From Halobacteriovoraceae bacterium (GTDB lineage Bacteria > Bdellovibrionota > Bacteriovoracia > Bacteriovoracales > Bacteriovoracaceae), in the NCBI GenBank assembly GCA_963719505.1, contig CAVRCF010000002.1, positions 192,001 to 256,000 of the forward strand: DNA of 64,000 nt, in the 5' to 3' direction. Shown here piece by piece: positions 1 through 64,000 of the stretch (position 1 is its first letter; every line of letters begins with the position of its first letter). The notes beneath the pieces are model-generated. The model was not told where the DNA came from. It did no database searches and saw nothing but the letters and a program-made list of their open reading frames with translations. The translations under genes and the position numbers were made by a program.

Positions 1-453
1 CAACGAACGGCTTTTAGAAAACTTCTCAAAAGCTCCACAGCTAGTGAACTTGCAACATTTTTTGCCAACCCAAAACTTCTAAGCGCCGGTTTACAAGGAG
101 AGGGTGCAAATTTTGCGATGAACTGGGAAGAAAATGGGGCAACTATTGGTCTTCTCGCTCTTTTAATGGTGGGAGCTATTTTTCTTATTTTAGATGCTAT
201 CAAGCACATGAAATATGAGTTTTTCACTTACAGAAGTAGTTATGGTGTTGGTTGTAATGATTTATCTTCCGATGAGAAAAATGAACTCGATAGAGGAGCG
301 CTAAGAGATTGTCGAAATAATGCCGCTCATCCAGAGACTTGTGAGCAGTCTGATTTTGGATCGAGAACTTATAGAACAGACTACGATGATGGATCTTACT
401 ATGAAGAGCCATATTGTGAGTCTGAGTACCGAGCGCTTAGAAAACTAGACTAA
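1..453 (+). CDS. Hypothetical membrane protein, 5'-partial (host gene upstream of ssrA)
   Basis: The frame of ORF 118..453 is open back to base 1; one hydrophobic segment followed by a Cys-containing tail. Confidence 0.6.
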   Translation, partial: QRTAFRKLLKSSTASELATFFANPKLLSAGLQGEGANFAMNWEENGATIGLLALLMVGAIFLILDAIKHMKYEFFTYRSSYGVGCNDLSSDEKNELDRGALRDCRNNAAHPETCEQSDFGSRTYRTDYDDGSYYEEPYCESEYRALRKLD

Positions 454-462
454 TTTACAATC

Positions 463-483
463 GGGGGCAGACGCACTGCCCTC
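463..483 (+). terminator. GC hairpin, probable terminator
   Basis: GGGGGCAG-acgca-CTGCCCTC just after the stop at 453; no clear U-tract. Confidence 0.45.
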
Positions 484-548
484 AATGTCTATAATATTAC
501 ACTTTTCATTAATCCCTTGCAGTGGTATTCTACACTTCACTTTATTTT

Positions 549-920
549 GGGGGTGCCCTGGTTTCGACAGGGGCGCGCAAAAGACTGAGTGCGTGTCTAG
601 GTTGGTCAGCGGGCCTAGTAAAAAGCCGACCAAATTTAGTTGGAAACAACGAATACGCAATGGCTGCATAAGACTACGTTTTATAGCAACATTTGAGGGG
701 CCTATACCGATAACAAAAGATAGGTAAAGAGTTCGAACTGGGAACTCCGTAATCTAAACTAGTGGAGAAGAAGCCGGGAATATCTCCTTAAAAAAGCCAC
801 CGGGTTTTGTGAAATTGACAAATTTCTCACAGCCGTCACTTGCTCCAATGTGACTACACACGTAGTACTCTTTTCTGGATCCGCTCTTGGACGTCGGTTC
901 GATTCCGACCACCTCCACCA
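549..920 (+). ncRNA. ssrA: tmRNA (tag reading frame 642-671, GNNEYAMAA*)
   Basis: 5' GGGGGTG...GGTTTCGAC; 3' T-arm GTCGGTTCGATTCCGAC, then CACCTCC-ACCA pairing with the 5' end; internal GGA AAC AAC GAA TAC GCA ATG GCT GCA TAA. Confidence 0.97.
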
Positions 921-1030
921 CTCAACCCGAGTGGTGGGTCTCACCCCAAAATAAATAACTTTAAGTAATTTAAATTACTTATAAAACCAATGCCAACAGG
1001 ACTTTAGCTCAACCGCTTCTTTCATCACTA

Positions 1031-1086
1031 TAAATCACAGATAATCACATACGTTGTGCTACTTAAGTGCTCCATTTGTGCTACTT
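1031..1086 (+). repeat. Tandem direct repeats, probable integrase arm-type / Xis binding sites of the left att region
   Basis: TAAATCACAG/ATAATCACAT (1031-1050), then three 11-bp units TTGTGCTACTT-AAGTGCTCCAT-TTGTGCTACTT (1054-1086). Confidence 0.6.
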
Positions 1087-1206
1087 CGATTTTTACCATC
1101 CATATTTTATGACTACACAGGTAGTTTAAACCCGCTAATTAGAGTGTAACTCTATAATTTTATGGGGACTAACTGTGTAGTTGAAAAGAACATCTTTAAC
1201 CTTTAA

Positions 1207-1572
1207 TTGGAGATGTTTATGCAACAGAAAAAAAGAAAGTACAGAAGAAGTGATGACAAGGTTATTACTAAAGAAGCCGGAGTCTTAAAGTACTTAAGAG
1301 AGACGAGAAAGATACCTTTAAGAAAGGTGGGATTTCTTTTAGGTAAGTCAGGAACTTGGGTAAGTCATGTAGAGCATGGAAGAATTGATCTTGATCCTAA
1401 AAAGATACTAAGTCTTCTAAATATTTATCGATACAAGTATGAATATTTTCTGGAGCTAGTTAATGGAAGTAGAGTTATGCCATCAAACACTTACGCTGAG
1501 TGTGTTGAGATTTTAAAACGTCTGGATAAAGAAAAATTAAAAACTGTGAAAGCAATTTTAGAAAGCTTCTAG
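1207..1572 (+). CDS. XRE-family HTH transcriptional regulator
   Basis: LKYLRETRKIPLRKVGFLLGKSGTWVSHVEHG is an HTH_3 pattern. Confidence 0.85.
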   Translation: MEMFMQQKKRKYRRSDDKVITKEAGVLKYLRETRKIPLRKVGFLLGKSGTWVSHVEHGRIDLDPKKILSLLNIYRYKYEYFLELVNGSRVMPSNTYAECVEILKRLDKEKLKTVKAILESF

Positions 1573-1937
1573 GCTAAATTATTAGAGGGCTATGGTTATA
1601 AGTTCTGAACTCTACGTACAATTTTTTGTTTTATAATTATTATATAATTCGGAGTCTTTTTTATTCTAATGTTTTTTGTAACCTATTAGGATGAACTTTG
1701 AAGAGTAATAAATCAGGAAATATTGTGAATATAGGCGCACTTAGTTTCTGAATAGTACTTTAAGACTTGAATATTATGCTTAGAATTACCTTAAAGGTTT
1801 TGTCTGTTTTCTTCTGACTTAGCTTGTTCGAAAGGGCAAATATGTATTTTTCTACAAGATTCCCTTTCATCTTTAATTTTTGTTTCAAAAATGTCATATT
1901 TGCTTAAAACCTCTTGGTGAGGATTTAGGTAGGAGTT

Positions 1938-2864
1938 ATGAGCTTGAAGAATTTTATTATTTTTATTAGTTTTCTTTTAATTTCCCAAGTGTGTAATGCA
2001 TCGACTAGAGTTATAGGAATATATGATGTTGAGGTTACAGATAAAGATGGTAGAGACGTATTAGTTTTTGCTACCAATGGTCAAGTTTTCGAATTTAATG
2101 ATGTAAACGAACTCCGTTTGCAACAGTTAAAGTTGGCAAAAGAGCACAAGGAACAAGTAACTATCGAAATTACTGACATCTCTCATTTTGAGGATGTTCT
2201 AGGCTTGAGAAATAACATCACTGAGATTCATCGGATAACTCCTGTTAAGAATTCTTCTAAAAGATTAAGTAATAGTTTTAAAAATGATTATACCCCTGCA
2301 ATGATTGAGAATGATTATGTAACTGATTTTCTAAATGATAGTGAGCTTAGTGTTCTCTTTAGAAAAATGCGAAACAACAACTCCAAGGATTCTCAATGTT
2401 ACAATAGGGCTCATATTTGGGCGTATGAGATGCGGAGAAGTACGGAACGCAACCGAGTTGTGCAACCAGGTAAGATGTGGCTATATTTTACAAAAAAATA
2501 TATTATTGAGTACAAATTTAAATGGTGGTTCCATGTTGCACCTTACGTTACCCTTCGGGGCCAAGAAACTGTCTTAGATAGGAAATATCTCAAAGAGCCT
2601 ATCGACTTGAGAGGATGGACCGATTTCTTTATAAAGCCTCGCTCCGAATGTCATTTCATTAAAAGATATTCCGACTTCGAAAACAATCCTTTAGATGGTG
2701 CAGATGATTGTTTTGTTATGAAAACAAGTGTTCATTACTATCAACCTTATCAAATGGAACTTCTAGAGAAAGGTAAAAATCCTGAACAAAAAAAATGGGA
2801 ACCATGGGAGCTTAAGCAAGCCTATAAAGATAGTTTAGGTACAAGCCGCTATCCTAGATTATAA
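1938..2864 (+). CDS. Secreted protein-glutamine glutaminase family protein
   Basis: Signal peptide; CYNRAH and WWFHVAP motifs plus downstream VLD, matching the Cys-His-Asp triad of protein glutaminases. Confidence 0.75.
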   Translation: MSLKNFIIFISFLLISQVCNASTRVIGIYDVEVTDKDGRDVLVFATNGQVFEFNDVNELRLQQLKLAKEHKEQVTIEITDISHFEDVLGLRNNITEIHRITPVKNSSKRLSNSFKNDYTPAMIENDYVTDFLNDSELSVLFRKMRNNNSKDSQCYNRAHIWAYEMRRSTERNRVVQPGKMWLYFTKKYIIEYKFKWWFHVAPYVTLRGQETVLDRKYLKEPIDLRGWTDFFIKPRSECHFIKRYSDFENNPLDGADDCFVMKTSVHYYQPYQMELLEKGKNPEQKKWEPWELKQAYKDSLGTSRYPRL

Positions 2865-3216
2865 AAAAAAATAATTTGAAGATTAACAAAGAAAAGTAAA
2901 ACAGATAATGGGAAGAAAGCGAATGCTTAAGCCTCGGACAAGTAGCTAGTTGGGATACGTAATTAACTAGAATGTGCTAATTTTGAAATAATCTTAGATT
3001 AATCGCTCAGCACATTGGGTATCAATGTAGCTCTTACAAGTATTTTTGATTTCTTACTAAAATGTTCCTATCTGGTTTGGGAGGTAGAGGTTCAAATCCG
3101 TTTAGAAACATTATTCGTTGGGAGGGCTTTTATTCTATATTACTAACTTTAATTTCTAGACTCTACCCATTGTTAATCAAATATATGCGAACCTACAAAG
3201 CAAGAGGATTTATTGA

Positions 3217-3852
3217 ATGAACAAAGAGAAAAAGTCTTACGAAGATATTAAAAGAGGCCGTAGGGTGGAAATTGCTAGCCTTATATATAATACTGCAGAA
3301 GTGGGTGTTTCTTTAACTGTAGGATTCTCTACAGGCAGTGCTGCCTTAATTAGCTGGGGAGTTGATAGTATTGTAGAAGGTAATTCAGCTGCATTTATGA
3401 TCTGGCGTTTAAAAGGTGAAATGGATGAATTGCCTGAAAAAGAATTGTTAAAACGTAAAAAAATCACACTTGGAGTTTTGTCAGCTGCATTTGCAATCGC
3501 TGCTTTATTTATTTGCTACGAAGCCTTTAAAAAATTTTCGAATGAAGGAACCAACTCATTTTCTTGGTGGGGAATTGCAATTCTTGCAACTTCATTAATA
3601 ATTAACCCACTTCTTGCTTGGGGTAAGTACTTCTATGGGAAAAAAACAGGTTTGGAAACCTTGAAATATGATGCGATTGATACCATGATTTGTGAATATC
3701 AAACGATAGTAGTTCTTGTTGGAATTGCTTTAACTCAGTGGCAAGGCTGGTGGTGGGCCGATCCCGTCGCTGCTTTGTTGATTGTTCCATATGTGGGGTG
3801 GGAGTCTTATAATGCAGGCAAAGATGCTCTGAGCGTTTCTATAGGTGATTAA
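3217..3852 (+). CDS. Short cation-efflux (CDF-like) transporter lacking the C-terminal domain
   Basis: Several TM helices; GSAALISWGVDS and WWWADPVAALLI motifs. Confidence 0.8.
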   Translation: MNKEKKSYEDIKRGRRVEIASLIYNTAEVGVSLTVGFSTGSAALISWGVDSIVEGNSAAFMIWRLKGEMDELPEKELLKRKKITLGVLSAAFAIAALFICYEAFKKFSNEGTNSFSWWGIAILATSLIINPLLAWGKYFYGKKTGLETLKYDAIDTMICEYQTIVVLVGIALTQWQGWWWADPVAALLIVPYVGWESYNAGKDALSVSIGD

Positions 3853-3969
3853 AGATATTAGTCGGGAATAATTGTGTAGTAAGTGTTTTTACAATAGGCT
3901 TTATTGCAAATTTTTATTACAGTAAATCTAACTATTTATGTCTACAAGCGATGTAAATACTTTATAGTA

Positions 3970-4000
3970 CTGCTAATCCCAATAGGCTTCAAACCTCCTA
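3970..4000 (+). repeat. 31-bp direct repeat, copy 1
   Basis: CTGCTAATCCCAATAGGCTTCAAACCTCCTA, identical to 61416-61446. Confidence 0.9.
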
Positions 4001-4427
4001 ATTAAATTTTCCAAAATTCAGCTGAATTTGCCCAAATTCAACTATAAACCATCGTTTACTCACATAATTCACTGAAAATACCGTTAATCCAGTAATGCTC
4101 CTACGAATTTTCGTCCTATGCCGTTGGGATGAAGAGTAACGGTCGTCAAAGCTGATAGAATTAACTTCTTGGTAGCATGAGATTGGCAGAGTAGAATTAA
4201 TTAAGATACATAATTACTTCATCGTTTTCCCTATTTATTTAGAAAGTTCACTCTTTTTTCAGTACGCTGCTGCAATTTATGAAAGCCCGTAGGTTTTAAT
4301 ACCTTAAAAAGCGTCTAGAGCAGTACTTTAAAGCCTTCTATAACTGACTTACTTTGTTGAGATGTAAATGTTTCCGTATATATAAATTAACATAAAATGG
4401 GAGATAATATCATTATGGAGGACATTT

Positions 4428-5288
4428 ATGTATAAGATTTTAACCATTATCATTTTATTTCAATCATCAATATTATTGGCTCATGAGGCAAGCTGTAAAC
4501 TTCCGAAAGATGAAATTTTAAAAATTGGGTGTTCTACAAAATGTAAATATTTCTATAAAAAAGCTCTAAAACGTTTTGCTCGTAAAAAAGGATATCGATT
4601 AGAAGTTGTTGATATGTATAAAGCAGGTTTATCAAAAAACTTACAGCAACTCGATGGTATTGTCATTCCAGGGGGGGCAGATATAAACCCAGACCTTTAT
4701 AAGTATAAAGTTGAAGATGATCTCAAGGCAAGAATCGAAGAGTTAGACGGTTTCGTTGATTATAGTTTAGAAGGAGAAAGAAGAGATCCTTTTGAATCTA
4801 AAATTTTGAAAAATTACTTCAAAGACGATGATAATAAAACTCTACCACTTCTTGGTATTTGTCGAGGAATGCAAATGCTTGCTGTATCTCAAGGTATTCC
4901 ACTATATGTAGATATTAAGACAGAACTGGGCATTAAGAATAGAAGGTACTTATTTGATAGAGTTTATATTGAGGATAAAGATAGTCTTTTAAAATCAATT
5001 CTACGCTTCAAAAGCTTTCTTGGTTACAAGTATCACCATCAGGGTGTTAGAGTTGACTATTTTAATAGATATAAATCTGAACGATGGCCTGATATTGATA
5101 TAACATCTTATTCCAATAATAATACAATTGCTGAGTCATTAGAGTTTAAAGATAGACCGATTCTTGGGACTCAGTTTCATCCAGAAATAGATTTTTGGTC
5201 TGAAAGAAAGCGAATTTTTAGTTGGTTGTTGAATGAGTCTTGTGAAAATAAGAATAAAAAAATAGCTAGAAATATGTCGAGAAAATAA
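4428..5288 (+). CDS. Peptidase C26 / gamma-glutamyl hydrolase family (class I glutamine amidotransferase fold), with signal peptide
   Basis: IPGGADINP, LGICRGMQ, HHQG and QFHPE motifs. Confidence 0.88.
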   Translation: MYKILTIIILFQSSILLAHEASCKLPKDEILKIGCSTKCKYFYKKALKRFARKKGYRLEVVDMYKAGLSKNLQQLDGIVIPGGADINPDLYKYKVEDDLKARIEELDGFVDYSLEGERRDPFESKILKNYFKDDDNKTLPLLGICRGMQMLAVSQGIPLYVDIKTELGIKNRRYLFDRVYIEDKDSLLKSILRFKSFLGYKYHHQGVRVDYFNRYKSERWPDIDITSYSNNNTIAESLEFKDRPILGTQFHPEIDFWSERKRIFSWLLNESCENKNKKIARNMSRK

Positions 5289-5527
5289 AGATTATAATAA
5301 ATAAATTAAACTTGTTTGTTTTCTAAGTGGACAGAGGAAGATAAAAATCTTGGAATTTACTAAAACTAAAATCTAATATCATCTACATATAGTGACTTGA
5401 AGCAAGTTTTTGATGTCTCGGAATTATTGGCATCATCGAATTAAACATTTAACCCAAATAGGTGTTATTTAAGATAATCACGTATAGAGTGTAAAATATT
5501 TATACACTTTATATAAAAATTTTATCT

Positions 5528-5568
5528 ATTACTCTCAAGTATTGCTTTAAAAGCAAATATAGAGTAAT
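5528..5568. promoter_or_regulatory. Nested inverted repeat upstream of the czc-like operon, candidate operator
   Basis: ATTACTCT (5528-5535) / AGAGTAAT (5561-5568) flank TTGCTTT-A-AAAGCAA (5542-5556). Confidence 0.4.
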
Positions 5569-5578
5569 TTAATTGAAT

Positions 5579-5902
5579 ATGAAAACTTTATTCACTTTTT
5601 TACTTATATTTACGATCTTCAATGATTTTACATCCGCTTCATTTACTGAAGTGAGTGTAAGTCATTTAGAGTCACAAGTGAGTTGTGAAGAATCAGATTT
5701 TCATTCTTCTGAAAATAATCACGAAGACCACGATCATAAAGAACATAATTGCCACTCTGGACACTCACACACTGTGATTATAGTGTCAGAATCTTTTGAT
5801 CTAAAACCATCGTTATCAGAATTATATTTAGAATACCCACTCTATCAGGCTGGTAATCTACTTACCTTTATATCTAACATTGTTCGTCCTCCGATTGCTT
5901 AA
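5579..5902 (+). CDS. His-rich secreted small protein ending RPPIA; candidate regulatory leader (CzcI/DUF2946-like position)
   Basis: Signal peptide, HEDHDHKEHNCHSGHSH tract, C-terminal VRPPIA; first gene of the RND operon. Confidence 0.75.
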   Translation: MKTLFTFLLIFTIFNDFTSASFTEVSVSHLESQVSCEESDFHSSENNHEDHDHKEHNCHSGHSHTVIIVSESFDLKPSLSELYLEYPLYQAGNLLTFISNIVRPPIA

Positions 5903-5946
5903 TTAAACCCAGTTTTACGTTTAATTAATTGATTAAGGATAAATTT

Positions 5947-7172
5947 ATGTATGCACGTATTGTGTTAGTATTAGTACTTTCGAGTAGTACCTTACTTTCT
6001 GCTGAAAAATGTAACATCGAAAATATTAAAGACTTCTATGATAGAGTTAAAACTAGAGGACCTCTCTTAAATGAAGCAATTAAGAAGAAAGGAAGAAGTG
6101 TCTTCTAGTGTAGATGTTGCGAGTCAAAGGCCAAATCCAGAACTTGATCTAGAGTATCTTAAAAGGCGATGAGTTTGGATTAGATGTTAACACTGTCTCT
6201 TTGACTGCTAAGCATGTCATTGAATTTGGTTCAAAAAGAGATAAAAGAATCTCCAAAGCTAAAAACTACACTCAAGCTTAGAAATGCACAGATTGAAATG
6301 TCCCTTTTTAATTCTAACTTAAATGCCTCTATAGATTATCAGAGAGTTGCTCAGCTAAACGTAACAATTGCATCTGTAAAAGAAGCTATTCAGACATTTG
6401 ATAAAATCATTCGAAAGTTATCATCACGAAAAAGATTAAACCCCGAAGAAACAGTCTCGCTCTCAACTCTTCGCTTAGCTTCAAATGATTATAAAGCTCA
6501 GCTAAATGATTTAGAAAACGAAAAGACCTTACTCGTTGGTAAAATAAACTTTTTGTCAAGTTGTTCTAAAGTCAACCCTAAGTATTACTACTTAAAATTT
6601 AATAAGATTGAACTCAACTCAGTTGAGCACCAAGAAATGCGGATTATTGAATTTAGAGGATTTAAAAGTTGACTTAGAATTGGGAGAGCTAGATGTTCAA
6701 AGATCACTAGGGTATTCAAATATTTCTGTTGGACCAACAGTTCAATATCAAGGTCAGGGAAATGATGAATTTATCTCTGCGGGTGTTGCACTAACTTTTG
6801 ATTTACCAATATTTCAAACAAATGATGGTGGAAAACTTAAATGCTTTAAAAAAGTTATCTGCTCAAAAATTAGAATCTGAAAATGAAAAGAGGATGTTAA
6901 GAATTGAGAAGTTGAACCTAATAGAGAAATTCAAGAGATCTTTAAATACATTATCAAGGATGCCTAAGCTTGATGAAATAGAGTCTGAGCATAGAAAAGT
7001 TGAAAAACTCTTTTCGAGAGGTGTTGTATCAATCTCTATGACTATAGAGTCGCATCGGCAACAAATAGAATTTTTAAAATCACGTTTTGAAACAGAAAAT
7101 GATGTTTTAAGCACATACGGAAAAATAATATTAATAGATGGAAATATATCAGCTTTTGAAGAGCTATTATAA
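5947..7172 (+). CDS. TolC/CzcC-like outer-membrane efflux protein, split by several frameshifts
   Basis: Starts MYARIVLVLVLSSSTLLSA; RPNPELDL motif; ORF fragments 6214-6672, 6608-6880 (GVALTFDLPIFQTNDG) and 6798-7172 join into one protein. Confidence 0.75.
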
Positions 7173-7184
7173 TTAGGAGTTTTT

Positions 7185-7826
7185 ATGAAATTATTAGCAT
7201 TACTTACACTTACCATTTCTCTTTTCTCATGCAGTAAAAATGGAGATGGTCGAATTGCAGAGCAAGAAGATATCAGAGCTAGAGAGCAAGTCGAAGCCCA
7301 GAATGAGAACCAAGAGAATTGGTCGAGAAAAATGGAGAAAGACCTCAATGAAAGAAAGCATTTTATTAAGGCCATTGAAGGAGTATTTTCTGGGGAGCTA
7401 ACTGTAGAAAATATTGATTTCGATATTAAAGCAGAAATAGCTTCAAGTATTCCAATTGTTTTTTCTGATAGATCTCGAACATTAGATGAAATTAATTATG
7501 AACTTGAGAATTTGGCATTAAACTTACATATCAAGCTTGAAAACCCTAGAGTTCCTAATAGTGCAGTAAGTTGTACTATTGAAGGCTACAAACCAGATGT
7601 AGAAAAAGGTTTAATAAAAATCATTTCAGAGTCTTGTCGAAATATATTTAAACTATTTTTATCTGATGACTTAGCAAACACAGAGCCTGTTGTTGTCAGT
7701 AATAGAGCTACTGAGCTTGCAAGAAGTGCTAGCCAAAATGAAATCACTCAAATTGATATTTTAAGTGGCTCATTTGAATCAAGCGTCAGTACTACTGAAT
7801 ACCAATTTAAGTTACAAAGGAATTAG
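7185..7826 (+). CDS. Hypothetical lipoprotein
   Basis: Lipobox LFSC; AGGAG RBS; within the operon. Confidence 0.75.
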   Translation: MKLLALLTLTISLFSCSKNGDGRIAEQEDIRAREQVEAQNENQENWSRKMEKDLNERKHFIKAIEGVFSGELTVENIDFDIKAEIASSIPIVFSDRSRTLDEINYELENLALNLHIKLENPRVPNSAVSCTIEGYKPDVEKGLIKIISESCRNIFKLFLSDDLANTEPVVVSNRATELARSASQNEITQIDILSGSFESSVSTTEYQFKLQRN

Positions 7827-7828
7827 AA

Positions 7829-9082
7829 ATGAAAATATTATCAATAATATCATTTATCTTTATTATTTCCTTCGCTCAAGCTGAGGAAAAGACTGTTACT
7901 TTGGAAGACGTAGCATCAGCGGTAAAAAAGTCTAATTTTACTGTAGTTGAAAATGCAGAAAGAGTTTATCAAGCTAGAGAGACTATCGCTTTTAGTAAAA
8001 GAAACCTTCTACCTCGATTAAACTTTTGGAACATTTTAAAAGTCGCTATCGATCCACTATCGGCTATTGATATAGTTCAGGATATAGCTCCATTTTTAGT
8101 TCCTAATAACTGGTTCAGAGTTTCACAAAACAAGCTATTTTATCTTGCAAAAAAGGAACAGTACAGAGCTCTATGGGCCAATGAGGTTATGACGGCTAAA
8201 CTTCTTTATGTAAATACATTAAGAGATATGGATTTCATGAAACTGCTCAAAACTCAAAAAGAACAAATTGATGAGCTTGTAGAGATTGTTAAAACAAGAG
8301 CTGTTTTTGGAGATGTACCTGCGCAAGTATTGAATTTTCTCAAAATTAGAAAGATGGAAGTTGAAGAGGATATTAGGTCTTTGGACACCATTATCTTTGC
8401 TGAGACTAAAGCTATCTCTTTGATGATTGGAGTTCCACAGGAAATAGAATTGATTTTAAATAATATACAGCTTCCTAGAGTTGAAGAATTAGATGAGATC
8501 AGCTTCGATACATTCATTTTTAGAGCACTTGATAATGCACCTGAGCTTAATCAATATAAATACATCAAAGAATCTCTTCGATTCATTAGAAAAGAAGCAT
8601 ATTTTTCTTTTATGGGGTCATCAACAACGGCAAGAGCAGCTGGAGGAGGAGTATTTAATAATATTCCAATTCAAGATGGCTTTGGTTTTGGACTTGGAAG
8701 TACTATAAGGATTGCAAAATCTGAATCTCGTATATTAGATATTAATGCTAAAGCGACTAAAGAGGTTATCAAGAAGAATTTGTATAATTTAGTCTATAAT
8801 TTCAATTCTTATATTCAAAACATCGAAAATCAAAATGAGCGCTTTACTTTGGCAGAGAACAATTATGAAACTCTAAGGACTCAACTTGTTCTCGGTATGA
8901 ATCTTGATCCAATACAAATGCTAACTACAATCGACAATCTTTTTGATGCTTCTTTATCAAGTGTTAATTATAAGTATGAAGTTGTGAATACTATTGAAAA
9001 ATTAAAAAGATCAATTTTTAATGGTGACTATTCCAAAAAAGAGGGAATGTTAGAGTCTGTGATTTTAGGAGAAGTTAAATGA
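7829..9082 (+). CDS. TolC-family outer-membrane efflux protein (second copy in the operon)
   Basis: Signal peptide, TLEDVASAV...LLPRLN, ALDNAPEL, helical OEP-like repeats; 417 aa. Confidence 0.7.
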   Translation: MKILSIISFIFIISFAQAEEKTVTLEDVASAVKKSNFTVVENAERVYQARETIAFSKRNLLPRLNFWNILKVAIDPLSAIDIVQDIAPFLVPNNWFRVSQNKLFYLAKKEQYRALWANEVMTAKLLYVNTLRDMDFMKLLKTQKEQIDELVEIVKTRAVFGDVPAQVLNFLKIRKMEVEEDIRSLDTIIFAETKAISLMIGVPQEIELILNNIQLPRVEELDEISFDTFIFRALDNAPELNQYKYIKESLRFIRKEAYFSFMGSSTTARAAGGGVFNNIPIQDGFGFGLGSTIRIAKSESRILDINAKATKEVIKKNLYNLVYNFNSYIQNIENQNERFTLAENNYETLRTQLVLGMNLDPIQMLTTIDNLFDASLSSVNYKYEVVNTIEKLKRSIFNGDYSKKEGMLESVILGEVK

Positions 9083-9552
9083 AGTATATATTATTATTAG
9101 TATTTGTCTTAGGGTTCAGTTCTTGTCGATATCAGACAACATTTTCTAATCTACAAGATTTAAAAAAATCTAAAGAGAAGGTTGAGCTAATCTCTAGTCA
9201 AGATCTAAATACAGAAAACCAAGAGATATTGAGAAATTATTTCTCTCAAATTAAAAGTATTACCTATGAATATTTAAATGATTCTAAAATGCAACAATAC
9301 ACTCATCGAAAATTCGCAAGATACTTTCAAGAGTCCCTTTGTAATGAAATTCTTCTCGATATAAAAACACTTAACGAGATAAACTCTAAATGTAATGTGA
9401 ATAGCTTCTACATTTGTTCTGAAGAGGTAAGGTCTTATGTTTCAATCTTAAAAAAGGCCAAAACACTTCTGAGTGAGTATGAAACAGAGAGAGTTGAAGC
9501 AAGTAAAAGCTGTAAAGATAAACTCATTGGTTTAGGAGTTATTAATGAATAA
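9079..9552 (+). CDS. Hypothetical Cys-containing lipoprotein
   Basis: Lipobox FSSC; overlaps both neighbouring genes. Confidence 0.7.
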   Translation: MKYILLLVFVLGFSSCRYQTTFSNLQDLKKSKEKVELISSQDLNTENQEILRNYFSQIKSITYEYLNDSKMQQYTHRKFARYFQESLCNEILLDIKTLNEINSKCNVNSFYICSEEVRSYVSILKKAKTLLSEYETERVEASKSCKDKLIGLGVINE

Positions 9553-10174
9553 GATAAGCCTAATACTAATTTTAATGCTTACTATTGGGACAACTTTTGC
9601 CAATGAATCTAGTGAAAAAAGTAAAGATCACTCTTCTCACGATCATGGAGAGGAGACTAAAAGTAAAGTAAAGAAAAAGAAGCATGATGATCACGACTCC
9701 CATAGTGATCACTCAAAGCATGAAGGTGAAGACTCTCATGATGATCACTCGGATCATGATGACCTTGAAGGTAAAGGTGCACACTCAGATCACGATGACC
9801 ATGATGATCATGGTGGTGGAAAGGCAATCGGCAAAGGAAAGGCTATTGAGTCAGTAGATGAAAAGAAAGGATTTAAACTGTCTAAAGAGGCGATTAAAAC
9901 ATTAGAGCTTAAGTTACAGACTGTTGATGGTGATGAATTCACTATTACTAAAACAACTCTAGTAACGTCCAAGTCTGTAAAAGGCTTATATCGGTTCCGT
10001 GGTGGTTTCTTTAAGTTTATGACGGTTAAGCTTTTAAAAGAAGTTGATGGTAAATACCTTGTTAAGGTGAGTGGCGTTGAGTTTGGTGATCAGATTGTAA
10101 CTAATGGAACAGGTCTGTTGAGAGTTACAGACGTTTACTCTACCGATACTTCAGAATACGGTCATTCTCACTAG
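9545..10174 (+). CDS. His-rich periplasmic protein with a truncated RND adaptor (CzcB C-terminal-like) domain
   Basis: Signal peptide, long His/Asp tract, VSGVEFGDQIVTNG, C-terminal GHSH; immediately upstream of czcA. Confidence 0.7.
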   Translation: MNKISLILILMLTIGTTFANESSEKSKDHSSHDHGEETKSKVKKKKHDDHDSHSDHSKHEGEDSHDDHSDHDDLEGKGAHSDHDDHDDHGGGKAIGKGKAIESVDEKKGFKLSKEAIKTLELKLQTVDGDEFTITKTTLVTSKSVKGLYRFRGGFFKFMTVKLLKEVDGKYLVKVSGVEFGDQIVTNGTGLLRVTDVYSTDTSEYGHSH

Positions 10175-10182
10175 GATTATTA

Positions 10183-13100
10183 ATGATAAATAAAATTATA
10201 CAGTTCTCAGTTAATAGTCGAATGTTCATTTTTATGGCTACGCTTGTTTTGCTTATCTTTGGTTATCGATCTTTTCAAACTTTATCTATAGATGCTGTTC
10301 CAGATATAACCAACACTCAGGTTCAAATCAATACTCCAGTAAAAGGACTTGTCCCTGAAGAAATAGAAAGAATGGTTACATTTCCACTTGAGTATTCAAT
10401 GAACGGTATTCCTGGAGTTGAAACTATCCGCTCAATTTCAAGATTTGGAATTTCACAAGTTACAATCATATTTAAAGAAGATGTTAATATACTAACAGCG
10501 AGACAATTAGTTAGTGAAAAACTACAAAACGTTAATTTACCTGAGGGAGTTGTCCCTGAGATGGGACCAATTAGTACTGGACTTGGAGAAATCTTTCATT
10601 ATTCAGTAACAGCTCGAAATGTAGAAACAGATTCTCAAAAGCGTCTAGTTCAACTTATGGAACTTAGGTCATTGCAAGATTGGTTTATTAAGCCTCGGTT
10701 ATTAACAGTTAAAGGTGTTACTGAAGTTAATACAATCGGTGGATATGAGAAGCAATTTTTTATTCAGCCAAATATTAAAAAGATGACTAAATTTGGTCTT
10801 CATTTTGATGATATTGAACAAGCTATTGAACAAACAAATATTAATGTCGGTGGTGGATATATCCAGCAAACTGGAGAGCAGCTTCTTGTTAGAGGTGTTG
10901 GTCTATTACAAAAATTTGAAGATATTGAAAAAGTCGTTGTTAAAAGACTTTCAGATTATCAAGTTATAAAAATTAAAGATATTGCACAAGTTAAATACGA
11001 TAAGCAAATTCGAACAGGAGCTGCTACTGTTAACGGTGAAGAAAGTATTATCGGTACCGCCTTTATGCTTCTTGGTGAAAACAGTAGAACTGTCTCTGAT
11101 GATGTAAACACTAAGCTGATGCAAATTCAAAAAGACTTACCGTCTTGGGTTAAGCTTGATGTCCTCTATAATAGATCTGATATGGTTGATGCGACACTAG
11201 GAACAGTTCAACATAATCTTTTTATGGGGGCTGGATTAGTTATACTTTTTCTTCTTTTATTGGTTGGTAATCTTAGAGCTGCAATAATCACATCAATCAT
11301 TATTCCTATTTCGTTGTTGATAACTTTTATTCTTATGAAATGGCAAAATGTTTCTGGAAACCTTATGAGTTTAGGAGCTTTAGACTTTGGTATTATTGTT
11401 GATGGTGCTGTTATTGTTATTGAGAACTGTGTTCATAAATTACAAAAAGAAGGTAAGAGACTTGGTAGAGAACTTACTCGTCAGGAAGTGAAAAATTATG
11501 TCACTGAAGCCGCTATTGAAATTAGATCAGCAGCGGGATTTGGTGAGTTAATTGTTATCATCGTTTTTGTTCCTCTTTTTGCACTGACGGGGGTTGAAGG
11601 TAAAATGTTTGGACCTATGGCACAAACTTTCATTATGGCTCTATGTTCAGCATTAGTACTATCGTTTACTCTAGTACCTGCTTTAGCGGCAACATTTCTA
11701 AGCGGGAAAACGAAAGATAAGAAACCATATCTTATGAATCTAGCTGAACAAGCATTTAGTCCTGTTCTTAACAAAGCTTTAGCATTCAAAAAAATTGTTC
11801 TAGGAATTGGGGTTGCTTCAATTCTTGGAGGTGTATTTCTTTTTTCTCAAATGGGATCAGAGTTTATTCCGCAGTTAGATGAAGGTGACTTTGCACTTCA
11901 ATTTATAAGGCCTGCTAATATCAGTACAGAGAACTCCGTTAAATTACAAATGCTTTCAGAGAAAGTTGTAAGTGAATTTCCGCAAGTAAAGAATGTATTT
12001 GCTAGAACTGGAGCAGCTGAAGTCGCAACAGATCCAATGGGAGTGAACATCTCTGATTCTTACGTAATGCTTCAGAAGCGTGATGACTGGCCTGATGATG
12101 ATAATATTCAAACAAAACAAGATTTGATTAAAGCTATTAAAGAAAAAATAGAACTTTACGTTCCAGCACAGGTTCTTATGGTCTCTCAACCAGTTGAGCT
12201 TCGGTTTAACGAGCTTCTTGAAGGAACTAGAGCAGATGTTTCTGCTAAAGTATTTGGAGATGATCTAGATAAAATTATTGGCTATTCTAAGCAGGTTGCT
12301 CAAATTGTAGGGGAAATTGAGGGAGCTGGCGAAGTTGAATCTGAATCTAAGGGGAAATCTCCAATGATTCAATATAATCCTAAGATTGAAGAGTTAGCTC
12401 AATTAGGGGTTACTGCTAGACCAGTTTTAGATGCGATCAGTACTGCTATTGGTGGTAAAGAAATAGGTCATGTCTACGATGGAGTGAAAAAATTTCCAAT
12501 TGTTACTAGACTATCCGAAGAAGAGAGAAAAGATGTATTTACGATTAGCCAACTTCCTGTTGGTATCTCTGAAGGATATACTGTTCCAATTGAACAAGTT
12601 GCAGATATTAACTTTGTAGAAACATTTACGGCTGTTGCTAGAGAAAATTCGCAAAGAAGAGTCGCTGTTCTTATTAACCCAGAAACTAGAGATATAGAGA
12701 CATTTGTTAACACTGCTAAAAAGCTTGTTGATGAAAAAATTGACCTTCCTGAGGGGTATTATGTTGAGTGGGGTGGAAGCTTTAAGAATCTTCAAAGTGC
12801 TAAAGAGCGATTAGCCATTTTGGTTCCTCTTGCAATGCTTATTATTATTGGAATGCTTTATGCTGCTTTTAAAAACTTTGCTCAAGTTATATTGATTTTT
12901 GCATGTGCTCCTATGGCTCTTATCGGAGGGGTAATATCTTTAAATTTATTGGGACTACCATTTAGTATCTCTGCTGGAGTAGGTTTTATTGCTTTATCTG
13001 GAATTAGTATTTTGAATGGAGTCGTACTAGTGACCTATTTTAATCGTTTGATAGCTGATGGAAAAAGCCCTGACGATGTCGTTAGAGAAGGGGCAATGTC

Positions 13101-13323
13101 TAGGCTAAGACCAGTTTTAATGACTGCCTTAACGGATATTTTTGGATTTCTTCCAATGATGTTTTCATCAGGATTGGGAGCAGAGGTTCAGAAGCCTTTA
13201 GCAACAGTTGTCGTTGGAGGTATTTTTACCGCTACGATCTTAACTCTAATAGTGATTCCATCTCTTTACAGATTGTTTATTAAACATATGCAACCATCTT
13301 TAGAGTTAAAGAAAAGTTTATAA
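10183..13323 (+). CDS. czcA: CzcA/CusA-family heavy-metal RND permease (divalent-cation type)
   Basis: 1046 aa; IDAVPDITN, LGALDFGIIVDGAVIVIEN, RLRPVLMTAL. Confidence 0.93.
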   Translation: MINKIIQFSVNSRMFIFMATLVLLIFGYRSFQTLSIDAVPDITNTQVQINTPVKGLVPEEIERMVTFPLEYSMNGIPGVETIRSISRFGISQVTIIFKEDVNILTARQLVSEKLQNVNLPEGVVPEMGPISTGLGEIFHYSVTARNVETDSQKRLVQLMELRSLQDWFIKPRLLTVKGVTEVNTIGGYEKQFFIQPNIKKMTKFGLHFDDIEQAIEQTNINVGGGYIQQTGEQLLVRGVGLLQKFEDIEKVVVKRLSDYQVIKIKDIAQVKYDKQIRTGAATVNGEESIIGTAFMLLGENSRTVSDDVNTKLMQIQKDLPSWVKLDVLYNRSDMVDATLGTVQHNLFMGAGLVILFLLLLVGNLRAAIITSIIIPISLLITFILMKWQNVSGNLMSLGALDFGIIVDGAVIVIENCVHKLQKEGKRLGRELTRQEVKNYVTEAAIEIRSAAGFGELIVIIVFVPLFALTGVEGKMFGPMAQTFIMALCSALVLSFTLVPALAATFLSGKTKDKKPYLMNLAEQAFSPVLNKALAFKKIVLGIGVASILGGVFLFSQMGSEFIPQLDEGDFALQFIRPANISTENSVKLQMLSEKVVSEFPQVKNVFARTGAAEVATDPMGVNISDSYVMLQKRDDWPDDDNIQTKQDLIKAIKEKIELYVPAQVLMVSQPVELRFNELLEGTRADVSAKVFGDDLDKIIGYSKQVAQIVGEIEGAGEVESESKGKSPMIQYNPKIEELAQLGVTARPVLDAISTAIGGKEIGHVYDGVKKFPIVTRLSEEERKDVFTISQLPVGISEGYTVPIEQVADINFVETFTAVARENSQRRVAVLINPETRDIETFVNTAKKLVDEKIDLPEGYYVEWGGSFKNLQSAKERLAILVPLAMLIIIGMLYAAFKNFAQVILIFACAPMALIGGVISLNLLGLPFSISAGVGFIALSGISILNGVVLVTYFNRLIADGKSPDDVVREGAMSRLRPVLMTALTDIFGFLPMMFSSGLGAEVQKPLATVVVGGIFTATILTLIVIPSLYRLFIKHMQPSLELKKSL

Positions 13324-13357
13324 ATAAAGTTAGTAACTAATTATAAGGAGTAATATA

Positions 13358-13687
13358 ATGAAGCTATTGTTAATCAGTATTTTAAGTATGTTTTTGTTAT
13401 CATCGTGTGCCCATCATCATAAAGATGTAGAGCACCATCATCACAAATCATGTGATGCGAATTGTAAGATTCAACATGAAAAAGGTGAGATGTTTGAAAA
13501 GCATTGTGCTCAATCTGTTGCGGAAGGGGATCTACATGTAAAGGGGAGTGATGAGTACAAAATCAGCCATGGCGATGAAATCTACTACTTTTCTACAGAG
13601 AAAAAATTGAAAGAATTTAAAAAACACTTAACTAAAAATGCCAAGAACGCTAGACAAAATTGGGATGCAGGGTCATCTAGAAGGTAA
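13358..13687 (+). CDS. His-rich YHS-like domain lipoprotein
   Basis: Lipobox LSSC, HHH tracts, HGDEIYYFST; paralogue of 26064..26390. Confidence 0.7.
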   Translation: MKLLLISILSMFLLSSCAHHHKDVEHHHHKSCDANCKIQHEKGEMFEKHCAQSVAEGDLHVKGSDEYKISHGDEIYYFSTEKKLKEFKKHLTKNAKNARQNWDAGSSRR

Positions 13688-13689
13688 TT

Positions 13690-14559
13690 ATGGGACACGA
13701 CCATTCACATGGACAAGACTCTAAGAATATTTTAGTCGCATTCGCTTTGAATGCGACATTTTCAATCATTGAACTAATTGGTGGGTATCTCACGAATAGT
13801 GTCGCAATCTATTCAGATGCTCTTCATGACTTTGGAGATAGCTTAGCTCTATTATTTTCATACTTCGCTGAGAAATTAAGTCATAAAGGTGCTGATGAGA
13901 AGTTTACTTTTGGCTATAGACGTTTTTCTATTTTATCAGCTCTTGTAAACGGTATTATTCTTCTTGGAGGAAGCGTCTTTGTTATTATTGAAGCCGTTAA
14001 AAGAGTAATGAATCCTGAGGTCGTTAAACCAGAGGGCATGCTTTGGCTTGCAATCTTAGGAATTGTCGTAAACTCAGTCGCAGCTTATAGAATGTCTAAG
14101 AATAAAGGTGTTAACCCTAGGATGGTTATGCTCCATTTACTTGAGGATCTGTATGGGTGGGTTGCTGTATTAGCAGTCAGCATCATTTTAATGTATAAAC
14201 CTTGGTATTTCTTAGATTCAGCTCTATCAATCTTAATCTCTTTTGTTATTCTTCGGGGAGTTTATAAGAATTTAAAGAAAGTAGCTCTCATTTTTCTTCA
14301 AAAATTTCCAGAAGAAATTGATTTAGATGATATTAAAGATAAAATTTTAAAATTAAAACCAGTCGAAGATGTTCATGCCATAAAGGGACTATCCTTAGAT
14401 GGTGAAAGCTTTTATTTGAGATGTCATATCAAAGTCGCAAGTAATACTTCAATTAATTTGCTCGACAGTTTAAGAAGTGAAATAAAGGTACTATTAAAGG
14501 AAAAGAATATTTCCTGTTCTACGTTGGAGTTTGAATCATCAAGATGTAATGAAAATTGA
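13690..14559 (+). CDS. czcD: Cation diffusion facilitator (CzcD-like Zn/Co/Cd exporter)
   Basis: MGHDHSH, SDALHDFGD, FTFGYRRFSIL, LHLLED. Confidence 0.88.
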   Translation: MGHDHSHGQDSKNILVAFALNATFSIIELIGGYLTNSVAIYSDALHDFGDSLALLFSYFAEKLSHKGADEKFTFGYRRFSILSALVNGIILLGGSVFVIIEAVKRVMNPEVVKPEGMLWLAILGIVVNSVAAYRMSKNKGVNPRMVMLHLLEDLYGWVAVLAVSIILMYKPWYFLDSALSILISFVILRGVYKNLKKVALIFLQKFPEEIDLDDIKDKILKLKPVEDVHAIKGLSLDGESFYLRCHIKVASNTSINLLDSLRSEIKVLLKEKNISCSTLEFESSRCNEN

Positions 14560-14601
14560 AAAGTCGATAAGTTCTAATTTCTTTGAAGTATAGATTATAT
14601 T

Positions 14602-14621
14602 TTGTTAGGCATGCTTGACAA
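14602..14621. promoter_or_regulatory. DtxR/MntR-type operator
   Basis: Imperfect palindrome TTGTTAGGCATGCTTGACAA about 50 bp upstream of the DtxR-family gene. Confidence 0.6.
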
Positions 14622-14673
14622 GTTTGTGTCTCTTGTTTTATGTTTGGTTATTCAAACAAATGATAGGGATGCA

Positions 14674-15207
14674 ATGGATTTCCAATTTGAACAATACTGG
14701 AAAGAGTTTAATGATAATGAGTTGTCACACTCTGAAACTCACTATATTTTAGCTTTATACTCTCTACTAAAGACTAAAAAATCCATAAGAGCCGTTGAAC
14801 TTTCAAAAGAATTAGATATTAGTCGGAATGCAGTCTCACTTCAATTAAAAAAACTATCTGAAAAGAACCTAATAAAAGTCTCTGATAATCAAATATCTTT
14901 ACCGGAAAAGACAATTCAATTAATTGAGAAAATAGCGAATAAGCGCCAGACAATGATTGTGTTCTTCTCTGAAGTGCTTGGATTACCCATGTCCATTGCA
15001 GCATCCGATAGTTGTAAGATAGAGCACTTACTATCAGATGAGACGGGAAATTCTTTGCTTAAATTTGTTCAGTTTCTTCGTTCAGACCGTAAAATTGTTT
15101 TAGAATTTCTAAAAGAATTTCAAAAATACTATCTGGATTGTGATCCTGAAATTGGTTGTGGGCTTTGCGAAAATATTCATATAATGGAGAAAAAAAATGA
15201 TAACTAA
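14674..15207 (+). CDS. DtxR/MntR-family metal-dependent repressor
   Basis: SETHYILALY, wHTH, DSCKIEHLLS; likely start is ATG 14674 after AGGGA. Confidence 0.85.
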   Translation: MDFQFEQYWKEFNDNELSHSETHYILALYSLLKTKKSIRAVELSKELDISRNAVSLQLKKLSEKNLIKVSDNQISLPEKTIQLIEKIANKRQTMIVFFSEVLGLPMSIAASDSCKIEHLLSDETGNSLLKFVQFLRSDRKIVLEFLKEFQKYYLDCDPEIGCGLCENIHIMEKKNDN

Positions 15208-17095
15208 AAAAATTGTTGCGTTTATAATAATATTATCTTCTTTTAGTACTTTTGGATCAAACAAACAAAATGAACTAGCTGTTCATCTTCTTAGCTACTT
15301 AGCTCAAGACTACGGTGAGGCAGTTCAAGACGGTGTGATAGTTAGTAAAGAAGAGTACCAAGAGCAAATTGATTTCATTTCAGAAGTAGTTCGGATATCT
15401 GAAACAAATAATTATGACAAAGCACTAAAAGATTCAATTGCCAGCTTGAATTCAAAAATCTTATTGAAAGATAGAGTTTTAGTCGTATCTGAAGCGGCAA
15501 CAAGATCAAAGTCAGCTATTTTAAAAAAATATAACCTATTAACTTTTCCCTCTAAAACTATCGATCTTGTAAAAGCCAATAAGTTATATATGAATAACTG
15601 TATGAGTTGTCACGGAGAAACAGGAAGAGGAGATGGTATTTCTGGGAAAGGGTTAGAACCAGCTCCTACAGATTTTCATGATCTTGAAAGAATGCATAAC
15701 GTTTCACCTTACGGGGCATTTAATACTATTTCTTTAGGTGTTAATGGCACAGGAATGGCATCTCATGATTATATTTCAGAAGAAGATCGCTGGTCACTGG
15801 CCTATTATATTTCTGCTTTTCGATTTGGAAATATTAAAGAAATAAAAAGTTTAAAATTAGATATTAAAGAAAGTTCAGCTTTATCTGATAACGAAATAAA
15901 AGAAATTTATAGTATTGATGAGGAAGAGTTTCTTGGAGTTTTGTCAAGCGTCAGAAATACAAAAGCAAGTCCACCAAGTGCTGGTGGCGAAGGCCAACTT
16001 GAAATTCATCTTAATAAAGCAATAAAAGATTTAAAAAATAGTTTTAACTTATATAAGTCGGGACAAATTGACGATGCTAAGAATCTTTCGTTAATAGCTT
16101 ACTTGAAAGGTATAGAGCCAGTTGAGGGCATATTAAGGAGTCAAGATAGTGAAATTGTCAATAAGATCGAAGGCGAGTTATCTAAATATAGACACCTACT
16201 TAATGAGAAGGACTCAGTAAACGAAATTGAAAATGTTTTGAATCCAATATTACTTCAATTGGAAAAATTTAAAAATCAAGCTTCTTTTGATAAAGTTAAT
16301 AGTTCTTCATTTCTTATGTCTTTTGGTATTGTTTTAAGAGAGGCGTTTGAAGCTGGCTTAATTCTATTTCTACTGTTAGGCATAACTAGAAAGGCTAGAG
16401 CGAGTAAGTTTAATAAAAAAATTCACTTGGGTTGGATATCTTCACTTACTCTCGGTATTTTGTTATTTGTAATCCTCGAATTATTCTTTGAGGTCTCAGG
16501 AGAGCTTGCGGAATCTATTGAGGGGTACACCGCCATTATTGCATCAGTAATGCTATTCTACGTCGGATACTGGCTTCATAAGAATACTGACGTAAAAAAG
16601 ATTCAAGATACACTCTCAAGTGCCTTAAATACTTCTGTTAGTTCTGGAAAAGGAAATGCACTTTTTTTGATTTCATTTGCATCTTGCTTTCGTGAAGTAT
16701 TTGAAACTATACTTTTTTTAAAGATTATAATAATAGACGGACATAATGTGTTTTATGTTGGATTGGGTGCCATTATTGCAATTGGTTTAACTATGGGGAT
16801 TATTAGCTTTGCTATTAAATATTCGATTAAGTTAAATTTAAAGTATTTATTTAAAGCATCTACAGTACTGATTGTTGGATTGTCGATTATATTCCTTGGT
16901 AGGGGAATCGGTGCTTTACAAAAAACCGGAGTTTTAGATCAAACTAGAATTGATATTCTCTCTCTTCCATCAATAGGTTTTAATTCTACTTTAGAAGTTT
17001 TGATCGCCCAAATTTTAGTTATTAGCTTTATCTTTATCGTTGTGTGTTTGGAGACCTTTAATAAGACTAAACTTTTAAAAGAGGGTATTAAATAA
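15197..17095 (+). CDS. Cytochrome c / FTR1-family iron (or lead, PbrT-like) permease
   Basis: CMSCH heme motif; two RExxE motifs (LREAFE, FREVFE); TM C-terminal half. Confidence 0.88.
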   Translation: MITKKIVAFIIILSSFSTFGSNKQNELAVHLLSYLAQDYGEAVQDGVIVSKEEYQEQIDFISEVVRISETNNYDKALKDSIASLNSKILLKDRVLVVSEAATRSKSAILKKYNLLTFPSKTIDLVKANKLYMNNCMSCHGETGRGDGISGKGLEPAPTDFHDLERMHNVSPYGAFNTISLGVNGTGMASHDYISEEDRWSLAYYISAFRFGNIKEIKSLKLDIKESSALSDNEIKEIYSIDEEEFLGVLSSVRNTKASPPSAGGEGQLEIHLNKAIKDLKNSFNLYKSGQIDDAKNLSLIAYLKGIEPVEGILRSQDSEIVNKIEGELSKYRHLLNEKDSVNEIENVLNPILLQLEKFKNQASFDKVNSSSFLMSFGIVLREAFEAGLILFLLLGITRKARASKFNKKIHLGWISSLTLGILLFVILELFFEVSGELAESIEGYTAIIASVMLFYVGYWLHKNTDVKKIQDTLSSALNTSVSSGKGNALFLISFASCFREVFETILFLKIIIIDGHNVFYVGLGAIIAIGLTMGIISFAIKYSIKLNLKYLFKASTVLIVGLSIIFLGRGIGALQKTGVLDQTRIDILSLPSIGFNSTLEVLIAQILVISFIFIVVCLETFNKTKLLKEGIK

Positions 17096-17896
17096 ATGAA
17101 AAAATCCATCATATACATTAAAAAAATGGATTGTCCGTCAGAAATTAAAATGATTGAAGGTTTATTTGAAAATTTAGATAGCTCTATAAAAATAAGCTTT
17201 AACTTATCATCTAGAGAATGTGAGTTTTACCATAACAATAAATCTGAAACTATCCTTGAAAGACTGGGAACTATCGGTCTACCAGGAGTTTTAGTTTCTG
17301 ACGAAGAGATTAAAGAAGACAATATTCCCAATATATCTCAAAGTGTAGAATCAAAGACTTTGAGATACTTATTAATTATCAATTTTTCCATGTTTATTGT
17401 TGAGATATTATTTGGTTTATATGCTCAGTCGACAGGCCTCATCGCTGATGGTTTAGATATGCTTGCTGATTCTTTCGTATATGCAATTAGTCTTTATGCT
17501 GTAGGAAAAGCAATTTCCACAAAAACTAAAGCTGCTAAGTCAAGTGGTATTATGCAGATTACGTTGGGTTTACTTTGCTTATTTGAGGTTGCACGCAAAT
17601 TTATTTACGGAAGCGAGCCAATATCTAGTCTTATGATTATTGTTTCTGTTTGTGCTTTGATTGCAAATGTAGTGTGTTTAGCTCTTATTCACAAACATAA
17701 AGATGGTGAAATCCATATGAAAGCAAGTTGGATATTCTCAGCAAATGATGTGATCGTTAATGTGGGCGTAATTGTATCTGGTGCATGCGTATACTTTTTT
17801 GATAGTAATATCCCCGATTTACTTATTGGAGGGTTTGTATCATTTGTTGTTATAAAAGGTGGGGTTTCGATAATAAAAATGAGTAATATAAAATAA
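17096..17896 (+). CDS. HMA-domain + cation-efflux (CDF-like) transporter
   Basis: N-terminal MDCPSE; STGLIADGLDMLAD; WIFSANDV. Confidence 0.85.
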   Translation: MKKSIIYIKKMDCPSEIKMIEGLFENLDSSIKISFNLSSRECEFYHNNKSETILERLGTIGLPGVLVSDEEIKEDNIPNISQSVESKTLRYLLIINFSMFIVEILFGLYAQSTGLIADGLDMLADSFVYAISLYAVGKAISTKTKAAKSSGIMQITLGLLCLFEVARKFIYGSEPISSLMIIVSVCALIANVVCLALIHKHKDGEIHMKASWIFSANDVIVNVGVIVSGACVYFFDSNIPDLLIGGFVSFVVIKGGVSIIKMSNIK

Positions 17897-18239
17897 GTTT
17901 TATAAACTAGAATAATGACCTTAGTATATTCTTTTAATGTTAGATCATCTTATTGTTTAATTGACTTTTGTGCCTAAATATTCTGTATGGAATTGGTAAC
18001 TCTTCTCGGGACTTTCCAGTTATTTTTCCTTAAATGGTTTCTCTATGTCAATGTAACCAGTAATTGTACTGAGATGTTCAAGGGATCGACTTTAACTAGT
18101 CACGCTACAAACTGGTGGAGTGTACATAATTCGTCAACTATAGGGTATTTGCAAAATATTTAGATTTATTAACAGTTGATCTCTAAAAAAGAATAGATAA
18201 AGCAAAAGTTATTTCGTATATTTAACATGCGAGGTAAAT

Positions 18240-18524
18240 ATGAGTGCTAAAACTGGTGCAGACCACAAAGACCAAATAACAAGAATAAATAGAATTGAAG
18301 GCCAAGTTCGTGGCATAAAGTCGATGATTGAAGAAGATAAATATTGTGTTGATATTGTTAATCAAATTAAAGCAATTAGAAGCGCTTTAAAATCAGTTGA
18401 GTTTATAATCTTAGAAAAGCACCTAAATTGTTGCGTAAAGCAAGCAGCCAGCAAAAAAGATAAAAGAGACATCGATGAAAAAATCGACGAATTAATGAAG
18501 TTGATACGTAATATAAGCAAGTAG
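18240..18524 (+). CDS. csoR: CsoR-family metal-sensing repressor
   Basis: RINRIEGQVRGI..M..EDKYC..., then H-x3-C (KHLNCC): the Cys-His-Cys Cu(I) ligand set. Confidence 0.88.
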   Translation: MSAKTGADHKDQITRINRIEGQVRGIKSMIEEDKYCVDIVNQIKAIRSALKSVEFIILEKHLNCCVKQAASKKDKRDIDEKIDELMKLIRNISK

Positions 18525-18539
18525 TAATAGAATTTGAGA

Positions 18540-19058
18540 TTATATCAAAATCGCTCTTTTCACTTTTAAACCTAGATCAAACATAAAAAAACCACAAAAT
18601 GTAGCACCCACTACCCAAAAGTAAGTAAGCTCTTTATATATATCTGCGCCAAAGATCATAAAAATTGGCAAAACAAAAATAGACAATGCTAAATATAGTA
18701 TTAAGCTTTTAGATCTTATTAGCTTAATTTCTGATTCAGATAGTACACTTGAGACAAAAAATGCTCCAAAGCCCATAAAGATACCTCCACACATTACCAT
18801 GCAGACATTGCTTCCAAAGCTGTTGTGTAAATAATGAAAGAGTCCCAAATTACTTGTTAAGCTTAAATTAAACTGAGGACAAAAAAGAAGTGTTATAAAT
18901 CCTAAAATTAATTGAGTAACGATTAATTTGGAAATCACAATTTTGAATGATGGCTGTAAATCATCTCTTACCATCTTTAAAACTGAGACTGTTAACTCTA
19001 GTGGTGGGGCAGAAGTATTATTTTTTTGAAAATCGTTGAAATCATCAATATTCTTCAT
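18540..19058 (-). CDS. Membrane protein, possible Cys-containing anti-sigma factor
   Basis: Short soluble N-terminus, about 4 TM helices, FCPQF and CxxxCG motifs; RBS GAGGG. Confidence 0.6.
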   Translation of the reverse strand: MKNIDDFNDFQKNNTSAPPLELTVSVLKMVRDDLQPSFKIVISKLIVTQLILGFITLLFCPQFNLSLTSNLGLFHYLHNSFGSNVCMVMCGGIFMGFGAFFVSSVLSESEIKLIRSKSLILYLALSIFVLPIFMIFGADIYKELTYFWVVGATFCGFFMFDLGLKVKRAILI

Positions 19059-19141
19059 TTTTCCCTCAATTGTTCAAATAGTTAGTATTGCGAAGGTAAT
19101 AACTTAGAGTTAATCGTGGATTAATCTCTCTTATATAGTTA

Positions 19142-19168
19142 TACGATTTGAATTCTATATTTGTGACA
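19142..19168 (-). promoter_or_regulatory. ECF-type promoter TGTCACA-N16-CGTA facing 18540..19058
   Basis: Minus strand reads TGTCACA AATATAGAATTCAAAT CGTA; same motif and spacing as 19244-19270. Confidence 0.55.
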
Positions 19169-19182
19169 TATTATAAATTCTA

Positions 19183-19203
19183 TTATACCCTAAGGGGGTA
19201 TAA
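19183..19203. promoter_or_regulatory. CsoR-type operator
   Basis: TTATACCC-taagg-GGGTATAA, a perfect 8-bp inverted repeat with C/G tracts. Confidence 0.75.
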
Positions 19204-19243
19204 GTGATCATAATTACTATAGATTGTTGATAATTTATAAATT

Positions 19244-19270
19244 TGTCACAAAATACTTAATTAGATCGTA
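19244..19270 (+). promoter_or_regulatory. ECF-type promoter TGTCACA-N16-CGTA facing the cus-like operon
   Basis: TGTCACA AAATACTTAATTAGAT CGTA, ending 32 bp before ATG 19303. Confidence 0.55.
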
Positions 19271-19302
19271 ATAGTTAATGTACTAATAAAATAAGGTTTA
19301 TT

Positions 19303-19776
19303 ATGAGGCTACTACTTTTTTTAATATTTTCAAGTCTTGCTTTAGGCCATGGTGGTGTTAAACATGAAGAAGTTGATACGCCTAAGAGTATTAAGAGTAG
19401 CTCTGCACCTAATTATAAAAAAATTAAAAGCACGTATATTGAAAAAGTTAAACCAATTTTTAAAAAATCATGCTTTGATTGTCATAGTAATCAGGTGGAG
19501 TACCCTTGGTACTATAATATACCAGTAATAAAGCAAATGATTGATAGTGATATTGCTGAAGCTAAAACTCATTTAGACTTCTCTAACGACTATCCTTTTA
19601 AAAGCCATGAAACACCTTTAAAAGACTTAGAGAGTATCAAGCAGGTTGTTATTAGCGGAGATATGCCACCGATTGAATATAATTTACTTCATCCTAGTAA
19701 AAAGTTATCGGATAAAGAGAAATCTAGAGTTATTGACTGGGTGAATAAATCTATGGAGATATTAAAAAATGAATAA
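19303..19776 (+). CDS. Heme-binding (Haem_bd, cytochrome c-type) periplasmic protein
   Basis: Signal peptide, CFDCHS, YPWY, MPP..Y...HP. Confidence 0.85.
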   Translation: MRLLLFLIFSSLALGHGGVKHEEVDTPKSIKSSSAPNYKKIKSTYIEKVKPIFKKSCFDCHSNQVEYPWYYNIPVIKQMIDSDIAEAKTHLDFSNDYPFKSHETPLKDLESIKQVVISGDMPPIEYNLLHPSKKLSDKEKSRVIDWVNKSMEILKNE

Positions 19777-20977
19777 AGAAATATTAGGATTAATCTTAAT
19801 TCTTACTAGTTACACATGCTTTGGCTACACGTTTAGTGATGCAATAAAATCAATCGAATCACATGAAGTAATTGATAGTTTAAAGTTTGAGTCAAAAGCA
19901 TTGCATGAAGAGGGCAATTCTAAAGGATCATGGGGAGACCCCGTTTTTAGAGTCGCGGCGAAAAATTTTCCTAAAGACAATCTTAGTGATGATCAAACAC
20001 CTATGACAGGTATCGAGTTTGGAGTCTCTCAGAGAATCGCACTAACAACGAAATATGGAAATCTTAAAGAGGCGTTTAATTTGCTTGCTAAAGCAAAGAA
20101 AATGGAGGCTGTTGATAAAAAAGATGAACTTATTAAAAGTTTTTGGTTGATACTTATTAATACTAAAAGGCTCAAAGAAGAAGCAAAAATAGTTAATGAA
20201 AATATTAGTTGGATATCTAAAATTCTAAAGGTTTCAAAAAAACTATATTCTAACGGAAAAATTACACAGCAAGCATTATTAGATATTGAGATTAGAAAGA
20301 GTGAACTTGAAACATACTACAGTAATAAACAGTTTGAAATAGAGGCATTGTCGGATCAATTGTCATATCTTCTAAACTTTGAAGGAAAAAAAATAAATGA
20401 AAAATCAATTCCATGGAATTTATTAGATAAAAAGAAGACAGTTGCTCAAGACAATAAGGAACTTTCATTAAAATCTATCTCTAACGCTAAAAATAAAATC
20501 CTGAATGCTCAAAAATTAAATTATATTCCAGATTTAACGTTATCATTTGGTTACACAAAGAGATCCGACATCGATGACAATGGTGATTTTTTATCTGCTA
20601 TGGTTAGCTTTCCATTACCTTTTTCTTCAGTGAAATATGCTGAACATGATAGGGCATCATATGAAAAGTATTCTTCTGCTAAAAAACTAGACAACTATAA
20701 ACGATTTAAGCGAAGTGAGAAAAGACGAATAGAGACACTTCTAAATAAGTCTAAAAAAGAGTACCAAATCTTGTCTACGAAAACTGTTAAGTTTGCTGAT
20801 AACTCACGAAAGGTGACTTCTAAATCTTATACTCTCGGAAATACAAGTTATATTGAACTACTTCAATCGGAGCTAAAACTACAAAACCTACTTGTTCAAA
20901 AAACTAACGTATCTGCAAAGCTACTAGAACATAAAGTAAATCTAAAATATCTCATCGGAGAAAAGCTATATGAATAA
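19769..20977 (+). CDS. TolC/CusC-family outer-membrane protein
   Basis: Signal peptide, YIPDLTLSFGY, MVSFPLPF; precedes the adaptor and RND genes. Confidence 0.85.
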   Translation: MNKEILGLILILTSYTCFGYTFSDAIKSIESHEVIDSLKFESKALHEEGNSKGSWGDPVFRVAAKNFPKDNLSDDQTPMTGIEFGVSQRIALTTKYGNLKEAFNLLAKAKKMEAVDKKDELIKSFWLILINTKRLKEEAKIVNENISWISKILKVSKKLYSNGKITQQALLDIEIRKSELETYYSNKQFEIEALSDQLSYLLNFEGKKINEKSIPWNLLDKKKTVAQDNKELSLKSISNAKNKILNAQKLNYIPDLTLSFGYTKRSDIDDNGDFLSAMVSFPLPFSSVKYAEHDRASYEKYSSAKKLDNYKRFKRSEKRRIETLLNKSKKEYQILSTKTVKFADNSRKVTSKSYTLGNTSYIELLQSELKLQNLLVQKTNVSAKLLEHKVNLKYLIGEKLYE

Positions 20978-22340
20978 AATATATACACTAATTACACTTT
21001 TATTAATCCTTACTAGCTGTGATAAGGTAAGTTTTCATAAAGATCATTCTAAAGAGTCGGAAAGTAATACTAAAGTAGAGAGTTATTATACCTGTTCGAT
21101 GCACCCTCAAATTAAAGAAAGCTCACCTGGAAAATGTCCTATATGCCATATGAATCTCACTAAAGTAGAAGTCGATAATTCAGATGATGATATAGTTGAT
21201 ACTGCTAAAAGCTCAATAAAAGATCTATGGCAATGCCAAAGTTATCCAGATGTTACCAGTGAGGTTAAAGACATATGTCCCATAGATGGCACAGAGATGG
21301 TCAAGGTTGAAAGGCCAGATCTTGGTGGAATTGCAATCGCAAAAGTAAAACTTAGAAAATCTCAACTAAGTCATTTTAATCCAGCTTTCTTCCCCGTTAC
21401 AAATATGAAAATGAATAAAAATATTAGATTATTAGGCTCTGTAATGCAGTCAGAAATAAAAGAGAGTAATATACCAGCGAGAATTGATGGTAGAGTTGAA
21501 AAAGTTTACGTCGCATCAACAGGGAGCTTCATTAAAGAGGGAGATCCAGTTTTGGACCTATATAGCCCAAAGTTAATATCAGCTGGTGAAGAATATATTA
21601 TTGCTAGAAGGTCTTCAGAAACCTCTAAGGCAAAAGAATTCAAGGAAATGTATAAACAGAGTATTGAAAGACTTAAGCTATGGGGAATTAAAAATTCTCA
21701 GTTTGAATCATGGTACTTAACTAAAAAAGTTCCTAGAAGAATAACTATCTACTCACCATCTACAGGGATTGTAACCAAGAGAAATGCCATTGTAGGCAAA
21801 TATTTTAACGAAGGACAAAACTTTTTTGAAATTTCTGACTTATCCGATGTATGGGTAGAGATAGATGTTTATGAGCATGATGCATCATTAGTTAGTCTTG
21901 GTCAAAAGGTAAAGTTAGAGTTTTCATCACTTCCTGGGGAAGTTACCGAGGGAGAAATTGACTTTATTGCACCTGTGTTAGATAGCACTTCAAGAACTCT
22001 AAAAATTAGAACTACAATAAAAAATCCTAATGGAAAGCTCAAGCCCGGAATGGTTGCAGATGCAAAACTTGAAATCGATATTGAAGGAAAACCACTTGTC
22101 GTGCCAAGGTCAGCGATTATAGATACTGGAAAAAGAAAGGTTGTATGGATAAAAGTTTCTAAAAAACAATACCAAGCAAAAGTTATAAAAACCGGATATG
22201 AATCTGAGGGGTATGTTGAAGTCAAAAGTGGATTAATGAAAGGGGAAGAAGTTGTAATGGATGGAAACTTTCTTTTAGATGCGCAGGCTCAGTTATTTGG
22301 TGGTTATGAAGACTTTAAAAGCTCTGGACATAATCATTAA
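20970..22340 (+). CDS. cusB: CusB-family RND periplasmic adaptor with heavy-metal-binding domains
   Basis: YTCSMHPQI...CPICHM, LKPGM, VVPRSAIIDTG. Confidence 0.9.
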   Translation: MNKIYTLITLLLILTSCDKVSFHKDHSKESESNTKVESYYTCSMHPQIKESSPGKCPICHMNLTKVEVDNSDDDIVDTAKSSIKDLWQCQSYPDVTSEVKDICPIDGTEMVKVERPDLGGIAIAKVKLRKSQLSHFNPAFFPVTNMKMNKNIRLLGSVMQSEIKESNIPARIDGRVEKVYVASTGSFIKEGDPVLDLYSPKLISAGEEYIIARRSSETSKAKEFKEMYKQSIERLKLWGIKNSQFESWYLTKKVPRRITIYSPSTGIVTKRNAIVGKYFNEGQNFFEISDLSDVWVEIDVYEHDASLVSLGQKVKLEFSSLPGEVTEGEIDFIAPVLDSTSRTLKIRTTIKNPNGKLKPGMVADAKLEIDIEGKPLVVPRSAIIDTGKRKVVWIKVSKKQYQAKVIKTGYESEGYVEVKSGLMKGEEVVMDGNFLLDAQAQLFGGYEDFKSSGHNH

Positions 22341-22352
22341 AGGTAAATCACT

Positions 22353-25300
22353 ATGATTCAAAAATTAATTGAATATTCAATTCGAAATAGAATATTGGTC
22401 GTAATGATTTTTACACTAATTGCTCTTGGAGCAGTATTTAGTATGAAAACTGCAAGAGTAGATGCTATTCCCGATATTGGTGAAAATCAACAAGTCGTTT
22501 TCACTGAGTGGGCGGGAAGATCGCCTAAAGATATAGAAGAACAAGTTACATATCCTTTGAGTATTATGCTTCAGGGAATTCCAGGTGTAAAAAATATTAG
22601 AGGAATGTCTGCTTTTGGATTTTCAACAATCTATGTGATTTTCAGTGAAGATGTCGATTTCTATTGGTCTAGATCACGTGTTCTTGAAAAGTTAGCAACT
22701 GCAAGCTCAATTGTTCCAGAAGGTGTTACTCCTCAGATGGGGCCAGATGCTACTGGTTTAGGGCAGATTTATTGGTACACAATTGAAAATGATATTAATT
22801 CAAAAAGCCCAAAGTCTTTGTCAGAGCTCCGATCAATACAAGATTTCTATGTACGCTATCTTCTTCAAGGAGTTGAAGGTGTTAGCGAGGTTGCAAGTGT
22901 TGGTGGGTTTGTAAAAGAGTATCAGATTGACGTCGATCCAAAAAAATTATTTGCTTATGATATACACTTTAGCAAACTTTTAGATTCTATTAAAGAGAGT
23001 AATGTGGATGTTGGAGCTGAAGTCATTGAGGACGGAGCTAGAGAATTTATTGTTAGAGGAAAAGGTTTTTTTAAATCATTAAGTGATATTGAAAACGTAG
23101 TTGTAGCTATAAAAAACAAGACACCAATTCGGATTAAAGATATTGCGACGGTTGGACTTGGACCAGGTTTCAGAAGAGGAGCTCTTGATAAAAATGGTGT
23201 CGAAGCTGTTGGCGGTGTAGTAACGATGAGATTTGGTGAAAATCCTAAGCTCGTTATTGATAAGGTTAAGAAAAGGCTAGAGGTTATAAAGTCTGGATTA
23301 CCTGAAGGTGTGTCACTAGTACCTTTTTACGACAGAACTAAGCTAATTGAAAATACTATTGGAACTGTTTACTCAGCACTCAGTGAAGAAATTATTATTA
23401 CAATCGTTGTAATTCTTTTATTCTTACTTCACTTTAAATCATCAATTCTTGTTTCTCTTACTCTTCCATTTGGAGTGGGTATAAGTTTTATTTTAATGAA
23501 GGTTATTGGTATTGATTCTAATGTGATGAGCTTGTCTGGAATGGTGATCGCTATTGGCTCGATGGTTGATATGGGTATTATTATGACTGAGAATATTTAT
23601 TCTCATCTAAGCGAGAAACCTCAATCGAATAAAAAAGAAAGAATTGAAATTATTATTAGATCTGCTAGAGAAGTTGGACCAGCGATACTAACAGCAGTAA
23701 TGACAACAATTGTCACATTCTTACCAGTATTTGGCTTAGAAGGAAGTGAAGGTAAACTTTTTGGTCCATTGGCATGGGCAAAAACATTGGCCATGTTCGG
23801 TTCCGTTGTTGTGGCAATTATTCTTATACCGGCACTATCGGTTTTTATGTTAAACGGTAAGTTAAGACCAATTGAAAAAAATAAAGTTAGTACGCTAATT
23901 TTGAATTTTTATAAACCATCATTACGGTGGGTATTAGGTAACAGGAAGACTTTCTTAATTGCTCCATTTGTATTGTTGTGTCTTGGAGGCTTAGCTTTTG
24001 TAAATTTAGGAAAAGAATTTATGCCTTCACTTAATGAAGGTGACATCTTATATATGCCAACAACTACACCGGATATAAGTCTTACTAAAGCAAAAGAGTT
24101 ACTTTCTTATACAGACAAAATTTTAAACAATCACCCACTAGTTGAGTTTGCTGTTGGAAAGCTTGGGAGAGCTGATACTGCAATTGATCCAGCTCCAGTC
24201 TCTATGTTTGAAACAGTTGTTAAGCTGGTTGATAAAGATAAGTGGCCAAAAGGAAAAAGTATTTATCAAATCATGGAAGACCTAGATCAAGAGTTACAAA
24301 TCCCAGGTCTAGTGAATTCATGGGATTTTCCAATTCAAACACGAATTGGAATGATTTCAACTGGTATTAAAACACAAGTCGGTATTAAAATATTTGGACC
24401 AAACATAAAAACTCTTGAAAAGTTAGCTTCAACTATTGGAGAAGAGGTTGAAAAAGTAAAGGGGGCTTATGGAGTTTATGCTGAACAAATAACAGGTAAG
24501 CCTTATATCGAGTTTAATATCGATAGAATTGCAGCAAGTCGCTATGGAATAAACACTGGAACTATTAATAAAATCCTCCAAACAGCAGTTGGAGGAATGA
24601 AAATTGGACAATTTTATGATGGTAGGGAACGCTATCCAATACGAGTTAGATATAAAAAAGAATTTAGAGATAGAATCGATGAACTAAAAAGAGTATTAGT
24701 TCCAAGCCCACTAGGTCAACATATTCCATTAGAACAATTAGCTGATGTGAAAATCGTTACTGGTCCAGCTGCTATTCAATCTGAAAATGGACTTTTAAGG
24801 TCTATGGTCTTATTAAATGTAAAGGATAGAGACTTAATTGGTTTTGTAGAGGAAGCTAAAGAGACGATATCAAAAACAGTAGATTTGCCAAAAGGGTACT
24901 CCGTCGTCTGGGCCGGACAATACGAAAACCAAGTTAGAGCAACCGATAGATTAAAACTATTAGTTCCTATCGCTTTAATTATTAATCTACTTATTATTTA
25001 CTTAGGTATAAAAAATCTTCGAAACTCAGCAATCATTTTCAGTGCAATCCCAATCGCTATGGCGGGGGGACTGATCTTGTTGTGGGTAGGTGGTTTCAAC
25101 ACATCTGTTGCCGTTTGGGTAGGGTTTATAGCCTTATTTGGAATAGCTGTAGATGATGGTGTTTTAATGATGACTTATTTGCAAGAAGCTATCAAAAAGA
25201 ATTCTCCTAAGAACTGGTTTGAACTAAGAGATTGTATAGTTGAAGCTGGTTCAAGAAGAATTAGACCTCTTGTCATGACTACGACCACTACTTGCGTGGC

Positions 25301-25481
25301 ACTTATACCTATCATGTGGGCCACTTCTACAGGTAGTGAAGTCATGAAGCCAATGGCAATACCTACCTTAGGTGGAATGTTGGTAGAATTAATTACTTTA
25401 TTTATAGTTCCAGTTACATTTAGTTATTTTGAACAAAAACATATCGAACAAGGAGAAGAATATGACATGTCCAAATTGTGA
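22353..25481 (+). CDS. cusA: CusA Cu(I)/Ag(I) RND permease
   Basis: DAIPDIGENQ, GPDATGLG, EFMPSLNEGDILYMP, DPAPVSMFET (Met ligand motifs). Confidence 0.93.
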   Translation: MIQKLIEYSIRNRILVVMIFTLIALGAVFSMKTARVDAIPDIGENQQVVFTEWAGRSPKDIEEQVTYPLSIMLQGIPGVKNIRGMSAFGFSTIYVIFSEDVDFYWSRSRVLEKLATASSIVPEGVTPQMGPDATGLGQIYWYTIENDINSKSPKSLSELRSIQDFYVRYLLQGVEGVSEVASVGGFVKEYQIDVDPKKLFAYDIHFSKLLDSIKESNVDVGAEVIEDGAREFIVRGKGFFKSLSDIENVVVAIKNKTPIRIKDIATVGLGPGFRRGALDKNGVEAVGGVVTMRFGENPKLVIDKVKKRLEVIKSGLPEGVSLVPFYDRTKLIENTIGTVYSALSEEIIITIVVILLFLLHFKSSILVSLTLPFGVGISFILMKVIGIDSNVMSLSGMVIAIGSMVDMGIIMTENIYSHLSEKPQSNKKERIEIIIRSAREVGPAILTAVMTTIVTFLPVFGLEGSEGKLFGPLAWAKTLAMFGSVVVAIILIPALSVFMLNGKLRPIEKNKVSTLILNFYKPSLRWVLGNRKTFLIAPFVLLCLGGLAFVNLGKEFMPSLNEGDILYMPTTTPDISLTKAKELLSYTDKILNNHPLVEFAVGKLGRADTAIDPAPVSMFETVVKLVDKDKWPKGKSIYQIMEDLDQELQIPGLVNSWDFPIQTRIGMISTGIKTQVGIKIFGPNIKTLEKLASTIGEEVEKVKGAYGVYAEQITGKPYIEFNIDRIAASRYGINTGTINKILQTAVGGMKIGQFYDGRERYPIRVRYKKEFRDRIDELKRVLVPSPLGQHIPLEQLADVKIVTGPAAIQSENGLLRSMVLLNVKDRDLIGFVEEAKETISKTVDLPKGYSVVWAGQYENQVRATDRLKLLVPIALIINLLIIYLGIKNLRNSAIIFSAIPIAMAGGLILLWVGGFNTSVAVWVGFIALFGIAVDDGVLMMTYLQEAIKKNSPKNWFELRDCIVEAGSRRIRPLVMTTTTTCVALIPIMWATSTGSEVMKPMAIPTLGGMLVELITLFIVPVTFSYFEQKHIEQGEEYDMSKL

Positions 25482-26040
25482 AAAAAAGTTTTCGATTAAA
25501 AAGATGTTTCTTACTTTAACATTGATTGGAGTTGGTCTCTACAGTTTAAAAACTTTTGCCTCAGGATCTGAGCACAAGATGAATAACGGTGATCAAATAA
25601 AGATGAATGATCAAACTCGTAAAAGCTTAGATGAAAAGTCAAAAGGGCAAGTTATGGCTGTCTTAAGAATCAATGAGAAGTTACATGATTCCTTTTATAC
25701 TTATGATAAAGAGAGTATTGAAGTCAATGCTAAGAAGCTAAAAGAGTCAATTGATGAGGTTTCAAACCCAGAAATATCAAAGTTATTAAAATTCTCACAA
25801 GGAAAGCTCAGTAACATAAAATCCTCTAATGATAGAGAGACTAATAATAAAAATTATCATCTAGTATCTATGGCACTAATTCATATAATCAACACATATA
25901 ATGTAGGTAAAGACTATAATGCTTACTCTTGTCCTATGGTTAAAAAGAAGTGGCTTCAAAACTCAAAAAAAGTATCAAAAATTCACAACCCTTATGCACC
26001 AGGTATGCCACATTGTGGAAGTCAAGATTCGAGTTATTAA
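25462..26040 (+). CDS. DUF3347-like periplasmic metal-binding protein
   Basis: YSCPMVKKKWLQ...IHNPY..GMPHCG; start after AGGAG. Confidence 0.75.
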   Translation: MTCPNCEKKFSIKKMFLTLTLIGVGLYSLKTFASGSEHKMNNGDQIKMNDQTRKSLDEKSKGQVMAVLRINEKLHDSFYTYDKESIEVNAKKLKESIDEVSNPEISKLLKFSQGKLSNIKSSNDRETNNKNYHLVSMALIHIINTYNVGKDYNAYSCPMVKKKWLQNSKKVSKIHNPYAPGMPHCGSQDSSY

Positions 26041-26063
26041 TATAGATCTACAAAGGAAGTAGT

Positions 26064-26390
26064 ATGAAATTATTTATAGTATCAAGTTTAAGTCTGTTTC
26101 TATTGAGCTCATGTTCTCACCATCATAAACAAGATGGAGGACACCATCATCATAAGTGTATGCAAAGTTGTGAAATGCACAGTAAAAAGGGTGAAGCGTT
26201 TAATAAGCACTGCGCAATGTCTATGGCAATGGGAGATATCCATGTTGCCGGTAGTGAAGATTATAAAATTGTTCACGGCGGTGAAACCTATTATTTCTCA
26301 ACTAAAGAAAAAATGATTGAGTTTAGAAAAAATATAAATAAAAATATACAGCGAGCGAATCGCTTCTGGACAGTTGGTGACAAGCGATAG
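26064..26390 (+). CDS. His-rich YHS-like domain lipoprotein
   Basis: Lipobox LSSC, HHH tracts, HGGETYYFST; paralogue of 13358..13687. Confidence 0.7.
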   Translation: MKLFIVSSLSLFLLSSCSHHHKQDGGHHHHKCMQSCEMHSKKGEAFNKHCAMSMAMGDIHVAGSEDYKIVHGGETYYFSTKEKMIEFRKNINKNIQRANRFWTVGDKR

Positions 26391-26426
26391 GGATTGAGTT
26401 TTTAAGCTAAGTAGAATGTTATTTTT

Positions 26427-26464
26427 CTTGTAAGAATGTTTAAAAAACTAAACATTCTTACAAG
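26427..26464. terminator. 16-bp perfect inverted repeat after the cus-like operon
   Basis: CTTGTAAGAATGTTTA-aaaaac-TAAACATTCTTACAAG. Confidence 0.55.
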
Positions 26465-26472
26465 TGACATGC

Positions 26473-26489
26473 ATACCCCCCTGGTGTAT
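26473..26489. promoter_or_regulatory. CsoR-type operator
   Basis: ATACCCCCCTGGTGTAT upstream of multicopper oxidase 1. Confidence 0.65.
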
Positions 26490-26512
26490 ACTCCGTTTAA
26501 AGGAGTTACTCA

Positions 26513-28760
26513 ATGTTTTTTAAGTTATCTATTCTAATACTGATCACTTTAAGTTCAAATTTACAGGCTAAGACAAAAAAGTATACTTTAACTATTACTA
26601 AAGGCGATTATCAGGTTGGCAATAATATCTATAAAGATAGAATTCTTGTAAATGGCTCAATGCCAGCTCCTGAGTTAATATTTACTGAAGGCCAAACTGC
26701 AAAGATTAAGGTTATAAATAAGCTTAAAGATAAAACACTAATCCACTGGCATGGTTTACTAATAAAAAATGATCAGGATGGTGTGCCCTACGTTAATTCA
26801 ATGCCCATAGAACCATTTTCTGAAAAGACTTATGAATTCAAATTAATTCAATCCGGTACTTATTGGTACCACTCTCATGTAATGTATCAAGAAGAGGACG
26901 GCCTATATGGGGCTTTCACTATTTATCCTAAAAAAGGGAAAAGTAACTTACCAGAAAAAACAGTTATCTTGTCTGATCTTTCTCATGATGGAGGAGAAAC
27001 GATTCAAAAGAATTTAAAAAAACAGGGTGAATATTACGACGTTAAAAAAGGCACAGTTCAGTCATGGCTAAAAGCTTTTCAAACTAGTAACGTATCAACA
27101 AAGTTTAGAAACAGTTTTCAGCGAATGGAAGGCATGGACTATGCTGATATTGCTTATGATGAATTTATAGCAAATGGAAATCCTCAAATTAAATTGTTTG
27201 AAAATCTCGATTACAATAAAAATAATAAAGTAAAGCTAAGGATCATTAACGGTTCTGCAACAAGCATATACAAGCTCACTTATGGAGGAGATTATATTAC
27301 TGTTATTGGTGCTGACGGTCTAGATGTTGAGCCTGTTAAGGTTAAATCACTTCCAATTAGTGTTGCTGAAACATACGATATTCTACTCAATGTTGAAAAT
27401 AATAAAACTCTAGAACTTAGAGCAACCTCTATAGATAATACGGGAAAAGCTTCAATGCTTATTGGTAATAGTACTGATGAATTTGTAAGTGCCTCTGAGA
27501 TGCCTTGGGAACATCCAATCGCAGTCTCTATGGGAGAGATGATGGGCATGAAGGAAATGGGGTTCTTTTCTGGGCTTTTAATGAATTATAGAAACGAGTT
27601 TAAAGATATACCTAAAGATATAGAGTATTTGATTTTAGAGAATTACTCATATCCTGATATGAAAACTTTAAAGCCTATGATGAATGAAATGAGTCATATG
27701 GACATGCAAAAGTCTAAAGAGCAATCTTTTAGAATTATGAATAGGAATGAAGATATAAGAGAAAGTAATGTTTTAAAGAATAGTAAGCAAAACGAAGAAG
27801 TCTATAAAGAACTTACTTATGGTTTGTTAAAGGATGTTGAACCCATACAGATCAAAAAAAATCAAAAACTAAGAGTCGTAAACTTCACACTCAACGGAAA
27901 TATGAATAGATACATATGGTCGATAAATGGAAGGCCTGTTGGCCCAGAAAACTTATATAAAAATAAATAAAGGTGAAAGAGTAAGATTCGTTATGAAAAA
28001 TACAACAATGATGAACCATCCTATGCATCTTCATGGACATTTTTTCAGAGTAATGACTAACCAAAGAAAATGGTCTGTGAAAAAACATACTGTGAATGTT
28101 GCACCTCTGGATCAAGTTGTAATTGAGTTTGATGCGAATGAAGAAAAGGATTGGTTTTTTCACTGTCATATTCTTTATCATATGATGGGAGGTATGACTC
28201 GGATAGTTCGCTACGAGAATAACCCAGGATCTATTAAGTTGGAAAAAGCCAGAGAAGAATCTGAAGAATTCAATTTTGCAGATAAATACTTTTTGCGTTC
28301 AAGAAATTTTATTCAAAATAATTACTTTAGAACTGAAACATCTTTATTTAATTCATTTTATGCTTTTGATTTTGATATATTGGGGAATTACGATGGAAAT
28401 ATGGAAGGAGAGGTTCATGTTTCAAGAATTCTAACAAGGTATTTAGAACCGTATATTGGTGTGAAAACTGAGGCTGAGGAGGGAATCTATAAGTCTACGC
28501 CAACAGTGGGATTTACTTGGGTACTTCCATTAAATATATCAATCGACCTAAAATATCAGCCTGAGTTAGAGAAAGATTTTGAATTAGAGTTTGAAAGTGA
28601 AATACAATTAACTTCAAAGCTACAATTTAATTACGAATACAGTTCAATTCGTAACTTTTATAGTGAACTAGAGTATCGACAGACAAAGAATTTGTCGTTT
28701 GTTACTAGTTATAACAGGACATACAATAAATGGGGACTGGGCCTCGGATACACTTATTAA
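26513..28760 (+). CDS. Multicopper oxidase (CopA/PcoA-like) with C-terminal beta-rich domain; one frameshift near 27950
   Basis: IHWHG and WYHSH in ORF 26513-27970; HPMHLHGH and HCHILYHM in ORF 27927-28760. Confidence 0.88.
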
Positions 28761-28784
28761 TAAAGACATAAATTTAGGAGTAAT

Positions 28785-29510
28785 ATGAAAGCAAAATTAT
28801 ATAGAATGGTTACAAATGAGCATATTTGTCCTTACGGAATAAAGTCTAAGGATCTTCTCAAAAGTGAGGGGTACGACGTAGAAGATGTACACCTTACAAC
28901 AAGAGAAGAGACAGACTCTTTTAAATCAAAATACGATGTTAAAACCACACCTCAAACTTTTATTGATGATAAGAGAGTGGGAGGTTATGACGATTTGGTG
29001 AAGCATTTTAATCGTTCCACATTAAAACAGGAGGGAACGACTTATCAGCCAATCATAGCAGTGTTTTCAACTACTTTGTTTATGTCCTTGGCTTTAGTGT
29101 TCTCAAGTTCAAAATCATTAACTTTTATTCCTGTTTTGGAGTATTTCATTGCTACTAGTATGTGCGTTTTAGCTATATTGAAATTACGTGATTTATACAC
29201 TTTTTCTAATAGCTTCATTACTTATGATGTCATAGGGAAGCGATTTGTAAAATATGCTTATATTTATCCCTTCGCTGAAATGATCGCGGGAGTTGGAATG
29301 TTATCAGGGTTACTTACTCCGTACGTAGCATCAATTTCAATCTTTATTGGAATGGTAGGAAGTATCTCTGTTGTAAAAGCTGTTTATATTGAAAAGCGAG
29401 ATTTGAAGTGTGCGTGTGTTGGAGGAGATAGTAATGTTCCATTGGGATTTATATCTCTAACTGAAAATATTATGATGCTTGGAATGGGAATTTGGATGTT
29501 GATTAAATAA
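28785..29510 (+). CDS. Glutaredoxin-MauE/DoxX fusion membrane protein
   Basis: CPYG, TTPQTFI...VGGYDDL, CACVGG...VPLGF. Confidence 0.88.
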   Translation: MKAKLYRMVTNEHICPYGIKSKDLLKSEGYDVEDVHLTTREETDSFKSKYDVKTTPQTFIDDKRVGGYDDLVKHFNRSTLKQEGTTYQPIIAVFSTTLFMSLALVFSSSKSLTFIPVLEYFIATSMCVLAILKLRDLYTFSNSFITYDVIGKRFVKYAYIYPFAEMIAGVGMLSGLLTPYVASISIFIGMVGSISVVKAVYIEKRDLKCACVGGDSNVPLGFISLTENIMMLGMGIWMLIK

Positions 29511-29532
29511 TTAATATAATAAGGAGAAAAAG

Positions 29533-29856
29533 ATGAAAAAAATTGTTTTAATTTTATGTTTATCTAGTTTTAATGTGTTTGCTTTCAATGTAAGCGAACA
29601 AGATATTGTGGATAACCTACTATTATCAGACAAAGCGTTGAACTCTTACATTTCTACTGTTGAAAGCACAAAAGGTGTAAAATGTCAGTTGATGAAAGAG
29701 TTAACTTCAGTTTATCCATTTTCAAATGGAGCTTTAGGCTTTACTACAAGTTTTGAGTGTTACAATGCTATGAATGAGTTAATTTTCGATTATTTAGTTA
29801 AGGGTGATATATTCTCAAAAACTGATTTTGTATCAACTCGAATTACAACTTTATAA
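29533..29856 (+). CDS. Hypothetical secreted protein
   Basis: AAGGAG RBS and signal peptide. Confidence 0.7.
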   Translation: MKKIVLILCLSSFNVFAFNVSEQDIVDNLLLSDKALNSYISTVESTKGVKCQLMKELTSVYPFSNGALGFTTSFECYNAMNELIFDYLVKGDIFSKTDFVSTRITTL

Positions 29857-29877
29857 TACTGAAAACTAAATGTATCT

Positions 29878-29908
29878 AAAGCCAGCTTGTCTGTAATAGG
29901 CTGGTTTT
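29878..29908 (+). terminator. Rho-independent terminator
   Basis: AAAGCCAGCTT...AGGCTGGTTTT. Confidence 0.6.
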
Positions 29909-29981
29909 AAGACATAAAATAAGTATAAATAAGAATACTCTATACTATAAATCTACAATGGAGAATTTACCTACTCCTTTT

Positions 29982-29998
29982 ATACCCACTGGGGGTAT
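29982..29998. promoter_or_regulatory. CsoR-type operator
   Basis: ATACCCACTGGGGGTAT upstream of the SpoU-like gene. Confidence 0.7.
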
Positions 29999-30109
29999 GG
30001 TATGCTTGATTTCATATAATCTATAAAACAGCGAATTAAGTTGTGATTTTGATCAATGCAGTTTCTCTGTAACTTATTGATAAGAATACACTTAGATAAG
30101 GTGATGTAA

Positions 30110-30637
30110 ATGAATAGTGATACTTATGGTAAAAGCCAAGAATTGATTGTTGTACTAGAAAACCCTCATAGTGTAATCCAATTAAGCAAGATGGTTGAAA
30201 GTGTAATCAGGCTTGGAGCTGATCGTTTATATGTTGTTGACAATAGAAAGCCTTTACCTGATGACTGGAAAGTTTTTTATTATGAGCAGTCAAAATTAAA
30301 GTCTTCCTCTTCAAACATAAACTCAAATCTTACAAAGCGATTTAATGGTACACATGAATGTTTTGATGAGTTACTCAAAAAAGGTTTTGTTTCTATTGCA
30401 GCCACTACAAGTATACATGATAAAGAGTTTTATAATTTAGATGAGGTTAATTATGCAGATATTGAGAAACTAGCAATATGGTTTGGAAGTGAAACGGGAG
30501 GTATTAGTGAGGATGTTCTCGTTAGAAGTAACTGCATAATAACTGTTCCTACAGTTGGCTTTGTAGAAGTTATTAATACAGCGACTTTAATTAGCCAGGT
30601 TCTGTATGAAGTTTCTAGTCAGACACGAAAAGCATAG
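30110..30637 (+). CDS. SpoU/TrmH-family RNA methyltransferase-like protein (degenerate motif 1)
   Basis: IVVLENP, AIWFGSETGGIS, ITVPTVGFVEVIN. Confidence 0.8.
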   Translation: MNSDTYGKSQELIVVLENPHSVIQLSKMVESVIRLGADRLYVVDNRKPLPDDWKVFYYEQSKLKSSSSNINSNLTKRFNGTHECFDELLKKGFVSIAATTSIHDKEFYNLDEVNYADIEKLAIWFGSETGGISEDVLVRSNCIITVPTVGFVEVINTATLISQVLYEVSSQTRKA

Positions 30638-30973
30638 CTTGATAGATGCTCGATACCTTTTTAAGAAAAAGGTGAACATAGGAGCTTTGCTTTTGATCTG
30701 GTTTTCTAGTACATCTATGTGAATGGGTGAGAATATTAATGTTCCCATGAAATAGCTGTCTGTTAGAAGTGGTGGGTATGTAGAGAGTAGATTTATCAAA
30801 AAACTTACAACTACTATTTGGCGGGATTATTATCTCTCGAAGCCACATAGTTGTCATATAATAAGTTTAACGTCTATGCAAATCAATGAGAATGAGTTTA
30901 CTTGAGCTTGGGTGTCTAATCTTTATACATTATTGTTCTAAACCATGTAAACGATTCTCATTCGTTGTTTCCG

Positions 30974-30990
30974 CTACCCCCCTGGGGTAT
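30974..30990. promoter_or_regulatory. CsoR-type operator
   Basis: CTACCCCCCTGGGGTAT upstream of multicopper oxidase 2. Confidence 0.7.
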
Positions 30991-31020
30991 CCTGGGTTTA
31001 GTTAGAAACAAAAGTAATCT

Positions 31021-33180
31021 ATGGAGCCACAAATGTACTTATTAAAGAAATCCTTCTTTCTATTAGCGCTAGCCTTAAGTTTTAACACTTTTGCAAAGGT
31101 TGTAGAGTACGAGCTAAACGTCGAACACAAAACCGTCAATTTTACAGGAGTCGATGTTAAACACGCATTAGCCATTAATGGCTCAATTCCAGCACCAACA
31201 CTTAAATTCAAAAAAGGTGATACAGCTCTAATAACAGTTAACAATAAGACAAATGAGCCAACAACTCTTCATTGGCATGGATTATTAGTGCCTTGGGATC
31301 AAGATGGACCTCAATTTGCCAACACCCTTATTATTGAGCCAGGAAAAACTTATGTTTTTGAATTTCCTCTAACCCATACAGGAACCTATTGGTATCATTC
31401 TCATACGGAACTCCAAGAACAACGAGGTCTTTACGGCGCCATAGTTATTGAAGATGATCACGACCGTTTTGAAACGGATCACGATATTGAAGTGGTAATG
31501 AGTGATTGGACTAACGAGCATCCGGATCAAGTCTTAGCAAACCTTAAAATGGACGGAGATTATTACGTTTATAAGAAAAACACTAATACATCAATTTATA
31601 GTGCAATTAGAGCAGGAAAGTTTTGGGACTACGTTAAAAGTGAATGGACCAAAATGGGCCCCATGGACTTAAGTGATGTAGGCTATGATGCATTTTTAAT
31701 TAACGGAAAACAAAATCAAAGTCTAATGAATATAAAGGCTGGAGACACTGTAAGGCTCCGCTTAATAAATGCTTCTGCTTCAACTTATTTTTATGCCAAT
31801 CTTGGAAAATTATTTGATTTTAAAGTTATCACTAAAGATGGTGTTGAGATACAACCTCTTGAGGTAAATGAAATTTTAATTGGTATTGCTGAGACTTACG
31901 ATATTATTTTTACCATGCCAGAACATAAGGCACTAGAGTTTAAAGCAACTGCTCAGGATATTACGGGAGCTGGAAGTTTAATTTTAGGAAAAGGTCATCA
32001 TGTTGAAAAAGTACCCATGAAGATGAGACCAAGTCCATATGGTATGGGAGATATGGATCATGGTGGTGGAATGGGCGACGGCGGAGGTCACGGTGGTGGA
32101 CACGATGGCCATGCAATGAAAGTTTCTCAAGAAGAGATTGAGCAGATGCCAATGACTAAAAGATTAAACTACAAAGACATTAAATCTCCAAAAATGACAA
32201 TGTTTGATATGTCTCTTCCTAGAAGAGATTATACTTTAGAATTAAATGGAGATATGGATAGATACAATTGGACGATTAACGGAAAGTCTTTCTCTGAAGA
32301 TAAGTTTCTTATGGTTAAATACAATGAAGTTGTAAGAATAAAATACGTAAACAAAACAATGATGCATCACCCGATGCACCTCCATGGTCATTTCTTTAGA
32401 GTTCTAAATGGACAAGGCCACTTTGCTCCAAAGTTTCACACTGTTGATGTTCCTCCAATGGGAGAAATAACAATTGAGTTTCATGCAAATGAGCCAGGGA
32501 TTTGGTTTTTACACTGTCACAACCTCTACCATATGAAGATGGGAATGGCGAGATTGGTTAAGTACGAGGGCTTTGAAAGGCCGGATGTTTTAGTTGAGAA
32601 CGAAAGAAGATGGACTCGGTATATGACTCATGATGATACTTCATTCACTAGCGCAGAACTTGGAGTTGCCTCTAATGCTTCCGAACTTGAAGTGAAAATT
32701 TCTAAAGGAAAATATCAAGTTGATATCAATTTAGAGATGGATCAATATGATGTGAATAATCTTGATGGAGAAGTATTATTTAAAAGATATATTGATCGTT
32801 TTTTAAATATCTATGCTGGGGTTGAATATGATGATGGTCAAATGCATAGCGTACTTGGAGCAGCTTATACAGTACCGCTTAGAGTTGAGGTTAAAACACA
32901 TCTGAGATCTGATGGTAAGTTGATTGTATCGTTGAGTAAAATGTTTCCTATTACTAAAAGAGTAAGTATTGATTTTTCTGGAAGAGGAGCGTTTGGAATC
33001 AATGATGCTCCTGAATGGGAGTTTAACTCCGGTCTTTATTATCAGATGTCTCCAAGAACTAGCGTAGGAGTTAACTATAGATATGATACAAATATTGGAC
33101 CAACAGTAGGGGTAGGTCTGAGAGTAAACCTAAATCGAAGTCGGACAAAGAAAAAGAAGAGAAAGAAGCCACTGTTTTAA
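31021..33180 (+). CDS. Multicopper oxidase (CopA/PcoA-like) with Met/His/Gly linker and C-terminal beta-rich domain
   Basis: LHWHG, WYHSH, HPMHLHGH, HCHNLYHM. Confidence 0.92.
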   Translation: MEPQMYLLKKSFFLLALALSFNTFAKVVEYELNVEHKTVNFTGVDVKHALAINGSIPAPTLKFKKGDTALITVNNKTNEPTTLHWHGLLVPWDQDGPQFANTLIIEPGKTYVFEFPLTHTGTYWYHSHTELQEQRGLYGAIVIEDDHDRFETDHDIEVVMSDWTNEHPDQVLANLKMDGDYYVYKKNTNTSIYSAIRAGKFWDYVKSEWTKMGPMDLSDVGYDAFLINGKQNQSLMNIKAGDTVRLRLINASASTYFYANLGKLFDFKVITKDGVEIQPLEVNEILIGIAETYDIIFTMPEHKALEFKATAQDITGAGSLILGKGHHVEKVPMKMRPSPYGMGDMDHGGGMGDGGGHGGGHDGHAMKVSQEEIEQMPMTKRLNYKDIKSPKMTMFDMSLPRRDYTLELNGDMDRYNWTINGKSFSEDKFLMVKYNEVVRIKYVNKTMMHHPMHLHGHFFRVLNGQGHFAPKFHTVDVPPMGEITIEFHANEPGIWFLHCHNLYHMKMGMARLVKYEGFERPDVLVENERRWTRYMTHDDTSFTSAELGVASNASELEVKISKGKYQVDINLEMDQYDVNNLDGEVLFKRYIDRFLNIYAGVEYDDGQMHSVLGAAYTVPLRVEVKTHLRSDGKLIVSLSKMFPITKRVSIDFSGRGAFGINDAPEWEFNSGLYYQMSPRTSVGVNYRYDTNIGPTVGVGLRVNLNRSRTKKKKRKKPLF

Positions 33181-33299
33181 ATGATATTAGGAGCTACTTC
33201 GATTAACTAAGTCGTTTGTGAAGTTTCTAGGCAGTAAAGAGAGTTCTTTTTTTAGACTTAGTTAAAGCTAATATATTTTCATTTACTGATGGATAAATT

Positions 33300-34520
33300 A
33301 TGAATATAGAGTCAAGATTTTTTAACTTATGGGCTGAGTCAGCTTTTACTTCACTTGGACTCTTTTGGATGGCTTTTTGGGCTTTTGGATTAGGCTACTT
33401 GATAAGTTCAATGATTCAAATATTCATTACCAAAAATAAGATGAAACAAGTAATGGGAGAATCAGGATTTAAATCCATCTCTTTTGCAACATTCTTCGGC
33501 TTTATATCTAGTTCTTGCTCCTTTGCAGCCCTATCTACCACAAGGGCTTTATTTGCAAAAGGGGCGGGTATGGTACCCTCTTTAGCATTTCTACTTGCTT
33601 CTACAAATTTAGTTGTCGAACTTGGAATTGCAATTTCATTGTTTCTTAGTTGGCAATTTGTTTTAGGGGAATATCTCGGTGGGCTATTAATGATTTTATT
33701 GATGACTGTGTTAGTTAAGTTAACGCTGAGTAGTGAACTTGAAAAATCAGCTAGAGATAAAGCAAAAAAAATTGAAAATTCAAGCAATTCAGATTCTGCA
33801 CATGAATGGAAGGAAATAATCTCAGAGATTTCTGTTTGGAAACTAATTGGAAATAAATATTTAATGGAATGGAAAATGGTTTGGAAAGATGTACTCGTCG
33901 GCTTCACCGTTGCTGGGATAATAGCAGTCTATATTCCTAAAGAGTTTTTCCAGAATCTTTTTATCGGCAGTGGCTCTGAGTCGCTTGAGATATGGCAAGT
34001 GATTTTACACTCATTAATTGGGCCTATTGCTGCATTTATAACATTTATTGGATCGATGGGAAATATTCCATTAGCAGCCGTTCTTTTTAGTAATGGAGTG
34101 AGCTTTGCCGGAGTGATGGCGTTTCTTTTTAGCGACTTAGTTGTTTTTCCTGTAATGAGAATTCAAATAAAATACTATGGTATTAAGATGGCAATATATA
34201 TTGGAGCAATATTCCTAAGTATTCTAAGTTTGACATCTGTTATAATGCATTATGGATTTATGTATTTTGATATACTTCCAAGCTCATCAAATTCAAGTCA
34301 CATATCTAGTAGAGAGTTCTTTCAAGTTGATTACTCGTTTTACTTGAATTTATTCTTTTTTTTACTTTCATTCACTTTTCTTTTTATTAATTTCAAAAGA
34401 ACTGATAGTCTGTTTAAGTTCAACTGGCCTAAAAGAATAAGTGAAAAGGTATTACTTAGTTTTACCTTTATTTCATTCACTTGGGTTAGTATTGGTTTCG
34501 CTATTCATTTATTTGTCTAG
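33300..34520 (+). CDS. Permease (ArsP/DUF318-like)
   Basis: SSCSF and GSMGNIP motifs; many TM helices. Confidence 0.8.
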   Translation: MNIESRFFNLWAESAFTSLGLFWMAFWAFGLGYLISSMIQIFITKNKMKQVMGESGFKSISFATFFGFISSSCSFAALSTTRALFAKGAGMVPSLAFLLASTNLVVELGIAISLFLSWQFVLGEYLGGLLMILLMTVLVKLTLSSELEKSARDKAKKIENSSNSDSAHEWKEIISEISVWKLIGNKYLMEWKMVWKDVLVGFTVAGIIAVYIPKEFFQNLFIGSGSESLEIWQVILHSLIGPIAAFITFIGSMGNIPLAAVLFSNGVSFAGVMAFLFSDLVVFPVMRIQIKYYGIKMAIYIGAIFLSILSLTSVIMHYGFMYFDILPSSSNSSHISSREFFQVDYSFYLNLFFFLLSFTFLFINFKRTDSLFKFNWPKRISEKVLLSFTFISFTWVSIGFAIHLFV

Positions 34521-34618
34521 GTATGTGTTCTAAAACTTAATATGCAGTTTATATTGTGAAATAACCTTACTTATATGTTAAATATTGAATTTATATGTTT
34601 TTCTAGTATTATTGACAC

Positions 34619-34984
34619 ATGAAGATTTTGCTATTTATATTTTCTTTTTTAATCATTGTAAGTGTATCAATTCAAAGTCCTCAAGTCTCAGACATGAGTA
34701 TCGTTGATATTCATATAAGTTACATTATGAACAATACTGTAACTCATCATGATAATATCGATGATTCAGTACATACTCATACTCACAAGCACTCGGAAGA
34801 TGGTGAAGAGCACGAACATAATCACGATCACAATAGCACGACCCAACTCAATCTAAAGCTTTTTAGTAAATATTCAATTCTGTTTATCGATTCATTAAAA
34901 GATGAGGGAAGAATAAAATTTCCATTTAAATCGATGACACTTTCCGAATACCAGCTCTCTATCTATCGTCCTCCAATTTCTTAG
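34619..34984 (+). CDS. His-rich secreted small protein ending RPPIS; candidate regulatory leader
   Basis: Signal peptide, HTHTHKHSEDGEEHEHNHDH tract, C-terminal YRPPIS; first gene of the hupE operon. Confidence 0.75.
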   Translation: MKILLFIFSFLIIVSVSIQSPQVSDMSIVDIHISYIMNNTVTHHDNIDDSVHTHTHKHSEDGEEHEHNHDHNSTTQLNLKLFSKYSILFIDSLKDEGRIKFPFKSMTLSEYQLSIYRPPIS

Positions 34985-35023
34985 TTTAATTAAAAAATTT
35001 TAATATTTAACTAGGAGAACGAA

Positions 35024-35806
35024 ATGTTTAAACTTTTTATAAGTTTCATTCCACTATTGTGGTCTGTAAACTCATTCGCCCATGGAATTAGTCCAGAAGC
35101 ACGTCAGGCAATGATCGATGGTGGATATCTAAAATATGTAATGCTAGGAGCAGAACATATGATTACTGGATATGACCATTTACTATTTTTATTTGGAGTC
35201 ATTTTCTTTTTAACGAGCTTTAAAAGTATCGTTAAATTTATAAGTATCTTTACACTCGGGCACAGTGTTACTCTTATAGGTGCAACATTTTTAGGAATAA
35301 CAGCAAATTATTGGTTGATAGATGCAGTAATCGCCTTGAGTGTTTGTTATAAAGGATTTGATAACAACAATGGATTCAAAGACTATCTAGGCTTTAAGAA
35401 GGCTCCAAATCTTTTGTGGATGGTTTTTATTTTTGGACTGATTCATGGCTTTGGACTATCGACAAGACTACAACAGTTACCTCTAGGGGATAAGGGACTT
35501 GAGATGCTTGGTCGAATCTTGTCTTTTAATGTTGGTGTAGAGCTTGGCCAAGTTTTCGCACTTTTTATTATGTTACTCATTTTGAACAATATAAGGACTC
35601 TTGGTTTTTTTCAAAGATTCTCCAAAGTGGCTAATCACGGACTGATACTTGCTGGGTTTATGTTGTTACTAATGCAGCTACATGGATATCAACATACATC
35701 CAGTCCTGATGATTTCGGCTTCTCAGAAGATAGTCATTACCATCACCACTTGAAAATGGACGAAACTGAAAAATCTAAACCTGCAACTATTCACGATAAT
35801 CTATAA
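35024..35806 (+). CDS. HupE/UreJ-family Ni/Co transporter
   Basis: GAEHMITGYDHLLFL, FTLGHS, FGLIHGFG, FNVGVELGQ. Confidence 0.88.
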   Translation: MFKLFISFIPLLWSVNSFAHGISPEARQAMIDGGYLKYVMLGAEHMITGYDHLLFLFGVIFFLTSFKSIVKFISIFTLGHSVTLIGATFLGITANYWLIDAVIALSVCYKGFDNNNGFKDYLGFKKAPNLLWMVFIFGLIHGFGLSTRLQQLPLGDKGLEMLGRILSFNVGVELGQVFALFIMLLILNNIRTLGFFQRFSKVANHGLILAGFMLLLMQLHGYQHTSSPDDFGFSEDSHYHHHLKMDETEKSKPATIHDNL

Positions 35807-35815
35807 GGAGAATAA

Positions 35816-36175
35816 ATGAAAATTTTAATAATCTTGTTGAGTATGATACTAAGTACTTTTACATTTGCTGGAATTGGTGGGGGGCACTCTCACGGACATG
35901 GTCACAGTCATGAAAAGAAAGTGGCGGTTAAATTGATTGATGCTAAAAAAGCTGAAAAGTTAGCTAGAAATAAAGTAAGAGTTTTGGCTTTCCAAGAAAA
36001 GATTGATTTAACTTGGAATAGTGCGAAGTTGGCATCAGCAATCATTAAAGAGTTTAAAGGTAAAAAAGAGTGGCTCGTAACTTTTTCTAATGAAAAAGGA
36101 AAAAAAGGTAAAACTCTCTATATCTTTTTAAAGCCTGATGGTGAATTTGTAGCCGCAAACTTTACTGGTAAATAA
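35816..36175 (+). CDS. His-rich secreted protein (DUF6488-like)
   Basis: GGGHSHGHGHSH; C-terminal LYIFL...GEFVAANFTGK. Confidence 0.7.
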   Translation: MKILIILLSMILSTFTFAGIGGGHSHGHGHSHEKKVAVKLIDAKKAEKLARNKVRVLAFQEKIDLTWNSAKLASAIIKEFKGKKEWLVTFSNEKGKKGKTLYIFLKPDGEFVAANFTGK

Positions 36176-36176
36176 T

Positions 36177-36515
36177 ATGTGGTTAACAATAAGTAAGACT
36201 ATTGTTGCTGCAATACTTATTAGTTATGTTTCCTGGCTTTCAGGAAAAAAAACAGGTTTGGCAGGGTTTTTAACAGCCCTGCCTCTTACTACATTACTGG
36301 CATTAGCCTTCTCACACATGGAATGGGGAGATAATAACCAGTCTGTTGAATATGCTAAGAGTGTTTTTGTTGCGATACCAGTATCTTTATTATTTTTCAT
36401 ACCATTTTTATTGGCCGAGAAGCTAAATTTAAGCTTTTGGACTTGCTATGGAAGTGGAGTGGCTCTCTTAGGAGTTGGATACTTTATCCATTCTCAGATC
36501 ACTAAATTTATCTAA
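36177..36515 (+). CDS. Small membrane protein (DUF3147-like)
   Basis: 4 TM helices, AGFLTALPLTTLL. Confidence 0.7.
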   Translation: MWLTISKTIVAAILISYVSWLSGKKTGLAGFLTALPLTTLLALAFSHMEWGDNNQSVEYAKSVFVAIPVSLLFFIPFLLAEKLNLSFWTCYGSGVALLGVGYFIHSQITKFI

Positions 36516-36548
36516 TTCATATTTACTATCCTCGGTTGTTCATATAAT

Positions 36549-36565
36549 ATACTGGGGTATAGTAT
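36549..36565. promoter_or_regulatory. RcnR/DmeR-type operator
   Basis: ATACT-GGGGTAT-AGTAT fits the RcnR TACT-N7(G-rich)-AGTA pattern, just before the regulator RBS. Confidence 0.75.
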
Positions 36566-36576
36566 GTGGAGGTGGA

Positions 36577-36855
36577 ATGGCTCATATTTCTGAAGACAGA
36601 ACAAAGATTAAATCGAGAATAAAAAAAATTAAGGGCCAACTCGAAGCGGTTGAGCGTGCTTTAGATAATGGTAAGGAGTGCTTCACCGTTTTACAGACTC
36701 TTTCTGCTTGTAGAGGTGGGCTTAATGGACTTATGGGGGAATTAATTGAAGGGCATGTTAAAGAACATGTTATGAAAAATCCTACAGCTCCTAAAACACC
36801 ACAGGATAAATCTGCACTAGAGTTAATTAAATTAATGAAAACATATTGGAAGTAA
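36577..36855 (+). CDS. dmeR: RcnR/DmeR-family Ni/Co-sensing repressor
   Basis: True start MAHISED after GGAGG; His3, Cys (KECF) and H-x3-H (GHVKEH) ligand set. Confidence 0.85.
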   Translation: MAHISEDRTKIKSRIKKIKGQLEAVERALDNGKECFTVLQTLSACRGGLNGLMGELIEGHVKEHVMKNPTAPKTPQDKSALELIKLMKTYWK

Positions 36856-36867
36856 GGATAAGCAATT

Positions 36868-37806
36868 ATGTCACATGCAAGCCACGAACATAATCACGAT
36901 TATGTAATTAAAGATAGTAAGATTGGAGCCAACGAGAAAAAAACAATGTTTGTCGTGGGACTAACTTTTGTAACAATGGTAGTTGAAGTTACCTATGGTT
37001 ATATCACAGGATCTATGGCTCTCCTTGCAGATGGCTGGCATATGGCAAGTCACGTTGGTGCACTCGGTATATCATTGATTGCATATAGGCTTGCAAGGTC
37101 CCATAAGCTTAATCAAAAATTCTCTTTTGGAGCAGGTAAGCTAATTCCCCTTGGAGGCTATACAAGTGCTTTGATGCTAGGTATGGTCGCTATTTTTATG
37201 GGTGTAGAGTCAATTGAAAGGTTTCTTAATCCCACCATTATTGATTTTTCTGTCGCCATTTGGGTTTCAGTAGTCGGTTTGATCGTAAATCTTTTAAGCG
37301 CTCTTTTATTAAAAGATTCTCATGATCATCATCACGAGCACGATGATCACCATCATCATCAAAATGAAGGAGAGCATGTACACGATCATAATCATCAAAG
37401 TGCACTTGTTCATGTTATTGCTGATGCGTTTACTTCAGTTCTTGCAATAGTTGCTTTAATTCTTGGAAAATACTTTGGGTGGTACTGGGCAGACCCTATA
37501 ATGGGAATTGTGGGCTCTGTAGTAATATTAAAATGGGCATATGGGCTTTGCAAAGGAACTGTTTGGGAACTACTAGATGGAAATTCTAAGTTGATCAAAA
37601 AAGATGAAATAAAAAAACTTTTTGCTCAAGATAAAAATGTAGAGATAACGGATTTACATATTTGGAGAATTGCACCAAACGCTCATGCATGTGAAGTTAT
37701 GATTTATAATAACGACTTGATAGGGAGCGAATTCTATCGAGATAAAATATTGAAAAATTTTGATATTGAACATTTGATTATTGAAGAGAGATCATGCGTT
37801 CATTAA
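36868..37806 (+). CDS. dmeF: DmeF-type Co/Ni CDF exporter
   Basis: GSMALLADGWHMASH, His-rich loop, HVIADA, DLHIW. Confidence 0.9.
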   Translation: MSHASHEHNHDYVIKDSKIGANEKKTMFVVGLTFVTMVVEVTYGYITGSMALLADGWHMASHVGALGISLIAYRLARSHKLNQKFSFGAGKLIPLGGYTSALMLGMVAIFMGVESIERFLNPTIIDFSVAIWVSVVGLIVNLLSALLLKDSHDHHHEHDDHHHHQNEGEHVHDHNHQSALVHVIADAFTSVLAIVALILGKYFGWYWADPIMGIVGSVVILKWAYGLCKGTVWELLDGNSKLIKKDEIKKLFAQDKNVEITDLHIWRIAPNAHACEVMIYNNDLIGSEFYRDKILKNFDIEHLIIEERSCVH

Positions 37807-38111
37807 TGTTTTTTTAGAGAAAAAAATTGAATGAAATTAATAGTATAAATTAAAGATATTGCTTAGGTGGCTCTTTTCATTGCTTGGACAACTTTAACTC
37901 GATAAATTGCTGTTATGAAAAATCTGATTAATGTACAAAACCGACCGGAGTAAATATGGCTAAACTTGAGTGTGGATTAAATGAGTTTTATAATAATTAA
38001 TACGGATCATTATTCTTAATAAACGATTTATATAGCATGCTCAAAATTGAAAATTAACAAGTAATTGTTAGGAAAGTAAAGAGAAGCGAATTTCAATTTT
38101 AGCCATGCTTA

Positions 38112-38420
38112 TCAACCTCCGCCACCATCTTGTCCGCCAGAAAATGCTCTTACTGTTGATAAATCTAAATTTATACCATTGCTAAACTCAACATTTAATA
38201 AGTTAAGATTGCCTGGTATTTCAATAAATCCATTTCGAAGCTGAACAGAAGGTTCTTTTACTAATTCAGCCAAACTCAGTATTTCTCTGCTTGATGTTTC
38301 AACAGATTGAATTTTTCCTGCCTCTAGTAAAAGCTTTGTCGGTTTTTTGATACTCTCTAAGCTTTGTCCGAAACTAACTGAATAAGAGATAACTGATATT
38401 AATACTAATAATTTTTTCAT
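38112..38420 (-). CDS. Secreted hypothetical protein with C-terminal GGQDGGGG
   Basis: Signal peptide; 4-bp overlap with the upstream gene. Confidence 0.7.
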   Translation of the reverse strand: MKKLLVLISVISYSVSFGQSLESIKKPTKLLLEAGKIQSVETSSREILSLAELVKEPSVQLRNGFIEIPGNLNLLNVEFSNGINLDLSTVRAFSGGQDGGGG

Positions 38421-39241
38421 TGTAATACCCTCCTATCATCTTCAAAGCTTTTAAAGTCATCTAGCAGAATAGAGTAAAATATTGGCTCTGTTCTCTGAGT
38501 TGTTTTATCAATATTTACGTCCCTAAGTAAAGAATTTAGTTGGTCTAATGCATTCAAATTTACCATGTCATTATGAAGAATGGCGCTGATAATCTCTTTG
38601 AAATATCTTGTAGCATGATGAATTAATGTTCTTTTTTCTTTGGATATTAATTGTGTACCAAAATATATAAAATTCTTAAGTTTTCCACAGTTTTTATCTT
38701 TATGGTAATTAGAAGAATTTGAAATTTGTTTTCTTAATACATTGAAATTAGGCTTCAACTTTTCAAATTTACTTTTAATATTACCGTTTGTATCAATAGA
38801 TACAATAGACAAAGATTCCATATCAAGAAGAGTTGTAACGCCAGAGTAGCCCATTGACTCTTTAACCTGCTCTACTGTTTTGAAGTATCCAAGTTCAATC
38901 ATATTTGCCAATGCAAAGGTATTGGGATCAGTGAATAATCTTTCTTGATCTTGGTTAATTCTATCTTTAGTAGAAGTGTCTGATAGTAAGTTTAATAGTG
39001 TTGTATTATTTGGCTCGTGCTGATTTATAAGACTAAGGCTAGCTTCTTTTTCAAATAAGAAGTTCATTATTTCTGCAAGTTCTAGTGGTTGAAAATCACG
39101 TTTTTCATTAAATGATCTATTCAAAGTTGAATAGCTTAGAGAAGTATTTCTCTCTATATCCTTTAAGCTTATGGAGTGATCTCTAACATGATTAGAAATC
39201 ATTTCAAAAATAGATGTATTTTCTTGGTTAGATAAATTCAA
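38417..39241 (-). CDS. N-terminal HTH protein, TIGR02147/DUF4423-like architecture
   Basis: ISLKDIERNTSLSYSTLNR HTH; size and layout resemble Bdellovibrionota TIGR02147-type proteins (unverified). Confidence 0.5.
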   Translation of the reverse strand: MNLSNQENTSIFEMISNHVRDHSISLKDIERNTSLSYSTLNRSFNEKRDFQPLELAEIMNFLFEKEASLSLINQHEPNNTTLLNLLSDTSTKDRINQDQERLFTDPNTFALANMIELGYFKTVEQVKESMGYSGVTTLLDMESLSIVSIDTNGNIKSKFEKLKPNFNVLRKQISNSSNYHKDKNCGKLKNFIYFGTQLISKEKRTLIHHATRYFKEIISAILHNDMVNLNALDQLNSLLRDVNIDKTTQRTEPIFYSILLDDFKSFEDDRRVLQ

Positions 39242-39476
39242 ATGTTTCCCCTAATTGTGTGATGTGTAAATATATTAAGTCTGAATTTGAGTCAAATGGT
39301 GTGGGTAATTTTTATTCAATTTGAATAAGGGCAATGACATTTTAGATGTTTAGAACCTTAAAAATAATTAATTTAACCAATTTGGTTAAACTCACTAGAT
39401 TCTATTCCAAAAAATTGAACTTCATTTACTTATCCTCCATAACAAATAAATCAAATTCTTCAAAGGAGAGAGAAGT

Positions 39477-39803
39477 ATGAAAGCAAATTTATTTTTAACA
39501 ATTTTTTTAGTGCAAGTAACAAGTGCATTTAGTTGCTCTTTAGATGAGTGGAGTCAGTTAGCCACATCAATAGAGAATTCATCTGTACTTAACTCAGAGG
39601 ATGTAATTGCGACTGGTACGCTTAGTTATGATCTTAACGAGTTAAAGAGAGTTGTTGGAGAATGCAACAAGCTTAAGAGCAACGTTGGTTGCTACAGAGG
39701 AATCTTACAAAGCAGATCAAGAGAAATATCTAGACTAGAGTTCACAAACCTTCAGTGTGAATCATTAAATGAAATACATAATATATTAACAGGGAGAGAG
39801 TAA
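39477..39803 (+). CDS. Hypothetical secreted protein
   Basis: AAGGAG RBS, signal peptide, 4 Cys. Confidence 0.7.
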   Translation: MKANLFLTIFLVQVTSAFSCSLDEWSQLATSIENSSVLNSEDVIATGTLSYDLNELKRVVGECNKLKSNVGCYRGILQSRSREISRLEFTNLQCESLNEIHNILTGRE

Positions 39804-40219
39804 TGGAAAAAATGATTATGAGTATTATATTTTTAAGTAGCTTTAACACATTTGCATATTCAGATGGTGTGTACTTTTCAAAAAAAGATCCAAAAATAAA
39901 AGTTAAGATTGATGGAGATATTGTAGAGGGATACACGACTCGTGGGTTTAGATTTTCTGGTGATAAATGTTATCTATACTCAGTGAGTAGAATTGTTGAT
40001 TTTAGAGGCAATCAGCTTCAATTAGAACATGTAATAAGTCGTTTAGTTAATTCTTCTTCAAATACTTCTGGCTGTGTTCAGAGAATTGAAGAGGTAAACA
40101 ACAGATCATATTTCAATCCTGAAAATGGACATACGTATAGATATAAAGGCTCATCACTCGATCTTAGTGGATATTCTAAAACTAATGAACCTTTTAATGG
40201 ACTACATATACTTTATTAA
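39803..40219 (+). CDS. Hypothetical secreted protein
   Basis: TAATG coupling to the previous gene; signal peptide. Confidence 0.7.
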   Translation: MEKMIMSIIFLSSFNTFAYSDGVYFSKKDPKIKVKIDGDIVEGYTTRGFRFSGDKCYLYSVSRIVDFRGNQLQLEHVISRLVNSSSNTSGCVQRIEEVNNRSYFNPENGHTYRYKGSSLDLSGYSKTNEPFNGLHILY

Positions 40220-40243
40220 TAAAGACTTATTTGGGAGAGGGAA

Positions 40244-40399
40244 ATGAATGAATTTTATTCAAAGATTAAAGAGGATTTTTTAGAGCTTTGCGGTGCAATT
40301 AGTGTTGAAGAGCTTGTCGATAATCATAGAGCAATTGAACTTATTAAAGAAATTGATAACGTTTTGAAGGATGTTTCAATTACAAGTTTATATTTATAA
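40244..40399 (+). CDS. Small hypothetical protein (51 aa, not in the ORF track)
   Basis: GAGAGGG RBS; MNEFYSKIKEDFLELCGA...ITSLYL*. Confidence 0.5.
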   Translation: MNEFYSKIKEDFLELCGAISVEELVDNHRAIELIKEIDNVLKDVSITSLYL

Positions 40400-40411
40400 G
40401 AGGAGAGAATA

Positions 40412-40558
40412 ATGACAACAAATATAGAAGAGTTGAGACTGAAGATAGATATATTAGAACAACTACTTTCGAAGAAAGAACTTAAAAGAATATCTGTTTC
40501 TAAAAGATTTAAAAGAATCAGGCGAAAGATTTCAAAATATTTAATGATGAGCTTATAG
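40412..40558 (+). CDS. Small basic hypothetical protein (48 aa, not in the ORF track)
   Basis: GAGGAG RBS; MTTNIEELRLKIDILEQLL...YLMMSL*. Confidence 0.5.
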   Translation: MTTNIEELRLKIDILEQLLSKKELKRISVSKRFKRIRRKISKYLMMSL

Positions 40559-40566
40559 GAGCCAAG

Positions 40567-42457
40567 ATGAAAGTAATTTTAAATTTAATATTAATAATAA
40601 TTGTTTGCTCGTGCTCTTTTAAGTCAAACGATAACGACAAGAAGAATGCCAAAGTAGAGCTGATTACAAGTGATTTTGGCGGAGATGACTTTGATGGAGA
40701 TAGAATTAACAATAATGATGAGGTTTTGTTAGGACTTGATCCGTATGTGGCAGATATTCCTAAGGTTAAAGCAAATTTTCTGCAAAATTATAGAGTAAAA
40801 GCAATATTTGAAGATGAGAGTGAATTCTTAATTGATACTAAGGTTGCCAGAGATAATCCAGACTTTAAGTATAGAGTTGGAGAGCTTTTTATTAAGCGAG
40901 ATAGTTTGAAAAGTGCTGCTCGTATTGGTCGCTTTTCTGGTGTCTCATGGGGCGAAATTAAACAAAGAGATATTAGTTGGATTCAATTCCCTGATATCTC
41001 ACCTGAGTATTATTTTTCTAAAGTTAGAGAATACACCTCAAATCATAAAAAAACGAAGTCAGTCTCTATAACAATTGAAAATAATCTCAAGCTCCTAGAC
41101 TCTCAATTATATGATGAGATAAGAGACTTGCAAATTAATTATTATTATTACAGCTATAGCAAAGAAGACTATGTTCTTCTCAAAACACAAGTCGTAGATC
41201 AAGTATTTCAATCAGGTGTCAACGAGAAACTTCCAACTAGATTTAGAAAATGTACCACAAGAACTTCTACAAGATACATTTTTGAGGCACGGTGAGTTCA
41301 TCGTTTCTGAAGTGAAAGATTTCTATATACCTAATCTCAACCTAAAATATAGTGAACTACTAAAATCTGTTAAGGCCAAAACTGTTTCAGTGTACAAATC
41401 TAATCCAATTGAACATGAACTAGACTATGTCGCTGTTAAAGATATTGGCAGTTCATTTTTAGAAATCACGAAGAGACTTTATGGAAAAAATATAAATATC
41501 TCTGATGGACGACTTGAATCAATCGAGCAGTTTAGAAATAACTTAGAAGAGTTTAACAACTTAAGTGAATTAAAAGGAATGAATAAGACTGGAAAGTGGT
41601 TTGTAATGACCAAACAGTTAAAAACTCATTACTTATCTCATCTATATCAAAGTGGAGAAACCATATCTTTATCTTATATTACTGGGAGTGAATTAGCATC
41701 ACAAAGAGCTGAGAAAATCTTTTCTAAAACAGATTCCGTTTATACTGGAGAAAAAGGGATTGTCCATCCTTTGGGGAATATAAATAAAAATTCACAAATT
41801 GAGTTCAGTATTTATCTTAATAGGGAAAGAGGTAAAAAACTTATTCAAGAACATAAGAAATTTTCATTTCGACCTCCAAGTTGCAGAAACTGTACAGGAA
41901 CTAACTGGAGTGTTTGGGCAGAATATAGTGTAAATAGCTTTATTCAATACTACAGAGATTCAGAGGTAGAAAACCTTGATGAAGCTAACAGTATAGTTAA
42001 GGTATTAATTAATAATACTGTGCTCAACCTAGCTGAGTTAGAAAAAGAAAATTTATTACGAAGAGAGTTTAAAGAAGATCAAACTGGCAGTTACATTCAT
42101 TACAGCCTTCATGGTCTCGAGAAATTGGATGCATTCGTTGTCGGAGCTGAAAATATTGTTCAACTTAAATTATCTCCATTGAGTAAAGGTGAGGCCGCTG
42201 AAGGTGTTCAGATTACTAAAATTGGAGGACATAAAGTGAATATTCCTGAGCAAGCGGGATATATCACGTACCAAATGGCTAGAGATAACAGAACTAAGTT
42301 AGCAGAGACTGGATTACATTTTGATCATTGGAACCGACTAGTTGGGTGGGATACGAAAGATCCACAGGGATTCACACCTCAATTGGGAAAAATTCAAAAG
42401 TACTGGAGAGGCATAGTCGTAGATATTATTGGGACAATTAACAACAATTATAACTAG
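40567..42457 (+). CDS. Large lipoprotein with DxDGD Ca-binding motif; one frameshift near 41230
   Basis: Lipobox VCSC; DFDGDRINNNDE...DPYVADIP; ORFs 40567-41295 and 41216-42457 overlap as one gene. Confidence 0.65.
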
Positions 42458-42466
42458 GAGATAGAT

Positions 42467-42724
42467 TTGAATCTACTTATTACACTTTATTTATTTATGA
42501 ATGAAAACGTATGGGCCAGAAGCATAAAGGCAACAGCGGATAGGCTTGGAAGTGAAGCAAAAAACATCGGTCTGTCCGTGGGGTTATTTGGTCTCGCTGT
42601 GGCAGGAATCTACTTAACTCTAGGTAAGCAGGATGCCAGTACTAAAATTACTCAGGCAGGGCTTGGATTATTAGTAATCGTAATGTCTCCAAGTATTGTT
42701 AGTTTCATAAAGGGAGTAGCATAA
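42467..42724 (+). CDS. VirB2/TrbC-like pilin
   Basis: 85 aa; leader plus two hydrophobic helices; first of the tra genes. Confidence 0.65.
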   Translation: MNLLITLYLFMNENVWARSIKATADRLGSEAKNIGLSVGLFGLAVAGIYLTLGKQDASTKITQAGLGLLVIVMSPSIVSFIKGVA

Positions 42725-42981
42725 TGCAAAAATATCCTAAATTTCTAAATCAAGGCCCTAAATTTTTTGGGCTTAGTTTCCTAGATATAGTTATCTTTTG
42801 CTTAATGACATATCTGGGAGCTTTCTTAGACCTTAATCCAATTGTAACTCTTATTTTAAGTGCATCAACAATCTTTGTGATTCAAGCCTCTAAGAAGTAT
42901 TTTGATTTTATAGGATATTTGAATTCATCAAGGACGAAAACTCTTTCATGGATGAAAGATCTTGAAGGGAGGGAGCTATGA
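42724..42981 (+). CDS. VirB3/TraL-like membrane protein
   Basis: PKFFGLSFLD plus two TM helices, directly before VirB4. Confidence 0.6.
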   Translation: MQKYPKFLNQGPKFFGLSFLDIVIFCLMTYLGAFLDLNPIVTLILSASTIFVIQASKKYFDFIGYLNSSRTKTLSWMKDLEGREL

Positions 42982-44841
42982 AGTTCCCTCTCTTTGAGAC
43001 AATTGATAATAAGCTAGTATCTCTAACAGGTGAAACTAGTTATCTTTGGAAGCTTACTCCTCCTGATTTAGAGCAAGTTGAAGATAAGAACTCTTATTAC
43101 AGCTCTATAGAAGAGAGTATCATCTTAAATAAGACTGAATGGGCCAAGTTTTATCATATAGACGGACAGCATTGGTTTAACTCAAAAGAAGAACTTAAAA
43201 ACCCTAATATAAGCTCAGAAGTAGAACTCAATCCATTATCTATTCTTTTTAAAGAAGCTAACTCGGAAATAGAGCTATTTGATAATTACTTTGTTTTAAA
43301 TAACAGGTTCTACCAATTGTTATCTGTTGAAACCTTTATGGATCAGATTAGTATTACTGATCTTGAAAATTGTAACTTTTGTTTGATGTTTGAAAAAATC
43401 AAAGCTAATACGGCAAAAAATAAACTGCAACTCAATAGACGTATGCACTTTTCATCAACTTTAAAGAACATAAGAGATATCGAATCCGAAAAGTCATACC
43501 AAGAGTCAGAGGACTTACTTGAAAGTGTAATTACTGGTGAAACAGAAGTTTATAAATCAGAGATGTTCTTTATTGTTGATGGAGTAACGAAGAAAGACTT
43601 AGATGATCAAATCAAAAGAACTAATCGAATATATTACCTCTTTAAATGGAAAACTAAGAATAGAAGGAAGAGGACTTAGTTTCTTTTTAAATTCGATTAT
43701 TCCTGGTGTAAGGCCAAGTCTAAAGAGACATAAGCTTATGCCTTCGACTTATATGAGTGAATTAATTCCCTTAAGTTGTGAAGAGGTAGCTAGTAAAGGA
43801 ATGAAGCTAACTTCAAGAAAAGGGAATCCAGTAGCTTTTAACTTATTTGATAATAAAGCCACTAACTACAATATTCTTATCACTGGAACCTCTGGACAAG
43901 GAAAGTCCATGATCGCTAACAAGCTAATCAAAGAAGAGTTAGAAAGTGGATCTAAAGGAATAATTCTAGATTTAGGAAACTCATTTAAAAAGAATACGCT
44001 TTTTCATCGTGGAGCCGTCTTTAGTGAAAAGTTTAATCCTTTTCAGTTCAAAAATCCAGTGTATCTAAAAGAGTTTATCATTTCTGTGACAGGTTATGTT
44101 TGGGATAGAAAAGAAGCAGGTAAGCTTTATGAGTCTATCAAAGAGAATATCGATAAAGCAGGTAACTTCAACGAACTTATTGCTCTTCTAGATAATGAGA
44201 TAGGAGATATAAAGTACTACTTCTCTGAAATAGAACAGTTCTTCACAGATGAGGATATCAAACTGAATGATCTAACTTACTGTGACTTAACTATTTATCC
44301 AGAAATAATAAAATCACCTTTGATGGTCTATTTGGTTGAGTACTTTAAGCAGTTAGAAGGTAAGAAGATCTTTGTCTTTGATGAATGCTGGGGACTTCTT
44401 AAAAATAATGCAGATTACATCGCTGAGTGCTTTAGAACCTTTAGAAAGCATAATGCCAGTGCTATTGCGATTTCTCAAAACCTTGATGATTTCAGCGAAA
44501 CTCAGCTAGGCCGAGTAATAATTCAAAATACATACTATAAGTTTTTGTTTAAGCAAAATATTGGAAAGACTCCATTTGTTTCAGATTTTCAACTCGACCT
44601 TCTTGATACTGTTAAATCTAATAGAGGGGAGTATTCAGAGTTTCTTATGCTCAGTGAAGAGATTCAAAAAATAATTCGATATTACTCGTCTGCACTTGAA
44701 TATGAACTCTTCACTTCAAGTAAAAGAGATAATGATCAAATTGAAAAGTACTTTGAAGAGAAGGGGAAGTATTTAGACTTTGATATGGCATTTAGGAACT
44801 ATACAAAAATTAAATACCCACATTTTATGGAGGAGCTATGA
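42978..44841 (+). CDS. virB4: VirB4/TraC-family T4SS ATPase; one frameshift near 43615
   Basis: Walker A GTSGQGKS, Walker B FVFDECW, RTFRKHNASAIAISQ. Confidence 0.88.
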
Positions 44842-45494
44842 AGAAAGAACTTACAGTTTGTTTATTGGCCTCAATACTTAATAAACCAGTATCCGCTTCT
44901 ATGTTTGGTGAAGAAACAGCAGTACTTATTGAAATAGCTACAACAACAGCGACTCAACTTAATGAGCTTGAAAAGTTAGTTTCTAATGCTGAAAAGTACA
45001 CTAAACAGATGCAAAAATATAATGAGTTGTTTCAGGATCAATACTTCAGGGCAGAAAGAATTCTATTTGTAGCTGAGTCTTTAGCTGCAAAAAAAGAAGC
45101 TGCCAACTTAGGAGAGCTTAACTGGGCGATTAGAGAACTTAAATACTCAATGAGTGAGCTTAAAAGTCTTATGAATGAGTATAAAGATATCAAAAATAAT
45201 GAAGATAAGACTAAGTATCAGGTTAAAGAACTTAAGAAGATTAATGAAAAGAAATCAAAACTTGCAATTCATCAGATCAAAAGTTCAGCGGGTGCAAAAA
45301 CAACAGGAAGAGCAACACAGTTAACAGCTAGAAATACAGCTCTTATTTATGAGCAGAATATTGAAATGCATAATACTCAACTTGAGATTTTAGAAAAGAT
45401 GTCTACGAGTAATAGATTATTAGCTGAACAATTAGAGACCGAAAGATTTAAACAGATACAAAAAGAGAAATCTTATGGAGTAGTCAAAAAATGA
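44838..45494 (+). CDS. TrbJ/VirB5-like helical secreted protein
   Basis: Signal peptide, coiled-coil, located between VirB4 and the VirB6-like gene. Confidence 0.55.
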   Translation: MKKELTVCLLASILNKPVSASMFGEETAVLIEIATTTATQLNELEKLVSNAEKYTKQMQKYNELFQDQYFRAERILFVAESLAAKKEAANLGELNWAIRELKYSMSELKSLMNEYKDIKNNEDKTKYQVKELKKINEKKSKLAIHQIKSSAGAKTTGRATQLTARNTALIYEQNIEMHNTQLEILEKMSTSNRLLAEQLETERFKQIQKEKSYGVVKK

Positions 45495-46753
45495 ATATTC
45501 TAAAAGATATGCTTTTGATCTCAGATCCATCAGTCTTAAAGCTTTATAAAGAGTTGATTGCTATATCAGGATACTTTATAGCACCTGTATTCACTGTTGC
45601 ACTAGTTATTGAGTACCTTGGAGAGATGAACTTTGCAGGTGTACTTAAGAAGCTATTGATAATTGTTGTTTTTATGGGAGCTTTTTATAACGTTCACACT
45701 AAAGCAGTTGATATCTCTCTTATAACAGCTTCAAAGACATTAAAACGAATTAGTCCAAGAAATCTATTTGTTAAGAAATGGTTTAAAGTAAAAGTTAAAA
45801 CGAAAAAGAAAAGCTCTTGGAGTTCGTTAGAAGCATTTGCTATTCCAAATTTGAATGATCTTGTAGCAACTTTATTTTTTGTTCTCTCAAAAGTCTTTAT
45901 TTGGCTTTTAAAGCTTATTTATTCAAGCGTATATCACTTAACTTATATATTCGCTGGATTTACGGCAATCATGTACTTCTTAGGTTGGACTAAAGATGCG
46001 CTCAAGGGAACTATCCAAGCGAGTCTTTGGTGCATGATCTTGCCTTTTGTAATTGTCGCTATTTTAGGTCTAGTAGGGAACTCAATGGATAATAGTGCAG
46101 CAGTTGGTGAAGTCGCATTTGCAAGTATCAATAACCTTGTGTGGCTCTTTGGAGTGACACTACTTCTACTCATTTCTCCATTAATTACTTATGGGATGAT
46201 TAAAGGTGATGGAATTCATAGCGCTGGAGCTAAAATGGGATCAATGATGGTTAGTTCAGGTACTCATGCCTTATCAATGCTTCCAATGGTTACTCGTTTT
46301 GGACAATCTAGTAAGAAAACATTTAAAAAAGGTAAGAACGGACTCAATAAAGCGACTAGAAGTATTAGTCAGCTAAGAGATAGTAAATCTCAATCCTCTT
46401 CAAAGCTCTCTAACTTAAAGAGCAATAGATTTGCTTCAAGTAATCAAAAATCGAGACTAAGCAGCAAGGACAGTACTTTAAAAAGTGACAAGACTCAAAC
46501 TAATAAAGCTTCTAAATATAGTACTCAAAAAGACAGCAGTAGGTTTGAAATTAAATCCAATAAATCGGATCAAAGATCTAATACTGCTAAGAGTAGCAAA
46601 GAAAAGCTAACAGATAAGAGGATGGATTCAAAAGTTAAAAACTCTAGTCGAGACATCAGTAAGAATACTGTGGATAAAAGAACAATAAAAAGTAAGTCCA
46701 CTAAAGAGATAAGTAATAGAAGAGATCGAGGAGGTAAGCGTGAGTTACGATGA
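45491..46753 (+). CDS. VirB6/TrbL-like polytopic membrane protein with Ser/Lys-rich tail
   Basis: About 6 TM helices then a low-complexity C-terminus; operon position. Confidence 0.6.
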   Translation: MNILKDMLLISDPSVLKLYKELIAISGYFIAPVFTVALVIEYLGEMNFAGVLKKLLIIVVFMGAFYNVHTKAVDISLITASKTLKRISPRNLFVKKWFKVKVKTKKKSSWSSLEAFAIPNLNDLVATLFFVLSKVFIWLLKLIYSSVYHLTYIFAGFTAIMYFLGWTKDALKGTIQASLWCMILPFVIVAILGLVGNSMDNSAAVGEVAFASINNLVWLFGVTLLLLISPLITYGMIKGDGIHSAGAKMGSMMVSSGTHALSMLPMVTRFGQSSKKTFKKGKNGLNKATRSISQLRDSKSQSSSKLSNLKSNRFASSNQKSRLSSKDSTLKSDKTQTNKASKYSTQKDSSRFEIKSNKSDQRSNTAKSSKEKLTDKRMDSKVKNSSRDISKNTVDKRTIKSKSTKEISNRRDRGGKRELR

Positions 46754-47186
46754 TTTTCAAGCAACTTTCATGAAAGAGAATAAAAAACTAAGAATAATGA
46801 TGGCAGTTTCATCTTTGATATTTGTAGCGATACTAGTTTTGTTGATTTTTGAGAAAAAGTACTTTGTATATCAGGGGCATCCAGTTTTTGAAGAAAGGAT
46901 ATTGTCTGAGAGTGTTTGTCTTGAGGGTTTTAAGAGCATTGTTAGCGGTGAACCTGATGATACTACAGTGAGTTCTGGAATTTTGGGTATTCTAAAGAAA
47001 GATCCATTTGAATTAGAGATCTCAAAAGTTCTAGGCCTTAAGTCATTAGAGCAAGGATTTTGTAAAATTATAATAAATTCAAAAGATAAGCTTATGGCCT
47101 TTAAAGTTGGACTTGAAGGAAGTGATGAGAATCCATTTTATTACAAAGTGCTATCAATTGATGAATTAGCATACAAGGGGGAGTAA
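46740..47186 (+). CDS. VirB8-like bitopic membrane protein
   Basis: One N-terminal TM helix; C-terminal ENPFYYKV resembles VirB8 NPxG; operon position. Confidence 0.5.
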   Translation: MSYDDFQATFMKENKKLRIMMAVSSLIFVAILVLLIFEKKYFVYQGHPVFEERILSESVCLEGFKSIVSGEPDDTTVSSGILGILKKDPFELEISKVLGLKSLEQGFCKIIINSKDKLMAFKVGLEGSDENPFYYKVLSIDELAYKGE

Positions 47187-47655
47187 ATGACATTTTATAT
47201 ATTAATGAATCAAGTAACGACATTGTTTCTAAGTTTAAACTTACTTACAACGCTTTCGTTTGAATCTGAGGTTATTAGCTTCATGTATGGAGGCAGCGAG
47301 CAGGACGTGTATTTTAAGGTAACCAATAATAGAAAGACTTTAGCGATCAAACCTAAGATTGAAGGAACGCTATCCAATCTTATTAGTTATAACTAAGCAG
47401 AGAAAATATTATTTTGATTTGTCACATAGTGCAAAGAATCCTCATCAATTTGTTGAGGTTAAGCATGGGGTTATAAATCATGCGATGAAAAAGCTAGTCA
47501 CAAAGCCAGATTATGAAATCTTACAAGGAGACTCTTCAATTCTTTATATCAATAGAGGCCGGCCTAAGGTCATAAATGGAAAGCAGGTCAAAACTAAGGA
47601 GTACTTCTCTAAGGGAGTACCACTAATTGTTAATGGCAACAGAGCTTTAAACTAA
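47187..47655 (+). CDS. VirB9-like protein; frameshift near 47380
   Basis: TLAIKP...NLLVIT.QRKYYFDL across ORFs 47187-47396 and 47359-47655. Confidence 0.55.
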
Positions 47656-47672
47656 TTAACTAGGACATCTAA

Positions 47673-48434
47673 ATGAATAAGTATTTTGCAATTATTTTTG
47701 TAATGGGGATTCCTGCGCTTCTTTTTGCAAATGAAGCAAGGATCACTAGATTAAAGAAAAACAAAGTAACTAAAACTACTACCAATAATGGAAGTAACTC
47801 AAGGAGAAGAGAGAATGACATTCTTAAAAAAATGTACGAGCAAAACAAAAAGATTAACGCCCTTCTTAAAAGAAAAAGTGAAGTCCCATATATTTGGGAA
47901 GGACGGTCTAAAATCCTTACTGGACGAGTATTCAAGGGTACTCTTTTAAACTCTATTAATTCAACGAACCTATCTAGTCCTGTTCTTGTTAAAGCGCATC
48001 CAGACCAAGGCTTGGATGTCGGATCTAAGTTCGCATGCTTTGGAACAACTGCTCATAAGAGAGTTCAAGTCATTTGTAATAAGCTTGTTACAAGAAGCAA
48101 TGAACAGTTAATCAATGCTCAAGTTTTAAACATGGATGGATCATCAGGGTTAGTTGGGGAATACGATGACGGTAAAGAAGATTTAATTACAGGCGCGATC
48201 ATTTCTGATTTCACTCAAGGAGTATTATCGGCATCTAAGAGTAGAGTCGTGACAGGTATTGGAGAGCTAGAAGATGCAAGTGTAAAAAACAAAGTATTTC
48301 AAGGTCTTATAAATTCAGGACAAACAACATCAGACATTCTTTTAGAAGATATGAAAAATAAAGAGCCTGTTGTTACTGTCGAAGCTGGAACTCAAGTCTT
48401 GATTTACTTTCAGGAGGCGATAAATGAGATTTAG
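47673..48434 (+). CDS. VirB10/TrbI-family protein
   Basis: GTLLNSINS....PV, DGSSGLVG, PVVTVEAGTQVLIYF. Confidence 0.75.
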   Translation: MNKYFAIIFVMGIPALLFANEARITRLKKNKVTKTTTNNGSNSRRRENDILKKMYEQNKKINALLKRKSEVPYIWEGRSKILTGRVFKGTLLNSINSTNLSSPVLVKAHPDQGLDVGSKFACFGTTAHKRVQVICNKLVTRSNEQLINAQVLNMDGSSGLVGEYDDGKEDLITGAIISDFTQGVLSASKSRVVTGIGELEDASVKNKVFQGLINSGQTTSDILLEDMKNKEPVVTVEAGTQVLIYFQEAINEI

Positions 48435-48936
48435 CTTAATTGTATTACTAATAGCATTAACTTCTTGTTCAAGCTTTAAAAGAACTGTTGTTACAGCTGC
48501 ACTGACTGGAGCAATAGTTGGAGCAGCTGGAGGCGCTGCATTTTCACCTGATGAGGAATCTAGAGATAGAAATACCTATTTATTTGGAGTTGCTGGAGCA
48601 TTAGCCGGAGCTGGAGCTGCTTTTCTTTTTAGAGATGAGCCCATGAATAAGAATCTACAAACTCCAATGCTGTTAGATGAAGATAAACAAACACATAGGG
48701 AGGTTCCGTTATTTGATTTTTCACCACAGTTAAAAAATATAAAACCAGAAGTAACATTTAAGCCTGTTAAGAAGTTTGAAGTACCACTTGAAAAACTACC
48801 TAAGTCGCTTGAGGGAAAAGTTAAGAAGCAATACATCATTGAATACGAGGCAGAGGCAAGGACTTTAAATATTGGATCAAGAACGATCCAAATTAGTCCA
48901 TTCAAAGCGTGGGAGCATGTATATGAAGAACAATAA
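48424..48936 (+). CDS. Glycine-zipper lipoprotein in the tra operon
   Basis: Lipobox LTSC; GAIVGAAGGA / GALAGAGAA. Confidence 0.65.
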   Translation: MRFSLIVLLIALTSCSSFKRTVVTAALTGAIVGAAGGAAFSPDEESRDRNTYLFGVAGALAGAGAAFLFRDEPMNKNLQTPMLLDEDKQTHREVPLFDFSPQLKNIKPEVTFKPVKKFEVPLEKLPKSLEGKVKKQYIIEYEAEARTLNIGSRTIQISPFKAWEHVYEEQ

Positions 48937-50317
48937 TAAAAGTAACGATCTCGATCTATTTACACCAATAGTTGAGATCTTTCATGAACTTTGCATGATG
49001 GTTGTAGGAATTATAACTGAACTTGCTAAGTATCTATGGAGAAGAATTACTAAGTCACCAGCAGAAGTTAAAAAGATTGAGAGGAAGAGCTTTAAGTAGT
49101 AAAAAATCGACAAAAAGCCTGAGGCCTTAGGAGTAGATACGAGATCTAAGAAAGATATCTTATTAAAAGATATAGACTTCACTAAGCATAGCTTCATTGT
49201 AGGAGCATCAGGTTACGGTAAGACAAATCTTATTAGTATGCTCCAAGAGAATAACTTAAAACAAGATAAACCGATTATCTTTATTGATCCTAAAGGCGAT
49301 ATGGATGCACTTAAGACCTTTAAAAGGCTTTGCGAAAAAAATGGTAAGCCTTGTTATATTTTCTCTGAGCATTATGAAGATTCAATTAGTCTTAACCCAG
49401 TATTAGAGGGATCAGTTAGTCTTGTTAAAAAGAGGATTATGGACTCTCTTGATTGGTCAGAGCCTTATTATAAGAATCAGTGCAAGATAACTCTTTCAAA
49501 AGCTCTTAATAAAATAAAAGAGTGATGGACACAAGTTTACTCTTAAAAGAATCTACGATTATGTATGTGAGCTACAAACTAAAGATAACTTAGGCTTAAT
49601 TGTTCAGCTGCAAGAGATTCTAGAAAGTGATTTTGGTAAAATTTTATCAAGTGATGATGGAATGACATTTTCTCAGATTAGAAAAGAGAGAGCTTGTCTT
49701 TATATTGGACTATCAACTCAAGGCTATGGTGAGATGGCTGTCGGTATAGGAAAGCTATTCTTAAATGAACTTTTCTATAATTCTTACTGCTCTCTTATAG
49801 ATAAGAATTCAAAAGCAAATGCTTTATCTAATCCTATTAGTGTTTATTTTGATGAATTTGGTGCTGTTGTAACCCCTGAGTTCATTGAATTACAAAACAA
49901 ATGTAGAGGTGCTGGTATTGAACTCACGATGGCAGTTCAGACATGCAGCAGACATTAATAGAATCAGATCCTGAGCTTACTCAGCAAGTTGTGGAGAATG
50001 CAAATAATTATTTATCCTAAAGCAAAGATTGGATGAAGGTTCCTCATTTTTCTCATAGTCATATCGGTACAGTTATAACCAAGAAACTTACTTCTCAAAC
50101 AGAGAACGGTGAAGAACAAAGTGCAGGAACTGTAAGAGAAGTTAATGAGCTTATAGTTCATCCAGATATCATAAAGAATTTAAGAATAGGTCAATGTGTA
50201 CTTTTAAGGCAGTCGCCAACGCAAGTTAACTTAATCAACATTAGAAATAGACAGATGGAGGCGATTCAAAAAGTGAATAAGCTTGTTGAAGAAGGAAAGA
50301 TAACTTTAAACTTTTAG
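48923..50317 (+). CDS. Type IV coupling protein (VirD4/TraD-like), split by several frameshifts
   Basis: Walker A GASGYGKT near 49200; FIDPKGD; YFDEFG...RGAGI..AVQ; PDIIKNLRIGQ. Confidence 0.8.
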
Positions 50318-50324
50318 GGGGAGC

Positions 50325-51052
50325 ATGGAAGTAATTTATCCAACATCAGGGATGCAATTAAATTATTTAGAGCCATTAAAGAAATGGAGGATCTTAGATC
50401 TAAAGAGTTTAATGAGAGAATCAAGATATGAAGCAACTTACAAAGGATTTTGTAAAATGTTGTTAAGGCTTGAACAGAAAAATATTATTGGCTCATTTAG
50501 AGAGCCTTTTTCAGGGAGGAAATATTTGTATTTAACCAAAGAGGGAAATCATTCTCTGGGAGGAAATGCGAATCCTCCATCAATAAGTAGAACTACACTT
50601 GTTCATGATGCAAAAGTTGTTGAGTTAGTTTTAGAGCTTATGAAACTCGAATCTATTTACGGGTTTGAATTAGAGCATCAAATCAGAGATATGAAATCTT
50701 TTGGATCAACTTATCAGATTTGTCCTGATGCAGTGATGTTAGGTCAAAAAGGTAAAAACTAAATTTAAACTAGCAATTGAACTTGAGTTAACTAGAAAGA
50801 CAAAAGAGAAGTACTTAGCAAAAATTGGTCAGTACTTAAGTTCAAGTTATTACGACTTTGTCGTTTATTACTTTCAGAGTCGAGGTGTTATGAATTCTTA
50901 TATGAAGCATATAAAAGAGAAGTACGGTGATGAGTCAGATCGAAAAATACTTATATGTCTTAAATGAAAAACTACTGACCAATAAATTCAAATTTGATGA
51001 ATCAATTGCATTTCATAAAAATAAGGAGGGAAAACTTGAAAACGTATTTTAA
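50325..51052 (+). CDS. Replication-relaxation (MOBC-type) relaxase, frameshifted
   Basis: wHTH ending YLYLTKEG; LVHD; PDA...AIELELTRKTKEKY continues in the next frame (MOBC D..ExE...K...Y signature). Confidence 0.72.
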
Positions 51053-51117
51053 AGTAAATAATAGTGTCACCTTGATGGCGACAGCTTGTCTCTTATTAGT
51101 ATCATTGGTGAACAACG

Positions 51118-51264
51118 ATTTTTCCATGCCCTCTAATGTATTGATTTCATAGATCTTTCTCACACTCCGAAAGTGACTCCCTCCCTCTCACGTAAATGTG
51201 GATGGATGGAGTCACTTTCTACGTGCGAGAAGATAATAATATGAAATAGAGGGCATGGAAAAAT
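51118..51264. other. ~147-nt imperfect hairpin; candidate oriT, single-strand origin or ssDNA promoter
   Basis: 18-bp perfect IR (51118-35/51247-64), 8-bp IR (51144-51/51240-47) and 12-bp perfect IR (51169-80/51208-19), nested. Confidence 0.65.
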
Positions 51265-51279
51265 AGTAAATAATAGGTA

Positions 51280-51652
51280 ATGGAAGGAGAATTAATGGTG
51301 GAAGAAAAGAATAAAAAAAGAGGAAGAAGACCAAAAAATGAGAAGAAGGAGTATGTATTAAATAGAGATCAAACTAAGTTTTTTATAGATTACGGAGATA
51401 ATAAAAAAGAATTAGAGGTCGTATTTGATTTGTTGAGTAAGGCCAATAAAAAAAGTTTAGGGCGAGATATAACATTTAAAGACTTAGCCTTATTCGGACT
51501 TTCTAAGATCAACGAAAGAGACATTGAAAAATTCAAGAGTCATCACTAGGCGAGATGGAGAAGGTTCAAAGGGCTTTAGATGAATATAACCTAAAGAGCG
51601 ATAAGAAGCTAAGCCTTGGTGATTCTTTATAAAGAAGCTAAATATTAATTAA
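51280..51652 (+). CDS. Hypothetical DNA-binding / relaxosome accessory-like protein, frameshifted
   Basis: Basic N-terminus KKRGRRPK; reading continues in other frames to about 51652. Confidence 0.5.
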
Positions 51653-51667
51653 ATTTAAGGAGTCATT

Positions 51668-51977
51668 ATGGAAAATTCATTTGAGCGCTTATTTGTTGGA
51701 CGATTAGGTAAAAATCCAGATCTTAGATACACGAAAAATCAAAAAGCTGTTTGTTATTTATCCGTTGCAACAACTAATGAAGTTGATAAGAAGAACTGAT
51801 TGGCATAGAGTTGTTGTATGGGGAAAGCAAGCAGAGCTTTGTAATCTATATCTTGAAAAAGGAAGAGAAGTCTTTGTTAAAGGAAAAAAAGAACTCAAAG
51901 AGTTTATGACTGGTGAAGGAGATCTCAAAAGGTATAAAGAAATTAATGCTAGTTTAATTGGTTTTCCAAATTTGTAA
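51668..51977 (+). CDS. ssb: Single-stranded DNA-binding protein (no acidic tail), one frameshift
   Basis: FVGRLGKNPDLRYT...SVAT, then TDWHRVVVWGKQAE...LEKGREVFVKG. Confidence 0.88.
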
Positions 51978-51988
51978 ATGGAGGTTAA

Positions 51989-52159
51989 ATGGATTCTAAA
52001 TGGCTAAGTACCTCAGAGGCAGAAGCCTATTTAGGTAGAACGAGAAATGCAATTTGGATAATGGTCAGTCGAGGATATATAGAAAAGCGTAAGTGGCATG
52101 GTCGGCTTTATTTTAAAAAGTCTGAGCTTGATAGTTTGATTGAAAACGGTATGTATTAA
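51989..52159 (+). CDS. xis: Excisionase-like HTH protein (56 aa, not in the ORF track)
   Basis: GGAGG RBS; MDSKWLSTSEAEAYLGRTRNAIWIMVSRGYI...GRLYFKKSELD; directly before the integrase. Confidence 0.8.
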   Translation: MDSKWLSTSEAEAYLGRTRNAIWIMVSRGYIEKRKWHGRLYFKKSELDSLIENGMY

Positions 52160-52171
52160 TTAAGGAGAGGC

Positions 52172-53260
52172 ATGGCAATAACTGAGAGTTTTAGAAACGG
52201 AAATAAAACATTTAATGTTTATGTGAATTTAAGAAGTAAGACCATGCCTCATATCCGACTTCAAAGAAGACTAAAAGGAATTACGACTAAAACAGAAGCA
52301 GTTAGAAAGGAAAGACTTATAGTAAGAGATTTGAGCTCACAAATTTCAATAAAAGAGGGACATGGGCTAACTTGGAGAATGATCATTAACCGCTGGAGAA
52401 TTTATGCAAGTGATTCAAACTTTATTGAACGTCCATATAATCCAGCAACAATTAAAGACTATTGTTCAATGATGCGTAATTGGACTAGAGAGTGGTTAGA
52501 TAGACCAGCATCTGAATTAACCAAAGGTGAGGGGCGAGCTGTTTTGAAAGAAGTTATTGTTCAAGGAAAAAGTAAAGCCTTTCAAAAAAGACTTAAAAAT
52601 ACTATTAACATGATTTTTAATTGGGCAATTGAAGAGAGACTTGTTCGAGGTTTACATCATAGCCCTGTCTACGGGCTTAAGATAACGGTTAAACAAGATA
52701 AACGACCAGAAATTTTAAAGAAGTTTGAAATAATTTTACTTTTAGAAAAGGCAAAAGAGTTTGAAAATGAGTGCTATCCAGTATGGGTAATTGCTCTGTT
52801 AACTGGAATGAGAAATGGAGAGCTTTACGCTCTTAAGTGGAGTGATGTTGATTTTGCCAATAAACAAATTACAGTTCAAAGATCATTTAACAGAAGAACG
52901 GGGGAGATGAAGTCGACGAAAGCAGGGTATTGGAGAAATGTACCAATATCGAAAGATTTGGAGAGAATATTAAGAAATCTTAATGCTAAAAATAGTGAGT
53001 TTGTTTTACCAAGACTTGTAAATTGGCGTAAAGGTAATCAAGCGAAAATTCTTAAGCTCCATTGCAGAACTATCGGTATACCAGCTGTGAAGTTTCACAC
53101 TTTAAGAGCCTGTTTTGCTACTCAACTTATTGGCTCAGGGGTTGAGCCTATTAAAGTTATGAAGATTTGTGGGTGGCGAGATCTTAAGACTATGGCTTAT
53201 TACATGAGATTGTCTGGGATTGAAGAGAAGGGAGCGACCGAGAACTTGAAGTTTCTTTGA
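52172..53260 (+). CDS. int: Tyrosine recombinase / site-specific integrase
   Basis: TGMRNGEL, TKAG, FHTLRACFAT, GW.D..TMAYY catalytic motifs. Confidence 0.95.
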   Translation: MAITESFRNGNKTFNVYVNLRSKTMPHIRLQRRLKGITTKTEAVRKERLIVRDLSSQISIKEGHGLTWRMIINRWRIYASDSNFIERPYNPATIKDYCSMMRNWTREWLDRPASELTKGEGRAVLKEVIVQGKSKAFQKRLKNTINMIFNWAIEERLVRGLHHSPVYGLKITVKQDKRPEILKKFEIILLLEKAKEFENECYPVWVIALLTGMRNGELYALKWSDVDFANKQITVQRSFNRRTGEMKSTKAGYWRNVPISKDLERILRNLNAKNSEFVLPRLVNWRKGNQAKILKLHCRTIGIPAVKFHTLRACFATQLIGSGVEPIKVMKICGWRDLKTMAYYMRLSGIEEKGATENLKFL

Positions 53261-53336
53261 ATATTTAGTTCTCTGTAATGTAGTTAACTTCTTTATAGAA
53301 AACAAATTTTTCAATCAAGTGATGTGATAGGTTTAA

Positions 53337-53972
53337 TTACAAGTATATGTGATAATCTAGTTCGGCAGCACTTAATCTAACTGTTATTGCTGGTTTGGTT
53401 ACATCAAAGATCTTTGCAAGGTCATGGTAAATAATGTCGATATCCTCATCGTCAAATTCATCTATTGAATTATACTTAGACTTTCTTTCTTCAATTAACT
53501 CTAACAATTTTGGTTCAAGAATACTTTTGGGAGCTAACAAAGCTCCTCCAAAATAGTCTGCCTGCCATTCAGCACTTCTATATTGCGTATTGGGTAAGAA
53601 ATTAATTATAGATGCATAATCATCTGTTTTTTGTGCTTCTATGAGAGCTTCGACCATCATTTCAATTAATTCCTTGTGGAGTACTAAATGGCCAACTTCA
53701 TGTGCAATTGAAAACCTAGCTCTTTTAGGTTGCTTTTCATATATCGATTCATCAATTCTAAGGATTTTTTTACATGCAACTAAAGCTGTATCAATTTTAC
53801 ATCCAGCCTCCAACCTAGGACAGGGCATAACTCTGTATTTAAATTCATTGTAGAGAAATAGCTCAACTTCAAAAGGATAATCTTTGATACTTTTTCCTTT
53901 ATGAATTTGATCTACGATCGCCTCAATTTCATCTTTTTCTAAGTACTTAACAGTTAGTTTCTCTTTATTCAT
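53337..53972 (-). CDS. ImmA/IrrE-family zinc metallopeptidase
   Basis: RFSIAHEVGHLVLH, EWQADYFGGALLAP. Confidence 0.92.
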   Translation of the reverse strand: MNKEKLTVKYLEKDEIEAIVDQIHKGKSIKDYPFEVELFLYNEFKYRVMPCPRLEAGCKIDTALVACKKILRIDESIYEKQPKRARFSIAHEVGHLVLHKELIEMMVEALIEAQKTDDYASIINFLPNTQYRSAEWQADYFGGALLAPKSILEPKLLELIEERKSKYNSIDEFDDEDIDIIYHDLAKIFDVTKPAITVRLSAAELDYHIYL

Positions 53973-54342
53973 TTTCTTTTGTTACCGTATTTTTGATCCA
54001 TTTAACTAAGTTATCTATTTCATCCTCTTTCAACTGTTGCCCATTAATTTTTCTTAGCATTACAGGCATGTGTTCCATTAGCTCTGAGTCATGAAGATCT
54101 TTGGGAAGAATTTTTACAGCATTTGCTAATGAAACTAACTCGTTTTTTACTTCTTCAGTCCCATCAAATAGTTTAACAGCTTTGTCATAAAACTCTTTAT
54201 CAGTGGGGGGATTAGATACTCCAGTCTCGACTCGACTCCAATTACCCGCATCTAAAGTCATTTCTTTGCAAAACTTTCTTAACGAAAAGCCTGCAGCAAT
54301 TCTTAATTCTGTAAATCTGTCTCCAAACTTGTTATTTGTCAT
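53965..54342 (-). CDS. XRE-family repressor (ImmR/CapH-like)
   Basis: FGDRFTELRIAAGFSLRKF...NWSRVETG..PP; start MTNNKF after AGGAG; overlaps the peptidase gene. Confidence 0.88.
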   Translation of the reverse strand: MTNNKFGDRFTELRIAAGFSLRKFCKEMTLDAGNWSRVETGVSNPPTDKEFYDKAVKLFDGTEEVKNELVSLANAVKILPKDLHDSELMEHMPVMLRKINGQQLKEDEIDNLVKWIKNTVTKENE

Positions 54343-54409
54343 AAAACTCCTTTGACGCGATCGCCAATGCGAAGCGTTGGCCACCGCGCGTACTTAATTA
54401 TACATTGGG

Positions 54410-54574
54410 TGTTGTCTTTTGTCTACAACACTTTATCGGCTTCAGTTGAAAATAATTAAAATTAAATCTATAAAGTATTAAAATTATTGATTATTACGAA
54501 TTTTGTTGTATAAACTTTACAACACAAACAGGTGTTGTGTTAAGCTTACATCATGTTGTAGTTAAAGTACAACA
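54410..54574. promoter_or_regulatory. Four operators TGTTGT-N9-ACAACA in the divergent promoter region
   Basis: 54410-54430, 54504-54524, 54533-54553 (one mismatch), 54554-54574. Confidence 0.8.
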
Positions 54575-54611
54575 ACTGAAAATTTCTGCAATATTTTTAA
54601 GGTGGTAAAAC

Positions 54612-54797
54612 ATGAAATTTGATAAAAAACTTGTTACGGCTAATAAGGAAAATATAAGTCTTATGTTTAGTGTTGAAATGTTAAGAGAAACTCAGTTTAT
54701 GCAATCTATAGTTAACACTCTGAAGTTAGCTTACTTTCAGCAGATATTTGGTAAAGATGATTCTGAATATTATTATATTGGTAGGGCGGAGAAATGA
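54612..54797 (+). CDS. Small hypothetical protein
   Basis: AAGGTGG RBS; ATGA overlap with the nuclease gene. Confidence 0.55.
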   Translation: MKFDKKLVTANKENISLMFSVEMLRETQFMQSIVNTLKLAYFQQIFGKDDSEYYYIGRAEK

Positions 54798-55435
54798 GAG
54801 TTTTGAGCCTCTTTTATGTGGGACTTCTACCTTATTTCGCTTATTCAGATGTTTTGTCTTTCGGTACTGCTAAAAAGAAATTAGTAAGCGTTTACGCTGA
54901 CTACGATAGAACAATATATTGCGATTGCAAGTTTATTCCTACTACTAAAGAGATCCGTTATGATTCCTGCGGATTTGAGAGTAAGTTATACAGAGGGCAA
55001 AGAAGGAAAATTGAATGGGAACATCTTATGCCTAAATCTTGGTACACTACAAAGCAAGATAGAACTGGCGAAGGTGATATGCATAATTTATATCCAAGTA
55101 TCGGTGTTATAAACGCCGTTAGATCTAATAAGATTTTCAAATATATCGATGGTGAAAAACGCGAGTTTGGAAAATGTGACTTTGAATCTAATTCAGATTT
55201 TGCAGAACCCAGATTTGAGATTAGGGGAGCGATCGCAAGAACTTACCTTTATATGGTTTGGAAATATCCTGTTAAAAAAGATGTTTTGAAGCAGCTGCCA
55301 GATCTTGAAAAATGGTCAATTGGCTCACCCCCAACTAGCTGGGAGTGTAAGAGAAATATGAAAATCAAAAAGGTTCAGGGAAATGATAATCCGTTTGTTA
55401 CATCTCTCTGTCGACGAGGAGTAATACAGATTTGA
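54794..55435 (+). CDS. Endonuclease I (EndA/Vvn) family secreted nuclease
   Basis: Signal peptide; IYCDC, IEWEH, DMHNLYPS...NAVRSN, EPR..IRGAIAR.YLYM, QGNDNPFV. Confidence 0.92.
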   Translation: MRVLSLFYVGLLPYFAYSDVLSFGTAKKKLVSVYADYDRTIYCDCKFIPTTKEIRYDSCGFESKLYRGQRRKIEWEHLMPKSWYTTKQDRTGEGDMHNLYPSIGVINAVRSNKIFKYIDGEKREFGKCDFESNSDFAEPRFEIRGAIARTYLYMVWKYPVKKDVLKQLPDLEKWSIGSPPTSWECKRNMKIKKVQGNDNPFVTSLCRRGVIQI

Positions 55436-55613
55436 ATTGTTTTACAACGGGTCTTAACATAATTATTAAGTAGAAGAAGAGCCATGGAAAAAGAGCTCTT
55501 CAAAATAAACACCTAGATGTTGGTCATTTAAAGAGCTCTGAATTATTTGTGAGAACTTAATTCTGCATGAACTCTACTCGATGGTCAATACCTGCAATGA
55601 AAAGGAGTTCAAT

Positions 55614-56972
55614 ATGAGCGCAAAGTCTTCACCCAAAGTTCAGGAGTCAAATCCTCAAGCGGAACAAAATCCATCTGAAAATTACGTGTATATGAGGGCT
55701 AACCATGTCCTAGGGACGCAATTTGAATCCGATGATGATATGTTTAAAATTCATTTTAAGTTCTCTGATGATAAAGTCATAAGCTCCGATGTTCACGCTC
55801 TATACCGTGAAGCTAAGCTTTTAAAATATATACCTTATGATGACTTTATGGAAACAAATCAAATTGAGTTGATCGAAGCTCTAAAAGAAGAGGGTATTCT
55901 TATAGCTGTTAAGAATCATGTAATCAAACCGGAACAAGATTTCAAAGAACAAATGAAACTTCATTGTAGTCACATTCAAATCCTTACCCTTACTGAAATC
56001 AATGGCAAGCTTGGTGCTATGACTATTAATAATCCACAAGCATATCAAAATGGTTTATTTGGTGAACCTGACTACCCAATGACTTTTATAAGATTAAAGT
56101 TTCCAGGAGGATTAAAAGAAGAAGATAGAAAAGGTTTCATTAAAAATATTAAAACTTGGCTTTTGATTTTGAACACCTTTACTGTTTTCCCCGAAGATTA
56201 TAATGGTGGAGACCCTCTGAGTGCACTTACTCACGATGAGATTTTAGAGTATGGTGATCATCTCCTAAGAGGACTCTGTGGTTATTTAGATTCGATAAAT
56301 TGGTTAAAAAAGGCTGAGAACCACTTGTATTGTGCAGAGTTAGCATATATGGCTCTAAATCTTGGTTTAAAATATCCTCTAAACTCCAAGTACATCCCTG
56401 AAAACTTAATAGAGAAAATCTGTGAAGAAATTCAAACTAAAAAATTCTTAGATCAAAACGAAAACTCTTATATTAAAGGTGTTTCAATTGAACTTTCTTC
56501 TGAAAGTTTGGAACCAATTGGTGAAGACATCAACGCTATAGAACCATTTTATATGTCTGATATGATTGAAAGTTTTATCAAACATACTGTTCCACGCTTC
56601 AAAAACGGGGAAGATTGCAAAAAATATCAAGCCATTCTATATGAACAGAGCATCGGCGCTCTAAAATCAATGGCTCCAGATGTTTTCAACTCGAAGATGT
56701 CACATAAGATTGATAACATCTTGGCCGAAATCACAGAACTTCTACTTGCTGAATATCCTTCATATGAAAGTTTTCGTATGGCGCTCGATAAAAAGCTATT
56801 GACTTTGAATACGACTGTTAGAGAGATTTCAGGCAAAGACAAAATTTATATACCACCTCACGCATTCCTCATTAGAATGCTTGAAAACGAGCTAGAGAAT
56901 AAAATAAAAGGTGTCTTGGGCTTTGAATATTTTGCACATGGGATGCATAAGTCAATCCTGGTTCAGGAGTAG
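55614..56972 (+). CDS. Hypothetical protein, possibly a permuted papain-like (NlpC/P60, YiiX-type) amidase
   Basis: N-terminal SH (HCSHIQI) and a later LYCAELAY motif; start after AAGGAG. Confidence 0.5.
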   Translation: MSAKSSPKVQESNPQAEQNPSENYVYMRANHVLGTQFESDDDMFKIHFKFSDDKVISSDVHALYREAKLLKYIPYDDFMETNQIELIEALKEEGILIAVKNHVIKPEQDFKEQMKLHCSHIQILTLTEINGKLGAMTINNPQAYQNGLFGEPDYPMTFIRLKFPGGLKEEDRKGFIKNIKTWLLILNTFTVFPEDYNGGDPLSALTHDEILEYGDHLLRGLCGYLDSINWLKKAENHLYCAELAYMALNLGLKYPLNSKYIPENLIEKICEEIQTKKFLDQNENSYIKGVSIELSSESLEPIGEDINAIEPFYMSDMIESFIKHTVPRFKNGEDCKKYQAILYEQSIGALKSMAPDVFNSKMSHKIDNILAEITELLLAEYPSYESFRMALDKKLLTLNTTVREISGKDKIYIPPHAFLIRMLENELENKIKGVLGFEYFAHGMHKSILVQE

Positions 56973-56983
56973 GAGAAATTACG

Positions 56984-57878
56984 ATGAGAAATATTGACCT
57001 TAGGCAGGCATTACAATGCGCTAAGCTTTCTAAATTAGCTTATGAAAAATTTGATATAACTCTCGAACCCTTTAAAAAAAATTTGAAATCAGAAGGGTTT
57101 GAGTTGGTGAGAGTCATAATCGATAAGGAGTCAGGCACCAAAGGTTATTTAGCAAAAATTGAAGATGATTATTTTTTGGTATTTACTGGAACTGAAGCTA
57201 ATTACCTGGATATTTTAACAGATTTGAATGCTCCTTTGGTAAACGGGCACCTTGGAAGCAAGCATAGTGGATTCTATGAGAGCTATATGACAGTGAAAGA
57301 AAAAATTGAAAGGTGTTTACCTAAGAAAAAAAAATCTTTATATCTCAGGGCATTCTCTCGGCGGAGCACTAGCATACTTGGCATATGAGGATTTTAAGTC
57401 AACTAACAATGTATTAGGCTGCTATACTTTTGGAGCTCCGCCTGTAGGCATTGATGAAATCATTACAGAAGAGGGCAAATTACCGATATTTAGGCTTGTG
57501 AATGATTCTGATATCATTCCTCGAATCATGTTTGCGGGAGCTTTCATTATTGTATTCTTGAGATTGGTAGTTCTGCTTCCTAAGACTATTCGCTCAAGGT
57601 CCAAGTGGGTAAGAGACCAAGTTGCTAAAGCTGAAAAATGGCTAACAATTGTAAATGATGATATGTTGAAGTATAAACATCCGAGTGCTGGAGTTTATTT
57701 CGATAAAAAGGGTAGGTACAGACATCACTTTGATGAAGCTTTGAGCAAAACTACTTTTCTTAAAATTTTCTTTGAAGTTGGTTATAAAGCGACATTTCTC
57801 GACCATAAAATCGATGGTTACATCGAAATGATAGAGAAAAATCTTGAATCGTCGAATTATGTCGAACGCTTAAATTAG
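56984..57878 (+). CDS. Class 3 lipase; frameshift in the A-run near 57330
   Basis: VFTGT, HSGF, GHSLGGALA, YTFGAP, RLVNDSDIIP, DHKI..Y. Confidence 0.88.
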
Positions 57879-58228
57879 TCAGAAAACAGAAAGAACTTTT
57901 TTTGATATTTAAATGCTCTCGTTAATTTAGCCACCAGAGAGATCACCAGATATTTGGAAGTGGACTTTTACGAAGGATACATTGAAAATATTATTTATGG
58001 CATTAGAGTGCGTACACACTGATCTTATAGGGTGATAATAACGGAAGGAAAAAAGATGACTATGATGTGCAATATAATCAATGTGATATTCTTAATTTAG
58101 CTTTGATAGTGATGAAGGAAATAGACTACCTAGCAATTGATGGGGCTTACAGTACGGCTCATAAAAAGGTTAGCTGAACCAAATATGTAAGCATATGGAT
58201 AAGTGATTCTATGGCTGTAGAGGTTAAT

Positions 58229-58840
58229 ATGTTTGAAAATTTACTAGAGACGATTGGTTTTAAGAGGAATAAATTATCTAATATATTTAGCTTATTAATT
58301 ACGATTGTAATTATGTTCGCATTTGACAAGAATCAGATAATTGAAACAACACATGTCTTATTCTATTTCTTGTTTGTTGCATTTTACTGTGCGATAAACT
58401 ATGTGTTCGTTCTTTTGAGTAGACTCTTGAGCCATATCGTATTAGGCATAAATTCAGTTTTTTATGGGAGGACACTAAAGAAGAAAGTAAATAACCTACA
58501 TCCTAAAGCATTTTTGATTTTATCTAGCTTTTTTGAAAGTAATACAAGGTTTGGAACATTTTCTAGCAAAGATTATGACTTAGATTACATGCAAGAATTG
58601 TTAGATTTGGATCTTTTAAAAACTTATGAAAGTATTTTGCCTGCTGACAGTCAATTGGCATTACGAAATGCGCTAGGAGAAACTTTTGTAAAAGCTGAAA
58701 TTAACAAAGAGGTTTTTGACTATCTTAGTGAAAATTATTGCGAAAAAGCAATTCGATTTGGGTTCATACTGTATCGAGCAGATGTTCGGGAGAAACACAG
58801 AGATCTAATTTTAAAATGCAATAAAGAATATGGGTATTGA
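58229..58840 (+). CDS. Membrane protein, possibly superinfection exclusion SieB-like
   Basis: Two N-terminal TM helices then L..L....ILS.F, a wHTH-like domain. Confidence 0.45.
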   Translation: MFENLLETIGFKRNKLSNIFSLLITIVIMFAFDKNQIIETTHVLFYFLFVAFYCAINYVFVLLSRLLSHIVLGINSVFYGRTLKKKVNNLHPKAFLILSSFFESNTRFGTFSSKDYDLDYMQELLDLDLLKTYESILPADSQLALRNALGETFVKAEINKEVFDYLSENYCEKAIRFGFILYRADVREKHRDLILKCNKEYGY

Positions 58841-58932
58841 GCCAAGTTTAATAACGTTGTAGTTTAATGTAGTAATTCATAGATTGTAAGTTAAGAATTT
58901 CGATATGTTATAATAGCTTCACCTTCACCTTT

Positions 58933-59078
58933 ACCTCCATCACCGTCGAAGTGCTTGATATTATTGATTTTTGGGTCTGTTTTATGTGGCTACTTTGCGG
59001 TAAATGGTAATCTCCCAAGATAATTTTGGACTACTTAGTCGAGTAGTCTTTCCTTAATTAAACTTAATCATTTATTTC
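58933..59078 (+). repeat. att-scar repeat copy A (degenerate ssrA 3' end + IHF-like site + arm-like motifs)
   Basis: ACCTCCATCACCGTCGAAGTGCTTGATATTATTGA...TTTTATGTGGCTACTTTGCGGTAA; homologous to 62567-62711. Confidence 0.75.
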
Positions 59079-59196
59079 ATAAAATACTCCTGCAGCGGAG
59101 TATAATGTTAGTTATTGTCATTTAACCTAAAGAACTTCGTGGAGCTAGTAGCACTATCGGATATCTAGTTTTACAAATATAAATAATAGGGTCCTT

Positions 59197-60150
59197 TTGA
59201 AAAGAAATAGTTTTAATACCATTTTTAAGGTGAAAGAAAACGCCTATAAATTTGATGAAGATATAATTCTCGTTAGAGATCATATTGGAATTTTGAGTGG
59301 AAAAGAAGAGGTCTTTCTTAATGAAAAAAAGATTGCTTCACACTTAAGTCCTTTCATAGATCTGAAAAAATATGACCATATTTTAATTGATGAAGAAGTA
59401 AGAGGGAAACATGGTCGCAAATTTCACTTAAAAGTTGTTTGTGGCATGCACTTATACTTTTTTCCTCGAGCGCATATATACATAAATGATAAATTGGTCT
59501 CAGGAGATATCTCCAAGCCTATATATATTCCACCAGTTCATTGGTTTTTAGTAGTATATATGTCAGCCTTACTAGGCTTTTGTGACTTGATTGTAGACAA
59601 TAGTTTTGAGATCTATTCGGAATACTCCATTAACAGAGAGTCAAAAGTGAAAGTAGAATTAGACTCTGAGGATCTATGGCAAACAGATATTTACAGAGTT
59701 TTTGATAAGAGTAATAAGAAATTGAAAAAAATCAAGAAAGCTGAATGGTTGAAAAAATGTGAGGAGCTTAGTAATCACCAATGCAGGTTGGTATCTTATA
59801 TATTTGCAATAGATGGACAAACTGAAAAAAAGCTAAAGTACGCTCTAAGATCATGTCTAAATGGTTTTCCATTGAGTTGTTACCATGCTTATCTGACTAG
59901 GACTTTTACGGTCTCTCACCCTAGATACAAAGAAACAACTGACAGATTAGTTGAATTCTGTTCAAAAATTGGAAAATTTAATTATAGAGAAAAAACTGTC
60001 TGTCGTAACTTTGCAAAATATTACTATAAAGAGTCAGGCAATATCATCTTTTATAAAAATGTGTCAGGAAAGCTTTGTGACCAAGGAGTCGATCGAAGTT
60101 GTTACAATTTACAAGCAGTAATGGGAGAAGTAATTAGATATAAAGATTGA
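59197..60150 (+). CDS. Hypothetical membrane protein with Cys-rich Sel1-like C-terminal repeats
   Basis: One TM helix; repeated xCxxGxxxxC units. Confidence 0.6.
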   Translation: MKRNSFNTIFKVKENAYKFDEDIILVRDHIGILSGKEEVFLNEKKIASHLSPFIDLKKYDHILIDEEVRGKHGRKFHLKVVCGMHLYFFPRAHIYINDKLVSGDISKPIYIPPVHWFLVVYMSALLGFCDLIVDNSFEIYSEYSINRESKVKVELDSEDLWQTDIYRVFDKSNKKLKKIKKAEWLKKCEELSNHQCRLVSYIFAIDGQTEKKLKYALRSCLNGFPLSCYHAYLTRTFTVSHPRYKETTDRLVEFCSKIGKFNYREKTVCRNFAKYYYKESGNIIFYKNVSGKLCDQGVDRSCYNLQAVMGEVIRYKD

Positions 60151-60349
60151 TTTGATATGTAGTGAGCTTTTAAAAGGACTAAATAGACTATGCCTCAATC
60201 GATAGTCGGGACGATTGTTGCAAGATTAATATTCGGAATGATGATTTTTACGGGACTAATCGCTACATTCGAAAATTGAAAGAGCATAGTTGAAAATGGT
60301 ATATTGAAATATGATAATCAAAATTGATAATCTATTGAAATAGGATTTT

Positions 60350-61255
60350 ATGTACGTACTTAAATTTAGAAAGTTCAAAGCACCAAAGGCTCACAGATTT
60401 GGACCAGATTATTTGTCCCTTTCAAATGACGACGTGGCTCATATTATAGATATAATTCAATCTGATGTAGAAGATTCTTCTGCTATTGAAAGAGAGGAGT
60501 ATAAGTCAGATCTTGAAAATAAATTTATAAGTATTTACTTCGATCCCTTAGTATTTGGAAGTGAAAAAGAGGTTGCATGCTTACTTTCCCCCTTTTTTAG
60601 AGTTAATAAGAATAGTAAAGATATTGATCCTGCTTTACTGGATTTTGAGACAGAAACAGAAATAATAACCTGGGCGGAAATCTCTAATCTAACAGGTCAT
60701 ACCTATCAAGAAATTTGGAAGTTACTTCACCAAGGCACTGACGCGTTCAGAGATGAAGAACTTTTTGATGTTCAAGAGTACAATAAATTTTATGATTTAC
60801 TCCAAAAAGAAAATATATTTGTACCATATGAACGAAAATTTCATCCACTTCTTGTTAATAGTATTAAAGAGTCTTTCAAAGAAAATAACGTTTTGAGGTT
60901 GATAACTTGTGAAGAGATGGGTGAGGATGTATTCATTGATAAAGTAGATGAAGTTGACTCACATGATCTTGTTCATACATCATCAATTTTATCTGAGGAT
61001 AAATCTATTTGTTATATTAATCGATTTGAAGAGTATCATTTCTACTTAGTCGCTACTGAAGAAATTATTGGTAGGATTATTGAGAAATACGGATTTGAAC
61101 AAATAAGCCTGATAAAGGTGAAAGACGATTTATCTGAAAGAGGTCTTAGAAAAGAGTTTTCCAAAAAAGAAAAATTAAATAATCTTCTCTTTCTTGGGGC
61201 TGTAATATTCTTTCTGGTCCTAGTTGGAATCTCTTATTATAGAGGCCATAGTTGA
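60350..61255 (+). CDS. Hypothetical protein with C-terminal membrane anchor
   Basis: 301-aa ORF with AGGA RBS; acidic; hydrophobic C-terminus. Confidence 0.7.
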   Translation: MYVLKFRKFKAPKAHRFGPDYLSLSNDDVAHIIDIIQSDVEDSSAIEREEYKSDLENKFISIYFDPLVFGSEKEVACLLSPFFRVNKNSKDIDPALLDFETETEIITWAEISNLTGHTYQEIWKLLHQGTDAFRDEELFDVQEYNKFYDLLQKENIFVPYERKFHPLLVNSIKESFKENNVLRLITCEEMGEDVFIDKVDEVDSHDLVHTSSILSEDKSICYINRFEEYHFYLVATEEIIGRIIEKYGFEQISLIKVKDDLSERGLRKEFSKKEKLNNLLFLGAVIFFLVLVGISYYRGHS

Positions 61256-61415
61256 GTCAACAAAAGACTTTATTCACGGCTTAGGGAGCGATTTTAGATC
61301 TAAAACTAAAGAAGTCATACATATATGTCCCATGCAGTATACGATACTTACAGAACAGAGATTGATGCTGATGAACGTGGCATCATTCCTTAAATATTAT
61401 TAAGGATAGTAACGT

Positions 61416-61446
61416 CTGCTAATCCCAATAGGCTTCAAACCTCCTA
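61416..61446 (+). repeat. 31-bp direct repeat, copy 2
   Basis: Identical to 3970-4000. Confidence 0.9.
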
Positions 61447-61519
61447 TAGGTAATCTTGAAAGAACCTCTTTTGAGTTGGATCCAATTTCAGGTATAGTAA
61501 ATCAATAAGGAGAACAAAA

Positions 61520-62357
61520 GTGAACATTCTATTCATAATACTTACTTTTTTTTCTTTCTTTGCAATCGGCGAAGAAGGGAGCAAGTTGCACTGCAACGTG
61601 GCTTTGAGGTTCGAAGGAAAAACATTTTCAAGGTTTCCCCATATTTGGACCTCTAGCAAGTCAGATAAGATTAAATATAAAGCAACTTTGTCCTCAGCTT
61701 CTGGCGATGAAGTTGAGAATTGCTCTTTAAATCTTCAAACTAATATCGATGAAAAGATTATAGTAAATGAAACCTACTCATGTGGTGGTGAATTTGAGAA
61801 CGAAAAGTTTTTTAGTTTCGGCTATGGTTCTAGTTACAAAGACATTCCTAGTTTTGGAGGGGAAATTTTTTGTCTTTATTCTTCAAGCCAAATAGAAAGT
61901 CCTTCTGAGATAATCAAGTTAACAAGTAAAAGATTATCTGACCTTGCAAAATCTAGCCTTGAAAACATTGAAGTAACCAAACAACTCGAACATACTGTAT
62001 CATCGAAGAAACTTTTCAATATCAAAGACTGTGAATTACTTCAATCCGGAAGAAAGAATAAAAGACAAGTTTGAAAAGCGAATTATTAATCATAGTGGAT
62101 TTGTGTATAGTCCAGGTCAAGTTGTGCATCAGGCAGAAGGGTTGTATGAGTTTCGCAGTGAAGCTGAGATTATTCACTCCTTTCCTCTGGGAGAGGGAAG
62201 GAATAGATATGGGTTAAGCAGTGAGAGATTTATAAACTGTAGCTTGAATAAACCTTCGTCTATGAAAAGTGAATTTATTTTTCCTTCTAAGGATGGGGCA
62301 GATGAAGTTCGCATAAATTCTGATTACATCTGTAGGGTAGATATTAAAAAGAAGTAA
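61520..62357 (+). CDS. Hypothetical secreted protein; probable frameshift near 62050
   Basis: AGGAG RBS, signal peptide; overlapping ORFs 61520-62074 and 62031-62357. Confidence 0.55.
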
Positions 62358-62556
62358 CATAAACTTTTATTTAACTCTAAAAAAGAACTTGTAACTATCG
62401 GGAAGGGGGCACTATCATTCAAGTGGACTAAACCCTTGAATCGGTTTATGGTTGGTTTGTTACACTTAGGTTTTATTTTCTTAAAGTGAAAAGAAGATTG
62501 GTGGCTATTTTGGCTACACTTGGTACGGTAACCTTAATAATATTATAGGGTTGCAA

Positions 62557-62711
62557 CGATACCGGCACCTCCACCACCGTCAAAGTGCTTGATATTATTG
62601 ACTTTTTAGTCAGTTTTATGTGGCTACTTTGCGGTAAGCGGTTATGTCCCAGATAATTTATGGACTATTGTCCGTAGTTTTTTTCCTTAATTTAAATTAA
62701 CTATTTATTTC
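62557..62711 (+). repeat. att-scar repeat copy B, beginning with an ssrA 3'-end duplicate
   Basis: CGATACCGGCACCTCCACCAC versus ssrA CGATTCCGACCACCTCCACCAC; 12-bp exact match CACCTCCACCAC (62566-62577 = 910-921). Confidence 0.78.
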
Positions 62712-62776
62712 TAATTTTATTGTGGGTGTATCGTATAATAAAAATATGGAACAAATATAATGGTCTTTAACTATCA

Positions 62777-63313
62777 ATGAACTCCTCAGAGTTTAAGCCA
62801 CGAACCTTCAAAGCTAAAAATCAAAGACTCTTCAGAGTCTTTTTTAGCACATGTTTGCTTTGCCTAATGTTAACTATGGCAATCAATATGGAGGCAATAG
62901 CTGAAGGAGAGAATGGAAGCTATCTAAAATTCGGACTCGTTGTGGTTGTCTTATCAGCAGTATTTCTTTTTTATGTCGAGAGACTCTCAACGACTTTAAT
63001 TTTTCGCATCCAAAGAAGAAGGCTAAAGTTTGAAATAATTGATCTTTCCAAAAGGTTTCATCCTAAAAAGAAAGGTACTTTATTGTTAGAAGATATCATT
63101 GGTTTGGATTATGAGGATGATGAAATTTTTATTGAAACGAATCGGAAAGTTTATCGATTCAATACCCTCGGGCTTCGAGAACTGGGTAGTAGCTATAAGT
63201 CTGATATTCATAGTCGCTATATATACGACTTACTGAAGGAGAGGCTAGGTGTAATTGGGAAAGTAAACCGAGATCGTATTCCTCTTGTGGATCGGCATAT
63301 ATTTAAAGGTTAG
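62777..63313 (+). CDS. Hypothetical membrane protein
   Basis: Two TM helices plus a soluble domain. Confidence 0.65.
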   Translation: MNSSEFKPRTFKAKNQRLFRVFFSTCLLCLMLTMAINMEAIAEGENGSYLKFGLVVVVLSAVFLFYVERLSTTLIFRIQRRRLKFEIIDLSKRFHPKKKGTLLLEDIIGLDYEDDEIFIETNRKVYRFNTLGLRELGSSYKSDIHSRYIYDLLKERLGVIGKVNRDRIPLVDRHIFKG

Positions 63314-63349
63314 TTCTCAACAACAGTATACATCTAAACAGGTAAGTTA

Positions 63350-63637
63350 ATGAAAGATGAAACAAAGAAGATTGAATTTATTTATAATTTGAGAAAGGTT
63401 AGATGGCTCGGTATAACTCTTTTTGTCATATTTATTAATTATTTTGAAGATTATTTTTGGATTGATTGGGGGATATTGTTGCCAGTAATAATTGTTTTAT
63501 TACTGACTTTCGAGATCGTTATAAATTATCAATCTGGAAAGTTGATGTGCCCGAAATGCGGTAAGCAATTTCACGCAGCCACTATAGCGACATTTAAGCT
63601 AGAGTGCATGAACTGTGGAAAAAAATTAGAAGATTAG
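63350..63637 (+). CDS. Small membrane protein with CxxC...CxxC zinc ribbon
   Basis: Two TM helices; CPKCG...CMNCG. Confidence 0.7.
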   Translation: MKDETKKIEFIYNLRKVRWLGITLFVIFINYFEDYFWIDWGILLPVIIVLLLTFEIVINYQSGKLMCPKCGKQFHAATIATFKLECMNCGKKLED

Positions 63638-63720
63638 CAATTAAAGGATATTAAATGTCATTTGTTAAAAAAATCACATATTCAGATTTAACTTTATTCA
63701 GCCATGCTTAGTTAATTAAA

Positions 63721-63999
63721 TTATTCCCGATCTCGATAACCAACGCCACCGTAAGTCGTATCAACCATTGATACTAATTTACTTATAAGTTTGTCTTTAA
63801 AGAAAGCAATCGGAGTTAGTAATAGTAATATTATAAAAACCGCCACTTTAAGTTTCCCTTTTATTGCGTAATTCTTTGCATCTTTAAAGTCAAACGAGCA
63901 ATCCTTTAACAAAACTCTTCCATCAGTTCTTTGATAAACCTTTAAGCAGAAACTTAGATGGTTAGGATTCGTTGAAAATAATTGTTGAACATCATCTTC
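63721..63999 (-). CDS. Hypothetical protein, 5'-partial
   Basis: The frame of ORF 63721..63912 is open to the window end. Confidence 0.55.
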   Translation of the reverse strand, partial: EDDVQQLFSTNPNHLSFCLKVYQRTDGRVLLKDCSFDFKDAKNYAIKGKLKVAVFIILLLLTPIAFFKDKLISKLVSMVDTTYGGVGYRDRE

Positions 64000-64000
64000 A

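Follow-up and report, generated by a model that had tools for sequence, protein, structure and literature searches.

An RPPI-tailed leader peptide ahead of heavy-metal efflux genes in a Halobacteriovoraceae bacterium: a candidate metal-sensing translational switch of the CutF kind

Known arrest leaders and the design of the locus

To our knowledge, metal-sensing arrest leaders have so far been studied experimentally for copper only, in the form of CutF and CruR. The design of CutF, which combines a signal peptide, a metal motif, a C-terminal Pro motif and a stem-loop masking the Shine-Dalgarno (SD) sequence, is experimentally supported (PMC9973294; preprint 10.1101/2025.02.05.636593), while the Pro motif alone gave no strong stall in LepB fusions (PMC9973294). 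The same article describes the OEP genes of RND systems as the commonest downstream neighbors of CutF-like genes and CutF-like leaders as not all copper-specific; its main text mentions neither Bdellovibrio nor Bacteriovorax. The original prediction from which this analysis started had treated CutF and CruR alike, as exported, metal-binding leaders whose Pro-rich arrest motif controls a hairpin over the ribosome-binding site (RBS). This describes CutF, which opens an RBS-masking stem-loop, but not CruR, which makes use of Rho and does not need its signal peptide (PMC9426467).

We analyzed a stretch of 64,000 nucleotides from a Halobacteriovoraceae bacterium (hereafter the window), in which a small ORF precedes a series of metal efflux genes (Table 1). 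Like the CutF-like leaders, its product is shorter than 150 aa, begins with a putative Sec-type signal and has a Cys/His metal motif as well as Pro-Pro among its last 15 residues; the intergenic region is short, and a predicted stem-loop masks the SD. Examined against the rule set for such leaders (Ozturk 2023), the ORF encodes 107 aa, with Pro-Pro at residues 104-105 and the next ATG (5947) 44 nt after the stop codon, and on the side of the signal peptide it has Lys2, a hydrophobic helix over residues 2-21 in the AF2 model and a T-S-A site. Differences are found in the details: CutF of Rhodobacter capsulatus (cutFOG), which regulates a multicopper oxidase, combines a CxxxC motif with the tail GPPPRL, whereas the present leader has a CHxGHxH head, RPPI followed by one residue, and an anti-SD sequence inside the arrest codons. 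The leader matches the CutF-like leaders of Ozturk et al. 2023 by design, which should not be read as a link at the level of sequence.

CruR (Bp2923 of Bordetella pertussis) is likewise encoded upstream of its target and combines an export signal and a metal motif with a tail of the Arg-x-Pro-Pro type near the C-terminus. The distance between the two motifs is again fixed family-wide, at 45 residues there as opposed to 38 here, and is kept within 1-2 residues throughout DUF2946 (PMC9426467). It differs in having CXXC, RAPP three residues from the end, an intergenic region of 162 nt and Rho-dependent termination, and further in that its arrest is proposed to be relieved by copper, that it works without the signal peptide and that it controls an uptake receptor (PMC9426467). 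The RAPP/RGPP arrest peptides (ApdA, ApdP, and SecM with RAGP; PMC12992588, PMC10951233) have in common with the leader an Arg followed by Pro at the peptidyl-transferase center; in RAPP peptides the Arg is irreplaceable, the change of Ala to Pro in R-A-P is partly permissive, and RxPP with Pro as x has been recovered in random-library screens, as cited in PMC12992588. These peptides, however, carry Pro as the A-site residue where the leader would have Ile in the matching register, and they monitor Sec/YidC activity by an arrest that is demonstrated, whereas arrest at the RPPI of the leader is a candidate. Finally CzcI of Cupriavidus metallidurans, compared here by description, is also small and exported, and its gene immediately precedes czcC of a czcCBA system; it is a suggested metal-sensing regulator and is reported without a C-terminal Pro motif (PMC9973294).

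Table 1. Coordinates of the leader, the putative hairpin and the downstream genes (positions within the window)
Feature	Position	Strand	Remarks
Leader ORF (P0001)	5579..5902	+	107 aa; stop TAA 5900-5902; full-length homologs exist
Signal-peptide-like N-terminus, residues 1-21	5579..5641	+	Lys2, hydrophobic core, small T-S-A ahead of likely cut
Acidic His/Cys tract, residues 42-64	5702..5770	+	core C58-H59-x-G-H62-x-H64 at 5750-5770
Spacer, 38 residues (H64 to R103)	5771..5884	+	length fixed, sequence variable
Candidate arrest motif R103-P104-P105-I106	5885..5896	+	codons CGT CCT CCG ATT
Hairpin 5' arm	5886..5908	+	Arg/Pro codons, Ile-Ala codons, stop codon, 6 nt beyond
Hairpin 3' arm	5919..5940	+	includes SD AAGGA, 5935-5939
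Outer-membrane efflux gene, TolC/CzcC-like	5947..7172	+	homologous over full length; five +1 frameshifts
Lipoprotein-like gene	7185..7826	+	no Pfam family; related loci also have it after the efflux outer-membrane gene
Second outer-membrane efflux protein gene, 417 aa	7829..9082	+	Pfam OEP 26.1 bits (cut-off 22)
His-rich 209-aa protein	9545..10174	+	resembles only the C-terminal end of CzcB-type adaptors
CusA/CzcA-family heavy-metal RND pump	10183..13323	+	TIGR00914 1202.9 bits (cut-off 701); Pfam ACR_tran 897 bits
CDF cation efflux transporter, CzcD/ZitB-like	13690..14559	+	profile match

The leader family and its downstream genes

Sequence and translation of the ORF agree with the original prediction, and the signal-peptide-like start, the His/Cys tract, the spacer and the RPPIA-stop ending it named are all present in the translated product; only the spacer, counted from H64 to R103, is somewhat longer than the 35 or so residues proposed. 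The hydrophobic N-terminal segment consists of MK, TLFTFLLIFTIF and NDFTSA, and is probably cleaved after the small-residue T-S-A site. His and Cys occur at residues 29, 36, 42, 48, 51, 53, 56, 58, 59, 62 and 64, and the C-terminus reads R103-P104-P105-I106-A107. Contigs from three independent public runs span 5614-6068 with zero differences from the window, so that the leader, the hairpin and the start region are not an assembly artifact.

A profile search for homologs of the leader returned 115 clusters at 50% identity, and the gene is present in 44 of 151 genomes of the order. The original prediction had offered the conservation of RPP, spacer length and hairpin among homologs as a check on itself, and the first two are indeed conserved. 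Of 124 family proteins, 121 have [RK]PP among their last 8 residues, and the other three are truncated (73-92 aa); the tail is RPPI in 109 of the 124, and exactly two residues follow PP in 97 of the 121. Among 120 proteins, 80 have a spacer of exactly 38 residues, and 102 fall within the range 37-40. Outside these motifs the family is diverse: in an alignment of 100 members the mean column identity is 21%, with P104 and P105 as the only invariant positions and C58, H59, R103 and I106 conserved to at least 90%, and the head takes the form C-H-x-G-H-x-H, often HCHCHxGHxH. Such recurrence among homologs places the features of the peptide far beyond chance. Among 33 unique loci the second Pro codon is CCT in 13, CCA in 9, CCC in 6 and CCG in 5, and the Ile codons ATT, ATC and ATA occur near background proportions; this synonymous variation points to selection on the peptide and not on the RNA alone.

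Within the genome of the window (G000), RPP placed 1-5 residues ahead of the stop occurs in only three of 5408 ORFs of at least 60 aa, and all three encode signal-peptide-bearing, His-rich products upstream of metal-transport genes. The window itself holds a second RPPI-tailed leader, ahead of a HupE/UreJ gene at 34619. When the 100-sequence family profile was compared by hhalign with this second leader and with an RPPLS-tailed leader, only the last 19-24 residues aligned; a word-based search with P0126 returned nothing beyond the close kin of P0126 itself.

Assignment of the leader to a named family was less straightforward, as scans with Pfam and NCBIfam yielded no model up to its cut-off. 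The DUF2946 HMM (PF11162, gathering score 23.7 bits) had no match at E<=1 across the whole genome and none above cut-off in 151 genomes of the phylum, and sub-threshold matches appeared in 6 of 100 family members (best E 0.0052). The CXXC hallmark of DUF2946 (Roy 2022) is absent from the leader, and in place of RAPP three residues from the C-terminal end the family carries RPPI with two residues past PP; the near-fixed distance between metal and arrest motifs is a trait of both families, each with its own value. Nor did hhalign against a RAPP/CxxC-type leader from the same phylum reveal homology to DUF2946, as the signal peptide alone aligned (probability 56%). For DUF6660 (PF20365, gathering score 27 bits), a Bacteroidota family, none of 151 genomes of the order scored above cut-off; there were sub-threshold matches in 8 of 100 members (best 17.6 bits), one of which aligns through to the end of the profile, and DUF6660 is the nearest named neighbor of the homolog P0014 by protein-language-model features (score 0.96). 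This likeness, by language-model features and sub-threshold matches only, should be taken as a lead. Our literature search found no mention of DUF6660 and nothing linking RPPI with ribosome stalling; among the matches listed in a search on stalling and upstream ORFs, CzcCBA figured in PMC9973294 only.

The czc operon expected downstream was found on the same strand, with the TIGR00914 RND pump, an OEP gene and a CDF transporter, and by its profile matches it is a heavy-metal RND efflux system of the CusA/CzcA type together with a CDF transporter. The transmembrane stretch TM4 of the pump reads DFG-x3-DGA-x3-IEN, which we take to be the divalent-cation signature of Nies (2003). The adaptor candidate is atypical: the 209-aa protein aligns with positions 197-270 of the 271 in TIGR00999 at E 0.004, far below cut-off. 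The tolC gene proposed to start at ATG 5947 is a full-length homolog of the efflux outer-membrane genes at the related loci, but in the assembly it is broken by five successive +1 frameshifts, at about 6085, in the A-run 6161-6164, and at about 6276, 6640 and 6839. These probably represent assembly error; contigs from other runs have one base fewer at 6085, 6276 and 6836/6839. Across the family, the distance from leader to next gene is 39-60 nt in 29 of 31 loci (window included). Of the products of the next gene at 30 loci, 22 match Pfam OEP and one matches ACR_tran; the remaining seven have no Pfam match, yet are ORFs of 404-417 aa like the others; the product of one locus (L012) aligns with the 5947 gene of the window in a tblastn search.

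Pairing between the leader end and the next RBS

Two alternative stems had been proposed, 5899-5908 with 5919-5928 and 5898-5906 with 5929-5937. Both are present at these coordinates, but the minimum-free-energy (MFE) structure merges them into one longer, imperfect hairpin, in which 5886-5890 (the end of the Arg codon and the first Pro codon) pair with 5936-5940 (AGGA from the SD, then U), 5893-5897 with 5930-5934, and 5899-5908 with 5919-5928 around a loop at 5909-5918. As had been claimed, the stop codon of the leader falls within one arm of this hairpin, and the SD sequence lies in the other. In the window the SD region is paired with the 3' end of the leader at a probability of 0.74; the fold reaches -13.7 kcal/mol (z -1.70, 15 of 200 shuffles as good), and the segment from the Arg codon to AUG+9 has a z of -2.2 (6 of 200 shuffles as good). 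Taken by itself, the fold is thus only slightly out of the ordinary and of modest stability.

The mean probability of pairing between the initiation region and the last part of the ORF upstream of it is 0.43 in 30 family loci, compared with 0.17 in 67 same-strand intergenic regions of the window's genome used as controls (Mann-Whitney 5e-8, a value uncorrected for kinship). Eight close loci have in common an 18-pair consensus hairpin with 89.6% of cells paired, compared with only 22-54% in slid registers, and with some compensatory change. Its covariation score is 0.163, while the score in shuffles is 0.093 and 4 in 500 of them attain the observed value. Covariation is also seen between the wobble position of the second Pro codon and the base on the 5' side of the SD. 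In more distant loci the SD or the AUG is masked by differing sequences from the same last six codons. Four of the 30 loci have a pairing probability below 0.2 between SD region and leader end, and in two of these (L006 and L026) the MFE structure pairs the AUG, not the SD, with the last codons of the leader.

The mean fold z of the family, -1.38, is not significantly different from the -0.94 of the controls (p 0.10), and overall the initiation region is paired to the same degree in both (0.56). In a duplex test 1000 initiation regions from elsewhere in the genome paired with the leader end about as well as its own did (median rank 0.25), and when arms were swapped among family loci the own initiation region was not favored (median rank 0.24). 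From these two tests, much of the pairing can be attributed to the generic complementarity between CCUCC and the SD that any Pro-Pro codons would bring. The hairpin, third of the properties to be sought among homologs, therefore stands in part: the raised pairing with the upstream ORF and the consensus in eight loci speak for it, but much of the complementarity is generic, and support across the family is moderate.

Candidate mechanism and alternatives

We suggest that the 107-aa ORF is probably a cis-acting, CutF-type metal-sensor leader for the efflux genes. The conserved RPP and spacer, the moderately conserved hairpin and the heavy-metal RND/CDF operon downstream support the reading as a metal-sensing arrest switch, from which we infer the arrest and the metal response themselves. 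In such a switch the ribosome would pause at R-P-P during export of the nascent chain, in one of two registers: either Pro104 and Pro105 occupy the P and A sites, respectively, as in a classic PP pause of the sort that EF-P tunes, or the peptidyl-tRNA ends in R-P-P with Ile-tRNA in the A site, corresponding one-to-one to R-A-P|P of RAPP. Against a firm arrest it counts that PP pauses are normally relieved by EF-P, which is encoded in the genome of the window, and that the strong motifs are RAPP and RGPP, with RPP-I only a candidate. The stalled ribosome would occupy about 5879-5906 and with it the entire 5' arm of the hairpin, leaving the SD and AUG free, so that 30S subunits would have room to load 56 nt downstream. 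Once the head binds a divalent metal (Zn, Co, Cd, Ni or the like), the pause could last longer and translation of the efflux genes thereby be turned on, whereas without metal a brief pause would be followed by termination and re-formation of the hairpin. That metal acts as the on signal rather than the off signal we infer solely from the operon being an efflux system. At the pause the metal head would be about 40 residues from the peptidyl-transferase center, at or just past the tunnel exit; since only 38-44 residues lead to the arrest site, the core motif would sit at the tunnel exit and not in the periplasm, which is a difficulty for a sensor of periplasmic metal.

An alternative that we regard as unlikely, if the best placed of those considered, is that the leader is a stable periplasmic metal-binding accessory, a positional analog of CzcI acting in trans on the pump or a sensor, with RPPI as a structural or interaction motif and the hairpin reflecting ordinary translational coupling of neighboring genes. 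The leader does occupy the CzcI position directly upstream of a czcC-type gene, His, Cys and acidic residues are densely packed in its tract, and its initiation region is overall no more paired than the control intergenic regions are. Such a protein would, however, be expected to fold, and with 100 sequences AF2 finds no globular fold (pTM 0.23) but helices at 95-99 and at 2-21 only, the latter with pLDDT values of 93 and 82 for the first two blocks. Outside the two motifs little of the mature part is conserved, yet their separation is fixed, and a fixed length without conserved core residues counts against a folded domain. The tail in turn does not vary and stays linked to the stop codon (two residues past PP in 97 of 121), and the same tail is found on an otherwise unalignable leader ahead of a different metal gene.

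Slightly less probable still, in our estimate, is a pausing leader that differs in signal or in sign, either in that translation of the efflux gene would follow the capacity for export or elongation (SecM-like or tuned by EF-P), or in that metal would relieve the pause as proposed for CruR. A PP motif and a signal peptide are ingredients of the SecM/VemP type, but the Cys/His core is as strongly conserved as the tail, which indicates a metal signal. The same tail stands ahead of a gene of the HupE/UreJ type, whose products are usually considered permeases for nickel/cobalt uptake, and for uptake the opposite metal response would fit. Copper is proposed to relieve the arrest in CruR, where the spacing of 45 is near the 38-44 found here (PMC9426467). 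With an SD-masking hairpin, however, relief of the pause by metal would turn the efflux operon off, which makes little physiological sense. A CruR-like transcriptional attenuator, in which the paused ribosome blocks Rho and its release leads to termination before the efflux genes, is very improbable: the Rho mechanism is demonstrated for CruR, the DUF2946 prototype (PMC9426467), but the intergenic region here is 44 nt (39-60 in 29 of 31 loci) as opposed to 162 nt, its A+T-rich sequence offers little C for a rut site, the conserved structure masks the SD, and terminator-like sites are absent from 5200-8000 and thus from between the leader and the next gene. Promoter-like sites in the same interval were no commoner than in shuffles, and a shared operator was not evident in the upstream regions of 14 loci.

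Beyond the CutF-type switch itself, we tentatively put forward a broader proposal, which we hold to be possible rather than probable. R-P-P-I-x-stop could be a self-standing, portable arrest module distinct from RAPP, with Arg-Pro-Pro ending the peptidyl-tRNA, Ile-tRNA in the A site and the codons CGN CCU CCN doubling as an anti-Shine-Dalgarno sequence. Bacteria of the Bacteriovorax group may have attached this module both to a CHxGHxH head 38 residues away, for czc-type efflux, and to a His-only head, for HupE/UreJ, giving rise to purely translational divalent-metal switches that would be read at the tunnel exit or the translocon junction and not in the open periplasm.

By comparison with the described systems, the leader looks like a variant of the known CutF/CruR kind of translational metal switch, in an unannotated family of marine predatory bacteria. 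Its distinguishing traits are the RPPI tail, a distance from sensor to arrest site sharply fixed at 38, and a predicted RBS mask built of the putative arrest codons. The family could serve as a compact, very regular and probably divalent-cation-specific test case, in which it can be asked how metal bound to a nascent chain alters events at the peptidyl-transferase center, and where on the path from tunnel to translocon the metal is read. A putative function is thereby suggested for an unannotated protein family of 115 clusters, and annotation should take into account that such small ORFs may be regulatory parts of czc-type and HupE/UreJ operons.

Leader, operon and family

The sequence and its translation give an uninterrupted ORF of 107 codons for the leader, and the stretch 5614-6068 is identical in contigs of other public runs, so that the leader, its hairpin and the following start region can be regarded as solid. 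When the single leader protein was used as query, 7 of 41 related genomes gave full-length relatives, among them a paralogue at another place in the genome that holds the window (G000). With a profile built from eight members, 115 cluster representatives (50% identity) scored E<=0.001, and 55 of these reached E<=1e-10; nearly all of these proteins are 100-118 aa long and align end to end. Within the order, this profile search located the gene in 44 of 151 genomes, which represent 22 of 57 genera, and the named members are only “hypothetical protein” entries from Bacteriovorax sp. and Halobacteriovorax sp.

The original prediction, a metal-sensing ribosome-arrest switch controlling the czc operon through a hairpin over the ribosome-binding site, stands up to the comparison of homologues that it had proposed. 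[RK]PP lies inside the final eight residues in 121 of 124 family proteins, the remaining three being fragments of 73-92 aa; RPPI is found in 109 of the 124, and PP followed by two residues to the C-terminus in 97 of 121. The spacer, counted between the metal head's final Cys/His and the tail Arg, is exactly 38 residues in 80 of 120 proteins and 37-40 in 102. In an alignment of 100 sequences only P104 and P105 are invariant, conservation at C58, H59, R103 and I106 is 90% or higher, and mean column identity is 21%; the two motifs and their distance are thus kept, and the sequence between them is not. AlphaFold2 on the same alignment predicted only two helices, that of the signal (2-21) and a short one of five residues (95-99), at a pTM of 0.23 and a mean pLDDT of 70, which supports, though not decisively given a metal-free model, a leader without a stable fold.

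Features of the leader, its hairpin and the neighbouring genes
Feature	Position	Strand	Details
Leader ORF	5579-5902	+	107 codons
Signal-peptide-like start			first element of ORF; Lys2, hydrophobic core, T-S-A
Acidic tract			His-dense, two Cys; ends in core C58-H59-S-G-H62-S-H64
Spacer			38 residues between core and R103
Tail			R103-P104-P105-I106-A107, then TAA
Tail codons	5885, 5888, 5891, 5894, 5897, 5900		CGT, CCT, CCG, ATT, GCT, TAA
Hairpin pairing 1	5886-5890 with 5936-5940		UCCU (Arg/Pro codons) : AGGA (Shine-Dalgarno)
Hairpin pairing 2	5893-5897 with 5930-5934		
Hairpin pairing 3	5899-5908 with 5919-5928		stop codon inside
Hairpin loop	5909-5918		
Efflux outer-membrane gene	5947-7172	+	
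Lipoprotein-like gene	7185-7826	+	
Second OEP gene	7829-9082	+	
Small lipoprotein-like gene	9079-9552	+	
Short adaptor-like protein	9545-10174	+	His-rich
CusA/CzcA-family pump	10183-13323	+	TIGR00914, 1202.9 bits
Small gene	13358-13687	+	
CDF transporter	13690-14559	+	
Second leader	34619-34984	+	121 aa; signal-peptide-like start, His-only tract, ends YRPPIS
HupE_UreJ_2 gene	from 35024	+	39 nt past second leader's stop; 161 bits
DUF6488, metal-sensitive repressor, CDF gene	within 35024-37806		after HupE_UreJ_2 gene; repressor Pfam Trns_repr_metal, 67.6 bits

The gene assignments, together with a search of 5200-8000 that found no terminator-like sites, make the reading as a czc-type operon sound. 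After removal of duplicates of the same place (L010, L011, L014, L019), the next ORF of at least 100 aa begins 39-60 nt 3' of the leader stop at 28 of 30 loci, or 29 of 31 with the window included, the two outlying distances being 67 and 169 nt. At two additional loci the first 220 nt contained no ORF of that size. The downstream product matches Pfam OEP at E<=0.001 in 22 of the 30 (16 above cut-off) and is an RND pump (ACR_tran) in one. The seven products without a Pfam match come from ORFs of 404-417 aa, as in the others, and one of them, at L012, aligns to the window's efflux gene by tblastn.

That efflux gene (5947-7172) is covered in three frames by tblastn with three intact homologues, through five successive +1 shifts at about 6085, in the A-run 6161-6164, and at about 6276, 6640 and 6839; at least three of the five fall in A-runs. 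Strain-specific decay would be one explanation. Apart from the shifts the frame pieces are well conserved, the best reaching 75% identity with a different genus, and independent metagenome contigs of other public runs have exactly one base fewer at the three shift sites that they cover (6085, 6276, 6836/6839), which suggests, as the simplest reading, that the five shifts are homopolymer insertion errors of the assembly (5 contigs, 83.5% complete by marker genes). Other “pseudogenes” of this genome deserve equal suspicion.

Several further features of the region were observed. The 209-aa product of 9545-10174 stands at the place expected for a CzcB-type adaptor and has a long His/Asp-rich N-terminal part; it weakly matches only the last ~75 positions of the CzcB/NccB model, and its counterpart at the paralogous locus L008 has a similar His-rich start. 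The gene may encode either an exceptionally short adaptor or an accessory protein that binds metal. Directly 3' of the CDF gene lies a DtxR/MntR-like regulator gene (14602-15207), followed within 14602-17095 by a 632-aa protein with a cytochrome-c-like part and an EfeU/FTR1-type iron permease part. About 70 nt 5' of the leader start, an inverted repeat (5488-5508; arms 6 nt, spacer 9 nt) shares positions with weak promoter-like hexamers and may be an operator; no counterpart was seen upstream of the leader in 13 other loci.

The hairpin and the codons of the tail

Both stems of the original prediction are present where it had placed them, and in the minimum free energy fold they merge into a single imperfect hairpin, the ATG of the next gene lying 7 nt 3' of the Shine-Dalgarno (SD) sequence. 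At -13.7 kcal/mol (z -1.70) the gain over shuffled sequences is modest, 15 of 200 being equally good. Across the 30 unique loci the mean fold z is -1.37, and the SD region is predicted to pair with the leader end (final 18 nt and 8 nt past the stop) with a probability of 0.5 or more at 16 loci, of 0.2-0.5 at 10 and of less than 0.2 at 4. Distant subfamilies achieve the same masking by different sequences, such as Ile-Ser-stop codons paired with the AUG region or an anti-SD directly 3' of the stop.

As controls we used 67 same-strand intergenic regions of G000 of similar length and with an SD. Pairing of the initiation region with the upstream ORF end is 0.43 in the family vs 0.17 in controls (Mann-Whitney 5e-8); total pairedness of the initiation region showed no excess (0.56 vs 0.56), and fold z-scores did not differ significantly (p 0.10). 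An 18-pair consensus spans the Arg codon to the SD in eight close loci; 89.6% of its cells are paired, against 22-54% in slid registers, and double changes occur at four pairs. Its covariation score of 0.163, vs 0.093 in shuffles, was reached by 4 of 500 shuffles, and covariation also links the wobble position of the second Pro codon to the base 5' of the SD. In duplex tests the leader end fits 1000 other initiation regions of G000 about as well as its own (median rank 0.25), and the median rank for arm swaps among family loci is 0.24; compared with ordinary gene ends, the leader end is the better partner of the family's initiation regions (median rank 0.075; <=0.05 in 12 of 30). We read the SD mask as genuine and as largely a product of the inherent ability of CCU-CCN to pair with an SD, with local fine-tuning.

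Over 33 unique loci, codon use shows that the peptide itself is under selection: each of the four codons serves for the second Pro (13, 9, 6 and 5 occurrences), and three codons serve for the Ile, roughly in background proportions. The Arg is CGN in 24 of 26 cases vs 32% in neighbouring genes (AGA/AGG 68%), and CCT encodes the first Pro at 22 of 33 loci vs 44% background (binomial p 0.008), counts that are uncorrected for kinship among loci. This bias, at 5885-5890 and homologous positions, may come from SD pairing or from the need for a particular tRNA.

Relation to known leaders and a second leader

A Pfam/NCBIfam scan of the leader gave no model above cut-off. The DUF2946 HMM had no match in G000 at E<=1 and none above cut-off in 151 genomes of the phylum, with sub-threshold matches in 6 of 100 family members; membership of DUF2946 was rejected on the HMM, CXXC and RAPP alike. 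DUF2946 does share the signature of two motifs at a fixed distance, its CXXC and RAPP being described as 45 residues apart, held to within 1-2 residues (PMC9426467). DUF6660, the named cluster nearest to the homologue P0014 by language-model features, matched 8 of 100 members below threshold, one reaching the profile's end, and nothing above cut-off in the 151 genomes. In hhalign comparisons the family was joined to other leaders via the tail or signal peptide only.

By its sequences, and with the signal peptide assigned by likeness, the family falls within the rule-based “CutF-like” definition of Ozturk et al. 2023, given as <150 aa, a signal peptide, PP within the final 15 residues and a neighbouring gene on the same strand (PMC9973294). 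OEP genes are reported there as the commonest neighbours of 5,334 CutF-like proteins, some of which are not copper-specific (PMC9973294); OEP/RND operons are already a known target class of such leaders. Outside the published CutF-like list and logos, our literature search returned no description of this family, a lineage-specific and unannotated one with its own tail (RPPI), head (CHxGHxH) and fixed spacing. Other pre-OEP leaders of the phylum (L040 in genome G275, L045 in G107, L034, L038, L006) carry the tail variants FRPPLS, LKPPLFS, LKPPMFS and KKPPSLS, and a leader of the RAPP/CxxC type (L041) stands before a gene other than OEP. These tails make up a graded series, not a single motif.

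RPP 1-5 residues before the stop occurs in only 3 of 5408 G000 ORFs of at least 60 aa: the leader, its paralogue and a second leader in the window, whose Arg-Pro-Pro codons likewise pair with the following SD. Of 101 genomes of the family, 24 contain relatives of the latter. At all 12 loci examined the peptide ends in RPP[I/M] followed by one or two more residues, and at 10 the spacer is 39-43 nt. It agrees with the published His-only CutF-like clusters 14 and 17, which are described as adjoining HupE/UreJ genes (PMC9973294). The two leader families align over the final 19 residues only (hhalign probability 95%), pointing to the tail as a portable module.

Proposed mechanism

We place the leader, as a prediction from sequence comparison, with the CutF/CruR-type metal-sensing arrest leaders, both arrest and metal response being predicted. 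A ribosome whose P site is occupied by the second Pro codon (5891) would cover about 5879-5906, the whole 5' arm, and would leave the SD (5935) and AUG (5947) distant enough for 30S binding. A terminating ribosome would open the hairpin too, only briefly, so that a pause would set the duration of the open window. In one register, P/P, this would be the classic EF-P-sensitive pause, and G000 encodes EF-P; in the other, RPP/I, it would correspond to RAP/P of the RAPP arrest peptides, in which Arg is described as irreplaceable and Pro at the second place as partly permissive (PMC12992588). The near-invariance of the Ile at the amino-acid level would favour RPP/I. With a head-tail distance of 38-44 residues, the CHxGHxH core would stand at the tunnel exit while the ribosome pauses, and the acidic His tract, which lies further towards the N-terminus, would be in or past the translocon. 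A response of the opposite sign exists in CruR of Bordetella pertussis; judging from the function of the operon and from CutF of Rhodobacter capsulatus, metal would here lengthen the pause and switch efflux on.
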